DNA from: Macrostomum lignano
Taxonomy: Eukaryota
Length of the DNA stretch: 64,000 nt
Direction of reading: 5' to 3'
Assembly (NCBI GenBank): GCA_002269645.1
Contig: NIVC01001281.1
Span: 62,001 to 126,000 of the forward strand
Below are positions 1 to 64,000 of the stretch, in pieces. The position numbers and the translations under genes were made by a program. How positions within the stretch are numbered: position 1 is the stretch's first letter; every line of letters starts with the position of its first letter. The notes beneath the pieces are model-generated. The model saw only the letters and a list, made by a program, of their open reading frames with translations. It was not told where the DNA came from and did not search any database.

Positions 1-2
1 TC

Positions 3-129
3 ATCAAATGTTTGCTTCAAATCCTAATTTTATACAAATGTACTCAGATTTCAGAATACATGCAAAAATACCATAGTTCTGGGGATTAGAATTCCCCAGG
101 TTAAAAATCCGCAGGTTTCAACAGCTTGT
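3..129 (+). repeat. Dispersed repeat, decayed copy
   Basis: Aligns by eye to 19151-19333 (caaatcctaattttaYacRa..tgtactc / atagttctggggatt..gtttcaacagcttgt). This copy carries mostly C>T and G>A changes. Confidence 0.75.
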
Positions 130-1590
130 ATTTTATAAATACATTAGTAAACTTTTAATAGATAAAATTGGTATTCTCAAATAGGCCCAATATCAAAATT
201 TTTATTTGGCTATGACTAATGCCTATGTAATTTACTTTTTCAACCAAAATGCAATTTATATATGAAATAAAACCTAAAGCAAAAATTAATATAATTGTAG
301 ATAAATAGTAGCAATAACTGACAATTTTATTAAGGCCTTGCCTTGCCTAAATGCCTTGTTATCTAATTAGTATTATATCTATTTTAGGTCAACTTTTTAT
401 GTGACTTACCTTGGCCACCTAGCTAAATCAGCTAGGTTGGCTAGGTGTTGAGGGCATATATAAGTATTATTTAAATGTACTAGGCCTATTGTTGTATTGA
501 TTCTCTTGAGAATTATCTTGCTAATTTTACCAAAACTATATTAAAGCTATTTGATCTTTCCTAGAAAAATACCATTGTTAATACTAAGTTATACTAAGAG
601 GTGCAGGTGTTTACTATTAGCTATTTGCCTTATTCTATTCCACTAATGCCACCAAGTTGTTACAAAGCTCTAGCTTATTCTATTGTTACTATATTAGTTT
701 AAACAACTTACTAAACTGAGTAGGCTATTGTTGGTAGAATCTATCACTCATAGTTTCAGTATCTAAGTGGCAAGAAATTGCATAACTACTAATTGTAAAT
801 TTCAAAATGGCATTACCAATTATCAAGAGGTTCTTTGATTTTTTCATGGAATATAGTCTATCACTACTTAATACTAGATCATACCATCTTTACTTCTTGG
901 AAGTTCTTTCCCTTGTTACCTGGCACTAAGCAATCTATCATCTTTATTCTGCAATATTATTTTACTCAATAAGTACTTTGGTTCACAGTTAGAATATTCC
1001 ACTTTCTACCTAAAGTGTTTTCAATTTGCAATAATTGCTACTTTATTTGGAAAACATTATTTTAAACTCCTCAATTTGTAGACATTGCTTCAATTAACTA
1101 AGAAAGTACTAAAGATTTTGAACTTGAATGTGCACTAGTAATTAATAAACTAGTAAACTCCAGGTTGAACCAAGTTAGTGAACATTTTGCTTCTTGCATT
1201 TGCTATATTTAAACTAATTAAAATAGTCTCCTATTAGATTGTGCATAGCCCAATTAGGTTTAACATTGGTAAACAAAGATTTGTATTAATAAGTTGTATG
1301 GTAAAACAATTTTTTATCATTTTTTATCAATAAAATAGTTGGCTATTTTATTTCTAAGGTTTAAGATGTCAAACACTCTCAGATGTCAAATTGAAAATCA
1401 GAATGCCTATTGGCATTAGTCTCAAAAATCAAATTAAATGGTGTTATACCAATGGATACTATAGTAGTGTTAAGATAAAGTAACAGGTAAGAACCACAAA
1501 TAATGCCAAATAAAATGTTGTAATGCCATACTGGCAAATTTACTTATAAAATATCTAAATAATCTATAAACCAATATTCCAGTAGTCGCA

Positions 1591-4500
1591 ATGGATACCG
1601 GACTTGAAAGCCACTCAGCTGCCATATTTGTGCAGAGTGCCGATGCCAATGGCAAAGAGCTGCTATTTGTTAAACTGACAGACGCTGCCCTGCGTGGCTT
1701 AGAAGAGGCAGCTAGGCATAGCCGCGGCCAGACAGGCTTTGTAAGCTTCGATGGTCCAGCTAACGAATTGCAACTGCCTGGCGGGTCCAGCTTTGCCTTG
1801 GCTATATCTGACGCTGTCCAGGGCTCAGATCAGCTGGACCTGGTGCAGCCAGCTGGGGCCCAGCCACACCAAAGTGGGCATCCAACTATTGGCAGGCTAG
1901 GCGCTGTGCTAAAGAAAGTCACTGTACAAGCTAAGGATGATGTCTATTCTAATACTAAAGAGAAGATTACTCAGGTGAGTTCTTGGCCTGCTTTATGTTA
2001 AGGTGCTTTTTCGCTGATTGAAACTTCGGTCTTCGGATTCAATTATAGTTCATTCAAGATGTTGTTATTAGAACTCATTTTGGCTCCATTTAAACTCGTT
2101 TCGGCGCCGTTCACACTCATTTCGGTGCCATTCACACTCATTTCGGTGCCATTCACACTCATTTCGGCGCCATTCACACTCATTTCGGCGCCATTCACAC
2201 TCAGTTCGGCGCCATTCACACTCATTTCGGTGCCATTCACATGACAAAATGCTGTGTTCAACCTACTTACAAAGTAGTATAATTTTAATCTTGCATCAGT
2301 ACATATTTAACAAAGCAAATCTGGTTTCCAATACCGCAGGCCGATCAAAACGAGAAGCGGGTTCGCACCAAGGAGCTGAAATCCAACAGCAGCGCAAAGC
2401 AGCGCCTGTTGAAGCGATCCCTGAACTCCGGCCACCTCTCGTCGGGCGCGGCGCCACCGAAGAGGCCAGCAACTCCCCTTGGCGGCGGTCACGGCTCTAG
2501 GCCTACTCCGCCTCACGCTGCTGCTACCACCGCCGGTTCGCGTAGCCTGCGCGATCACGTGATTCACCTGCTGGCCGTGCGGCCCTACAACCAAGCCGAG
2601 CTGCTCATACGCCTGCGCCAAAACAACCTCACTGTTGAGGCGCCGGCCCTTACTCGCGTATTAGATGAAGTTGGCAGGCTGGAGCCTAATAGATCGAGGT
2701 ACATCCTGCTGCCCGGTCTACTGGCTCAGGTTAGTTTTTTATCTCTAATAAGTGATTGATATTCGACTGGCTAAGTTGCTATGCTTTCTGTTTTGCGGTG
2801 AAGAATGTTTTACAAATTAACCAACTTGAAAATATATTCTAGACAAGAATCCAAATGAAGATAAAGACAAGAACCCAAACGAATATCTAGATAAAAATCC
2901 ATTAAAGATCTAGACAAGAATCCAAATGAAGATCTAGACAAGAATCCAAATGAAGATCTAGACAAGAATCCAAATGAAGATCTAGACAAGAATCCAAATG
3001 AAGATCTAGACAAGAATCCAAATGAAGATCTAGACAAGAATCCAAATGAAGATCTAGACAAGAATTCAAATGAAGATCTAGACAAGAATCCAAATGAAGA
3101 TAAAGACAAGAACCCAAACGAATATCTAGATAAAAATCCATTAAAGATCTAGACAAGAATCCAAATGAAGATCTAGACAAGAATCCAAATGAAGATCTAG
3201 ACAAGAATCCAAATGAAGATCTAGACAAGAATCCAAATGAAGATCTAGACAAGAATCCAAATGAAGATCTAGACAAGAATCCAAATGAAGATCTAGACAA
3301 GAATCCAAATGAAGATCTAGACAAGAATTCAAATGAAGATCTAGACAAGAATCCAAATGAAGATCTAGACAAGAATCCAAATGAAGATCTAGACAAAAAT
3401 CCAAATGAAGATCTAGACAAAATCCAAATGAAGATCTAGACAAGAATCCAAATGAAGATCTAGACAAGAATCCATTAAAGATCTAGACAAGAATCCAAAT
3501 GAAGATCTAGACAAGAATCCAAATGAAGATCTAGACAAGAATCCAAATGAAGATCTAGACAAGAATCCAAATGAAGATCTAGACAAGAATCCAAATGAAG
3601 ATCTAGACAAGAATCCAAATGAAGATCTAGACAAGAATCTAAATGAAGATCTAGACAAGAATCCAAATGAAGATCTAGACAAGAATCTAAATGAAGATCT
3701 AGACAAGAACCCCAGTAAAGATATAAACGCAGATTGATCCCAATGCATACGTAAGATCTTATTCATTCGCGTGTTTAGTCTCGCAGATACCGGGATCTTG
3801 TATAGGGATTTTAATCTGTCTTGTTCTATTAATTGATTAATAATCAGCCTTCAACCCAACAAGAGAAAGTTTACCAAATCCCGTTGCCAGGTGAGCCTAG
3901 ACTGGCCGCTGTACAGCCAGACTGAAAAGGAGCGTCTGCGCGATCGCAAAGCGGCTCTGCAACAGCGGCAGACCGCTGCCGCCCCAGTCACCGGCAGCAT
4001 CGTCAGCAGCTCCTCCGCCGCCGCCGCCGCCAACGCCAAAGACAAAGACGCTGCCACTCCCGTCGCTTCGTCTGCCTCAGTGGCTCCGACTCAGTCATCG
4101 AATTCTCAGCCGCTGCCTCATCAGCCGGCACCTCCGCCTGTGCAGTCCAGCCAACAATCCGCCGACTCTTCGTCGCCGTCTTCTGAAGCTTCGCCGACAA
4201 TTGCGTTGGCAGCCGCTTCGGCGCCGGCATCGGCTTCGGCCTCCGCGTCGGCGGCAGCGGCGCCGGAGGACGACCTGAAGCCCATTGTGAGCGCGGCCGA
4301 TCGGGCCCGCTACAAGACCGAATACGATCGGGACTATCCGGAATACCGCCGGCTGTGGGACCGGATCCGATCCGTCACTGTCAAGGCCATGGAATTGGAG
4401 CAGCAATTGGAGAAACAGTCGCGCGGCTCGCCAGGCTATGAGGCCACCTGCGAGCGTATTATCGAACTGTACAAGCACTGCCAGTCTCAGCCGGAATTTC

Positions 4501-4604
4501 GATTGGATGCCGAGCATTTCATGACAATGGAGAAACGGCTGCGGCGAATCAGACAGTTAATTGTGGATTACGATCGGTACAAAGCTGCCGGCTTGGCTAG
4601 CTGA
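1591..4604 (+). CDS. ELL: RNA polymerase II elongation factor ELL, about 495 aa, 3 exons
   Basis: Exons 1591-1974, 2340-2729 and 3891-4604 join in phase 0 with GT-AG sites. Motifs: N-terminal [10 protein letters not shown]; winged-helix [13 protein letters not shown]...V/SLDWPLYS; C-terminal occludin/ELL domain ([18 protein letters not shown]...IRQLIVDYD). Confidence 0.93.
2075..2242. repeat. 21-bp minisatellite in ELL intron 1
   Basis: Tandem unit ttcacactcatttcggYgcca. Confidence 0.9.
2837..3712. repeat. 24-bp minisatellite in ELL intron 2
   Basis: Tandem unit agatctagacaagaatccaaatga. It explains the repetitive SRSSFGFL and LDLHLDSC ORFs. Confidence 0.95.
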
Positions 4605-5254
4605 GCTGCAAACCGATTGTTTTCTGTATCTTTTTATAGATGAAAAATTATTTCTTACAGTGCTATTTTTAACTTATTAATTGTTTTCTAGTACGGAAAA
4701 TTCTGCCGAGCGTTTATAGTGCAAGAGAGATAGCCCTACCATCGTCGGGATAGCAACCATTGTAGCTTTTATTAGTGCCTTAAGTTGTCTTTGCGCAATG
4801 AAACACGCAACTTTGCCCGCTGGTCCAGTGAGGCTTCAGTGAATCAGCAGTAGTTAAAATATAAACATTGTCAGTGAAAATGTCTTATATCCTTACTATT
4901 ATGCTACTTTAGAAAGCAGTATATAAGTGTGTGTAAAATTGTATTTTGTTTAAAACCGTAAATTAAAAGTTGTATGATTAGTTCGATACCTACTAAATAT
5001 TCGGTTAATAATTTATATATTAAAACTGCTAAAAGTGCTTTTCGTCCATCGAATGGACTAGCTATGGTTTGTTTTTGTGGCAAAGTTATTTTTAATTCTG
5101 ACCGCTTTATAACTTTTATATCAATTTATTTATGCCTGTTTATTATCTTTTTTGCCAGGCTGAAATTTGAGCAATGAGAACTAACCGTGACTGTACACGC
5201 ATTAGAAATCTATTTTAGTTGCGGAGATTAAGCATCTGAAGTATTTTGCGGGCC

Positions 5255-5585
5255 GCCCCCATCGCCCCCTATCCTTCAGCAAGGGGCCCCTTATCTCCCC
5301 CTATCCTTCGGCTGGCCGCCCCTTATCTCCCCCTATCCTTCGGCTGGCCGCCCCTTATCTCCCCCTATCCTTCGGCTGGCCGCCCCTTATCTCCCCCTAT
5401 CCTTCGGCTGCCGCCCCTTATCTCCCCCTATCCTTCGGCTGGCCGCCCCTTATCTCCCCCTATCCTTCGGCTGGCCGTCCCTTATCTCCCCCTATCCTTC
5501 GGCTGGCCGCCCCTTATCTCCCCCTATCCTTCGGCTGGCCGCCCCTTATCTCCCCCTATCCTTCGGCTGCCGCCCCTTATCTCCT
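5255..5585. repeat. 32-bp GC-rich minisatellite
   Basis: Tandem unit cccctatccttcggctggccgccccttatctc. Confidence 0.9.
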
Positions 5586-6284
5586 TACCCTTTAGCGCTT
5601 TAAATCCTCCAATTTACTTTTTGCGCTATAAATCATATGAATTAAAGCGAAATTGGCGGTGGTCTGTTTAGTTGGCACAACAAAACGCCAGTTAGTGTGT
5701 TTGTTTGTTTTTTCAGTTGTTTGTTTTTCCTATTTATTTTTTGGTTAATTTTTCTCCTTGTGTGAGTCATTCGTCTGCCAGCTTGGCTGGGCTTTCCCTT
5801 GCGGTTTAGACAAAATTGTTGCGTGTTTTTTTACTTCCTTATAGTGGAATTGAATTGCTGCACCATTACTCAATGCTTCAATCATGGCTTTTCTTGCATC
5901 GGCTGTTTATGCTAATTGGAGCCGTCAGTTTTTTACCATACTACTGTCAGTCATATTTGACGTTATAATAAAAATTGTACTTTATTTTATTGCTTTTCTG
6001 GTGCAAGTGGTTACTATGTATTATTGTTTGGCTGATATCTACGCTTTTTTGTTTGCTAAAACTTTCATTAGATCGGCTTGTTGGAGATGCTTTTCCCCTC
6101 TATAATTTAATCCAGTATAGAGTATATTATTAACTATTGGTGTCCTGTCCGCTATCTTTCTCTGTGTGTATTGGAATTCATTTCTAATGTCATTTGACAC
6201 TGTATTGTCCCGCTGACTATGATGAATGCTATCTGTTACTTCTCTTTTTCTATTCTGTTGATTTTTCAAGCGTTGCCTTCGCCC

Positions 6285-6797
6285 TAACACTCCCCCACCC
6301 TCTTCGCCCTTCCCCCACCCTCTTCGCCCTACCCTCCCCACCCTCTTCGCCCTTCCCCCACCCTCTTCGCCTTACCCCACCTTCGCCCTACCCCCACCCT
6401 CTTCGCCCTTCCCCCACCCTCTTCGCCCTACCCTCCCCACCCTCTTCGCCCTTCCCCCACCCTCTTCGCCCTACCCTCCCCACCCTCTTCGCCCTTCCCC
6501 CACCCTCTTCGCCTTACCCCACCTTCGCCCTACCCCCACCCTCTTCGCCTTAACCCCCCCCACCTTCGCCCTACCCCCACCCTCTTCGCCCTACCCTCCC
6601 CACCCTCTTCGCCCTTCCCCCACCCTCTTCGCCTTAACCCCCCCCCCACCTTCGCCCTACCCCCACCCTCTTCGCCCTACCCTCCCCACCCTCTTCGCCC
6701 TTCCCCCACCCTCTTCGCCTTAACCCCCCACCTTCGCCCTACCCCCACCCTCTTCGCCTTAACCCCCCCACCTTCGCCCTACCCCCACCCTCTTTGC
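6285..6797. repeat. C-rich ~19-20-bp minisatellite (G-run-rich on the minus strand)
   Basis: Variants of ccccaccctcttcgccctt repeated in tandem. Confidence 0.9.
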
Positions 6798-7214
6798 CGA
6801 CGCCTTTGATTTTTGTCATTCCGCATATTAATATATAAAATCTTATCATATGTTTACATGAGTATTTTTCTTCTTGCCTCAAGCTGCTTTCCTCGAATGT
6901 CTCTTCCAATTTTCTTGCTGTTGCCGGTTGCTGCCGGGTCCGGCCATTTCATTCTGTATGTGTAATAATATATTTAATCATATGTCTATTTATTTATTTG
7001 TCGTTTTATCAATAAAACATTCAGGCATTTAGCAGGGTTGCTTCATTCATATAGCGTTGATGATTTTGTTGGTATTTTTATTTTAGTTAGCTGCAAATTA
7101 ATAGTTTCATTTAGTAGCTTTGGTATTCAACTCCAATGAATGTTGACTTTGTGCTCCAACTCGCATTTCCGCTTTCAGTTCAGCTGCTTCGCCGGTTTTA
7201 AATCAACGCAAACA

Positions 7215-10200
7215 ATGTCCAGCTGTCAGATTAATTATATTTTACAATCCGTGCCAAATCAAAGCTGCGATTTAAATCAGGAACTGAAAGAGGATAATAA
7301 TAATCAGCAGACTAAACAGTTGGCTCCTGTGCTGCAGCTTGATAGGCGGGAACAGGTGCGAAATGTGTTGAGTGAGCCGGTCAATTTAAGCCCAGTGACC
7401 AATCAAGAAGATAAAGCGCACGGCCTGGAGACCGATCAGGTAGATGAAGCAGAGAAACTTGAAACCGATCAGGTGGATGAAGCAGAGAATCTGGAGACCA
7501 TTCAAGAGCATGAAACAGAGAATCTGGAGACCGATCAGGTGAATGAAGGAGAGAATCTGGAGACCGATCAGTTTGATGAAGAGAATCTGGAGACCGATCA
7601 AGTGAATGAAGGAGAGAATCTGGAGACCGATCAAGTGAATGAAGGAGAGAATCTGGAGACCGATCAGTTTGATGAAGAGAATCTGGAGACCGATCAGTTT
7701 GATGAAGAGAATCTGGAGACCGATCAGGTGAATGAAGGAGAGAATCTGGAGACCGATCAGGTGGATGAAGCAAAGAATCTGGAGACCGATCAGTTTGATG
7801 AAGAGAATCTGGAGACCGATCAGTTTGATGAAGAGAATCTGGAGACCGATCAGGTGAATGAAGGAGAGAATCTGGAGACCGATCAGTTTGATGAAGAGAA
7901 TCTGGAGACCGATCAAGTGAATGAAGGAGAGAATCTGGAGACCGATCAGTTTGATGAAGAGAATCTGGAGACCGATCAGGTGGATGGAGAAGGGAATATG
8001 GAGACCGATCAGGAGGATGAAGCAGAGGAATTGCAAACCGAAAACGTGGATAAAGCTGATGTGGTTAACCTCGGCAATTATCAAGCGTATGATGCCAAAG
8101 GTTTAGAGGCTGTCCAGACACATGGACCCGATAAGCCAGCGATCTATCAGGAAGATGGAAATTTCGCTATTCAAAAATTTCAATTCTACAATGACCCAAA
8201 ACTCCCGACAATTGAGTTCGGTGTACAGCAGGTTTTAAAGTTGCACGAGAATCAGCTAGAGTTGAAGACTGAATCGGGCCAGAAATGCAGACGTAGAAAG
8301 AAGCGGCTCAGGTCTAACAGCCCGCCCCGCCAGGCTGCCGCAGGCGCTGCCCAGCCGCCGGCAGCCAAGCGATTGCGCAGACGGCGGCAGCGCCATCGCA
8401 GCTCCTGCACAAATCCGGCTAACGATTCGTCCACTCCAGTGATTGCCGCTGTCTCTGATAATTTACAATTCGAGTCTGGCGAACTTCGCTACATAGTCGT
8501 TTCCGGCTTGCCAATGTCGGTTAGAGACGCCGCTTTGCACAGAGCTTTCCGCGGCGTGTTCCGTCGGCGCTTACTGGCCGACGCAGACGAACTAGTTGTA
8601 GTGCCGGAGTCGGACACCAAGACTGTGCTGATGTTTGCCGGCGGCGAGCAGGCGGCTGCTTCTGGCTGGCCGCTGTCGGCTCGATTGGGCGATAATGGTG
8701 CGCTAGGGTTGATCATGAGATGCTAATTATAGCCCGCTGAGTTTATTGGCCAGCCTCAAAGGCCATAGTGATTTGTTTCTCGGATCCTTAGTTTCCGATC
8801 CTCAGTCTGTCAGATCCCCAGTCTGTCAACTCCCCAGTCTGTCACATCCTCAGTCTTTCAGACCTCCGGTCTGTCAGATCCCCAGTCTTTCAGATCTCCG
8901 GTCTGTCAGATCCCCAGTCTGTCAGATCCCCAGGCTGTCAGATCCCCATTTTATCAGATCCCAAGTCTGTCAGATCCTCTTTCTGTCAGATCCCCAGTCT
9001 GTCAGATCCCCAGTCTATCAACTCCCCAGTCTATAAAATCCCCAGTCTATAAAATCCCCAGTCTATCAAATCCCCAGTCTTTCAGATCCCCGGTCTGTCA
9101 TATCCCCAGTCTATCAGAACCCAAGTCTGTCAGATCCTCAGTCTGTCAAATCCTCAGTCTGTCAGATCCCCAGTCTGTCAGGTCCCCAGTCTGTAAGACC
9201 CCAAGTCTGTCAGATCCCCAGTCTGTCAGATCCCCAGGCTGTCAGATCCCCAGTCTATCAGATCCCAAGTCTGTCAGATCCTCAGTCTATCAGATCCCCA
9301 GTCTATCAGATCCTCAGTCTGTCAGGTCCTCAGTCTTTTAGATCCTCAGTCTGTCAGGTCGTCAGTAGGTCAGATCCTCAGTCTGTCAGACCCTCAGCCG
9401 ATGATATCCTCAAAGCTCACAGATCCTTACACTTACCCTAAGATTCTCATGAAGTTAAACATTTTCAGATCCCCACCAGATCTCTGCAAATTGCCCAGTT
9501 CTCTAATTTTCCGAATTGATCAACCTATAGACTAGCTATCTCGGGGTAGGCTAATGCGCAAGGGCCTATCTACTTGTCAGTAATTATTTGGCTAAGCCAG
9601 TCACTGTCTATGTCCTCAACCCTAGGCCAGCGCCTATCAGCTCGTACAGTTGAACGCCGCCTCCGCTCTCTGCAATTCGAATCGCGTTTCCCCGAGGACG
9701 CCCGACTGGACAGCCTTCGCGTTGAAGCGTCCGACTCGCTCGATTATCTGCGTCGCTGGACTCGGATGTATTTCTGCCCGGTGCCCTATCAGATTGCCGA
9801 GGACATCCAATGCCAGCACCTGCTGGCCACCAACCTGCCAGCCAAGCTGCTGCAGTCGCCTGAAGATTTGCTGAGAAGATTTACTCAGCTTATGCCAGAC
9901 GCCAGGTGAGCGCGTGTACCGGATTAGACTCTAGCGCGTCGAATTAATATGTCCACTTTCTCAGATGCTTAATATAGCCTACTAGATCCTCAGTTGCTGG
10001 GCCACCAAAACCAAGGTTGTTAGGTTGTCATCCCCAGCCTGTCAGATCCCCAGTCTGTCAGATCCCCAGTCTGTCAGATCCCCAGTCTGTCAGATCCCCA
10101 GTCTGTCAGATCCCCAGTCTGTCAGATCCTTAGTCTGTCAGATCCCCAGTCTATCAGATCCTCATTCTGTCAGATCCCCAGTCTGTCAGATCCCCAGTCT

Positions 10201-11849
10201 ATCAGATCCCCAGGCTATCAGATCCCCAGGCTATCAGATCCCCATGATGTCAGATCCCCATGCTGTCAGATCCCCAGTCTATCAGATCCCCAGCCTGTCA
10301 GATCCCCAGTCTGTCAGATCCCCAGTCTGTCAGATCCCCAGTCTGTCAGATCCTTAGTCTGTCAGATCCCCAGTCTATCAGATCCTCATTCTGTCAGATC
10401 CCCAGTCTGTCAGATCCCCAGTCTATCAGATCCCCAGGCTATCAGATCCCCAGGCTATCAGATCCCCATGATGTCAGATCCCCATGCTGTCAGATCCCCA
10501 GTCTATCAGATCCCCAGGCTGTCAGATCCCCAGTCTATCAGATCCCCAGTCTGTCAGATCCCCATGCTGTCAGATCCCCAGTCTATCAGATCCCCAGTCT
10601 GTCAGATCCCCAGTCTATCAGATCCCCAGGCTATCAGATCCCCATGATGTCAGATCCCCATGCTGTCAGATCCCCAGTCTATCAGATCCCCAGGCTGTCA
10701 GATCCCCAGTCTATCAGATCCCCATGCTGTCAGATCCCCAGTCTATCAGATCCCCAGTCTGTCAGATCCCCAGTCTATCAGATCCCCAGGCTATCAGATC
10801 CCCAGGCTATCAGATCCCCAGGCTATCAGATCCCCATGATGTCAGATCCCCATGCTGTCAGATCCCCAGTCTATCAGATCCCCATGCTGTCAGATCCCCA
10901 GTCTATCAGATCCCCATGCTGTTAGATCCCCAGGCTATCAGATCCCCATGCTATCAGATCCCCAGTCTGTCAGATCCTTAGTCTGTCAGATCCCCAGTCT
11001 ATCAGATCCCCAGTCTGTCAGATCCCCAGTCTGTCAGATCCCCAGTCTGTCAGATCCTTAGTCTGTCAGATCCCCAGTCTATCAGATCCCCAGTCTATCA
11101 GATCCTCAGTCTGTCAGATCCCCAGTCTATCAGATCCCCAGGCTATCAGATCCCCATGATGTCAGATCCCCATGCTGTCAGATCCCCAGGCTATCAGATC
11201 CCCATGCTGTCAGATCCCCAGTCTATCAGATCCCCAGTCTATCAGATCCCCAGGCTATCAGATCCCCAGTCTATCAGATCCCCAGTCTATCAGATCCCCA
11301 GTCTATCAGATCCCCAGGCTATCAGATCCCCATGCTGTCAGATCCCCAGACATACAGAAGCGCACCGCCAATCCACTCCACACGCAAAACAGGTCATTCT
11401 TCTTGCCCATTGACGATGTTGACCAGCCGCTGGGCTACCTGCTGGTCCGCTTCGACCAGTCCGCCAGCTGCCTGGCCACCCTGCGCCAGCTGCGCCGGCA
11501 CTACAGCTTAGAATTAGTCTGCGTCAGCCTGTTAGAAGTCTGCCGCCTACCCTGCGGCTATCGGATCCCGGTGCACAATCTGCTCAACTGGTGCTGCCTA
11601 GACAGGCCGCTATCGGGCCCGGTGTCCGCCTCTGTACTTTCCTCGGCTGCCGTCATTCTGGACGATCCGGTCAGGCGGCCGTTTGTCTGCACCTGCCATC
11701 CGGACGCTGTGCGGGTGGCGCCGCAGCCGCACCTGCTAACCGAGCTGGCTCGTCAGCTGAGCGTCAGCGCGACTTCTTCGAGGATGACGGCTACAGCGGC
11801 TGGGACCGAGGCTGGTGCGCTCATGTCCGCTCTGATGCGCCTGTGCTGA
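7215..11849 (+). CDS. Uncharacterised ~739-aa protein: acidic repeat N-terminus, basic NLS-like segment, two degenerate RRM-like domains
   Basis: Exons 7215-8697 (aatg|gtgcgc, phase 1), 9626-9905 (cctag|gc ... ag|gtgagc, phase 2) and 11393-11849 (aacag|g) total 2220 nt in frame. RNP2-like YIVVSGLP and HLLATNLP; RNP1-like LGYLLVRF. The start codon is uncertain because the frame is open upstream to 7140. Confidence 0.7.
7405..8030 (+). repeat. Coding tandem repeat (30/33 bp; ENLETDQFDE / ENLETDQVNEG)
   Basis: Frame-preserving units inside the 7140-8726 ORF. Confidence 0.9.
8790..9400. repeat. 16-bp minisatellite in intron 1 of the RRM-like gene
   Basis: Tandem unit gtctgtcagatcccca and variants. 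Confidence 0.9.
10030..11350. repeat. 16-bp minisatellite in intron 2 of the RRM-like gene
   Basis: Same gtctRtcagatcccca family. The array ends about 40 nt before the acceptor at 11392. Confidence 0.95.
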
Positions 11850-12489
11850 CAGAATGTCGATCAGCCTGTTTTTTAATGACTTTGCGCTGTACTACTGACG
11901 CTATCCGAGGTTTGGTCTTTGTGGAAAATACTAATTATCGTACTAGAAGAATAGAGTGCTATTTCAACCTTCATCTACGAACTTTGTGCATTCGTCGAAG
12001 CGCGCGCGCTCTTTGTGCATTTTTAGCCTTACCGATATTATACACTTTTTCAACCTATTATATACTTTATAGAGGAATTGGTGTCATGTCTAATCTCAGC
12101 TTCAGCTCAATATTCTCCGCTAATAAATCATTAGAACTAACTGGCATTTATATTAAACAGCTTGGTGCATTGAATTTATTGCTAAATATTTTTTCGTATT
12201 TTTACAGTGGAATTGCTGCTCTTTGTTGTCGGTAAACGGTTTACTATTCATAGCTTTTTATTGTGCTGGTAAAAGTTGAAAAAAATATACTGTCTTTGGA
12301 CTGCTTCATTTTGGATTAACTTGTTGGCGTTTTTCTCTTTTGTAGTTCATTGACAAGTCTTTTAGCTCAACCAGAGACCGTGGCTAATGTATAAGGTTGG
12401 CTCTCATTGATGCCAGTTTTACTTCAAACTCAGGTTTCCAACCACTTCTAAGATCGTCTGTTTAATTCATCCACCTAAATCCTCAGCTG

Positions 12490-13060
12490 AAGGGCCAGCC
12501 TCCCAGATCCTCAGTTACTGGGCCAGCCTCCCAAATCCTCAGTTACTGGGCCAGCCTCCCAGAGTGTCAGTTGCTGGGCCAGCCTCCCAGATCCTCAGTT
12601 ACTGGCCCAGCCTCCCAGAGTGTCAGTTGCTGGGCCAGCCTCCCAGAGTGTCAGTTGCTGGCCCAGCCTCCCAGAGTGTCGGTTGCTTGGCCAGCTTCCC
12701 AGAGTGTCAGTTGCTGGGCCAGCCTCCCAGCTCCTCAGTTGCTGGGCCAGCACTCCAGTTTCTCAGTTGCTGGCCCAGCCTCCCAGAGTGTCAGTTGCGG
12801 GGCCAGCCTCCCAGAGTGTCAGTTGCGGGGCCAGCCTCCCAGAGTGTCAGTTGCTGGGCCAGCCTCCCAGAGTGTCAGTTGCTGGGCCAGCCTCCCAGAG
12901 TGTCAGTTGCTGGGCCAGCCTCCCAGAGTGTCAGTTGCTGGGCCAGCCTCCCAGATCCTCAGTTACTGGCCCAGCCTCCCAGAGTGTCAGTTGCTGGGCC
13001 AGCCTCCCAGCTCCTCACTTACTGGGTCAGCCTCTCAGATCCTCTGTTGCTGGGGCACCC
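12490..13060. repeat. 28-bp minisatellite upstream of MICU1
   Basis: Tandem unit cccagagtgtcagttgctgggccagcct, with variant cccagatcctcagttactgggccagcct. Confidence 0.9.
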
Positions 13061-13306
13061 ATTTTTTATTTAAATCGTTTTAGCAATCCCAAAAATGGAA
13101 TTTCAACTCAGTCAGAAAATAGAGACTGTCTTATCAGAACAGCAGTTTCTGTATGAACTGTATTTTCCCCGCTATCCCAATGGGGGGGCTCGTCGCCGGT
13201 CCAATATCTTTGCTATTCAAACTGCGCTACTATCACTAGTAAAGTGACAATTTAAGAGACATTGTTACTTTTATTTCAATAAAAACTCCCGCAGTCAAGC
13301 AGCCAG

Positions 13307-16300
13307 ATGCGCTCTTCAATTGTGTCGCCAGTTGCGCGCGCTTCGGCCCGACTATTCGTGTCGAAATTTTCCAGCACCTCCGACGTTGCCGCCGCCGCCG
13401 CCTCGGGTGCCGCTGGCCGCGGCAATCAGCAGCAGCAGCAGCAGGAGGATCAACAGCATCAGAAGCAGCAGCGGCCAGACGAAGAGGACTACGATAGCGA
13501 GTTCAACTCCAAACGGAACTATCGCCGAATGTTCGCAACCGGAGCGGCCACGGTGGCGGCCGCCGCTCTGAGCGCCCTTGCCGCGGCCTCCTGGACTGGC
13601 GCATTTGTACAGCCGCGCGCCGAGGCCAAGATGCTCAAAGTGACGGAGGAGGAAAATCCGAGCGGCGGCGGCAGCGGCGCCGAAGTGGCCGAAGCTGCTG
13701 GCGAAGGCGAAGAAGACGAGAAGCCGGGCAAGCAGCGGGTGGGCTTCCGCGACCGCAAGATCATCGCCTACGAGGACCGGATCCGGGCCTACAGTACCCC
13801 GGATAAAATCTTCCGCTACTTTGCCACGCTGCAGCGGGTTGAACCGGACGGATCTACTCAGGTACTGATGACGCCGGCCGACTTTGTGCGCAGCATCACG
13901 CCTGGAGTGAAGCAGCCTGAGGGCCTGGGCTTGGACGCTTTCCAGCGATACGATCCCACGAAGGACGAACTCAAGCTGGAGGTAAAGCGCGTCATTGAAA
14001 TTCTCAGAGCTGTGGAATTTACTCTGAGTTGCTTGAAAACCCAAAGATCCTCAGATATGGGAATGGGATTGCCGCTCTTCCACATCCTCAGATATGGGAA
14101 TGGGATTGCCGCTCTCCCAGATCCTCAGATATGGGAATGGGATTGCCGCTCTCCCAGATCCTCAGAAATGGGAATGGGATTGCCGCTCTCCCAGATCCCC
14201 AGAAATGGGATTGCCGCTCTCCCAGATCCTCAGAAATGGAAATGGGATTGCCGCTCTCCCAGATCCTCAGAAATGGGAATGGGATTGCCGCTCTCCCAGA
14301 TCCTCAGAAATGGGAATGGGATTGCCGCTCTCCCAGATCCCCAGAAATGGGATTGCCGCTCTCCCAGATCCTCAGAAATGGGAATGGGATTGCCGCTCTC
14401 CCAGATCCCCAGAAATGGGATTGCCGCTCTCCCAGATCCCCAGAAATGGGATTGCCGCTCTCCCAGATCCCCAGAAATGGGATTGCCGCTCTCCCAGATC
14501 CTCAGAAATGGGAATGGGATTGCCGCTCTCCCAGATCCCCAGAAATGGGAATGGGATTGCCGCTCTCCCAGATCCTCAGAAATGGGAATGGGATTGCCGC
14601 TCTCCCAGATCCTCAGATATGGGAATGGGATTGCCGCTCTCCCAGATCCTCAGAAATGGGAATAGGATCGCCGCTCTCCCAGATCCTCAGAAATGGGAAT
14701 AGGATCGCCGCTCTCCCAGATCCTCAGAAATGGGAATAGGATCGCCGCTCTCCCAGATCCTCAGATATTGGAATGAAATTGCCGCTCTCCCAGATCCTCA
14801 GATATGGATTTGAACTGCCACCCTCTAGGATTCCTGATCTCATATCCTAACTCTTATGTACGAGCTTATGAACTTGTAGATGCTGAGCGCACGGGTTTGA
14901 TAATGCTTTATTCGAGTGGAGAGCCTAGGCTAAACCCCTTCACATCTACTCAAATCCACACAGGTGCGCCCGGACTCGGTGTTCTACACCCTTGGCGACA
15001 AAGCTCTGATCAGCTTCAGCGACTACGTATTCCTGCTCACCGTGTTGAGCACCGCTCCGCGCAGGTTCAAGCGATCCTGCGCGATCAGAGCAACGTTGGC
15101 AAGCGGCACAGGGACCACAGCACCACTGGCAACACGCTTAAAGCCGAGATGAACACCGCTTTGGCCACGTATTTCTTTGGCGAGAACGGCCAGGGCACGC
15201 TCAGCGTAGCCCGCATGCTGGAGTTCCAGGCCAGGCTGCAGCGCGAGCTCAACCGCATCGAATTCGATCGCTACCAACCGGACGAACGTGACCGAATCTC
15301 CGAGCTCAGGTTCGCCCGGTTACTAATCACCTACGCCGGCTTCTCCGAGGCTAAGAAGCGAAAGATGCTGCGCCGAGTACGGGAGGCCTTCGGCAAAGGC
15401 GACGACGAGGGCGAGGACGACAAGGCTAAGGCGAGCAGGGGCATCTCCTTCAAGCAGTACGTCGAGTTCGCCCAATTGTTGAAGTGCATCGCCGATGTGG
15501 ACACGGCGCTGACTTTCTATCATTTAGGTGAGTTTGCGGCTGGCTCTTCAGGTCCAGTTCCTGTTCTGCTGACTCCTGAACACGATAATGGATACGTCTT
15601 GAAGCTGTACCTCCTTTATCTTGAAGCTGTACCTCCTTTATCTTGAAGCTGTACATCCTTTATCTTGAAGCTGTACCTCCTTTATCTTGAAGCTGTACCT
15701 CCTTTATCTTGAAGCTGTACATCCTTTATCTTGAAGCTGTACCTCCTTTTTCTTGAAGCTGTACATCCTTTATCTTGAAGCTGTACCTCCTTTATCTTGA
15801 AGCTGTACATCCTTTTTCTTGAAGCTGTACATCCTTTTTCTTGAAGCTGTGCATCCTTTATCTTGAAGCTGTACCTCCTTTATCTTGAAGCTGTACCTCC
15901 TTTATCTTGAAGCTGTACCTCCTTATCTTGAAGCTGTACCTCCTTTATCTTGAAGCTGTACATCCTTTATCTTGAAGCTGTGCATCCTTTATCTTGAAGC
16001 TGTACCTCCTTTATCTTGAAGCTGTACCTCCTTTATCTTGAAGCTGTACATCCTTTATCTTGAAGCTGTGCATCCTTTATCTTGAAGCTGTACCTCCTTT
16101 ATCTTGAAGCTGTACCTCCTTTATCTTGAAGCTGTACCTCCTTTATCTTGAAGCTGTACCTCCTTTATCTTGAAGCTGTACCTCCTTTATCTTGAAGCTG
16201 TACCTCCTTTATCTTGAAGCTGTACATCCTTTATCTTGAAGCTGTACCTCCTTTATCTTGAAGCTGTACCTCCTTTATCTTGAAGCTGTACCTCCTTTAT

Positions 16301-16653
16301 CTTGAAGCTGTACCTCCTTTATCTTGAAGCTGTGCATCCTTTATCTTGAAGCTGTACCTCCTTCTCACTTCCGATCTCTTGCAGCCGGAGCCGCTATCGA
16401 CAAGTCGACCTTCAAACACGTGGCCGTCACAGTGGCCGGCATTCAGCTGGACGATCACGTTCTAGATGTTGTCTTTGTACTCTTCGACGAGGACGGCGAT
16501 TTGCATCTTAGTAACAAAGAATTCGTGTCAGTGATGAAGCACAGGATGCTGCGCGGATTGGACAGGCCTATGGACACTGGGCTGGTCCGGTTCCTGTCAG
16601 CTCTGAGCACCTGCGCCCAGAACCAGGTGTACGGCTGGTTCGCTAAGGAATGA
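13307..16653 (+). CDS. MICU1: Mitochondrial calcium uptake protein MICU1; exon 2 lacks EF-hand 1 and is frameshifted as assembled (possible pseudogenised allele)
   Basis: Exons 13307-13981, 14964-15527 and 16385-16653. Signature motifs [82 protein letters not shown]. The frame changes at about 15062. Confidence 0.92.
14040..14812. repeat. 31/37-bp minisatellite in MICU1 intron 1
   Basis: Unit gggattgccgctctcccagatcctcagaaat, with or without gggaat. Confidence 0.93.
15595..16362. repeat. 22-bp minisatellite in MICU1 intron 2
   Basis: Unit gctgtacctcctttatcttgaa. The array ends about 20 nt before the acceptor at 16384. Confidence 0.95.
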
Positions 16654-18490
16654 GCGATCGTGTTGGTGTGATATCAACTATTTTTAGATACTTAATATAA
16701 TATATACATAATCACCTGTTTATCTCTGTTTGCCCAAGTGCCCTGCGCTCATCGCTATTTAAATTGGAATATAATTCATTAAATTGTTTTGCCGGAGTAA
16801 AAGCTAAAAAACAACGCAAAATTAAGATTCATTTTTTCTAATTTTTATGTACACACCTCTGCATGATTATGCCGCCGATATCTAACCATAACTAGCTTAG
16901 TATAAGTAACCTCGCACCTATTTATTTAGTTTGTGTAACCCAACTGCTTGTTTAAAATTTGTTATACTTTTTAAGTTTCACTACTTTGCGAAGCGATTTA
17001 GTGTCTCGTAATGATGACAACTCCGCCTTATCTTGAGCATATGACACGATTGGTCATTGTTGCCTACAAAGACTCGTGTAAAACTTTGTTATAATAGCAG
17101 GCTTCCCGTTAAATGGCTGCCTCTTTGACTTTGGTTTCTTTGCAAAGACGCCCAATTTCTAATACGCGTTTCGTTTCTATGTTGTCGTAGAATCTTTCCC
17201 TTCTCTATCGCGTCTGCTGGGCTTAGGGGTCTTTGTTCCGATTTAATTTCGATCTCAATTTCGCGAATGGCGCTGACTATTCTTAAGTGACATTCTCTGT
17301 TACTGTATAACAAATCATAATGATAGAATCAAATACAAAAAGATTTGCAGCTTTTTTCTTTGCTGACGTCTACAGCAAGTACAAATAATATAGGTCATAT
17401 TATACGAGCCGTAAAATTAACTAAGCTGTTTAATTTTGCTAGATCTTTTATTCATTGTTTATCCACCGACAACTAAGGAGGAAGTAGAAAAGCACCAACT
17501 CTCGAAAAAAGCAAAATCGAATTCTGCGTCGTATCCGTTTACCATAAAAAATCCATGTAAACTTGCGCTGAGATTAATCTCCGTAATTTCGCTTGTTTTC
17601 CTGTCTTCAAGTAAGTGCAATTCAAGTCCCGGTGCAATCACCGGTACGCTCGTATTACAACAGACTAGATATGTCATTTGAACAAAATGCTCTTTCTACT
17701 CTACTCTTTCAGTAGCAAAGTTAGCGTATTTACTTAATTATAGTAGAATTAGATCGTTACAATATACATAAGTTGTTGGCTTTCTTCAAGAAGACCCAGG
17801 CTACTGCTAAATCAGCGTCTTTCAAGGCTGCATTGGAATCAAAATTATGAAAATGAAATTACTTTGAGACCAGCTTGATTGCTAACTTCGCTATTCTTAT
17901 CTTTTAATTATTAGAAGGGCGCTATGCCTGTTTATTAGGTTAGCTGCCCTGCCCTAAAAATTATGTCTTCGAAATGTCGTGATAGCCATTCCGCAGCGCA
18001 GTGGGATTACACTCCCACATTGCTGTGCCATTAACGGCAAAGACCCTTTTTATGAAGGGCTGGTTGGGAAATTCAGTGCTGATTCTAAAAAACAACTGCA
18101 CTAGCTCTCCTGCTTTTTTCGTTTTCTTATAGGATACTTATCGCTGAGAAATTTCAACGTATGTATGAAGATAATTTTAGATAAGGCAATCAGAATTTTT
18201 ACAACGTAAGGCACACTTGCACCGCTCGACAAAACACTGCATTTGAACCACCGCGAATCACCATTTATAGGCGTAACTGATATCGTAGTCCAGCAGTGTG
18301 CCAATATTGCAAATGGACACTACTTATAGTAAAATAAATGACTATGAAATCCGAAATTAAGTACATTCTACTTGAAATGCAATTAAATGCTTGCATTTTA
18401 TACTCAAGCATGTACAGTGTATAATTGAGCAATGAGAAACATAATTTTAAAGTACAGTTTTGTTTAAAACACGTTCATAACAGTTTATAA

Positions 18491-21400
18491 TTAATCGTCC
18501 TGTTGCCGTACAACAACTTCGCCCCGCTCCGACCAGAAGAATCGAAATTCGGACGCTTTGTTGAGCAGAGCTTCCCAGTTGTCGCGTTTCGGTTTGCGCC
18601 ACAATTCGTGCGGCAGGTCCAGCATGCCGGCGATCACTTCGCGGCCGAAACAGTCCGGAAATGCCGACTCGTCCTCAATGACGTGTACTAAGCCGCTGTC
18701 GCGACCGAATTCCACGGCTAGATAGGGGAAGCCGCGAGGCACGGTTCGACGAATGTCCATGTCGCGCATTGGTACCGCTTTTTTGTTGCTGGCCCACTCT
18801 GGTCCGGCCTCCTGTTGGTGTTTAGACAATGCCAGTTATGATATTATCTAAGAGAAGAGAGAAGAGAGGAGAGGAGAGATAAGAGATGAGATAAGAGATG
18901 AGATATGAGAGATGAAAGAGAAGAGATGAGGGCAGGTACGAGAGAAGAGGGGAGAGAGGAGAGAGGAAAAGGAGAAAAGATAGGAGAGACGAGGGACAAG
19001 AGAGAAAAGAGGATACAGAAGGGAAGATAGAAGTTTCAAAGGATCCAAGGGACGTAGGGAGAGTCGGAGGCAGAGGCCAGAGTTTGCCAATACATGTTTT
19101 AGAGTCAGACAGACATTGCCCGACATTCTGCGCAGCACCCCAGCCAACGATATCAACTGTTTGCCCCAAATCCTAATTTTACACGATTGTACTCCATTTT
19201 ATGTTTACCTCTATTCCTACTAACTATTAACAAGTTTTGTTTGAGTATGACTTCAAATTTAAGAATTTTTGCAAAAATAGTTCTGGGGATTGGAATTACC
19301 CGGGTTCAAAATCCGCGGGTTTCAACAGCTTGTTGGTGACAGCCCATCCTTTGAACTCTGTTTTTAAACAGCAGAACAAACAAAATAAACAGTGCACTTG
19401 CCGTAAGCGCCTTGTTAAAGTAGATGTGAGCCGACTCGCCAACCTCCTTTGGCAGCGGGAAAGCCTCAACTAGCAGGTGCGGATGCCGGCTCAATCCCTT
19501 GGCCGTCTCTACAAACACGCAGTCCAGCTCCAGGCGGCCGAGCCGTTCAACTAGATGCCGCTTGATTCGCTCGAGTTCGGCGAATGCGTCGTCGTCCAGT
19601 TCGGCGCAGCAGGTCACGTGATTAACCGTGCTCAACAGGCAGTGCTTGTCAACTAGCGAGCGAACATCTGGCAGGCGAAGGTAGATGCGGCTGCCGCATT
19701 CAACCATTAGGCCGCGGGTCAGCTTCGCCGATTCGGCGTCTTTGCTGACATCGCCTTCCACACAGAGATCGCATCGCCGTCCGGTAGCGCGCATCTTCTG
19801 GCCAGCCAGAGCCCGGTCTCGATCCGACGCCTTCTCCAGCTGGCGCGGTCGCTTCGCTTTGCCGCCTTCGGCATACTCGCCAGTGGGATCGTCGGCATCG
19901 GCGGCCGAAGCGGAGGTGGCGGCGGGCCGATAGGCGCCAGCAAAGTCCAACTGCATAGCGCGCGAGTCGATTAGGCGCTCGTGGGCGCGCATCTCTTCAA
20001 TGGTAGACGAAGCGCCTAACGCGTTCAAGCCGGGACGTTTTGGCGCTGCTTTTGAAGACGCCGCCGACTCAGCTGTCGCCGCTGCTGCCTCCGAAGCCGG
20101 CTTGGCTACACGCTGTTTAATTCGCACCTTCAGCTTGCGGCGTTGAGCTTCTCGCATTACAGCCAGGCGTTTCTCGAGCTTCGACGCTTTTACCTTGTCG
20201 CCTTCTATTTGAGCGCGGAGAATCTGAGCAGAGAGCTGGTTGATGTCGTCTTGACGAACGTGACGCTCCTCTTCCACTGTGACCATCTCCGGCTTTGCTG
20301 TCTCTACCTCGGGGGGAGCCGCTCTGGCAGATTCCACTGGTACCGATCGATGCGCACCTGACCGATTCTGCTCATCGGACTTTGTTTGGCGAGAATCTGG
20401 GCCTGACCGTTGCTGGTCATCTGCTTCTGATCGGCGCCAATTAGCACCTGACCGTTGCTGGTCATCTGCTTCTGACCGGCGCCAATTAGCACTTGACCGT
20501 TGCTGGTCATCTGCTTCTGACCGGCGCCAATTAGCACCTGACCGTTGCTGGTCATCTGCTTCTGACCGGCGCCAATTAGCACCTGACCGTTGCTGATCAT
20601 CTGCTTCTGATCTGCGCCAATTAGCACCTGACCGTTGCTGATCATCTGCTTCTGATCTGCGCCAATTAGCACCTGACCGTTGCTGATCATCTGCTTCTGA
20701 TCTGCGCCAATTAGCACCTGACCGTTGCTGATCATCTGCTTCTGATCTGCGCCAATTAGCACCTGACCGTTGCTGGTCATCTGCTTCTGACCGGCGCCAA
20801 TTAGCACCTGACCGTTGCTGATCATCTGCTTCTGATCTGCGCCAATTAGCACCTGACCGTTGCTGGTCATCTGCTTCTGATCTGCGCCAATTAGCACCTG
20901 ACCGTTGCTGGTCATCAGATCTGTCCGAAACGCGCGCTTCTCTCTCAGACTTTCGATCTTCCAATTCTAATCTGGAGTCATCTCTGGTGGCATCACGACG
21001 CCGCGAGTCGCCCCGACGATCTCCGCCGTCGCGGCTTCCCCGACTCGAACCTTCATGGTCCTCGTTCTGGTGACGATGTTTCCAGCGCTGCTCTGCTTGC
21101 CTATCCCCATCCCTTGAGCGCTGTCCGGAATGACCGCCACCGCTGCCCATGAGACTGCGCAGCCTGTCCAGACTGCCCCATCTCTCAGCGGCCACCTCTT
21201 CAAGCGGACGGCCCTGCTCGCGAGCCTGCTCCTGACAGCGCCGATAAGCTCGTCGATACCAGTCCTGCGCTTGAGGCGGCTGCGGAGCCTGCGGCTGGCT
21301 GCCGGAAGCCTCACCAGCTGCCAAAGTCTCCCGATTTATAATCAGCCCAGCGCCGTGCTCAGCCAACTCCCGAGCAGCCTGCTCCTTCTCCGCCGCACGA

Positions 21401-21654
21401 ATCTTACTAGACGTGGCCGAGCCTAGAAATATATTGGCCTCCATCGCCTGCTCGGAGATGCTGGCGAACCAGTCGCTGCGCGGCTTTGAAGCCGATTTCG
21501 AATCTTTTTCTTCCCATTGGTAGCTGGCAGCAGCCTCCTGGCCCTGAGATGCTCCAGACGACGATGAAGAAGATGATGAAGAAGAGCGCCGCTTCTTTGA
21601 CTTGCTTTTCTTGGACTTTTTGGACTTCTTCTCGTGCTTAGATTTCTTACCCAT
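18491..21654 (-). CDS. CWF19L2: CWF19-like protein 2 (spliceosome disassembly factor), about 857 aa, 2 exons
   Basis: Exons 21654-19402 and 18811-18491, joined by a GC-AG intron. K/S-rich N-terminus; WYRRAYRRCQEQA...ERWGS; CwfJ C-terminal domains (CDLC, SLVDKHCLL, CVFVET, VPRGFPYLAVEFG, FGREVIAGMLDL). Confidence 0.93.
18850..19080. repeat. Purine-rich (GA) low-complexity tract in the CWF19L2 intron
   Basis: gagaagagagaagagagg... On the transcribed strand this is a pyrimidine tract ahead of the acceptor. Confidence 0.75.
19151..19333 (+). repeat. Dispersed repeat, CpG-retaining copy of 3-129
   Basis: Shared blocks with 3-129, plus an insertion of roughly 55 nt. Confidence 0.75.
20403..20916 (-). 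repeat. 45-bp coding minisatellite, 11 units (SGANWRRSEADDQQR) within CWF19L2
   Basis: ctgaccgttgct recurs every 45 nt from 20403 to 20898. Confidence 0.95.
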
Positions 21655-24600
21655 TTGTAGCAGTTTCAATTTTGGGGCTGTAAAAGCAATGTTTGTATAT
21701 TAAATGTAAAGTATTTGATCTATTATTGAAAGATTGTTTTACCATATCGAGGCGAGAGGTTGTCACTTAAAATTAATAGGTTATCATACAATCTGATACT
21801 GAAAACTTTTAATATTAAGATAGATAAAACAGATGTCTTCTTTAATTCATTAATTCTGTCTAATCCTTTAAAGTAGCTTGTATATCCAAAATGGTGCACT
21901 AAAATAAAAGCTTATTACCCTTATTAACATTTCATTGTTCATCAAGAACCTGAGATTGTAATTTGACTAATTTGCATTTAATTTAAATTGTATCTATATG
22001 AAAATATATTAATTAGCTAAAAATCATCTAATGAAAGTTATAGTGTTAATATAACTGATAACAAATATTTCATAACTAAAATCTATATTTGATAAATAAA
22101 ATATGCCTAATTTCAGCAAGCAAACTTCATTGAATAAAATATTATGCAATAAACTATTCTCATAGCTATTAAAATACATGTATATTTTGTATTATATTGA
22201 ATTGCAATTGGTCAATAATAATAATAATAATAATTAATACTTGACCAGTTGACCTAATAGGCAGATAAGTAACCACAAGCTTATCTATAGCGAGCCCCTA
22301 TTGTATTATTTTCTTTTTTTCTCTTCTTTTCTTATAAAGGCTATCTATGACTACTCAGTCTTAGGACTAAGGCCTTTTTAAATATACCTTCAATTATTCC
22401 CAATTAATGCTAATATCCATTTTATAGCTAGGTAGACTAATGAAATGCAAAGTTAAGCATCTTGCTAAAGGACACAAATTGCTTAGCATAGGTTGAGAAT
22501 AAAACTTTGCAACTTTTAATTGTATGTCTAAATACTAATATGCTTTAACTACTAAGTTAAAACCCCTTTTCAACTTTATAATTAATTACAATTAGTATAA
22601 AAGTGAAACCAATAATGAATTATTTAGGTCTTATATGTACTTTTCACAAATTGTTTTATTTATAAGGCTATAGCAAATTAGCAACTAGGCTTATTTGCAA
22701 AGCCATAGTCAGGAAGGTGGCCTTTTTCATAGAAAATTCCTGCAAAAAAAAGGGTTAGATGTGCGCTGTGCTGGCGCAGTCCAGCAAAACAGCTAGCAAG
22801 GGAGAAAAATCTAGCGCAATATGGCACAAGACAAAAATGGCACAATTTGGTGCATGACAAAAATTTCCAACAAGACAATATTTTCTCTGACAGAAAATTA
22901 GCATGTAACTTCTTTTTATCAGCATTTTTATTTGCAGTTTATTGATAGATTTTTTAATTAATTTACATTAACATTGCATTTTCTATGAAACAGATTCAAA
23001 TAAACATTTTACTGGTATCTTTCAAATAAAAAAATAAATTTTTAAATTTTGTTTCAAGTTGTGATACATGGTATAAGCAAACTTTTTTGATAGGATTTAT
23101 TCCAGCACAGGTGTGCCATGATTTTGACTATGGATATAAAGTTCTGGTATCTAATCTTCTTGAACTTAAGCTCTTTTTCTTGAATATATTGAAATTAAAG
23201 TATCCCTAGTCAAGTGGCTTATTAACATATGACTTTTTATAACAATTGTACTAATATATCCTTTTTCTTTATTTATTTATATTTTATTTTAAGATCTATT
23301 TTTATAAAGTAGAAACTTGCCTAGGCCTAATCCTTTTTGCTAATTTATCATTTCTATAATTTGCATTATTAGCTTAAAAATATTTTTAAATTTAAAATTT
23401 ACCTAATTTATTACATTTTTATTCATCATCTAGTTACATACAAATATTTTAAATTTATAATCTTCTAATTTTATTTACTTTTATAAATTCTAAATAAACC
23501 TAGCTATATTTTTTACATTTATCCTTTTTTATTGAAATATATTATTTTAAATATTATAATATTAGCATTAGGCCTAACTTATAACTATTGTCTATTGCAA
23601 ACGTTCAATAGGCTCAATGCCTCAATTGAATTTTAAAATAAGAATCCTTAAATAGAAATATTAGAAATAGAAATATTGGGTCTCCTTACCTTACTACCCT
23701 AGCTATGATTATAGAATTAAAAGTGGTCTATACTTGCTTTGATATCAGTTTTAGGACTACTTATACACTTAGACATATAAGCCATAGGGGGTAAAGATGA
23801 CCAACTTATTTATAGGCCCTAGGCCTAGTTTAGTTACAATGTCAATAGAATTAGGCCTATAAATAATATATAGGGCAAAAGCCTGATAAATATTCTGTAC
23901 ATTATTCATGTTATTGTTATTTTGAATTTGTTATTTTCTGTTTTTTACAATTTTTACACCAGCAGCAATGCAGATAGAGGAACTAAAGCAAATTACTTTT
24001 CCCTTGGCCTTGTAAGACCTATTTCCTGTTGAGAATTTAGTCTATACGAAATATAGGGCTTACAATATAATAAGTTACTAACAGATAGTATTAAGGACAC
24101 AAGTGTTGATAGTCAGAGCTAGGCCTAGTAACTGCTCTAGCACTGTGATCTCGGTCAACCCCAGGACTCCAGGATTCACGTCACGTCTGTTTAACGGTTT
24201 AGGGTCGTTCTCAAAGTTTAGTCGTAGGCAGTGAAACAAATATTTTTGAAAATCAGCCTGAAATATTGAATCTTTTCTTATTTTAGCTCTAAAAGGACTT
24301 AAAAAATATATGCCTCTCATGGGTCTTAATCTTTTTTAACATTGAACTTTTGATGTTAATCTCATCAGAGTGCGCTATTTCATTTTTCGATATATATTTT
24401 TATTATCGCACGAGCTATAATACCCACTTTAGAGAAGCTACATTCTGTTCACGTGGTCTTATTAAAGAAGAAAATTGATAAATGTTATTTATAACTTTGG
24501 TTAACACAACCTAGAACCCATTTAACTCTTTCGATTGCAAAGCAGATGTTGCTATTTCGATTTTTGCTAGAAACGTAACATTATGAATGATTAAAAAATT

Positions 24601-27600
24601 CACTTTTAATTAATTTGTTCTGTTGATAGAATAAGCTAATAGCTGCGTTTTCTGCTGTTTTTTAAAGAAAGATAGTCATATCTAACACTAAAGTATCAAT
24701 TAAGGCAGTTTCATTCTATATTAAAAAAGAAAAGTTAAATAAATTCAATTTTAAGTTTTTTTCAATAGCACAAAATTAACCTAACAAAGAGAGATTTCGC
24801 TGACTACAACAAAGCAAGTAGCACCAAAGTTATTTTAATTTAAAGTCCTCATCTGTGGGATGAGAAAAAGTACCACTTTTTTGTCTCTAGTTATGAAAAA
24901 AAAATTTCTCAGCATATTGTTAGGTTTTTTGGATGTTTTTTATGTACGCTCGTATTTAGATGAATTTTTGCTATTAATCACCCAATATGTTAGTCAGAAC
25001 AAACAGAATTTCATTTATGTAGATAAAATTGACTATTTTTCTCTTAAAAACAGTCGTTTTTTGTTGTTTTCACACAATTTTTTTAACTGATTTAAAATTT
25101 GTATTGTAAGTTACAAGTAAACATAATGAGTCAAAACAAGAGGTAGTAGAAACTGAAAAGAAAATAAGAGTAACGAATAATAAAAAAGTTGCATGATTTG
25201 ATTAGTCAAGAAATAGTATAAAAACAATTTTGCATCTGATTTATTATCTATGAAATTAGCTGTCTGAAGCACAAAAAATTAATTTCTTTGAAACATTAAA
25301 TTCATTCTCATATGTTCTGCAATTCATTAAAGATATATATGTAGCAACTTAAACATTCAGTTGATACTTTCCACCTTTGGATGCATATAGCTACTAACAA
25401 GAAAAAAGACAAAAGAAAAAACTTAATTGCCATTGATGCTGGCAATGTAATATTAAATATGGTACAGAAAGATGGAATCTCTACAGAGTGCTGCCACACG
25501 AATTTGTGAAGTGTTTAACAGATTAGTCATGGCAGTACCATAACAGACATACTATATTTTATATTACTCTTCGATTGACAATTACGCTTTAGATATGTTT
25601 TAGATGATGATTTTCCATTGGGACTGACTCTATATACCGAGGCCAGACACAGTTAAGTGCGGCTGACAGCACTGAAGCGGCGGTTAACAGAGAATGCGAT
25701 GAGCTGTGGCCTGTGGAGACAGCCAGCTGATGTACGAGCATCAGTAAAAGGGAAAGACATCCAATAGTGTCTTGCTATTGGTTTGTTACATGTACAGCGA
25801 ACATCTACTTTTATTCTAATGTGATCGATTTAATTCTACTGACCCAATTGGCTAAAGCACTGTAAACTGCACACCTCTCGGACGGATATGTAATGCCATT
25901 TGCTGCACTTTTACCTGTTTCTCTGCCAGAACACCAGCATCATTGTATGTGCCACAATGCTAAGATGTGCAGTGGTCCTTTGGATGTGGTTAGTTCTGCA
26001 GGCATCGACGTAATTTATCAAATGAGACGAATTGTATACCGAGCATGACAGCTAGTGCAGGGCCAGAATCGATTACAGAGGTTCGCCAGAGCAATTGCAG
26101 TGATCCATGTGGCTGCCGAGTCAGACGTCTGTAATAGGCTAATTAACTTACCAAGACCAAAGTATTTAATTTAAATTTATAAGCTGCTCTTTTAGTAGTT
26201 ATGCAGCATAAGAAAATAGTATAGTAAAATAGTAAAATAGTATTAAAGCTATGTTGCAGAATATAAATGCTTGCTGAATTATTTTTAAAAAAAACGCAAG
26301 TCTGTTCGAAAAAAGATACATGCATTTTAGGTTTTAAAAGAAATGGCTTCCTAGCTCGTTTACTATATATATTCTAATTCAAAAAAACTTTTAATGCTTT
26401 AAAAGACATATTTTGCAAGCCTAATTTTTAGCTAAACCAGTTTTGTATATTTTAAGCATCATATTTCGGTGTTTAAGTACAATATTAAATTCTTGAGTGG
26501 TACAATATCAATTATTTCGGGTGTTTCTTGTTACGCGATAATTTTAAATACAAGCAATTTATACGAAAAAAACAAAATGTTGATTTAAAAATAACATTTT
26601 CTATTGAAATAATACTTATTAAATAGTAAACATAGAATAAAAGATGTATCTAATTTATAAAAAAATAAAAGAAAACTTGCATTATTCCACAATTTTTGGT
26701 CGTTTTATTTTCCGTTGCGAAAAATAACAAATTGCTAGATTTCGTCTTAAATATTTGGTTTCTTGTGGTTTTAACGGCAGTTTTTTAATTAAATTGACGA
26801 AAGAATCGTTTTTGCAAAATAATTACTTTATTCAAAAACTTTTTTTTCTGTACCAAAACATCATGACCTTAATTTGAGAACTACCCTTTAACCTGTGAGG
26901 CACTACCGAATTCAAATTAGCTGCTAAATTTCCTCGAAGCACTTACGGGTTTAAACAAACTCTCCCAAAGGATGGGGCCGCACAAGAATGAATTGCTATC
27001 TCCTTGAGATTTCTGCGCATTAACTTTCACTTTTGTTTCCACAAAATAGACAATTAAATAAAGTAGAGCAGCTAAAATTCCCAGAATGGCCCGATTAGCA
27101 CAATTCTCGCTCAAGCCAAATTGTCTTATTAATGGTACAGTAGGCGACTTAGAAATCGTGACTGCGTAATGCGCCACAGCTGACACAGCATGAGTTTGTA
27201 CTTTCTCGGCAGAGTGTGCTTGGAGCTGAAGTAGGCTACCAAGATGGGGTGTCATGAGCTAGGGTGTCATGACGTCTTGAAAAGCCCTTTTTTTCCTCGA
27301 TTGCAGCATTGATTACACTCCATGTAGACAATGACCGGTTCAGTCGCTCTGTCAAGCCGTTAGCCTGTAGATAGCACAGACTGGTGCATGTATTTACGTG
27401 CAAGGATTCCCTGAATCCTGATCGGCCTGGAAGTCAGAGAATTCTTTGCCGAACTAAGGGCCTGTCGCGGAATACGCTGAAATTTACAAATATTTTCGTT
27501 TCGTATTGTACACTTTCACGTATTTTACACGCGTTGTAAACTGTCAAGATTCAATATTTTTGTTGTTTCATGCTACATGAATGCACAGTACTCTGTCTCT

Positions 27601-29052
27601 TGCCCCGGAGGCTTATATAAGCCTCTCTCTATTCTACCGACTTAAAAATTGTGCGATCGATCAGTACTGCAAGTTTTTAAAGAGAAATGTATATCGCGCA
27701 CTCGTCAGGGGCCTGCAGCTCTGCATCTCCGTCGCCCCTTGATGACGCTCGATCTTATGGCTATTCCCAAGGCGTTGTCGGATTCTGTTGCTATGGTGAG
27801 CTGGAGTGCACTCGGACCTGGAGTTTCGGGCAGGTGGACCATGCAGCAGTCAACTCCAATCCAGTATAGCAGACGCAGCGACGTAGTTGCCGGTTCCCGG
27901 CAGGTAGCACACGAGGAAGTCATACTGCAGCAGCCTGTCTCACCATGCACCTGTGGATCCGCAGTATGGCCTGTATATTTACCCCCAGCGCTAAAGGGTA
28001 CAAATACAGTAATTAAGAAATCAATAATTAGGAAACAAAGAGCTGGAGACCGTGACCAAATATACATATTAGGAGCGGGAAATCAAGAAGGGCAGACGGT
28101 ATAAAGACGGTCTCTGATGAGATTGTCTGCAATGGTGTACTCAGCAGAGTGAGTTGTGGTGCGGCCTGGGACTGTCGATGATCTTGCGTCACTGCTGGCT
28201 TGCCGCCCGCATTTTAGGAAGAGCATACAGCGCTTTGTGCTGCTTTGAGCTGGCATTGCGCTAGGTGAACCTACCCGCGCAGGGAGCTGGCAAATGGACC
28301 ACCTGGTCATGCAGGGCTCGTGTCAAACAAAGGGCAAGGAGCCCATGAGCCCAAAAGTCGGTGATCCTATTGGCTTTGGAGTGTGTTCGGCGCCCTAGTG
28401 ACATGCTCTCACCTGCTTATGCGAGGATTGCGCATGCGCAATCGATCTCCTGGGCAGCCCACAAATGGTCGACCCTACCTGCACTGATGGGTAGTTTAAT
28501 CCCGGCGGATGATGCCGGTCTCTGAGGGGCCGGACCTGGTCTACTAAGCGTGTTGGCGGTGCCAAGGCTATAGAAATAAAAATGAGTTTCGCAGTTCATG
28601 GACCACCCACACCCTCGCCCTAATTGATGGCACCCAATCTTTTTCGCTTCATTTTGGCTCCAGGCTCCCCGGCCATAGGGTCTGTTATCTTTGTAACGCA
28701 GTCCAGATAGGCGTTCCGAGGTGGCCCGAGCATACGCTCCCGGAAAACCTACCCCTATTCTTCAGCGGCAGAGCCCAACTAGGGCTGATCGACGCCTCAC
28801 GGCACCCTCGTTAAACAACAAATCAAGAAGAAAGCGGCTGTCATAGGAAAAACGGGCATCGGTTTGAGGTGCTTTAATTTCATTTCATGAATCTTGAAAC
28901 GCCTATTTATAAATCTTGACGAGAAATGCATATAGCGCTAGATAAATGTAAATGCATTTGAGCTTAAGCTAGGCGAGAGAGCTAAAAAGCTCTTGAAATT
29001 CGACGACACTTAACGACACTTGAAATGCTAACGGTGCATGCTATGTTGCACA

Positions 29053-29357
29053 GGGGGCTGTAGCCTAGTGGTTAGAGCGCCGGACTCACGACTGAAAGGT
29101 CAGGGGTTCGATTCCCGATCCCACTGGAACAATTTGTGTCCTTGAGCAAGACACTTAACTCTGCACTGCTTCAGTTCACCCAGCTGTAAAATGGGTGCCA
29201 GCATTAGCTGGGGTAACTGAGGGTGTGTGGCGACCCCCCAGTCTTTGGACTGAACAGCCGTACGCAGCCTTCAGATGCGCCGCGCAATAGCTGCGGCTGA
29301 GCTGTCCGTTGCACATCTGGCCCAATTGGGGCAGGTGTAAGCAGTTATTATTATATA
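29053..29357 (+). mobile_element. tRNA-derived SINE with a CORE (MIR-like) central domain
   Basis: A box tagcctagtgg 29061-29071; B box ggttcgattcc 29105-29115; then tttgtgtccttgagcaagacacttaac...cttcagttcacccagctgtaaaatggg, which resembles the MIR core; (tta)n tail. Confidence 0.8.
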
Positions 29358-30090
29358 CATGTAATTGCTGACGAGCAACGATTGCAATTAGATGTACATA
29401 CGATTTCGGACAGGTATCTAGAAAATGTTGATATGAAGTTATTTTGGACAAAAACTAGATCCAATGCAACTTTTGTTTTCATCCCCAATGACGCCGAACG
29501 AAAGATCCTGGCTGTACCCCTACCCTGCTCAAGGGAATTATTGATCGAAAAATCTTGCCTTTCATCGATTAAAGCGCTAACCGTATTTTTAGAGCTCAAT
29601 AAAAATATTATTTTTCTTCAGTTAGCGTCCGCAAGCAGTTCATGGCTAGCATACTTTTTAATCACACAGAAAATAAAATTCATGCATTAACCTTTAACTT
29701 GTCCCAGTACGTTCGATATAAGTGCACTATATTAATTTAGCGAATTTTCTTATAAACTTGGTGCTGAAAGCAAGAAAAATCTAATTGAATTTCATTTACA
29801 TTGTCCACATCGACGAAACACTTTGAAAACAATTTGGGGTAGAAGCGCTCTTCTAAACTACAAATATTTTAGGGGAAATCAGAGAGAATTTTCATTAAAA
29901 ACAAATAAAAGAAGCTTGCTGGGCTTGCAATAAACAATTATAGTCAGTTTTGTGCACAGTATTTGTAAGCACAATAAAACAAAAAATCAAGACCTATTTA
30001 TAAAGTAACTTTTGAGCAATTCCTCCAACGAAAGCGATATTTTTAAATAAATTATGATTAATAGTTGCTGCACGGGGTCAGGCCAGTTAA

Positions 30091-32646
30091 CTACTCAACC
30101 GAGCTGACCTGGTGAGCCTGCCTGTACTGCTCGCTCTTGGCCATGTGCCTTGCCAGCTGCAGGGCTCCGCTGTAACTCCAGCGCAAGGCCGGCTCCTCAG
30201 CATCCGCGCCCGGGCGCAGCTCCAGCTTCAGGTTGAGGCGGTTTCGCGCGATCCTGTCGGCCAGATCAGCTCGAGCTGTAGCAGCTACCTGGATGATGGC
30301 CAGGTAAGATAAGATGTGCGACAACTTTGCTACTGGCACCGTTCCAGGCGTGGTAACTTCGCGTTCCGCGGCGGCTGCCGCTTCAAGGAACAGCCTCCTA
30401 GACAAATGGTCGAATGCGTTCTCGCAAACCGTCTCTGAAACGGCCATAAATTCCCGCTCGGACATGTAGCCAAACTCGGCCATTGGAGACTGTTGGCACT
30501 TGGACTCCATCTCAAGAAAGTAGGGGTCTCTGTAGCGCAGCAGCATGTACAGGATGTAGTTGTACACCGATCGTCGGCTAACGCGATTCTCGCAATACGA
30601 AACGAAGCCAATTTGAAAAGTTTCGACGTCGTCCTCAAGCATAAATGGAAATGCCGCCAGCACAAACTCTCGAAAGTCTTCCGAGTGGCGAAAGTCGACC
30701 TGGTTGACCAAGTCGATCAGCACGAGGAAGTAGCGGAAAGCGGCTCCGTCTAGGTTGTTGCACAACATGTGACTGAACATCCGCAAATGGTCGTCTGTTT
30801 CGGCGTGGCTCTCCAAACTGGTAAAGAAGTCGTGCGCGGCCAGAAACACCACATCCTCCTGCATGTAACGCGAATAGAGGAACTCATAGAAGTTGTCAAG
30901 CACGGAGTAGCCCTCCTCGTCGTCCGGAGTGTACTCGTCATCCCACAGACAAGTCGCGTAGAACTGCTCGATTAGCGACTCAATCAAGCTCTTCGGCTGC
31001 TTGATCGGATGATGTCGCACAATGTCAGTGCGGGCGTGATAGTCGTCCCATACCCGCGAAAACTTGTTAACAAATCTCGTGTCTTTTTCGTCTGGCTCGC
31101 CACTCTTGCCGGTCTCGGTAGTGAGGCCGGTGTTGAAGCTGGTCCGGCTTTCGTCGCGAATTCCCTGCTGCTTTGGCAGTGGAGGCAGGCCCGACTTGCG
31201 CTCAAGCATGCGCATCTCCTGTAGATTCTGGCGCAGGACTTCCTGGTTAACTTTCACCTCGGGACGATTGAGACGAAGGTGGCTAGCATTGGTTGGCAGC
31301 GGCAGTACGATCTCGCGGCCTCGAAGTTTGTGGGGACAGACGGTGGTCTTCTCGAAGCACTGATGACAGTAGTTTGAGCCACCAAACTCGCTGAAAGTTT
31401 TTCCACCGTTGGTAGAGACGAACAACATTAAGGAGTATTTGCTGAACACGCGCTCATTAACTACAAATGGATCGCCAGGCACATAGTCATCGTTGCTAGG
31501 GTCGCCTGCATTGCTGATGGTCTTCAGCAAGTCAAGCACGGAGTCCCCGTCTCGTTCATTTGCCTTAACCATGCCAAGCAGTTGCTCCTCCAGCATCACC
31601 TGGTGCTTGGTGAGTAGGTTCATCTCGTTGTCAATGCGTTCAATATTCTCTAGGAATCGTTTCTGATTCACAATCAGCTGCTGGTCGGCAGTTTCCGCTT
31701 CAAAATTTCGAATCGACGATGGATCTGTGCTCACAGTGGATGGTCTGCCGTCCGCTTCTCGATTTTCTTCGCTACTGATGCTCGCTTTGTGCTTCTCTAA
31801 GAAGCCATCAAACTCTTGTATAAGAAGGTTTTGTCCCTTCAGCAGCTGATCTTGGAGCTTCACGGCAGCTTTGATGTCGGCAATCAACTTTTCTTTTTGA
31901 GACAAAGGCTTCGGCTTCTGACTCTCCGACTTCTTGTCCTCGTAGGCTCGCAGCCCGATGTTCTGAAATTCGATTTGCATCTTGTCGTAGCCCTCTTTGT
32001 ACGGCTTGCAGAGATCGCGATCCGCTGTAACCAGGCGCAGTTCCTCTTGCAAGTCCTGATAGTCAAACTTCATCTCTTGGATTTCCTTCTCTGTAGACTG
32101 CTGGTATAGTTCAAATTCTTTCTGAATCAGCGCCTTGTCTTCCTCCAGGAATCGAATTTCGCCCATTAGTTTTGTCATTGTTTCATCCCTCTCGTTAATT
32201 TCACAAGCCAGTTCATCATTCTTCATGAGCTGCTCTTCAAAGCTTTGCTGCTTTTCGAAAAGTTTCTTCTCCATGCTTGAAACGCTCTCTTTGTAGTCAT
32301 CCTCTTTGTATTTCGCCTCCTTAAACAGCCGCTTGACCTCTTCCATGTGCGGAATTCGTTTAATTTCAGCTGAGTCCTTTGTAATTCCCGGATGAATCGA
32401 GTCCGAGAACACTGCCTCAACCATCTCTTTCCGAAGTTCTACAAAAAGTTCTTTAAAGACACCGAGCTGGCCAAGAACTTCATCAAGAACTTTGAACATG
32501 ATGTAGATTCGCTTTGGACCAACGCATTCTTCGCCCGATGTCAAAATCAAAGTCTGGTACTTGGAAACCAAGCTTTGCTTATCGCTCAAGCTTTTTTCAA
32601 CATTAAGTGGCCGGAAGAGTGGCTCCTTGTCCACATTTAGAGCCAT
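30091..32646 (-). CDS. Intronless 851-aa coiled-coil protein, tentatively TSNAXIP1-like
   Basis: Long ATG-to-stop ORF with genic composition. Contains an N-terminal helical segment (RIYIMFKVLDEVL...ELRKEM), a coiled coil, a CHQC...CPH motif and a helical C-terminal region (FYEFLYSRY...MFSHMLCNNLD). The family assignment is from recalled resemblance only. Confidence 0.85.
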   Translation of the reverse strand: MALNVDKEPLFRPLNVEKSLSDKQSLVSKYQTLILTSGEECVGPKRIYIMFKVLDEVLGQLGVFKELFVELRKEMVEAVFSDSIHPGITKDSAEIKRIPHMEEVKRLFKEAKYKEDDYKESVSSMEKKLFEKQQSFEEQLMKNDELACEINERDETMTKLMGEIRFLEEDKALIQKEFELYQQSTEKEIQEMKFDYQDLQEELRLVTADRDLCKPYKEGYDKMQIEFQNIGLRAYEDKKSESQKPKPLSQKEKLIADIKAAVKLQDQLLKGQNLLIQEFDGFLEKHKASISSEENREADGRPSTVSTDPSSIRNFEAETADQQLIVNQKRFLENIERIDNEMNLLTKHQVMLEEQLLGMVKANERDGDSVLDLLKTISNAGDPSNDDYVPGDPFVVNERVFSKYSLMLFVSTNGGKTFSEFGGSNYCHQCFEKTTVCPHKLRGREIVLPLPTNASHLRLNRPEVKVNQEVLRQNLQEMRMLERKSGLPPLPKQQGIRDESRTSFNTGLTTETGKSGEPDEKDTRFVNKFSRVWDDYHARTDIVRHHPIKQPKSLIESLIEQFYATCLWDDEYTPDDEEGYSVLDNFYEFLYSRYMQEDVVFLAAHDFFTSLESHAETDDHLRMFSHMLCNNLDGAAFRYFLVLIDLVNQVDFRHSEDFREFVLAAFPFMLEDDVETFQIGFVSYCENRVSRRSVYNYILYMLLRYRDPYFLEMESKCQQSPMAEFGYMSEREFMAVSETVCENAFDHLSRRLFLEAAAAAEREVTTPGTVPVAKLSHILSYLAIIQVAATARADLADRIARNRLNLKLELRPGADAEEPALRWSYSGALQLARHMAKSEQYRQAHQVSSVE

Positions 32647-34694
32647 GATCTGAAATTTTTGACGTTTGAAAAGTTACTTTAGAGCAAGCATAAATATCCC
32701 TTTGTTCAAAATTCATCACTAAAAAGGATTTACATAGTAATACAATTTTTATGAGATAATGAATTTTAAAGTGGCACCCAAAAAGCAAGCAATATTTAAT
32801 TGGTATAAAAAAATCTGAAATAAAGCATGCAGTTTTTTACTTGCTATGAAGTTATTTTGGGTTGAATAAACCTAAAAGGACTTTAAACAACATAATATTA
32901 AACCCTAAAATTAAAAAATTACACTCCCTGTGTTAACTCCAAAGAAAAAGTGTTAATATATTTATATAACTAAAATTAATCTTTAAAAAATGTAAAATCA
33001 TTTTCATTGTATTTAAAGTACAGTTTTTTATGTCAGAGCCCTCTGTTTAAATAAACGAACATATCTATATTCGAGCTATCATATTGCGACAGTATTGATT
33101 GCACTAATGCTTGTTAGGAAAACATCTACATTAAACGTGGTATCTTAGTAAAACATACAATGTTATTAATGTCTTTTTAATTCCAAAAAGTGTTCTGAAG
33201 GTGTTAAGCCTTCGCTTTCTAAATATTTATATTAAAAATCATTGTGCCATACGTTTTGCTTTGGCAACGAGGATTCACTGATAATAAGTTACATTTAAAG
33301 GGGGTGAAAATGAAGCAGTTACATTAAAGGCAAATCGAAATCAGCTGCAAGAATAGTACCGGCATAGTAAAAATACAAATATTTATGATGGGCGAACTAA
33401 AATATATTTTAAATTTATTGGTTAATCTAGGCTAAATGTAGAGTATTAATTATGCTATGTAGCAGTAGGCAGTAGCTGTCGATTTAGTTTCCAAGTAAAA
33501 AAGATCCACAAAAAGCCAATTTAAAAAGTAAGTCGGTGTTAATGCTGACAATTGGCGGACTGTTGTGTTAAACAAATCCGTGTATTAAATTAGTATATGG
33601 TTCTCTAAATAGCCTCTTATTTTGAGAAAAATTTAGGCATAAATACTTTTTCTTTACTAATGCATGGTCAAATAGTATAGTGAAAATACAAATATTTATG
33701 TTTCACCACCAAAATTAAATTTTCACTTACATCTTACTTCCGCGAAATTTTAATGTCCGAGAAATTTTTAGTTATTTGAATTCAACTCTCTTTCAGTGTA
33801 AAACAGGTTACTGCATTTCCGATTGCAGTTCTCGTAATACTATTTTTAGTAAATAGCCACAAAAATTTGAGCGATTGAATTCATTCCATCGTCTTTATCA
33901 TACCTCAAAAGTTTGCACAGCAGAATGAGAAATCAAAAGAAACAAAAAACTAAGTTGTTATACAGATCCCTTGGTTCCCAAATATGCAATAGGTGCGAAA
34001 GTACACTTCCTCTAATAAAGTAGAAGCAAAAAGTAAATTATAGCCTACATTATTATGTGTAACAAAAATGGTTTAACTAGTTTCTATTATATCCAATTTT
34101 TTTTAATTTTTTATTTCATCATATATACTTTGCCTACTTAAAGTACTTAATTTAAGTCCCTAGCAGCACTCCAAAATTTTGGAAGAAACTGTGAATTTTA
34201 GCATTCTGTATTGATAGTTAATTGTGGTCTTCCCAACAACAAACAAATAATTTTATAAAAATGAGCAGGAAATAGTATTTCCTAATTTATTTACCTAACT
34301 AACAAACATCTTTTAAAGTTTCCTTTCTCCAGAAACACTTTTTTGAGTTAGTTTATGTAATTAAAAATTTAAAAGCTTATAGATGCTAGGAATAAATGAT
34401 TGTATGGCTTTTCCACTTATAAATAGGCTTTTTGTTTGTTTTTAACTACTATATAAGCCAATAAAATTAGTTTTTAAAATAGTTGTTAGTAAGTTTTATC
34501 ACTTCTTAGATTAAACACTATAAGATTGATAAGTTATACTCTGAACACACTTTCATGTGGGAGGTTTCATAATTTGAATCTTATATTTCAACAAAACTGA
34601 GTGCCTTTGTACAAGGGCTGCAGAAAACTTCAACCAGACTAGTAATTAAGACAGCCAAGTGCACACAAAACAGCTAGCTGTGTTACTCCCAGAC

Positions 34695-37600
34695 ATGCCA
34701 CCGCCACCACCGCCGCCCAAGCCACCAAAGCCGCCGAAGCCTTCAAAGCTTCGGGCTTCAAAGTCGGCCCGAAACCTCGGCGAGCTGAGCGAGCGCCTCG
34801 AGCAGCACTTCGAAGGCGAGCCGGAGGTGCATGAGCTGTCCAACTTTCTTCAAGGCGGCGACCTGCGCAGCTTGTTGGCCATGCACGACAGCCTCAAGCG
34901 GCTTCAGAAGCAGCGCCGCAAGGCCGGACCCGACAGCGAAGCGTTTCCAGGTAAGGAAGATGACGATTTGTTTGATTTTATTTTTGAATTTGATTTTTTA
35001 GTCATTCTAGCCCAGCAAGAGTCAGTCGCGTATCTTAAGTATCCAAGAGACAGTGACGCCCAGCAAGAGACGGTGGCGCCCAGCAAGAGACAGTGACGCC
35101 CAGCAAGAGTTAGTGGCGTCCACTAAGAGACAGGGGCGCCCAGCAAGAGACAGTGGCGCCCACCAAGAGACAGGAGCGCCCACAAAGAGACAGTGACGCC
35201 CAGCAAGAGTTAGTGGCGTCCACTAAGAGACAGGGGCGCCCAGCAAGAGACAGTGGCGCCCACCAAGAGACGGTAGCGCCCAGCAAGAGTCAGTGGTGCC
35301 CAGCAAAAGTCAGTGGCGCCCAGCAAGAGACGGTGGCGCCCAGCAAGAGTCAGTGGCGCCCAGCAAGAGACGGTGGCGCCCAGCAAGAGTCAGTGGTGCC
35401 CAGCAAGAGTCAGTGGCGCCCACCAAGAGACAGGGGCGCCCTCCAAGAGACAGTGGCGCCCCAAAAACACGTCCTGAGGATTGGCGCCCATCCACCCAAA
35501 GCAGATTCTGTGTACGCCACCTAGGGAAGATTGCGACTAATTTAAAGCTCACATTCCATTCATCCACCGCAGGCGTATCGCAGACTGAGTACGTGCGCTC
35601 GCTGCACGACACCCTGGAGCAGCTGGAGACTGTCGCGGCCACAGACGACGAAGCCAACGACCTCTACGAGTTGCTGGCCTCCGGCCGGCTCAACACCTTC
35701 GTTGAAGCTCTAGAAGACATCGGGCACCGGAACTACGAGGGCGACCGGTTGAGGAAGGCGCGAAACGCCGAGAACGACGAAGTCGCCGCCGCCTCGGCCG
35801 GCCTGCACGAGTCGGCGGTCGGCGGAGCTTTGGCCGAGTCGCCTGGGCCGCTGTCTGGCCGGGCAGCTTCGGCTGCGACCCCCGTCTTCTCCGACGGCAA
35901 CGACGACGACGCGTTTGGCGCGGCGCAAACACTGCAGCCGCAGCCGACAGGCGACCCCATGATGGACGATCTGGACGAGTTCGACAGGCCTCAGAAGATG
36001 GTCGCCTTTGCCAAGGTTTGTAGGCAGGGCTGCCGTCTCTTTGCCAGAGCATCTGCTGACATTGTTTCCCGCTTTCATCTGATCTAGGCATTTTTCTCTG
36101 TCTTGACCTCCCCTCCTCTCCCTTTGTGTGACTTGACCTCCCCTCCTCTCCCTTTGTGTGACTTGACCTCCCCTCCTCTCCCTTTGTGTGACTTGACCTC
36201 CCTCCTCTCCCTTTGTGTGACTTGACCTCCCCTCCTCTCCCTTTCTGTGACTTGACCTCCCTCCTCCCCTTCCTTTTGTGTGACTTGACCTCCCCATCTC
36301 TCTGTGACTTGACCTCCCCATCTCTCTGTGACTTGACCTCCCCATCTCTCTGTGACTTGACCTCCCCATCTCTCTGTGACTTGACCTTCCCATCTCTCTG
36401 TGACTTGACCTCCCCATCTCTCTGTGACTTGACCTTCCCATCTCTCTGTGACTTGACCTCCCCATCTCTCTGTAACTTGACCTCCCCATCTCTCTGTGAC
36501 TTGACCTCCCCATCTCTCTGTTGCTTGACCTCCCCATCTCTCTGTGACTTGACCTCCCCATCTCTCTGTGACTTGACCTCCCCATCTCTCTGTGACTTGA
36601 CCTCCCCATCTCTCTGTTGCTTGACCACCCCATCTCTCTGTGACTTGACCTCCCCATCTCTCTGTGACTTGACCTTCCCATCTCTCTGTGACTTGACCTC
36701 CCCATCTCTCTGTTGCTTGACCACCCCATCTCTCTGTGACTTGACCTTCCCATCTCTCTGTGACTTGACCTCCCCATCTCTCTGTGACTTGACCTCCCCA
36801 TCTCTGTGATTTGGCCTCCCGTCCCAATTTAAATCTACATTTACGAGCGTACAACCTTCTCTGCCTTCCCTTCCGGCTTTCAACCCAAGACTCGCTGATA
36901 AACTTCCAATGACGCGCATTTTCTCCTCCCCCCGCACTCTCTCCGTCTGCCTCATCGCGCCCAGATGCCCGGCGAAGACCTCGGCATCACAGTCGGCACC
37001 ATCGAGTGGTACGACGACAACACAGGCCAGAGCGGCCTGGACATTGTTGTCGAACGTATCATGGCCGGCTCGCGTATAGAGCAGCAGGGCGTGCTCAAGC
37101 CCTATGACGTCATCAAAGAGGTGAACGGCATTCCGATTGACTCGCCAGAGAAGCTGCAGCAGGTGATGCGCAAGGCCAGCGGCAATGTCACCCTCAAGGT
37201 GCGCTCCGGATTCTATGAGGCCGGCAAGGGCAGCCAGGTGAGTTCTTAACGACTTCTGCTTCTGCGGGAGAATCTGCAATACTGATGGATAGATTAGCAA
37301 TCCACTCCAATCCTTCATTCCTGGGATACTGGTAGATTAGCAATCCACTCTAATCCTGCACTTGTGAAATAGATTAGAAATCCACTCTAATCCTGCATTC
37401 CTGGGATAGATTAGCAATCCATAAGTCAAAGTAGTTCAATAATAAGAATCCAACATGACAGCCTAGTACTAATTTGAAAAACCGATTCCAGGAAACATTC
37501 GTAAGTATTTTATAAAGAAATATTATGCACTTGCCGTTGTATTTTATTGTTGTTGTGTCAACAAATTTTCTTTTGTTGTCAAACCCGCTTTCTGTAGTTT

Positions 37601-40520
37601 CTTAGCCGTCAGAGACTACATACATGCATACATTACTTTGCGGTATTTGGATATTCTATTCTATTTTTTAGTAGAAAATCTCAAATGATGTTAGAAATTT
37701 TGATTCTATTTCTGTGTTGTAAATTTTTTTTCGAGTATTCCAACGATGTGTACATACAATTAGTACCCAGACAATAATTCGTCCTACTACTCACCAGTAG
37801 TACCAAGGGAAGAAGTCACCCTACTACTCACAAGTAGTACCAAGGCAAGAATTCGCCCTACTACTCACAAGTAGTACCAAGGCAAGAATTCGCCCTACTA
37901 CTCACAAGTAGTACCAAGGCAAGAATTCGCCCTACTACTCACAAGTAGTACCAAGGGAAGAAGTCACCCTACTACTCACAAGTAGTACCAAGAGAAGAAG
38001 TCACCCTACTACTCACAAGTAGTACCTACAAGTAGTAGGGATGAATTCATCCCAGTTATTCGTTCTACTATATCTAGACAAAAGTTTTAGACTGACTACT
38101 CACAATAAGTAGTCAGGCGCGAGGACTAGCCACTCCGTCTCTCACCGACTCCCCGCAGACCTACGTGAAGGCGCTGTTCTCCTACGATCCCCAGTACGAC
38201 GGCTTGATCCCCTGCAAAGAGGCCGGCCTAAAATTCACTGTTGGCGACGTTCTGCAGGTGCTATCGCAGGAGGATCCGAACTGGTGGCAGGCCAGGCGCT
38301 GGGATAACTCCGGCCGGGCCGGCCTGATCCCCTCGCTGACGCTGCAGGAGCGCCGGACCGCCTTCTTGCAGTCCACGCCGGACAAGGACGCCATCAACTA
38401 CAAGGTGATGGGCCTCGGCCTGGCTAAGAAGAAGAAGACGGTTCGAGTTGCCTACAAGGCCAACGTGGCCCAGTCATTTCAGCGGTCCGACCTGACCATC
38501 TACCAGGAGGTGGCTCGGGTGCCGCCGTTTCGTCGCTCCCTGATTCTGTTGCTAGGCGCGCCCGGCGTTGGCAAAGCGTCCCTAATCACCCAGCTGATCA
38601 AGCACCACCCGGAGACCTACGCCAGGCCCATTCCGCACACCAGCCGGCCGCCAAGGCAGGGCGAAGTCAACGGCGAGAGGTACCTGTTCGCCGGGCAGCA
38701 GGAGATGGAGGTGGACGTGCACAAGGGTGCGTATCTGGAATACGGCCAGCTCAACGGCTCCATGTACGGCATCAAGATCGACACACTGCGCTCCATGGCC
38801 AAGCAGGTGCGATGGTCAATGGCTTTTCATAGATTAGCAATCCATTCTAATCGGGTGTGATAGAGATAGATTAGCAATCCATTCTAATCGGGTGTGATAG
38901 AGATAGATTAGCAATCCATTCTAATCGGGTGTGATAGAGATAGATTAGCAATCCATTCTAATCGGGTGTGATAGAGATAGATTAGCAATCCATTATAATC
39001 GGGTATGATAGAGATAGATTAGCAATCCATTCTAATCGCTTGCTAGAGAGATAGATTAGCAATCCATTCTAATCGCTTGCTAGAGAGATAGATTAGCAAT
39101 CCATTCTAATCGCTTGCTATAAGAGATAGATTAGCAATCCATTCTATTCGAATGTGATAGAGATAGATTAGCAATCCATTCTAATCGCTTGCTATAGAGA
39201 TAGATTAGCAATCCATTCTAATCGCTTGCTATAAGAGATAGATTAGCAATCCATTCTATTCGAATGTGATAGAGATAGATTAGAAATCCATTCTAATCGG
39301 GTGTGATAGAGATAGATTAGCAATCCATTCTAATCGCTTGCTAGAGAGATAGATTAGTAATCCATTCTAATCGCTTGCTAGAGAGATAGATTAGCAATCC
39401 ATTCTAATCGCTTGCTAGAGAGATAGATTAGCAATCCATTCTAATCGCTTGCTAGAGAGATAGATTAGCAATCCATTCTAATCGCTTGCTATAAGAGATA
39501 GATTAGCAATCCATTCTATTCTGGTGCTATAGAGATTTATTAGCAATCCATTATAATACAGAACGAACAGCGCTAGACTAGCAATCCATTATAATACAGA
39601 ACGAACAGCGCTAGACTAGCAATCCATTATAATACAGAACGAACAGCGCTAGACTAGCAATCCACTCCCGTCCGCAGGACCGCACTCTGCTAGTTGACTG
39701 CGCGCCGGACCGAGCCCGCCAGGTTTGCACAGCGGAATTCAAGCCGTACGTTGTGTTCATTGCCGCGCCCAGTTTCGACTGCATGAAGTCCATGTACGAG
39801 CTGGGCAGCTCGCTCGGGCTCACTAATAACTTCAAACGGGTGAGTAATTATAAATATACACGGGCCTCTGAAAATTGGAGTAGAAACCAGATATCCAGAA
39901 GTACCTGGTAGATTTTAATGTGTGCTATGCTGCTTCTAGTCTAGGTAATCTAGGGGTCCCTGGTGGATATAGGATTGGTGCTAATCTGCTTTTGATCCAG
40001 CTGGTATCAAGAATGGTTCTTGGTGGATTTAGGATTGGTGCTTTGTCGGTTTCCAGTCCAGGTATCCAGAGAGGTCTCTGGTTGATTTATGATCAGTGCT
40101 GAGTTTGCTTCCAGTCCAGATATCTAGAGAGGTCTCTGGTTGATTTATGATCGGTGCTGAGTCTGCTTCCAGTCCAGGTATCTAGAGAGGTCCCTGGTAG
40201 ATTTATGATTGGTGCTGAGTTTGCTTTCAGTCCACGTGTCCATAGAGGTCGCTGGTTGATATGATTGGTGCTTTGTCTGCTTCCAGTCCAAGTATCTATA
40301 AAAAGCTAATTATTTGCTGATGCAATTCTGTTATAAACTCCAGGACGAAGACTTTCGCAAGTCAATCCAGCAGTCTATTCACATTGAGCGAACCTATCGG
40401 CACCTGTTCGACTCCGTGCTCATCTGCGACAATTTTGACAGCTGCTACGAACAGTTGGAAGCCGTGCTGGAGTCCCTGACCACCGAGCACCAATGGCTGC
40501 CAGTGCATTGGCTGTACTAA
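34695..40520 (+). CDS. MPP6: MAGUK p55 subfamily protein (MPP2/MPP6 type): L27-L27-PDZ-SH3-HOOK-GuK, about 652 aa, 6 exons
   Basis: Exons 34695-34950, 35573-36015, 36965-37237, 38159-38806, 39678-39839 and 40344-40520 total 1959 nt in frame. PDZ LGITV...DVIKEVNG; SH3 YVKALFSYDP...DPNWWQA; GuK LLGAPGVGK, PHTSRPPRQGEVNG; C-terminal QWLPVHWLY. MPP2 and MPP6 cannot be distinguished. Confidence 0.9.
35020..35490. repeat. 20-bp minisatellite in MPP intron 1
   Basis: Units gcgcccagcaagagWcRgtg, partly alternating as a 40-bp higher-order repeat. Confidence 0.88.
36093..36810. repeat. 24-bp minisatellite in MPP intron 2
   Basis: Unit gtgacttgacctccccatctctct, with longer variants at the 5' end. Confidence 0.93.
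37790..38035. repeat. 37-bp minisatellite in MPP intron 3
   Basis: taccaagg recurs with a 37-nt period; each unit has an internal actact/agtagt inverted repeat. Confidence 0.85.
38828..39662. repeat. 37-bp minisatellite in MPP intron 4
   Basis: Unit tagattagcaatccattctaatcgcttgctagagaga and variants. Confidence 0.93.
39900..40290. repeat. ~58-bp degenerate minisatellite in MPP intron 5
   Basis: gcttccagtccaggtatctagagaggtctctggttgatttatgatcggtgctgagt recurs. Confidence 0.8.
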
Positions 40521-42224
40521 TCCTCCCGTAATACCACATTGTAATCCATGTTGATGCTTCATATGTCTGTTTGCGTTTCCAGCTGACCCTTCGCATCCGA
40601 TGGACCTTTTATCCAATGCTTTGCCGAATATAAAGTTATTTACTTAGCTACTGTTATTAGTATATAGTTATATACGAATTGGTGTCTAGCGTTTTCAATA
40701 GTCGGTTCATTGGGCGACTAAAATCAAAGCTTTAGAAGTTCATGACACTTGGTTCTCTGTAATTTATTAGTGCAGGTTGCACTTAAAGACAGTAGACTGT
40801 TTTACTTCACCGTTGAAATAAGCCCAGTGGAAGCGCACTACTTTAAGCGAACTTCATTAAATCTAATTTGTACCAAATGTGAGTAATACGCGTTGTCGCT
40901 CTAAACCTACTGTGAGTAGCAAAGTATCGTGTTTTTTTTTACTTTTTACACCTAAATTTAATGATATACATTCCGCAGTTGCACCATTTTTTCAGACCAC
41001 TGGCTGGCTGTGCATTAGTAGCTAGGGCATGATGATATGCAAACACATTCCAAGTTATGTACTATGGTAAATTAACATTCAGACACCCAATTTATTGCCT
41101 GTATATACAAAATACTTATATCGACCTATTCGCCCACTATATTTAAAAAAATTTATAGCTTTTGAAATGATGTTTTGTTTTATTGTTGCGCGAAACTCAT
41201 TTTTTATTGTACTCGTCTACCTGCATGGGGATTTTATCCCTCGTGTATTTTGAGCGCTTCACTGTGTCTCCTGTCCGACATCCAGCTGCTCTACTCAGCT
41301 GTTCCACTTTGCTCTCGCATCCAGCTCGTACTGTCACTTGATCCGGAGTCGAGTTTATGTTTTTGAGCAGATGAGCAGAAACATAATTGAGAAATAAATG
41401 ACTAGTTGAAATTATCTCTATGTAATTCCGTCATAACAAGCCAATAACAAAGTTTACCATATTGAATATTGGCGCGCAGTATGAAAATTTTAATTTTTTT
41501 CTTAACTTTATTAAGGAAATTTCATGCCCTTGGCCCCGCGTACCAATGAAATGCAGTGCATGTAAGTATAGAGCAGTTCGTGCAACAGGAGTTGCTGCTC
41601 CCCTGAGCAATATTTGCCCACTTCCTTCCTGAACTGGCTGCCAAGGCACTGTGAGCGCATGCTCATACAGGCGGGGAGGGGGCTCATGCCGGCTAGACAC
41701 AGTTGCGGAGAAAAAAGCCTTTATAGATTGAATTGGAAGGCATGAGCAGCTTTGGTGGCGGCATCCGTGCAGCGCTGAACGCTCTGCCAGGTGGTTTTGA
41801 GTTGGGAATGATTTTGATTTGTTTGCTCCGGATAACAGACACCGCGTCGGGGTGGTGGGTGGAGGGTAAGGTAAGGGAGGCCGATATTGCAAATCTCGCG
41901 GCCTCGCTCTCAGGTCGGGGAATCGATTGGTTTTGGTCTATATCGATCGCCACTACAAAACTGCGTTGACGATCGAGTGTTGTCTGAAAGGCCTTGATAA
42001 AGCGGTACAACACGGATTTGAGTGTTTCGAAGTGAAAGGCAGTCAGTGAACTACCGGTAATTACATTCTGTGTACACTGTACTAAAAAATCTGCTTGTAC
42101 GTACAGGTGAAACCGCTTCCGTAAGGCCATTCAAATAATTAATACAGGTAATTATAGCTGTCTGTGAAGAAATCAGATAAATCTTATAATAAGCAGCTCG
42201 ACATTCGTAAACCTCCTGAGACCT

Positions 42225-43085
42225 GTTGGACAGCCATCCTGCAATCAACTTTAACCAGAAGCCCGTCAGGTATAGACAGCCATCCTGCAATCAACTTTAA
42301 CCAGAAGCCCGTCAGGTATAGACAGCCATCCTGCAATCAACTTTAACCAGAAGCCCGTCAGGTATAGACAGCCATCCTGCAATCAATTTTAACCAGAAGC
42401 CCGTCAGGTATAGACAGCCATCCTGCAATCAAATTTAACCAGAAGCCTTTCAGGTAGACAGCCATCCTGCAATCAACTTTAACCAGAAGCCCGTCAGGTA
42501 TAGACAGCCATCCTGCAATCAACTTTAACCAGAAGCCCGTCAGGTAGACAGCCATCCTGCAATCAAATTTAACCAGAAGCCCGTCAGGTATAGACAGCCA
42601 TCCTGCAATCAATTTTAACCAGAAGCCCGTCAGGTATAGACAGCCATCCTGCAATCAAATTTAACCAGAAGCCTTTCAGGTAGACAGCCATCCTGCAATC
42701 AAATTTAACCAGAAGCCCTTCAGGTAGACAGCCATCCTGCAATCAAATTTAACCAGAAGCCCTTCAGGTAGACAGCCATCCTGCAATCAAATTTAACCAG
42801 AAGCCTTTCAGGTAGACAGCCATCCTGCAATCAACTTTAACCAGAAGCCCTTCAGGTATAGACAGCCATCCTGCAATCAAATTTAACCAGAAGCCCTTCA
42901 GGTAGACAGCCATCCTGCAATCAAATTTAACCAGAAGCCCTTCAGGTAGACAGCCATCCTGCAATCAAATTTAACCAGAAACTCGTCGAGACAGCCATCC
43001 TGCAATCAACTTTAACCAGGAACTCGTCAGGTAGACAGCCATCCTGCAATCAACTTTAACCAGAAACCCGTCAAGTAGACGGCTA
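42225..43085. repeat. 44/46-bp minisatellite
   Basis: Unit tagacagccatcctgcaatcaactttaaccagaagcccgtcagg(ta). Confidence 0.92.
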
Positions 43086-43710
43086 TCCTGAAATTGATTG
43101 CAATAAGAACCAGCTAGGGAAAAATTAGACCTAAACGGGCATTTAACGCCAGATAGATAGGCCTTTATATGTCAATGCGTCAATGAATGAATGGTTCGTC
43201 CAGGAAGGTGTCGAATACGTGTAGAATCAAGCAGGCAAAACCTAACACTGACGCAACCAATCAACTCACGCATCTTGGCAGTCGCAACTCAAACCACAGA
43301 TCTACGAGCAAGGGGTTTTCAAACTCCAACGGAGCGTCTTTTCAAACCCGCAATCAAGATCTGAAGCTAGATTGCTCAATCTGCCAACAATGGGCGGCAA
43401 CCAGTCGTGGCTGTCCTGCGACAAGACCTACCCGGAACCGCCTGGCAGCAACGAAGCAAAAGGTCGGGACAACTCGGAATCGGGCAACCTGCTGGTCGCG
43501 GTGATCATGTTCGTGCTGACCATCGTTCTGCTGCTACTTGCCGTGACGGTCGCCAATTGCATCGCAATCTCTCGACGTCGTCGCCGAAGACCTCCGGCAG
43601 CTCATGGACCGCCAGCCGCTTCTGGACAGGAAGCTTCAGGTGGAAGCTACGGAGACAACGCCGACAACGATGAAGACGAAGATGATGACGATGAAGACGA
43701 CTCGTCGGTG

Positions 43711-43801
43711 GCTTGGCAAGATTCTGCACCTCCACGAAGCGTGCCGTCAACACGCGGTGCCAAGCGGGCAACCGGAGCAACCCGGTTGGCAAAGCAGAAT
43801 C
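43711..43801 (+). ncRNA. HDV-like self-cleaving ribozyme at the LINE 5' end, with a hairpin inserted in L3
   Basis: P1 43711-17/43759-65; P2 43720-27/43794-801; P3 43728-30/43756-58; L3 starts UCCACG; P1.1 CC 43732-33/GG 43766-67; P4 43769-75/43782-88; J4/2 GCAAA with C43790. All stems are Watson-Crick perfect. Activity is untested. Confidence 0.85.
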
Positions 43802-46800
43802 GGGGGGGGGGAGAGAGGCCCGTAGCCTCGGCGTAACAGCCGCGGTCTATGGGCAAACCTCCTCGCAACAGAGTGGCTTGGACCTAACCGACCCAGGCAC
43901 CTCTCGAAACAACAGTAAGGTTGAAAGCTTTGCCGAAAGTGAGAGAGAGAGTGAGGAACTGCTGCGGAAAATATCAAAAAAAAACAAAAAAAAGAAGGAG
44001 CATGAAGCGAACAAGGAAGAGAGTAATTGCACGTACCCAGAAAGCAAGGAAAGGCGAAGGGCTGAAATCAGCAGAGCGCTCGAGACCATCGAAAAGAACC
44101 CAGGACCGAGGCGTCCAGCACAAAAGACGGCACGGAAGCTCAGACGAACCACACGACGAAAAAAGGTACGAGATAGGAAAGCGAGAGAGAAGGCCAGGAG
44201 GGCAAATGAGAGGTGGCACAATAACGACATAAAGCTAGCGACGTGGAATATGCGCAGAGCGAACGTAGGAAGCGGAAGGTTCGGCGAGGTCGTTAAGTAC
44301 GCGATAGGAAAGGGATGGGACGTCACCCTCCTATCCGAACTTGACACACCTGGCGTTGGCATCAGAAGCTACCATCACAGAGAAGCAGAGATGCACCTAG
44401 TCCACTCCCAGAAGGTGGGAATGCTTCTGGGAGAAACAGCCTGGACAATGTGGAACGAAACTGGGAGGAAGATGCACCCGATGAAACGAACACTTGCGCT
44501 GGAAATAGGCGGAGTGATCCTGATAGCCGTATACCAACCGGTCAAGAAGGGTAAAGAGTACGAGGAAGAAGTGGATGAGATCCGAGAAGAAATCGAAAGG
44601 ATGCTGAACACCTTTGCAAAGAAGGCTGTACTAATCATCGGTGGAGATTTCAACGCCAGCGTTGGGAGCGGAGTGCACCGTCTCTCGAGCACAGGCCGTT
44701 ATGGAATCGGACCAACGAACCAACAGGGTGAAGACCTACTTCTTTGGCTAGAAAGCCTAGGCCTGGCATGGGCGAGCACCTTCTACAGGCAGAAGAAGCA
44801 AGGCACCTGGCGGAACCCGAGGTCACACCAATGGTACGAGATTGACGGCTTCATCACCAAGAAAGAGCAGAGACACCGGATCATCGGGAGCATCAGGACC
44901 GACCACGATCCGAATCACCATACGAGGTCCGACCACCTACCGAAGGTCATCACCATGAAGAGAAGATTCGCGGAGAGATGCGCGGAACCAACCAGGAAGT
45001 ATCCAAAAAACCAAAAAAACGAAATCGCCTGGGACCGGCTCCGCGATGTCGGCGTACGCGAACTATACAGAAATAAGACGGAGGAAGTGCTAGCTGGAAA
45101 GGGCGAGACCGACTGGGAAACGACGAAACAAACGATGCTTGAAGCCGCGAGAGAAATCTGCGGCCCAAAGACGAGACAGACGAACCCGTGGATGGTAGGG
45201 CACGAAGAAGAGCTGGCAGAACTTAACAAAGAAGTGGAGCACGCCCTGAGCGCCCGCAACCGAGTTAAGAAGTCACCCGAAGGGACCCTAACAGTAGAAG
45301 AGCGGACGGTGGCCTTGACCCGAGCCACACAAGGGCTGAAAGAGAAGCGGGGAAAGCAGAAGAAGAAACTCCAAGAGTGGATGGAACAGTGGTGGATGGA
45401 GATTGCCGAAGAGTGCAAGCGGAACTGCGACACGGGAAACGTGGCTGGGATGTACGACTGTTTGCGGAAGATGGGCAGGAACACAAAGCAAAATGAGAAC
45501 AACAGCAGAACAGTACCACTGTTCACGGCGGAAGACTTCAAGGAACACCTGTCAAAGATCCAGGAGCAACGGTTCGAGAACGACCAGGAGGAAATGCTCA
45601 ATCTAATTAGGTCAGCCCCAAAGCCAAGCGTAGACAAGGCTACGATAGAGGAAGCCAATGACCGGCTGTCCAGACCACTAACAAACAAAGAGATCGACGA
45701 CGAAATCAAAAAGATCAAAGACGGGGCCCCGGGCTTAGACGGCATCCGAATGCGCTACATCACCAGCGCGTGCGCAATGGCCCAAGCGGAGGTCCGGAAA
45801 GTAGTGCACTACATCTGGAACAACCCAGCGGACACCTGGGAGGAGGACCAGAAAGTAGGTGTAATCATGCCACTCCACAAGAAAGGCGATCGGACGAACC
45901 TCAATAATTTCAGAGGGATCTGCCTCCTACCAGTCGCAAGCAGGATACTCGCTCGGATACTGGCGACGAGGCTGAGCTCATGGACGGAGAACATGGGTCT
46001 GCTAGACGACAACCAGTTCGGTTTCCGGAGCGGCCGGTCCACTATGGATGCGACCCAGATCATACTCAGACTGAACGAGGACGCCGAGAAGATCAGAGAG
46101 AGCCCAGAATGGGCAGAGTCGATGGATACCAGCCTAGTCTTGCTAGACCTTAAGAAGGCCTACCCGCGGGTAAACAAGCCGGCTCTTTGGGAACTGCTGA
46201 AACATCAGCACATGCCGGAGCGCACGATAAAAAAGCTGGCAGACCTGCACGAGTACACCGCGTACACGGTACGGTGCGGCGCAGAGACAAGTTCCGAATT
46301 TTACCCACAACGCGGGCTGAGAGAAGGCTGCGCCACATCGCCTATCCTCTTCAACATCTATCACCAGACGGCGATACGGATAGCAAAAGAGAGGCGCATG
46401 GAAAAAGCGAAGAACACCGGGGCCGAATGCGGAATCAAGTGGGTTTGCCGACCGGGCAAATGCTTACCGCCTAAAAAGATGGGAGGTTACAACGAAGAAG
46501 CGGCGGAGATAACAATCACAGAAGTACTGTTCGCTGACGACACCACTATTGTCGGGGGATCCGAGGAAATCGAGCAAGGGACGAGAACCGTCATCGAGAC
46601 CATCGGAATCCTAGAAGAACGGACGAACGATGAGAAGGAAGAGCGAGCTAAGCTAGGAACACCTGAGAGTCAGAACATCCGGATACTGGGCACCTGGATC
46701 GGCAGAAAGCAGGACACCGCCCAGCGGCTGCAGAGAGCTGCCAAAGCGTGGGCGGGAGTCAAATGCATGCTACGCAAAACACGACTAAGCAAACGCACCC

Positions 46801-47834
46801 AAGCTAGGATCATAGAGACCTGTGTTGAGAGCACGATGCTCTTCAATGCAGGCGCCCGGCCCTTCCACAAGTCGGAAATTAAGCGGATGCAGCAGGCAAT
46901 GGACCGTCGTTATCGGTACGTGTGGAGCAGCAAGACCGAACCACCGCTAAAAGAAATGGAGAGAAAAAAAGTGAACATGTGGGACGTGCGGAACGAACTG
47001 CGGGTCCGAAGCATCGGCGCCAAAGTCGAATCGGCCCACTGGCGCAGGCTAGGCCACGTACTCAGACTCCCGGATACCAGCACCGTCAAAAGATGTGTCC
47101 TCGGCTGGAGCAAGAAGCTGACTACCATCAAGAAAGCGCGGAAGAGAAGGCAGACCATCATCTCGGTATGGAGAAAGCTACTGCGCACGGCAGAAATCGA
47201 TGAGCTGGAGGTCGAAAGGCTGGTGACCGATAGAGAGGCTTGGAGAAAGAAGTTACGCATCAGGGAAAGAGCGCTGGAGGAGAGCGAGAGGAAGAAAGGA
47301 AAGAAAGCAGAGACGACTGAGGAAGAAACAGCACAGGAAAGAGAAGCCGGAGAAGTGGAATCGGAGCTGACCGGGTACAGGTGCAATTACGAGAACTGCG
47401 GGAAGGTGTGCGCGTCGAGAGCCGGGTTAGCCGTACACCAACGGAGGATACACCATCAATTTACGAAGACACCGCTGCCGTGCCTAAAGTGCAACGCTAC
47501 CTTCTTCACGGAGGCGACAAGAAAAAACCACCAGAAGAGGTGCGGAGGAGAGGAGCGATCGGCGAAAGAAGTCCACTGCGGAGAGTGCAACAAGTGGATA
47601 AGCAAGTCCAACCACGCACGGCATAGGAAACGGTGCAAGGAGAACGGAAGGAAACCAGAGGCGGGCGCGACACCGGACGAGAGGGCAGAAGAAGCAGCAG
47701 TACCAACGGGGAGAGGCCAGCAGACGACGGGGATTACGGCGCGGATCTACAAGAGCGCCAGAGCTCCGTGCCCGGACTGCGGGAGGATGCTGGCCCGCAC
47801 GAACATGGCCAGACATCGAAAGACCTGCCAGTGA
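43713..47834 (+). CDS. Retrotransposon polyprotein: AP endonuclease, reverse transcriptase and four C-terminal zinc fingers
   Basis: Uninterrupted 1373 codons. APE motifs TWNMR, LLSE, GGDFNA, EIDGF, SDH; RT motifs QFGFRSGRST, LDLKKAY, GLREGCATSPILFN, LFADD. The true start is unknown; the first in-frame ATG is at 44250. Confidence 0.92.
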   Translation: MARFCTSTKRAVNTRCQAGNRSNPVGKAESGGGREARSLGVTAAVYGQTSSQQSGLDLTDPGTSRNNSKVESFAESERESEELLRKISKKNKKKKEHEANKEESNCTYPESKERRRAEISRALETIEKNPGPRRPAQKTARKLRRTTRRKKVRDRKAREKARRANERWHNNDIKLATWNMRRANVGSGRFGEVVKYAIGKGWDVTLLSELDTPGVGIRSYHHREAEMHLVHSQKVGMLLGETAWTMWNETGRKMHPMKRTLALEIGGVILIAVYQPVKKGKEYEEEVDEIREEIERMLNTFAKKAVLIIGGDFNASVGSGVHRLSSTGRYGIGPTNQQGEDLLLWLESLGLAWASTFYRQKKQGTWRNPRSHQWYEIDGFITKKEQRHRIIGSIRTDHDPNHHTRSDHLPKVITMKRRFAERCAEPTRKYPKNQKNEIAWDRLRDVGVRELYRNKTEEVLAGKGETDWETTKQTMLEAAREICGPKTRQTNPWMVGHEEELAELNKEVEHALSARNRVKKSPEGTLTVEERTVALTRATQGLKEKRGKQKKKLQEWMEQWWMEIAEECKRNCDTGNVAGMYDCLRKMGRNTKQNENNSRTVPLFTAEDFKEHLSKIQEQRFENDQEEMLNLIRSAPKPSVDKATIEEANDRLSRPLTNKEIDDEIKKIKDGAPGLDGIRMRYITSACAMAQAEVRKVVHYIWNNPADTWEEDQKVGVIMPLHKKGDRTNLNNFRGICLLPVASRILARILATRLSSWTENMGLLDDNQFGFRSGRSTMDATQIILRLNEDAEKIRESPEWAESMDTSLVLLDLKKAYPRVNKPALWELLKHQHMPERTIKKLADLHEYTAYTVRCGAETSSEFYPQRGLREGCATSPILFNIYHQTAIRIAKERRMEKAKNTGAECGIKWVCRPGKCLPPKKMGGYNEEAAEITITEVLFADDTTIVGGSEEIEQGTRTVIETIGILEERTNDEKEERAKLGTPESQNIRILGTWIGRKQDTAQRLQRAAKAWAGVKCMLRKTRLSKRTQARIIETCVESTMLFNAGARPFHKSEIKRMQQAMDRRYRYVWSSKTEPPLKEMERKKVNMWDVRNELRVRSIGAKVESAHWRRLGHVLRLPDTSTVKRCVLGWSKKLTTIKKARKRRQTIISVWRKLLRTAEIDELEVERLVTDREAWRKKLRIRERALEESERKKGKKAETTEEETAQEREAGEVESELTGYRCNYENCGKVCASRAGLAVHQRRIHHQFTKTPLPCLKCNATFFTEATRKNHQKRCGGEERSAKEVHCGECNKWISKSNHARHRKRCKENGRKPEAGATPDERAEEAAVPTGRGQQTTGITARIYKSARAPCPDCGRMLARTNMARHRKTCQ

Positions 47835-48897
47835 GTCGGCGGCAGAGCGTCCACGCCGCGAGGCGAGAAAAGGACTGAAGAAGAAGAAGACTCGTCGGTG
47901 GTGTCGCTGGATAGCGTGACGGCCAGGGCGGCGGCGCTGGCTCAGCACCGACGAATGAGCCGCATTGCCATGCAGCAGCAGCAGCAGCAGCAGCAGAAGC
48001 AGGAGGAGCCGGATATTCGTCAAGAGCAGTCGCTGCATCTCGAAGTGCCGTCGACTGGCCTAAAAGGTGTTGAAAATGCTGGATTTTTAAGGTCACCGGC
48101 TTCTTGAAGTTTTTCATGTTACATATACATTACATTCATATTAGCTCGTATATTACTCGAGATAATTAATTTTTCTTTGTCAGAGCAAGGTTTATTTGTT
48201 GTTAATTACCAGAGTCTGATACATACGAAAGAAACAAATTGCATATCGGTGCATTATTTGGCTGGGTTTATCCAAGAAAAATTTTCAACTTCGGATGTAT
48301 TGTTCTGAACGTGCATGTCATGCAGCTTGTATTGGTTCATTTAACAATTTTTCCTGTAGATATACGTAAAAGCCACGCTCTGTGTGCAATATACTGTTGA
48401 ATTACTGTTTAAAATTCACTAATATTGATCAACTTCCTTTTCTAGGAAACGAATATACCACACTGAATCATACGGGGAACAACAGTTTCCAGAGTATATA
48501 TAATTCTTTGCCTTTTGTTGCTCCTACATCTCCCAAAAAGTGCTAGCCATATTTGAACCAGCTGGATAAACTTTGTGTTCTACGCCGGTACAGCAACAAT
48601 GCCGTTAGGAAATATGCGGGAGGGCTAGCTGAGAGTAACCCACACGTCTCGCCCATGGCCACATTTAATACTTAACTCGTGCACAGCAAACTGGCCTGGG
48701 GGGCGGCTTGTCTTGCAATTCACGCTCACCCGAGTCAACCACCAAGGCACAGACGCGAAAGTCGGGGCCGCTGTGCACTCATTGGATGTGTACTTATCCG
48801 TGCGCGTGCTCAGGGATCAGCGGAATGAGGATAATTGTATGCCTCCTCGTTGGCTGTGGGTCGACTGCGGCCTTGATTTTCGGTGGGTCTGTAATTC

Positions 48898-50267
48898 TTG
48901 CCCGCTCCGTTAACTTTTTTCCGGTGACATTTTCACGGTGACGTTTTCACAGTGACGTTTTCCCTGTGACGATTAACCTATTCGTAGTTTCACTGATACC
49001 TGCACGAAAGTCCCTGTGCTTTTAAATAGTCGTCAGGCTAGCTCGTATTAACAGCTGTCTCTGGCTAACTGTTTTTAGTAAGCTTTGTGATGAAAACGTG
49101 CTTTTTACTATCATATGTCTACAATAACAACTACACATTGGGCTCTCACCGTACGTGTTACTATTAGTAGAATGATAGTGTTCTTAATAATTTTTTCTAT
49201 TGACTTTTTATTATTATATTCCGTTATTACATTTGCTGCCGTTATTCAAGGACGACTAAAGTAACGTATATATACTACTTAAGTAGTCCTTGCCGTTATT
49301 ATTAGGACGCAGTCCTAAGTATTTTCATCACCAAAGCAAATATTGTCAGGCAAACCTGACCGATAAAACGTCATCGGTACAACTTCATCGGTAGAACGTC
49401 CACCCAAGGACGACTAAAGTAACGTATACTTAAGTAGTCCTTGCGTCCACCAGGAAAACGTCATCGGTAAAACGTCAAAGCTAGGAAAACTTCATCGGTA
49501 AAACGTCCATCAGGGAAACGTCATCGGTAAAACGTCTCTGGGAAAAGGTCTCACGGGAAAAGGTAACCGGTAAAAGGTCACCGTGAAAAGGTCCACTAAG
49601 AAAACTTCATCGGTGCGTCCACCAGAAAAACGTCATCGGTAAAACCATAGGCGTAGGAACGTTTCAAAAACTGGGGGGGGGCAGGTTCAGTGACGGATTT
49701 AGGGGGGGGGGGGGCGCACAGGGCGCACGCCCCCGTCGAGTTAGATTTTTTTATATGGAAAATGCACACTATCATGTACCGATTTTTTTCAGAATCCATC
49801 TTGTCAGCACTCATTTTAGTGCCGCAGGCCCGCATTTTAGCGCTGCAGGCACTCATTTTGGCGCTGCAGGCACTCATTTTAGCGCCACAGGCCCGCATTT
49901 TAGCGCCGCAGGCACTCATTTTGGCGCTACAGGCGCTATGTTTTGTCGCCCTGCAGCAAAATGCATTCATGCAAAGCAGCAAAAACCAAAAATAAGCAAG
50001 AAGTCTACATTTTACATTTAAAATGTGGAGGGGCCAGATACCATTACTGCCCCCCCCCCATTTTGAAAAGTGGGGGGCCATGGCCCCACTGCCCCCCCCC
50101 CCCTGTTCCTACGCCTATGGGTAAAACGTCCACCAGAAAAACGTCATCGGTACAACGTCCACTAGGAAAACGTCATCGGTAAAGCGTCATCGGGAAAAGG
50201 TCCACCGGGAAAAAGTCACCGGGAAAAGATCACCGGGAAAATGACTCACCTGGAAGATGGGCAGCGC
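48898..50267. mobile_element. Foldback-like non-autonomous element with internally repetitive inverted arms
   Basis: Left arm ttttcacggtgacgtttt repeats (about 48910-48975) are the reverse complement of the right arm aaaacgtcaYcggtaaaa / aaaagtcaccgggaaaa repeats (49350-50245). Ends and TSD are not resolved. Confidence 0.5.
49646..50119. mobile_element. hAT-type MITE (474 bp)
   Basis: Perfect 15-bp TIR cataggcgtaggaac / gttcctacgcctatg; 8-bp TSD ggtaaaac at 49638-45 and 50120-27; internal 21-bp array. Confidence 0.88.
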
Positions 50268-50314
50268 CAAAGCTTCATGCAACTGACTAACGACTAAGTA
50301 TGTGCATGTAGACG

Positions 50315-50382
50315 GATCACGAAAGGTTAGCTCCCACCAGCTGGAGGAGTCTAATTTACTAGCCCACCATATACTAAATTTG
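50315..50382 (+). repeat. Short dispersed repeat, second copy at 61826-61887
   Basis: gatcacgaaaggttag...gtctaatttRctagYccac..tatactaaatttg is shared between the copies. Confidence 0.7.
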
Positions 50383-50458
50383 GTGCTTTTGGCTGAACTC
50401 AGTACTCTGGAACGAAAATATCCTTATTAATTATCATTAGTACAACGGTTTCTTCGAA

Positions 50459-50720
50459 CAGTGTTGTATCCAGGATTTTCATTTTGGGGGTGCCAAAGTT
50501 TTACCTGGGGGTGTTTATGTATTCAGTCCTTGTATTTTATGGACTGGTGGGGGTGTAACCTTTTTTGGCGTGGGGGGGATGCTTGCTATCTGGGGGATGC
50601 TTGCTATCTGGGGTTGCTTGCTATCGGGTGGATGCTTGCTATCTGGGGGATGCTTGCAGTCTGGGTGATGTTTGCTATTTAGGGATCGATGCTTGAATGC
50701 TGTCTGGGGATGCTTGCTGT
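50459..50720. repeat. Probable MITE remnant with a ~17-18-bp G-rich array
   Basis: Starts with cagtgttgtatccaggatttt (MITE-terminus-like) and continues with ggggatgcttgctatct repeats. No matching right end was found. Confidence 0.35.
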
Positions 50721-51589
50721 CTTGGGATGTTTTGTTTTTAGAGGAAATGTCTGTTGCTTTTTCATGAAGGCTTTATTTCGCTGTCTATTTGTTATTTCTC
50801 TTGGAGTCTTTATTTGTAAAGAACAAGGATTCTATCCTGACTATCCAGATGTCCCCCATCGGGGGGCGAAGATTGCTTGTATGTATGCTGTCTAATATAC
50901 TAAAAATGAAATGCTTGGTTGCTTGCTTGTAATTGATTTTCTCCCGAACGGCTCAACCGATTTTCTTCAAACTTGCACCATTCGATCAGAAATTTTCCCG
51001 GGACAGTACATGCATATTGGCTAAGAAATTGCTCAATGTTAAAGGGATTAAATATTCGAAAAACATGATTTTTTGCAAAGGTCAAGCAGCTCTTTCGACC
51101 TGAAATGCATTGTAAGAATGCTAGAGAAAAAACTGACTGACTGAATTCCGATTGTGATAAAGATTGCATCACAACAAGTTGAAAACAGTGCCGAACAAAT
51201 GCACACAAAACTTGAATGAAATTGCGTAACCATATTGCCAACTTAAATTCAGACTGATTCTGGCTGACTGAGAAATTGATTATGTCATAATTTTTTACTC
51301 CAATTGACTTGCTGTAAGAATTGAATTATAAGGGCCACAATTCATGTTCTCCAATTGAAAAGAGATAGCCAAGAAAGATGCGAACAGACTGGACTGCTAC
51401 TGTAGATGATGGAATAGCCGATGTGTAGGCACTAGGAATTGGTTATAGGCTTGGCTAGGGTTCGATTCTGCACTGCGTCAAATTTCAGCCAGTAGTGATT
51501 GAAGATTATTTAAATTTATTTTTTTCATTCACTTCGTAAATAAAATATTATCTGACTTTGAATCATTGCAAAAATAGAGCTTGAATCAG

Positions 51590-51965
51590 ACTAAACCAGA
51601 GTTTAAATCATGGCTAAACCAGAGTTTAAATCATGGCTAAACCAGAGTCTGAATCATGGCTAAAACCAATGTTTGAATCATGGCTAAACCAGAGTCTGAA
51701 TCATGGCTAAACCAGAGTCTGAATCATGGCTAAAACCAGTGTTTGAATCATGGCTAAACCATTGTTTGAATCATGGCTAAACCAGAGTTTAAGTCATGGC
51801 TAAACCATCGTTTGAATCATGACTAAACCAGAGTTTGAATCATGGCTAAACCAAAGTTTGAATCATGGCAAAACCAGAGTTTGAATCATGGCTAAACGAG
51901 AGTCTGACTCATGGCTAAACCAGAGTTTGAATCATGGCTAAACCAGAGTTTGAATCATTGCAAAA
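51590..51965. repeat. 23-bp minisatellite
   Basis: Unit gaatcatggctaaaccagagttt. Confidence 0.9.
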
Positions 51966-52370
51966 CCAGTTTTGTTAAAAGTGATACTGATTATCACTGA
52001 TATTGATGATATCACTGATATCAGTGATACTGGTAACTCTGATAAGAATTTCACTATGTCAAAAGTACATAGCTGTATCAACCCACTGGCGAGACAGTCA
52101 TAAATAGATTACATTCACAGTTTTTTTCACTGGCTGGCGCAGACCAGTGTACATTGTGAGCCCTCTGCCCCGGAATTTGGACACACGGGCCTGGAGAGCC
52201 CACACCCCAAATCATAGGTTTTTAGATTTAGACCCCTTTCTTCTTTATCGATTTTTCAGTTTCTACCCTGCGTCTTAAGATAAGCTCCAATTCAGCCCAC
52301 TGGATGATAAATAGCCTGTAATAGTTTGGCTCAAGGGCACCTTATCTGATTCTTCAGACATCCAAATTCA

Positions 52371-52671
52371 GTTGACCTGGCTGTCGGTTGCTTCACTCAT
52401 GGTCAGCTGTACACGGCGCTGTCACGGGCGAAGAACGCCGCGAATGTTCGCGTCCGGATCTGTGGCACCAAGACCAGAAACGTGGTGTATCCAGAAGTGC
52501 TCACTGGAGATTAGGCGATTTCCAGGCGTCATTGAAGTGAGTATTACTTGTGTCATTTTGTCTGTGAGTGTCGCATTGGTATCTGTGTTTAATAGTGATC
52601 ACAAGTAGTTTATCCTGATATGTAAATGGCCCGCTGAGACATATCAGGCAAATCCTGCTTTATTCACCTAA
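52371..52671 (+). mobile_element. Helitron RepHel/PIF1 helicase C-terminal remnant with a putative 3' end
   Basis: 52371-52514 reads VDLAVGCFTHGQLYTALSRAK...TKTRNVVYPEVL*, matching helicase motif VI and the typical RepHel tail. A 10-bp hairpin (52614-23/52639-48) is followed by CTAA|T at 52668-72. Confidence 0.7.
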
Positions 52672-52789
52672 TAAATTCAAATTAGATGGGATCATAATGG
52701 AATTGAGATCAGGGATTACCTAGGCAAAATGATTAGCTAAATTGGGTTCATTGCATAACAGAACTGAGCATAACAGATCCCAATCCTAA

Positions 52790-53812
52790 ATTCATAGAAT
52801 CTCTTAGATCCCAATGCTAAATTCATAGAATCTCTTAGATCCCAATCCTAAATTCACAGAATCTCTTAGATCCCAATGCTAAATTCACAGAATCTCTTAG
52901 ATTCCAATCCTAAATTCATAGAATCTCTTGAATCCCAATCCTAAATTCACAGAATCTCTTAGATCCCAATCCTAAATTCATAGAATCTCTTATATCCCAA
53001 TCCTAAATTCACAGAATCTCTTAGATCCCAATCCTAAATTCACAGAATCTCTTAGATCCCAATCCTAAATTCATAGAATCTCTTAGATCCCAATCCTAAA
53101 TTCACAGAATCTCTTAGATCCCAATCCTAAATTCATAGAATCTCTTATATCCCAATCCTAAATTCATAGAATCTCTTAGATCCCAATCCTAATCTCATAG
53201 AATCTCTTAGATCCCAATCCTAATCTCATAGAATCTCTTAGATCCCAATCCTAAATTCATTGAATCTCTTAGATCCCAATCCTAAATTCACAGAATCTCT
53301 TAGATCCCAATCCTAAATTCACAGAATCTCTTAGATCCCAATCCTAAATTCACAGAATCTCTTATATCCCAATCCTAAATTCATTGAATCTCTTAGATCC
53401 CAATCCTAATCTCATTGAATCTCTTAGATCCCAATCCTAAATTCATAGAATCTCTTAGATCCCAATCCTAAATTCACAGAGTCTCTTAGATCCCAATCCT
53501 AAATTCATGGGATCTCTTAGATCACAATCCTAAATTCACAGAATCTCTTAGATCCCAATCCTAAATTCATAGAATCTCTTAGATCCCAATGCTAAATTCT
53601 TAGAATCTCTTAGATCCCAATCCTAAATTCACAGAATTTCACAGAATCTCTTAGATCCCAATGCTAAATTCAGAGAATCTCTTAGATCCCAATCCTAAAT
53701 TCATAGAATCTCTTAGATCCCAATCCTAAATTCATAGAATCTCTTAGATCCCAATCCTAAATTCATAGAATCTCTTAGATCCCAATCCTAAATTCACAGA
53801 ATCTTATATATC
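52790..53812. repeat. 31-bp minisatellite
   Basis: Unit agatcccaatcctaaattcacagaatctctt. Confidence 0.95.
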
Positions 53813-53925
53813 AATCCTAGATCATTGCTTAGCCTAATTGGGTTCATTGCATAACAGAACTAAGATCATTGCTTAGCGTAATTGGGATCATTTGGCATAA
53901 CTAAGTTGGGATCCTTGCATACTAA

Positions 53926-54367
53926 ATTGGGATCAAGGCAAACCAGAATAGGATCGGATACAATCGGATCCCAATTTAGTTGTGCCATGAAAGTTAATAA
54001 GTAATAGTGAAATTAATGTAGGTAAATATTAGGTGAATATATAGCAGGTTGGCTGCATATCAATGGGCCTTGAGATTGTGGTTGAAATAACGTGTTCGCT
54101 GCTTTTTCACGATTCAGAGGTTCTTCCACTCTAAAACTGAGGGTATGCAGCCATGAGAGAGAGGTTTGAAGCAGCTTCAGCAAACCTAGAGACTTGTGAT
54201 AGCTAAGCTTTTTGTGTGACGTTGAGTGCGTGAACTTAACTTGCCCCAGTGAATGCCTCTGACCAGCAGTGCAGAGTAAAGCAAGCCAACAAGCAGTAGG
54301 ATTGACACCATTATTCTTGCAGTCAAATGCAATGAACTGTGCAATGATACTGTCTTGTTGGCGGAGC
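53926..54367. repeat. 442-bp direct repeat, copy 1
   Basis: Near-identical to 56044-56485 (offset 2118 nt); one mismatch seen by eye. Confidence 0.92.
54186..54311 (-). CDS. Putative signal-peptide-bearing small ORF or first exon, copy 1
   Basis: MVSILLLVGLLYSALLVRGIHWGKLSSRTQRHTKSLAITSL*. It lies shortly downstream of an acceptor-like ttcgcag at the repeat edge. Confidence 0.3.
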   Translation of the reverse strand: MVSILLLVGLLYSALLVRGIHWGKLSSRTQRHTKSLAITSL

Positions 54368-54741
54368 AATCTGCGAATTCATCATCTCTACTGTCTTTGT
54401 AAGTAAGTATTCACAAAGCAATTATTAAACTCATCAGTTGTCATTGAATTCCCTTATTTATAATATGTTATTTTGCATACTTTCATATGGATGTTTGTTT
54501 AGTTAAAAACTTTCAATTAAGCTCCAAAACTTCATTTTAGGTTCTAAATTGATCATAGCAATGAGCTGTGTCAGTTAAGTTTCTTATTTTCATTTAGGAG
54601 TAAGAAAAAGCAACACGAAACACTTATTTATCCAGTAAACAGAATTATTTATTTTATTTATTTAGAATTCTTTAAATTCTCAAACACATAAATAAAAAAA
54701 TCAAGAAATCATATCAAGTTAATTCCACAAACAAATTGAAT

Positions 54742-54781
54742 TTAATTATTCCGCTGCTGCTGCTGCTGTTGCTGCTGTTGC

Positions 54782-54825
<44 letters not shown>

Positions 54826-55054
54826 CTGCTGCTGCAGCCGCATGTCGGCCAGGTCCGGACACCGGGCCACAGGGTGACCTCCACCGCAGAGATAACAGGC
54901 CACTGTTAAGTTTGGAAAGTGCAATTTTACTCAACAGGTGGTTTCGAAAGACTTAATTACAGTAATGAGACTTACTAGGTTTTCTAGGGTGTCCACCACC
55001 GCGGCCTCCTCGCCGCCTGCCGCCGCCGGAAAAGAAGTTCTGGGTAAACTTCAT
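54742..55054 (-). CDS. Putative 79-aa RGG / CCHC zinc-knuckle / polyQ microprotein, 2 exons
   Basis: Exons 55054-54976 and 54902-54742 with a 73-nt intron (a|gtaagt ... ttaacag|tg) give MKFTQNFFSGGGRRRGGRGGGHPRKPMACYLCGGGHPVARCPDLADMRL-Q27-RNN*. An AATAAA follows about 85 nt downstream. Confidence 0.6.
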
Positions 55055-56043
55055 TTGTGGAACAGTGGAGTTAAACAGTGGAACTATACAGTGGAAATTA
55101 TACGAGCGTGTCGTACGCTCACTCTGGTTTATATACGCTCACTCATGTCAAGCAAGGATTAGCGAGATTGGTTTGAAAACCTTGCTAACGAAATGAAACT
55201 CATTTCATTTTTTTAAAGCCCGTTTCAGCTTAGGCAAAAATGAATACCAGCTTAGGGCCACCCCCAACCCCAGTTAAAATCGTGTGAGGCTTCATTGGTG
55301 AGCGTCATGAGGCTTTAGCTGTTTGTGATTACTGAAAAGTCGCACTAGGTTGGGGCTTGCACTGGCAGTTTAATGAAATCACTTTAGTTGAATACAAAGT
55401 TTACTGCTATTGGCTGACTTGAAACCCTCTATTTTTAGCCACGTTAGCCACACGCCGCACTGGCTTCCCAATTACAGTGTACATTTAAGATCTTTTTTGT
55501 GTCCTATTATTGAAGTGTGTCGAAAACAGATTGCATAACAAGTCGCACCACACTCGACTCTGACACCCCACACAGTGTACATAAAGAAAGAACGTAAAAG
55601 CTAAGGCAATCACCAGCCAATCCACAACAAGTAGCCCAGTGGGTGGATTAGAACAAAACTCTCTCTGATTGGTTAGCCAGATCTAAATTGATCTTTACAT
55701 GGCACCCTCTATTGGCATGAGTCATCACAGATCACAGTTAGGGTTGTCCGAAACGAAATGCTGCAATATAAACTGGCACAATTGGCCTTGATGCTAAAAC
55801 TATCAAACCACAAACCGTAAAGACCTTATCAGTGAAATTTTTATAATCCATATTTTTGGCAACTATCAATCGAGCAATATGGAGTCAACCGAAGGAGCCA
55901 AGAAAAGCAAAGCGTGTATCTCTGCTCTGCTTCCGGGCCTGATGCACGCTGCAATCGTTGGCCTCGTAATGAGGCTGTCCAAAATCACGGACTGAAAGGA
56001 TTGAGATCCTTTCATAACTAGATTGAGATCATTGCATAACTAG

Positions 56044-56485
56044 ATTGGGATCAAGGCAAACCAGAATAGGATCGGATACAATCGGATCCCAATTTAGTTG
56101 TGCCATGAAAGTTAATAAGTAATAGTGAAATTAATGTAGGTAAATATTAGGTGAATATATAGCAGGTTGGCTGCATATCAATGGGCCTTGAGATTGTGGT
56201 TGAAATAACGTGTTCGCTGCTTTTTCACGATTCAGAGGTTTTTCCACTCTAAAACTGAGGGTATGCAGCCATGAGAGAGAGGTTTGAAGCAGCTTCAGCA
56301 AACCTAGAGACTTGTGATAGCTAAGCTTTTTGTGTGACGTTGAGTGCGTGAACTTAACTTGCCCCAGTGAATGCCTCTGACCAGCAGTGCAGAGTAAAGC
56401 AAGCCAACAAGCAGTAGGATTGACACCATTATTCTTGCAGTCAAATGCAATGAACTGTGCAATGATACTGTCTTGTTGGCGGAGC
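56044..56485. repeat. 442-bp direct repeat, copy 2
   Basis: Matches 53926-54367. Confidence 0.92.
56304..56429 (-). CDS. Putative signal-peptide-bearing small ORF or first exon, copy 2
   Basis: Identical 41-aa ORF, preceded by an acceptor-like cttgcag at the repeat edge. Confidence 0.3.
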   Translation of the reverse strand: MVSILLLVGLLYSALLVRGIHWGKLSSRTQRHTKSLAITSL

Positions 56486-58370
56486 CTTCTGCAAGTGCAT
56501 CATGTTTACTGTTTGTGGGTAATATTTTTAGGTGCAATGCAATTTTTTCTTTTTTCATTGAACTGAATCCCATTACTGTCCCATTACTGTCGTTTTCTGA
56601 CATTACTCAGTAGTCACAACTTGTTTCTGTCGAAAAAATAATTTAACAAACGAAAGAGGAAAATCGCTGAATTCTCTACATTTGGAGTTTGTTTTCTTAT
56701 AATGTCATAATGATATGTATTTGTATAATAATAATTTTGCCAGATGCTCACTCAATTGTTGTTGTTTTGTTGTTTTCAATGTGTTTTGCAATTGAAGAAA
56801 TACAAAAAATGTTTCAGTGGACAAAGACCAGTCCCATGATTCATGAATCTGCACACCTGGTACCTGCCTTATTCTATTTTAAAAGATAAATTGTCAGGCA
56901 TGCATTTATAATGAAGAATGATACAAAATGGATTACTAAGAAAAGAGGTCAGATGAGAAATAGGATCTGATCAGAACTGGAATCATTAAGAAAAAGAAAG
57001 GAGATTAGAAATTGATCCATTGATATTTAATTAGCCATTGATATGAGCTAACCATTTTGAACTATCAAAATGGATCTAATTTGAAATAGACTTTTATGTC
57101 ATATAGGATTTGATTCAAAATAAGATTTGACAATGTGAATGAGGCATATAAGAAAAGAGAAGTCTGCTGAGGAGTGTGACTAGAAAAGAAAGGGGGAATT
57201 TAGCATGATAATATATATCATATATCATGCATATATATAGCCAATGTTAGCTTTATTAAAAGTGTCAAACCAAAGGTCGAAGGATGTAGCTCCAGTTGCT
57301 TTTGCAAAGTCCATTCACAATGAGATAGCTGCATTGAACTGACTCTTTAAGTCATTTATTATAATAAGAGGGGCCTCATTCAAGGGCAATAGTTGCAATG
57401 CTGAGCTACTTATTGTTCGGAACATTGCAGTCGCAGTTAGTACGATGAGCAGGGCTAAGAAATTCACTTACAAATGAAGAAAGTAAAAAATTTCTCGGGA
57501 TGTGTATAAAACTGTAGTACACATGAGCAATACAAGCAACAAGAAAATCGGAATAAAGCAAGTCATTTCTCGGAAAGTCGCAATTTCTTGGAATATTATT
57601 TAATTTATTTTCAGTAACAACTAAAAAAGTGATCTCAACAGTTTTATAAACTAAATAAATAAAATAATTTTTATCAAACACGTTGACATATACAGGGCTC
57701 TAAACTAAAAAACTGTAAAAAGTTGATAGTTTTGTTTTACCTAAAATGCGTTATTAACGATCTCCAAAAATTCCTATTTTAAGCTTAAGCTTAAGAAAAA
57801 CACTTAAAGTACTCCTGCTAAAAGGTATATTATATTAGACGAATATTAATTATTTCTGCTCCCCGAAGGGGGGCAAAACTTTAGCTAGTACTGTACTAAT
57901 ATTAGTAAAAAAATTCCAGAAGTAGCTCGTAAAACTTGTTTTTGTAACGCAGTTCCTATCTTGCTTGAGCAGCGTTGAGCTGTTATCAGTTTTTTTACTA
58001 TTCAATGCTATCTTCGTACACCTGGACTGGGAGTTGGACAGAGGGGAGGGAGGGCCAATGTACACTCAGCACCACTGCGCGGAGTGTACATTGCTGCTGT
58101 CGGCTCTGAACGAACTCTAACCCCCCCCCCGCTCGCTAGTTTTTCAGTAGTCAGCAAGTTCAGTTTAATTCAGCTTGGCTAGATTTCCGTCTGTTAAAGG
58201 TTTGGGGCTTGGTTGGCTAGACAAAGTGGCCGAGACTATTTAGGACCGCCCGTGGCGCGCAATAAAAGATCAGAATTTTTTTACTAGCCTCTATTTGTAG
58301 GAGCTAACAAACCATTTATCAACCCCTAAAACAAACTAGTAATCAAGCAATCTAAAATCACGACAAAAGC

Positions 58371-61300
58371 ATGCAAGCCGTGCTGGATTCAATCAAGTGG
58401 ACGCCCGAGCTTGGCCTGGGCCTGGCCGAGGTGGTTGTCTACGTGGCCATCGCCGGTCTAGCAGCTTTCCGGCTAGTGAAAACTAACGAGCGCCTGCTGG
58501 TGTTCTGGCTAGTCTACAACGGCCTCACACACTTCCTTATGGTAAGTTTTGCTCTTACTGCCTAGCTAGTCGCTGCCCAAGGACGTCTAAACGGGGTCAA
58601 CCGCCGACAAAATGTCCGGTAGAAGGACCAAAACCAACCCCTCCCAGGCACTACTAGAAAGACCACAACCAACCCCTCCCAGGCACCGCTAAAAGGACCA
58701 CAACCAACTTCCCAGGCACCACTAGAAGGACCAGACCACAACCAACCTCTCCCAGGCACCATTAGAAGGACCACAACCAACCCCTCCCAGACACCACTAG
58801 AAGGATCACAACCAGCCCCTCCCAGGCACCAATAGAAGGACCACAACCAGCCCCTCCCAGGCACCACTAGAAGGACCACAACCAGCCCCTCCCAGGCACC
58901 ACTAGAAGGACCAGACCACAACCAACCTCTCCCAAGCACCACTAGAAGGACCAGAACCAGCCTCTCCCAGACACCACTAGGAGGACCACAACCAGCCCCT
59001 CCCAGGCACCACTAGAAGGACCAGAACCAGCCTCTCCCAGACACCACTAGAAGGACCACAACCAGCCCCTCCCAGGCACCACTAGAAGGACCAGACCACA
59101 ACCAACTCCTCCCAGGCACCACTAGAAGGACCAGAACCAGCCTCTCCCAGACACCACTAGGAGGACCACAACCAGCCCCTCCCAGGCACCACTAGAAGGA
59201 CCAGACCACAACCAACCTCTCCCAGGCACCACTAGAAGGACCACAACCAGCCCCTCCCAGGCACCACTAGAAGGACCACAACCAGCCCCTCCCAGACACC
59301 ACTAGAAGGATCACAACCAGCCCCTCCCAGGCACCACTAGAAGGACCACAACCAGCCCCTCCCAGACACCACTAGAAGGATCACAACCAGCCCCTCCCAG
59401 GCACCACTAGAAGGACCACAACCAGCCCCTCCCAGACACCACTAGAAGGACCACAACCAGCCCCTCCCAGACACCACTAGAAGGACCACAACCAGCCCCT
59501 CCCAGGCACCACTAGAAGATCAAAACCGACGAGTGCTCAGGGACCACTACATCTGTAAAAGGACCAGGACCATCTCGTGTTTATAGAACGTGAACTTGTA
59601 AACTTGTGGTTCTTAGGGGGCGCTTTCACTAGGCCGAAACTTCACTGCCGAAAAATCATTTTAGCAGCCCCTTTCACTAGGCCGAAACTTCACTTTGCCG
59701 AAACTAACATGGTAACATTAAACTGAATCTTTAATCATTAATCATTATTATCATTATATGATGATGATGATGATTATTATTATTATTATTATTATTGATT
59801 AATCATTAATCATTATTATTAATCATTAATCATTAACAGACCTTAGAGATCTAGAACTAGAACCTACTAGATCTACGGGTCCTTGCACAGACCAATAACA
59901 GACAACAGACCAGGCCTGCATAGGGCTCGTTCCCGCTAGCGGCTAGACTGAAGGGTATGAGCGAGCAATTTAGGAAAAAAATGGGGAAGAGAGGAGGGAG
60001 ATTATGGGGCATATAAAAATCATATACTATTGTACATTGTCTTTTTGATACTAAAAACATACGGGTTGAATTTCACAGAAGCCAAAGAATTAGAGACTAA
60101 GAGCCATGCATATTCTATGAATCGGAATCCAGGCAAATCTGCATGCTTTCAAAGGAGCCCATGCGAGCATACGAGCACTCTACAACTTAAAAGTCCATCC
60201 GACTGAGACAGAAAATGCAATCAAAATAATAAGCAATCAAAGTTAACCCCAAATGAAGTAAGGAATGTTAAAAATATTCCATAAAAAACTGAGTGACCAT
60301 ATCGTGCTGGCCTACTTTGGTAGCAGAGTAACACTTAGGTCAAAATAAAGAAACTGGTGCAGAGAAATCGTCACTGCTTGCGGTTCCATTTTGGACGCTT
60401 AAGTTCACATCCCCTTTTGACCATAGTAAGGACGCAGCTAAAATGATTTTTCGGCCTAGTGAAGTTTCGGCCTAGTGAAGTTTCGGCCTAGTGAAAGAGG
60501 CTGCTAAAATGATTTTTCGGCAAAGCGAAGTTTCGGCCTAGTGAAGTTTCGGCCTTTTGAAAGAGCATGCTAGTCATTTCGGCAAAGTGAAGTTTCGGCC
60601 TAGTGAAGTTTCGGCCTAGAGAAAGACTATGCTAAATGATTTTTCGGCAAAGTGAAGTTTCGGCCTAATGAAGTTTCGGCCTTGTGAAGGAAGATGCTTT
60701 CGGCAAAGTGAAATTTCGGCCTAGTGAAACCCCCCCCCCCGTTCTTAGGAAGATTTTAAACGACTAGCCCCATAAGACAGAACATCTAGTTTCGAGAAAT
60801 TTAAGTATCTCGAATGAACAATGAGGTGGCTACATGTATACATTGTGGCAGTATGTTTAGATGAATGTATTTAATAACGAGTGTTGACACTGACAGTGAC
60901 ATTTCCTTAAAACTTACTCGCCCCATATTTCTGTGTACTTTTGACAAAAATCGACTAAAATATTGTTTAGGAAATTGTTACACACTGTTGAAAGCAGTTT
61001 TTTTTAATATGGAAAGTTAAACGCTTAATTTAGTATTCAACAATCTAATTTATGCAGGAGGGTCGGTTTGTGTACTATTCTTTGACTACAACGGCGGAGA
61101 ATGCTACTGGACCTCTGGCTCACGTTTGTAAGCAATGATGAAGCGGATGATTAATCTAAGTCAATTTATTCTTTATTAAAATACGCCTTCTTAACGCCTT
61201 TTGATTTTATGCATTACACTCAGACTTAACTTCTCATAACTGAACCCATCACTCTCCCTGAACCTATATCGCTGAATCCTGAACTGATCCCCCTGAGCGC

Positions 61301-62125
61301 ATCCTCGCCGTCCCCAGGGAAGGAGTACGGTGCCGCCGATGTCCGCTGGCTGTGGGCTGAGCAAAACATCGTTGCCATGGAGATTGTCACCGTGCTACTA
61401 GACGGCAGTCTGTGTTTCGCAATCATCTGGGCCATTAAGACTCACAGTCCTAATAGGCACTTTATGCAAGTCGTACTCTGCACCTGCGAGCTCTACGGGA
61501 GTAAGTTAAAAGGAATAACTCGTCATAAATACTTGTAACAAGATTTTGTACAGAACCGAAATATCTTAGCAAAGTTGGCGGCACTACTTAGTAAGTAGCT
61601 AGTACATCGCTTTCTGATCTTTTCTTTCGCTTTTCTGATCTTTCTTTAAAAATTGCCACTATAATTCAGCCTTTTTAGCACTTCAAAATACGAATACTAT
61701 ATATATGACTCTAAAAATGCTGAAAACTTTAAAACTCTTGAAATGATATTTTTCTGCTGACAGCGGTAAATTCTGAACTATAAGGATTTGGAACTTCTCA
61801 AATTTAATAAAGTGGTTTTTCAAGAGATCACGAAAGGTTAGGTCCCCCCGGGGGGTCTAATTTGCTAGTCCACGTATACTAAATTTGACTGAGGTGTGTT
61901 GTTATTCATGTCAACTAGAACCTCTCGACTTCGTTTTCAGACTGGATGACTTTCGCACCCGAGTGGCTGTCCGGCAACAAGAACCTGACTGACGACCCCT
62001 TCAAAGTTTGGTTCCACCTGTTCTTCTTTAACTTCCTGTGGGTTGTGTTTCCTCTGCTCATGCTGATCCAGTCCTACAAGGCGCTGTCGCATCCCAAGGT
62101 CATCCAGTCGAGGAAGACCAGATAG
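58371..62125 (+). CDS. EBPL: Emopamil-binding protein-like (EXPERA domain), about 202 aa, 4 exons
   Basis: Exons 58371-58541, 61058-61127, 61318-61500 and 61941-62125 total 609 nt in frame. Motifs WLVYNGLTHFLMEG, WKEYGAADVRW, ELYGNWMTFAPEWL, LFFFNFLWVVFP. Confidence 0.92.
58625..59520. repeat. ~35-bp minisatellite in EBPL intron 1
   Basis: Unit ccaggcaccactagaaggaccacaaccagcccctc and variants. Confidence 0.92.
59617..60740. mobile_element. Non-autonomous DNA transposon with modular foldback-type TIRs in EBPL intron 1
   Basis: gttcttag(g) is duplicated at 59609-17 and 60741-49. Left arm gggg-cgctttcactaggccgaaac is the inverse of the right arm ttcggcctagtgaagt repeats ending in a C run. The 8-vs-9-bp TSD leaves hAT/P versus Mutator open. 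Confidence 0.8.
61826..61887 (+). repeat. Short dispersed repeat, copy of 50315-50382
   Basis: Shared terminal blocks with 50315-50382. Confidence 0.7.
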
Positions 62126-62337
62126 ATTATCTGGGCGTTGAAGGGAAAAATTGACAGTTATTAGCGATAAAACAAATCTATGTACTGTTTAAGGCTTCTG
62201 TGGTGTAGGTTTACCAGAATTGTTAACTACTAAATAAACAATTTCCCATTAGAGCTGTTGACTCGCGCTGACACTCTGGAATCGGATATGTTGCATGGAA
62301 TTACATTGATTATTGACTCTGCAGAGTCTATCTGGTC

Positions 62338-63445
62338 ACAGTGTGGCATTCGTGACAGTGTAGCACTGGTGACAGTGTAGCACTGGTGACCGTGTAGCAC
62401 TGGTGACAGTGTAGCACTGGTGACAGTGTAGCACTGGTGACAGTGTAGCACTGGTGACAGTGTAGCACTGGTGACAGTGTAGCACTGGTGACAGTGTAGC
62501 ACTGGTGACAGTGTAGCACTGGTGACAGTGTAGCACTGGTGACAGTGTAGCACTGGTGACAGTGTAGCACTGGTGACCGTGTAGCACTGGTGACAGTGTA
62601 GCACTGGTGACTGTGTAGCACTGGTGACCGTGTAGCACTGGTGACCGTGTAGCACTGGTGACCGTGTAGCACTGGTGACAGTGTAGCACCGGTGACCGTG
62701 TTGCACTGGTGACAGTGTAGCACTGGTGACCGTGTAGCACTGGTGACAGTGTAGCACTGGTGACAGTGTAGCACTGGTGACCGTGTAGCACTGGTGACCG
62801 TGTAGTACTGGTGACCGTGTAGCACTGGTGACAGTGTAGCACTGGTGACAGTGTAGCACTGGTGACCGTGTAGCACTGGTGACAGTGTAGCACTGGTGAC
62901 AGTGTAGCACTGGTGACAGTGTAGCACTGATGACCGTGTAGCACTGGTGACAGTGTAGCACTGGTGACAGTGTAGCACTGGTGACAGTGTAGCACTGATG
63001 ACCGTGTAGCACTGGTGACAGTGTAGCACTGGTGACAGTGTAGCACTGGTGACCGTGTAGCACTGGTGACAGTGTAGCACTGGTGACAGTGTAGCACTGG
63101 TGACAGTGTAGCACTGGTGACAGTGTAGCACTGGTGACAGTGTAGCACTGGTGACAGTGTAGCACTGGTGACCGTGTAGCACTGGTGACAGTGTAGCACT
63201 GGTGACCGTGTAGCACTGGTGACAGTGTAGCACTGGTGACCGTGTAGCACTGGTGACCGTGTAGTACTGGTGACAGTGTAGCACTGGTGACCGTGTAGCA
63301 CTGGTGACAGTGTAGCACTGGTGACAGTGTAGCACTGGTGACAGTGTAGCACTGGTGACAGTGTAGCACTGGTGACCGTGTAGCACTGTTGACCGTGTAG
63401 CACTGGTGACAGTGTAGCACTGGTGACCGTGTAGTACTAGCAACT
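62338..63445. repeat. 17-bp minisatellite
   Basis: Unit gtgacMgtgtagcactg. It explains the three Cys/His-rich minus-strand ORFs. Confidence 0.96.
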
Positions 63446-64000
63446 GACAGTTACGACTGGTATAGCCAGGTTACATTTTTTGACTAAAGCATGATAAAAA
63501 ATACTTTTTACTTTCATTATAGCTCCTAAAAATTGCAAGTACTCGACCTCGTAGAACGATAGAGCTTATTACTTGTACATCGACTGTTACATGTAGAGGC
63601 CATTCCGAGTTTGAGTAGTCCTAGCGACTAGCAGGGCTAAGGGAATCGAACTTTATGACTCCAATTGCCATTCTTAATAACCCATAAGTTAAACTAAGCA
63701 AGAAGAAGCCTCAGATTGTGCATTAGCCGACCACAATCGACCTTGTTCTGCCCCAACTGTCTGTTACTTCGCTGTGACTGAATGACTAGCTGTGACTATA
63801 ATACGAGAGTAATGCGGCAAAGTTCACCGAGACCGGTTTTACCAGTGGCAGAGGCGGGCGTCTTATCAATGAAGCTGTTGGAAAACTAAGCGAGCTGGCA
63901 CTTTGGGTAAGCCACAAAGATATGAGCTGACTCTCAAGCATGCTGTAGTGATCTGCAGCATTTGCCCTCTCGCTGTTACCCCCCTTCTCGAGTCGAAAAA

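Follow-up and report, generated by a model that had tools for sequence, protein, structure and literature searches.

The 64-kb stretch of Macrostomum lignano DNA analysed here (the window) contains an intact single-ORF LINE that extends from position 43711 to ~47888; the element and all of its features lie on the forward strand. The single intact ORF (43713-47834, 1373 codons) is open through a putative HDV-like ribozyme at the element's 5' end. Further downstream it encodes a 2A-like ribosome-skipping motif, LETIEKNPGP (44079-44108), an AP-endonuclease domain (44520-44942; Pfam Exo_endo_phos_2 match, amino acids 270-410), a reverse transcriptase (RT) domain (45876-46694; Pfam RVT_1, amino acids 722-994) and a C-terminal region with four Cys/His zinc-finger-like motifs (47376-47831). 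The 2A motif takes the form TIHPNPGP or TIEPNPGP in relatives, among which its residues G131 and P132 are nearly invariant. The zinc fingers of the window element were identified by motif reading (C1224 and C1229 are invariant); zf-C2H2 Pfam matches are faint and occur in relatives only. The Pfam search of the window ORF returned no RNase H family at E <= 0.01. A short 3' UTR (47835-47888) carries the (GAA)n tail (47877-47889), and the CUGAAGAAGAAGAAGA tail is common to the window element and three relatives (L001, L008 and L009).

The element is flanked by a target-site duplication. The upstream copy occupies 43693-43710, with an unambiguous core, GACTCGTCGGTG, at 43699-43710, and the downstream copy of GACTCGTCGGTG occupies 47889-47900; the 3' end of the element is ambiguous with the duplication. 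The core is identical at 12/12 positions and can be extended to 19 nt with one mismatch (43693-43711 versus 47883-47901). The duplication abuts P1 of the ribozyme at the boundary 43710/43711, a junction that is exact only to within 1 nt since G43711 also matches G47901. The insertion lies within a same-strand coding exon of the host, whose ORF is restored when the flanks are joined. The window copy is young, as seen from its intact ORF. No second copy was found within the 64-kb window, and the protein search found no empty allele or paralogue of the host exon.

Structure of the putative 5' ribozyme

The first 91 nt of the element (43711-43801) read as a nested double pseudoknot with the canonical strand order P1-P2-P3-L3-P3'-P1'-P1.1-P4-J4/2-P2' and a predicted cleavage site 5' of G43711. 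The 5' strand of P1, GCUUGGC (43711-43717), forms seven Watson-Crick pairs with GCCAAGC (43759-43765), and its pairing probability in the folding calculation is ~1.0 once the P2 strands are blocked. P1 begins with a G-C pair, versus a G.U wobble in viral ribozymes. J1/2 (AA, 43718-43719) leads into the 5' strand of P2, GAUUCUGC (43720-43727), which forms 8 bp with the 3' strand, GCAGAAUC (43794-43801). P3 pairs ACC (43728-43730) with GGU (43756-43758). The L3 core, UCCACGAA (43731-43738), aligns with the CCUCCNCG core in the Rfam HDV models, and U43731 and G43736 occupy the conserved U/G reverse wobble positions. L3 thus has a U at position 1, CC for P1.1 and a G at position 6 (UCCACG, 43731-36). 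P1.1 itself is formed by C43732/C43733 with G43766/G43767 (GG, 43766-67) of J1/4 (GGG, 43766-43768), after which G43768 completes the joining strand. The P4 hairpin (CAACCGG/AGCAAC/CCGGUUG, 43769-43788; arms 43769-75 and 43782-88) is present in both the MFE and centroid structures. In J4/2 (G-C-AAA, 43789-43793), C43790 stands at the position of the catalytic cytosine and is followed by AAA (43791-93). C43790 is matched to the model catalytic C by both Rfam HDV models and by R1, a covariance model built from relatives only, with the window sequence left out. The sequence-only reading had claimed a complete nested double pseudoknot here, and all of its pairings are present and are conserved with compensatory changes at related 5' ends.

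Between the L3 core and the 3' strand of P3 lies a 17-nt stem-loop, GCGUG/CCGUCAA/CACGC (43739-43755; arms 43739-43 and 43751-55, loop 43744-50), which brings the window L3 to 25 nt (8 + 17) rather than the 7-8 nt expected of HDV-like ribozymes. The folding calculation gives this hairpin -6.6 kcal/mol and a probability of 0.53, and its energy is unexceptional for its context (z = -0.06). Among random 17-mers, end-to-end closure by at least 5 bp is seen in only 0.2%. A competing hairpin in the same calculation (43741-47/43754-60, -8.7 kcal/mol) would tie up P3 together with part of P1.

Related elements and covariation

The best protein matches to the window ORF have 33-39% identity and come from marine metagenomes and Branchiostoma; no closer M. 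lignano copy was among them. Relatives at this level of identity carry HDV-like ribozymes at their 5' ends, and 12 lineages are included in the alignment. A scan of JGI metagenomes gave usable 5' ends from two loci only (L014 and L015). A plain MAFFT alignment of the ribozymes misaligned the window sequence and the 3' halves and was replaced by N-padded hand alignments that MAFFT left ungapped.

Across the 12 lineages, 94.5% of the helix cells are paired versus 35-44% with the partners slid, the paired percentages being inflated by structural alignments (A4-A6) that were made by hand to fit the fold. Both sides change in 26/30 pairs (5-12 with the partners slid), and the observed pairing and covariation values were reached by 0/500 shuffles. 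Covariation is also seen in a 7-lineage alignment. All 8 pair positions of P2 change on both sides among relatives, and P1.1 covaries from CC/GG to UU/AA in L014 and to GC/GC in L024. The catalytic C of J4/2 is invariant (12/12 lineages); together with P1, P1.1 and, in most lineages, the L3 U/G positions, it is kept or compensated in 11/12. No convincing P1 was found in the pair L008/L009 (3/6 pairs), and no ribozyme was found in L011 (Branchiostoma) or L021.

Search models and chance expectation

A strict descriptor was used to estimate how often such a fold is expected by chance. It demanded P1 of 7/7 pairs starting with G, P2 of at least 6 bp abutting P3, P3 of 3 bp, an L3 starting UCCNCG and 6-45 nt long, and GG after P1. 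In both strands of the 64-kb window its sole match is at 43711, and 300 dinucleotide shuffles gave one match, or ~0.003 expected per window. (A loose descriptor gave many false matches and was replaced by the strict one.) R1 places its top match in the whole window at 43711-43803 (16.2 bits, E ~0.004, full length). In its alignment L3 takes a 19-nt insert, versus 2 nt expected by the model. A second R1 match, at 4223-4255, is partial, lies in GC-rich coding sequence and was rejected.

The Rfam models align the window ribozyme end to end at scores below their gathering thresholds (RF00094, 24.5 bits versus 50; RF02682, 22.5 bits versus 44), and both need a 19-nt insert in L3 to do so. At gathering score, the Rfam search across the window returned U11 only and no HDV-like ribozyme. 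The canonical relative L006 also falls under the threshold (29.1 bits versus 44), indicating that the Rfam HDV models are weak for this LINE group generally. In E-value mode on the related loci, Rfam missed even the canonical L010.

The expanded L3

The HDV active site is built from two strands, one of which is L3, and both descriptors and covariance models take the length of L3 to be fixed. The formation of P1.1, to which L3 contributes, is described as the rate-limiting folding step. The 3' arm of the window insert is contiguous with the 3' strand of P3, which leaves L3 as an 8-nt bulge on a lengthened P3 helix. The closed stem would join the ends of the insert, and neither the core geometry nor the loop-closure cost of P1.1 formation would need to change. 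The ORF frame stays free of stop codons through the insert.

The 17-nt stem-loop is absent from eight related lineages, each of which has an L3 of 7-8 nt. The earlier description of the insert as atypical is therefore borne out by these relatives, as well as by the L3 of CPEB3 and antigenomic HDV (7 nt) and of genomic HDV (8 nt) (bioRxiv 10.1101/2022.09.22.508989). The perfect 5-bp stem-loop that it had placed between the L3 core and the 3' strand of P3 is likewise seen. The exact insertion point within L3 is ambiguous because CACG is present twice (43733-36 and 43751-54), and the original parse is the more stable of the two registers. With one copy of the window element examined, there is no within-family covariation for the hairpin, which could be private to this copy.

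The remaining four of the 12 lineages are expanded at the same site: the window element and L025 by 17 nt each, L001 by 19 nt and L007 by 38 nt. Three of the four expanded L3s open with a 5-bp hairpin, and the stem sequences are unrelated; those of L001 and L007 are UGUCA/UGGCA and CUGGA/UCCAG, respectively. The L025 insert is unstructured, which indicates that a hairpin in L3 is not a requirement. Its sister L023 has no insert; the 5' UTRs of the two align closely downstream of the ribozyme, and between them P1 and P3 each stay paired through two double changes. The parses of L001 and L007 were made by hand, anchored by homology, and are matched by no covariance model; the L001 ribozyme has a bulged 5-bp P1 and a weak P1.1. 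Rfam gives L025, L001 and L007 17 bits at best, and the family covariance model from canonical relatives missed all three (3/4 of the expanded forms). Rfam at its thresholds misses all four. The proposal of a hidden ribozyme subfamily gains support from L025, L001 and L007, with 17-38 extra nt at the same position of L3. On the evidence of these sequences, the L3 site is tolerant of insertions in the LINE group of the window element, and the L3-expanded form has the look of a variant, within a known ribozyme family, that has been overlooked and that escapes the standard search models. A literature search for an insertion inside L3 of an HDV-like ribozyme found nothing relevant; an earlier description is possible.

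The element's 5' end and a proposed mechanism

The predicted cleavage site had been said to coincide with the boundary of the target-site duplication. This agrees with the duplication ending at 43710/43711 (with the 1-nt ambiguity) and with related flanks that diverge at or near P1. The flanks of L008 and L009 diverge at the first base of P1, and those of L004 and L002/L005 within a few bases of it; L003 is without the 5' strand of P1, and the contig of L001 starts 1 nt before P1. P1 and the catalytic C matter for HDV-type cleavage, a reaction that leaves 5'-OH and 2',3'-cyclic phosphate ends and is lost when the catalytic C is changed to U. L008 and L009 share their exact 5' end and have identical intact ORFs despite a broken P1, showing that the position of a 5' end alone is no proof of cleavage.

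Taken together, these features suggest that 43711-43801 is probably a working HDV-type self-cleaving ribozyme that processes the 5' end of a young M. lignano single-ORF LINE and that tolerates an expansion of its L3. The mechanism proposed below (transcription, cleavage, reverse transcription and translation) draws on the anatomy of the element and on known families. The element, putatively promoter-less, would be transcribed within a longer host transcript, here from its position in a same-strand host exon. The double pseudoknot would then fold and C43790 would catalyse cleavage just 5' of G43711, freeing an RNA that begins with the element's own first base. The cleaved RNA would serve as the template for target-primed reverse transcription, so that full-length copies would start at P1. 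The folded 5' end may also be where the reading frame starts. In the window element and most relatives this frame stays open across the ribozyme, and the first in-frame AUG of the window ORF is at 44250, inside the endonuclease region. The absence of an in-frame AUG before the 2A motif in the window element, L001, L025 and L027 suggests that a non-AUG codon in or close to the ribozyme is probably where translation begins, as has been proposed for R2 and L1Tc. The leader peptide encoded by the ribozyme would then be shed from the endonuclease-RT protein by the 2A motif.

Alternative explanations

Several other explanations of the locus have to be weighed. A GC-rich 5' UTR might fit the drawing of an HDV-like ribozyme by chance, and the Rfam scores below gathering and the modest z-score of the fold (-1.82, from nested-only folding) point in that direction. 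This is scarcely credible given that the sole match of the strict descriptor falls exactly at the element boundary, that R1 matched the same place independently and that the fold covaries over 12 lineages. Alternatively, an internal promoter that starts at position 1 could set the 5' end (as does Pr77 of L1Tc), with the fold serving mainly in the start of translation or in recognition by an element protein and self-cleavage being weak or dispensable. The first 77 nt of L1Tc act as a promoter as well as an HDV-like ribozyme (PMC3383444, PMC5814959), L008 and L009 keep a common 5' end with a broken P1, and the AUG-less frame of four lineages suggests a translational role of the fold. However, the parts of the core that cleavage depends on are kept or compensated in all lineages but one, and a same-orientation site in a host exon is the known co-transcription setting of promoter-less ribozyme LINEs (PMC6765202). 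Promoter and ribozyme roles are also compatible with each other, and it is quite unlikely that the 5' end is set in this way with little contribution from self-cleavage.

Two further explanations concern the insert itself. The ribozyme family may be real and the 17-nt hairpin a private mutation of a single copy, arising from slippage during replication or reverse transcription, with the CACG repeat on either side, and either neutral or crippling for cleavage, such that M. lignano has no functional L3-hairpin variant. The window holds a single copy and the protein search matches include no M. lignano copies. The direct repeat brackets the insert in a manner typical of slippage-type insertions, template-switch events can make inverted repeats without selection, and the energy of the hairpin is unremarkable. 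On the other hand, the 5' end of this young copy is exactly at P1. Barring an origin of the insert during or after integration, this indicates that the copied RNA had the hairpin and that its end was nevertheless at the cleavage site. Three other lineages have an expansion at this site and keep all helices, the insert closes cleanly from end to end as a stem of a kind seldom made by chance and is placed for the least disturbance of the core, and the frame stays stop-free through it. A private mutation without function is thus unlikely. It could also be that the other register is the active one, with L3 composed of UCC (43731-33), an 18-nt excursion (43734-51) and ACGC (43752-55), the conserved L3 guanine being G43754 and not G43736 and the GCGUG/CACGC hairpin not forming in the active state. 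Besides the CACG duplication, this register is suggested by MAFFT, which pairs 43744-58 (GCCGUCAACACGCGGU) with the GCGACCUCCGAGCGGU of relatives, and by the L3 of relatives ending ...G-C right before P3, like ...ACGC-GGU in the window. Its excursion, however, is closed by a 4-bp CACG/CGUG helix only (-2.0 versus -6.6 kcal/mol), whereas UCCACG directly after P3 has the canonical spacing. Both Rfam models and R1 put the insert after UCCACG, and L001 and L007 likewise have a stem right after the L3 core, which makes the alternative register very unlikely. The preferred reading is a self-cleaving ribozyme with a hairpin inserted after the L3 core.

Comparison with known ribozymes and significance

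The HDV-like ribozymes of R2, R4/Dong, baggins, RTE and L1Tc release the element RNAs from co-transcripts and may promote their translation (PMC3774820, PMC6765202, PMC5814959). The window element shares with R2, R4/Dong, baggins and RTE the nested double pseudoknot, cleavage (predicted here) at a first base of P1 that is also the first base of the element, release from a co-transcript (also predicted) and an ORF that is open to the 5' end without an AUG, where the fold has been proposed to help start translation (PMC3774820, PMC6765202). In R2, however, the 15 nt that make up P1.1, P3 and L3 show high conservation of both sequence and length (PMC3774820), in contrast to the 25-nt L3 of the window. 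Unlike R2, the window element is not rDNA-specific, has an AP instead of a REL endonuclease and possesses a 2A motif and C-terminal zinc fingers. By domain plan it can be likened to L1Tc/ingi (L1TcRz in Pr77), whose first ~80-90 nt include an HDV-like ribozyme and whose single ORF encodes a 2A at the N terminus, an AP endonuclease, an RT and, at the C terminus, C2H2-type fingers (PMC5814959, PMC3383444, PMC3708506). It differs from L1Tc/ingi in lacking a detected RNase H, in having a (GAA)n tail and not poly(A), and in its metazoan host.

The HDV and CPEB3 ribozymes share with the window ribozyme P1, P1.1 (CC paired with GG), P2, P3, P4, the catalytic C of J4/2 and U1 and G6 of L3, and differ in the L3 (8 + 17 nt in the window) and in the first P1 pair (G-C and not G.U in the window). 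Large HDV-like ribozymes similarly carry extra helical domains on an unchanged core, which may aid or tune folding (PMC4908430), but their described peripheral domains are in J1/2 and P4 whereas the window module is placed within a strand of the catalytic core, L3. The search that found minimal HDV-like and theta ribozymes used RNArobo descriptors in which the core was fixed (PMC10879173). These ribozymes share the core motif and have a shrunken periphery, whereas the window ribozyme enlarges a core loop and would not be returned by descriptors with a fixed L3 length.

It is a serious if tentative possibility that the L3-expanded HDV-like ribozymes form an architectural subclass that is functional and recurrent. 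Modules of 17-38 nt, usually opening with a stem that extends P3, may repeatedly be accepted on the 3' side of L3 in a widespread metazoan LINE group. Catalysis would be kept and the module would perhaps add a function (tuning of folding, recognition by protein or a non-AUG start of translation on a leader that 2A removes). Across animal genomes, such ribozymes may have escaped both the present Rfam models and descriptors with a fixed core. Should L3 be able to take up a helix, searches with a fixed L3 would undercount HDV-like ribozymes; the L3-expanded examples receive 17 to 24.5 bits from Rfam, or no score. In that case regulatory modules, natural or engineered, would also have in L3 a candidate third site in addition to J1/2 and P4. 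The effects of loop closure on P1.1 formation could be followed in the natural series that the LINE group provides, with 0, 17, 19 and 38 extra nt in structured and unstructured form. The group also joins in animals a ribozyme, an AUG-less ORF that starts inside the ribozyme and a 2A motif, a trio otherwise best known from the trypanosome L1Tc.

Structure and genomic setting of the predicted ribozyme

A sequence-only reading had placed an HDV-like ribozyme with a hairpin inserted in L3 at the exact 5' end of a retrotransposon, and all of its helices and joins and the L3 stem-loop are found in the sequence 43500-44100. On the plus strand, P1 joins 43711-17 to 43759-65 (7 Watson-Crick pairs), J1/2 is AA, P2 joins 43720-27 to 43794-801 (8 pairs), and P3 pairs ACC with GGU. 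P1.1 pairs C43732/C43733 with G43766/G43767, P4 pairs 43769-75 with 43782-88, and J4/2 consists of G43789, C43790 and AAA. There are three copies of the motif CAAC (43748-51, 43769-72 and 43778-81), each of which could pair with GUUG at 43785-88. After the 8-nt L3 core (UCCACGAA, 43731-38) comes a stem-loop with a perfect 5-bp stem (GCGUG, CCGUCAA, CACGC; 43739-55), which directly adjoins the 3' strand of P3. Since CACGC is contiguous with GGU, the most apt description of the insert is a lengthened P3, with the predicted L3 core as a bulge on that helix.

The element is a LINE (43711 to ~47888, plus strand) with a single intact ORF of 1373 codons (43713-47834) that encodes an AP endonuclease and a reverse transcriptase (RT; both by Pfam) and four C-terminal Cys/His fingers, followed by a short 3' UTR and a (GAA)n tail. 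It is flanked on both sides by GACTCGTCGGTG (43699-43710 and 47889-47900), a duplication that reaches 19 nt with one mismatch. The cleavage site had been placed at the duplication boundary; the duplication does adjoin 43711, but because G43711 and G47901 are the same base the 5' junction is uncertain by 1 nt. When the flanks (43372-43710 and 47901-48107, plus strand) are joined, an uninterrupted host reading frame runs to a stop codon and encodes a transmembrane segment and an acidic, Q-rich (poly-Q) tail. Thus, the insertion is in a coding exon and the element has the same orientation as the gene, a setting that would allow co-transcription of a promoter-less element. A search of the protein collection gave no homologue of the interrupted exon. 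Insertions of the window element and its relatives tend toward GAT/GAA/GAC-rich, microsatellite-like DNA (window 43680-43710 and 47877-47889; flanks of the related loci L003, L006, L009, L010, L014, L015 and L025), and the element tails are themselves short repeats ((GAA)n, (GAT)n or (TAGTG)n), which suggests microhomology between tail and target during priming.

The window also carries a U11 spliceosomal snRNA gene (17915-18051, minus strand; RF00548, full length, 89 bits, gathering score 39) and a host ORF of 851 aa (30091-32646, minus strand) with 99% identity to BOX15_Mlig015929g4 of Macrostomum lignano, a free-living flatworm, which assigns the window to this species. Long ORFs at 7140-8726, 13307-14665, 19306-21669, 35293-37318 and 62230-63443 consist largely of tandem peptide repeats such as ENLETDQV(N/D)EG, RSGANWRRSEADDQQ and CHQCYTVTSATLSPVLH.

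Related elements and covariation

The closest proteins to the element ORF share just 33-39% identity with it; their sources are marine metagenome contigs, about as long as the element, and Branchiostoma belcheri. Of 28 related loci fetched, almost all whose sequence spans the 5' region have an HDV-like fold at the 5' end, among them L004 (the same element again at L002, L003 and L005), L006, L010, L022, L023, L014 (also L015), L024 and L027. The flanks of L004 and L002/L005 part within a few bases of P1, and L003 is without the P1 5' strand. L008 (44-146) and L009 (78-180) are insertions of the same element; their 1316-aa ORFs are identical and they have an exact 5' end in common, with flanks parting at the first base of P1. 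Their P1 is broken (3/6 pairs) and J1/2 holds a 30-nt insert.

Pairing was assessed in a structural alignment made by hand for 12 lineages (also in a 7-lineage version). An alignment fitted to the fold makes such figures generous, yet the signal is far beyond this bias: standard pairs form in 94.5% of helix cells (35-44% with partners slid 1-3 columns), 26 of 30 pairs are changed on both sides (5-12 when slid), and none of 500 shuffles reached the observed values. P2 has double-sided change at all eight positions, the first position of P3 takes five pair types, and P1.1 covaries to UU/AA in L014 and GC/GC in L024.

Several relatives are divergent. L014 (41-128) and L015 (134-221) have L3 UUUAAGG, P1.1 UU/AA and C at +1, and immediately follow a (GAT)n repeat, while L024 (37-96) is a minimal form without P4 whose P1.1 is a G-C plus a C-G pair. 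The first P1 position of L022 (87) and L025 (56) holds A facing C in place of G facing either U or C. If protonated, an A.C wobble would be isosteric with the G.U wobble that viral ribozymes have at their cleavage site. Directly after the tails of L003 (~4270-4579) and L004 (~4205-4413) lies, head to tail, 5'-UTR-like sequence of another related element, which opens with the palindrome GGTGGACGTCCACC and in which an HDV-like core was looked for and not found.

Expansion of L3

The L3 insert is atypical, as had been claimed: L3 is 7-8 nt in eight related lineages (UCCGAGC, UCCUCGU, UCCCAGU, UCCAAUGU, ACCAAAC, UUUAAGG, UGCUCGU), 7 nt in the CPEB3 and antigenomic HDV ribozymes and 8 nt in the genomic HDV ribozyme (bioRxiv 10.1101/2022.09.22.508989). 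The P1.1/P3/L3 core is highly conserved in R2 ribozymes (PMC3774820), and the known peripheral domains of HDV-like ribozymes lie in J1/2 and P4 (PMC4908430). For the window ribozyme, the Rfam models RF00094 and RF02682 both require a 19-nt insertion, exactly in L3.

Three further lineages are expanded at the same site, in keeping with the earlier suggestion of a hidden subfamily, although two of the parses are less certain. L025 (56-140) has L3 UCCGAGC plus 17 unstructured nt ahead of the P3 3' strand, and RF02682 aligns to it at full length with a 22-nt L3 insert (17 bits). Its sister L023 has no insert; the two 5' UTRs are closely alignable downstream of the ribozyme, and pairing in P1 and in P3 is each kept through two double substitutions. 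L001 (2-80) has L3 UUCGAG plus 19 nt opening with a hairpin (UGUCA, CAGAGA, UGGCA), a CPEB3-like P1.1 and a minimal GNRA-capped stem as P4, its contig beginning 1 nt before P1. L007 (242-343) has L3 CCCGAGC plus 38 nt that can open with CUGGA, ACCGGA, UCCAG. The L001 and L007 parses are less certain because they were made manually, anchored on L023-homologous sequence downstream of the ribozyme, and were matched by no model searched. In the protein tree no expanded lineage has another as its closest relative: L025 and L001 have L023 between them, L007 falls in a different part of the tree, and the window element branches outside all lineages but one. L3 expansions were therefore gained more than once or are old with repeated losses. 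A 5-bp stem directly follows the L3 core in three of the four expanded L3s, with unrelated stem sequences; among random 17-mers with the local base composition, end-to-end closure by at least 5 bp is seen in only 0.2%.

The window hairpin alone has -6.6 kcal/mol, which is unremarkable in its local context (z = -0.06). When the P2 strands are blocked, about half of the ensemble contains it and essentially all contains P1. A competing 7-bp hairpin (GUGCCGU/GCGGUGC, 43741-43747 with 43754-43760, -8.7 kcal/mol) is present in the nested MFE structure; it would tie up the 3' strand of P3 together with the start of the 3' strand of P1, and could be a folding trap or switch. CACG at both insert ends (43733-36 and 43751-54) makes the insertion register ambiguous. 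Plain MAFFT aligned the second copy with the L3 of relatives, i.e. toward the alternative register, which would be closed by only -2.0 kcal/mol.

Alternative explanations

Chance as the source of the resemblance to the HDV fold is effectively excluded. A strict descriptor that left P4, the hairpin and the J4/2 sequence out of its criteria matched only 43711 on either strand of the window, and matched once in 300 dinucleotide shuffles (~0.003 expected). A covariance-model search was made with R1, a model built from the ribozymes of related elements with the window left out, which scores its own source loci and their extra copies at 27-59 bits. Its best match in all 64 kb is 43711-43803 (16.2 bits, E ~0.004 by rough calibration), full length, with a 19-nt L3 insert where the model expects 2. 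A second, partial match (4223-4255, plus strand, 11.2 bits) was judged to be chance, lying in GC-rich coding sequence without P1.1, P4 or the continuation of P2. Only U11 snRNA lies above Rfam gathering thresholds in the window; local E-value searches aligned the ribozyme end to end with RF00094 at 24.5 bits and with RF02682 at 22.5 bits, the gathering scores being 50 and 44, respectively.

The L3 hairpin, known from one copy of the element (the window holds no second), may be private to that copy. However, the copy is young and ends exactly at the predicted cleavage site, and three other lineages are expanded at the same place. The element's 5' end could also be set by a Pr77-like promoter, a possibility kept plausible by L008 and L009, which keep the same 5' end despite a broken P1, and one compatible with cleavage also occurring. 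The observation made in the sequence-only reading is confirmed overall, and in silico evidence supports its interpretation of 43711-43801 as a putative HDV-like ribozyme at the 5' end of a LINE.

Proposed mechanism and novelty

By analogy with R2, R4/Dong, baggins, RTE and L1Tc (PMC3774820, PMC6765202, PMC5814959), the ribozyme would free the element RNA from a host co-transcript. Cleavage leaving G43711 as first base would explain why integrated copies begin at P1. In the window and most relatives the ORF runs through the ribozyme without a stop. A conserved 2A-like NPGP motif follows after 60-130 codons of the ORF in the window (LETIEKNPGP, 44079-44108, plus strand; TIHPNPGP in relatives), L001, L004, L006, L007, L008, L010, L022-L025 and L027. 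There is no in-frame AUG ahead of this motif in the window, L001, L025 or L027; L023 and L008 have one inside the P2 5' strand. The placement of AUGs suggests a translation start within the ribozyme region, and we infer that it would use a non-AUG codon within or close to the folded 5' end, after which 2A would release a leader peptide. Single-ORF LINEs with an N-terminal 2A motif are already known (PMC3708506), and the window element has the full combination of L1Tc (ribozyme, 2A, AP endonuclease, RT and C-terminal fingers; PMC5814959). A ribozyme at a LINE 5' end is a known kind of arrangement; the expanded L3, a hairpin in the window and recurrent among its relatives, is, to judge from the literature searched, a new variant.
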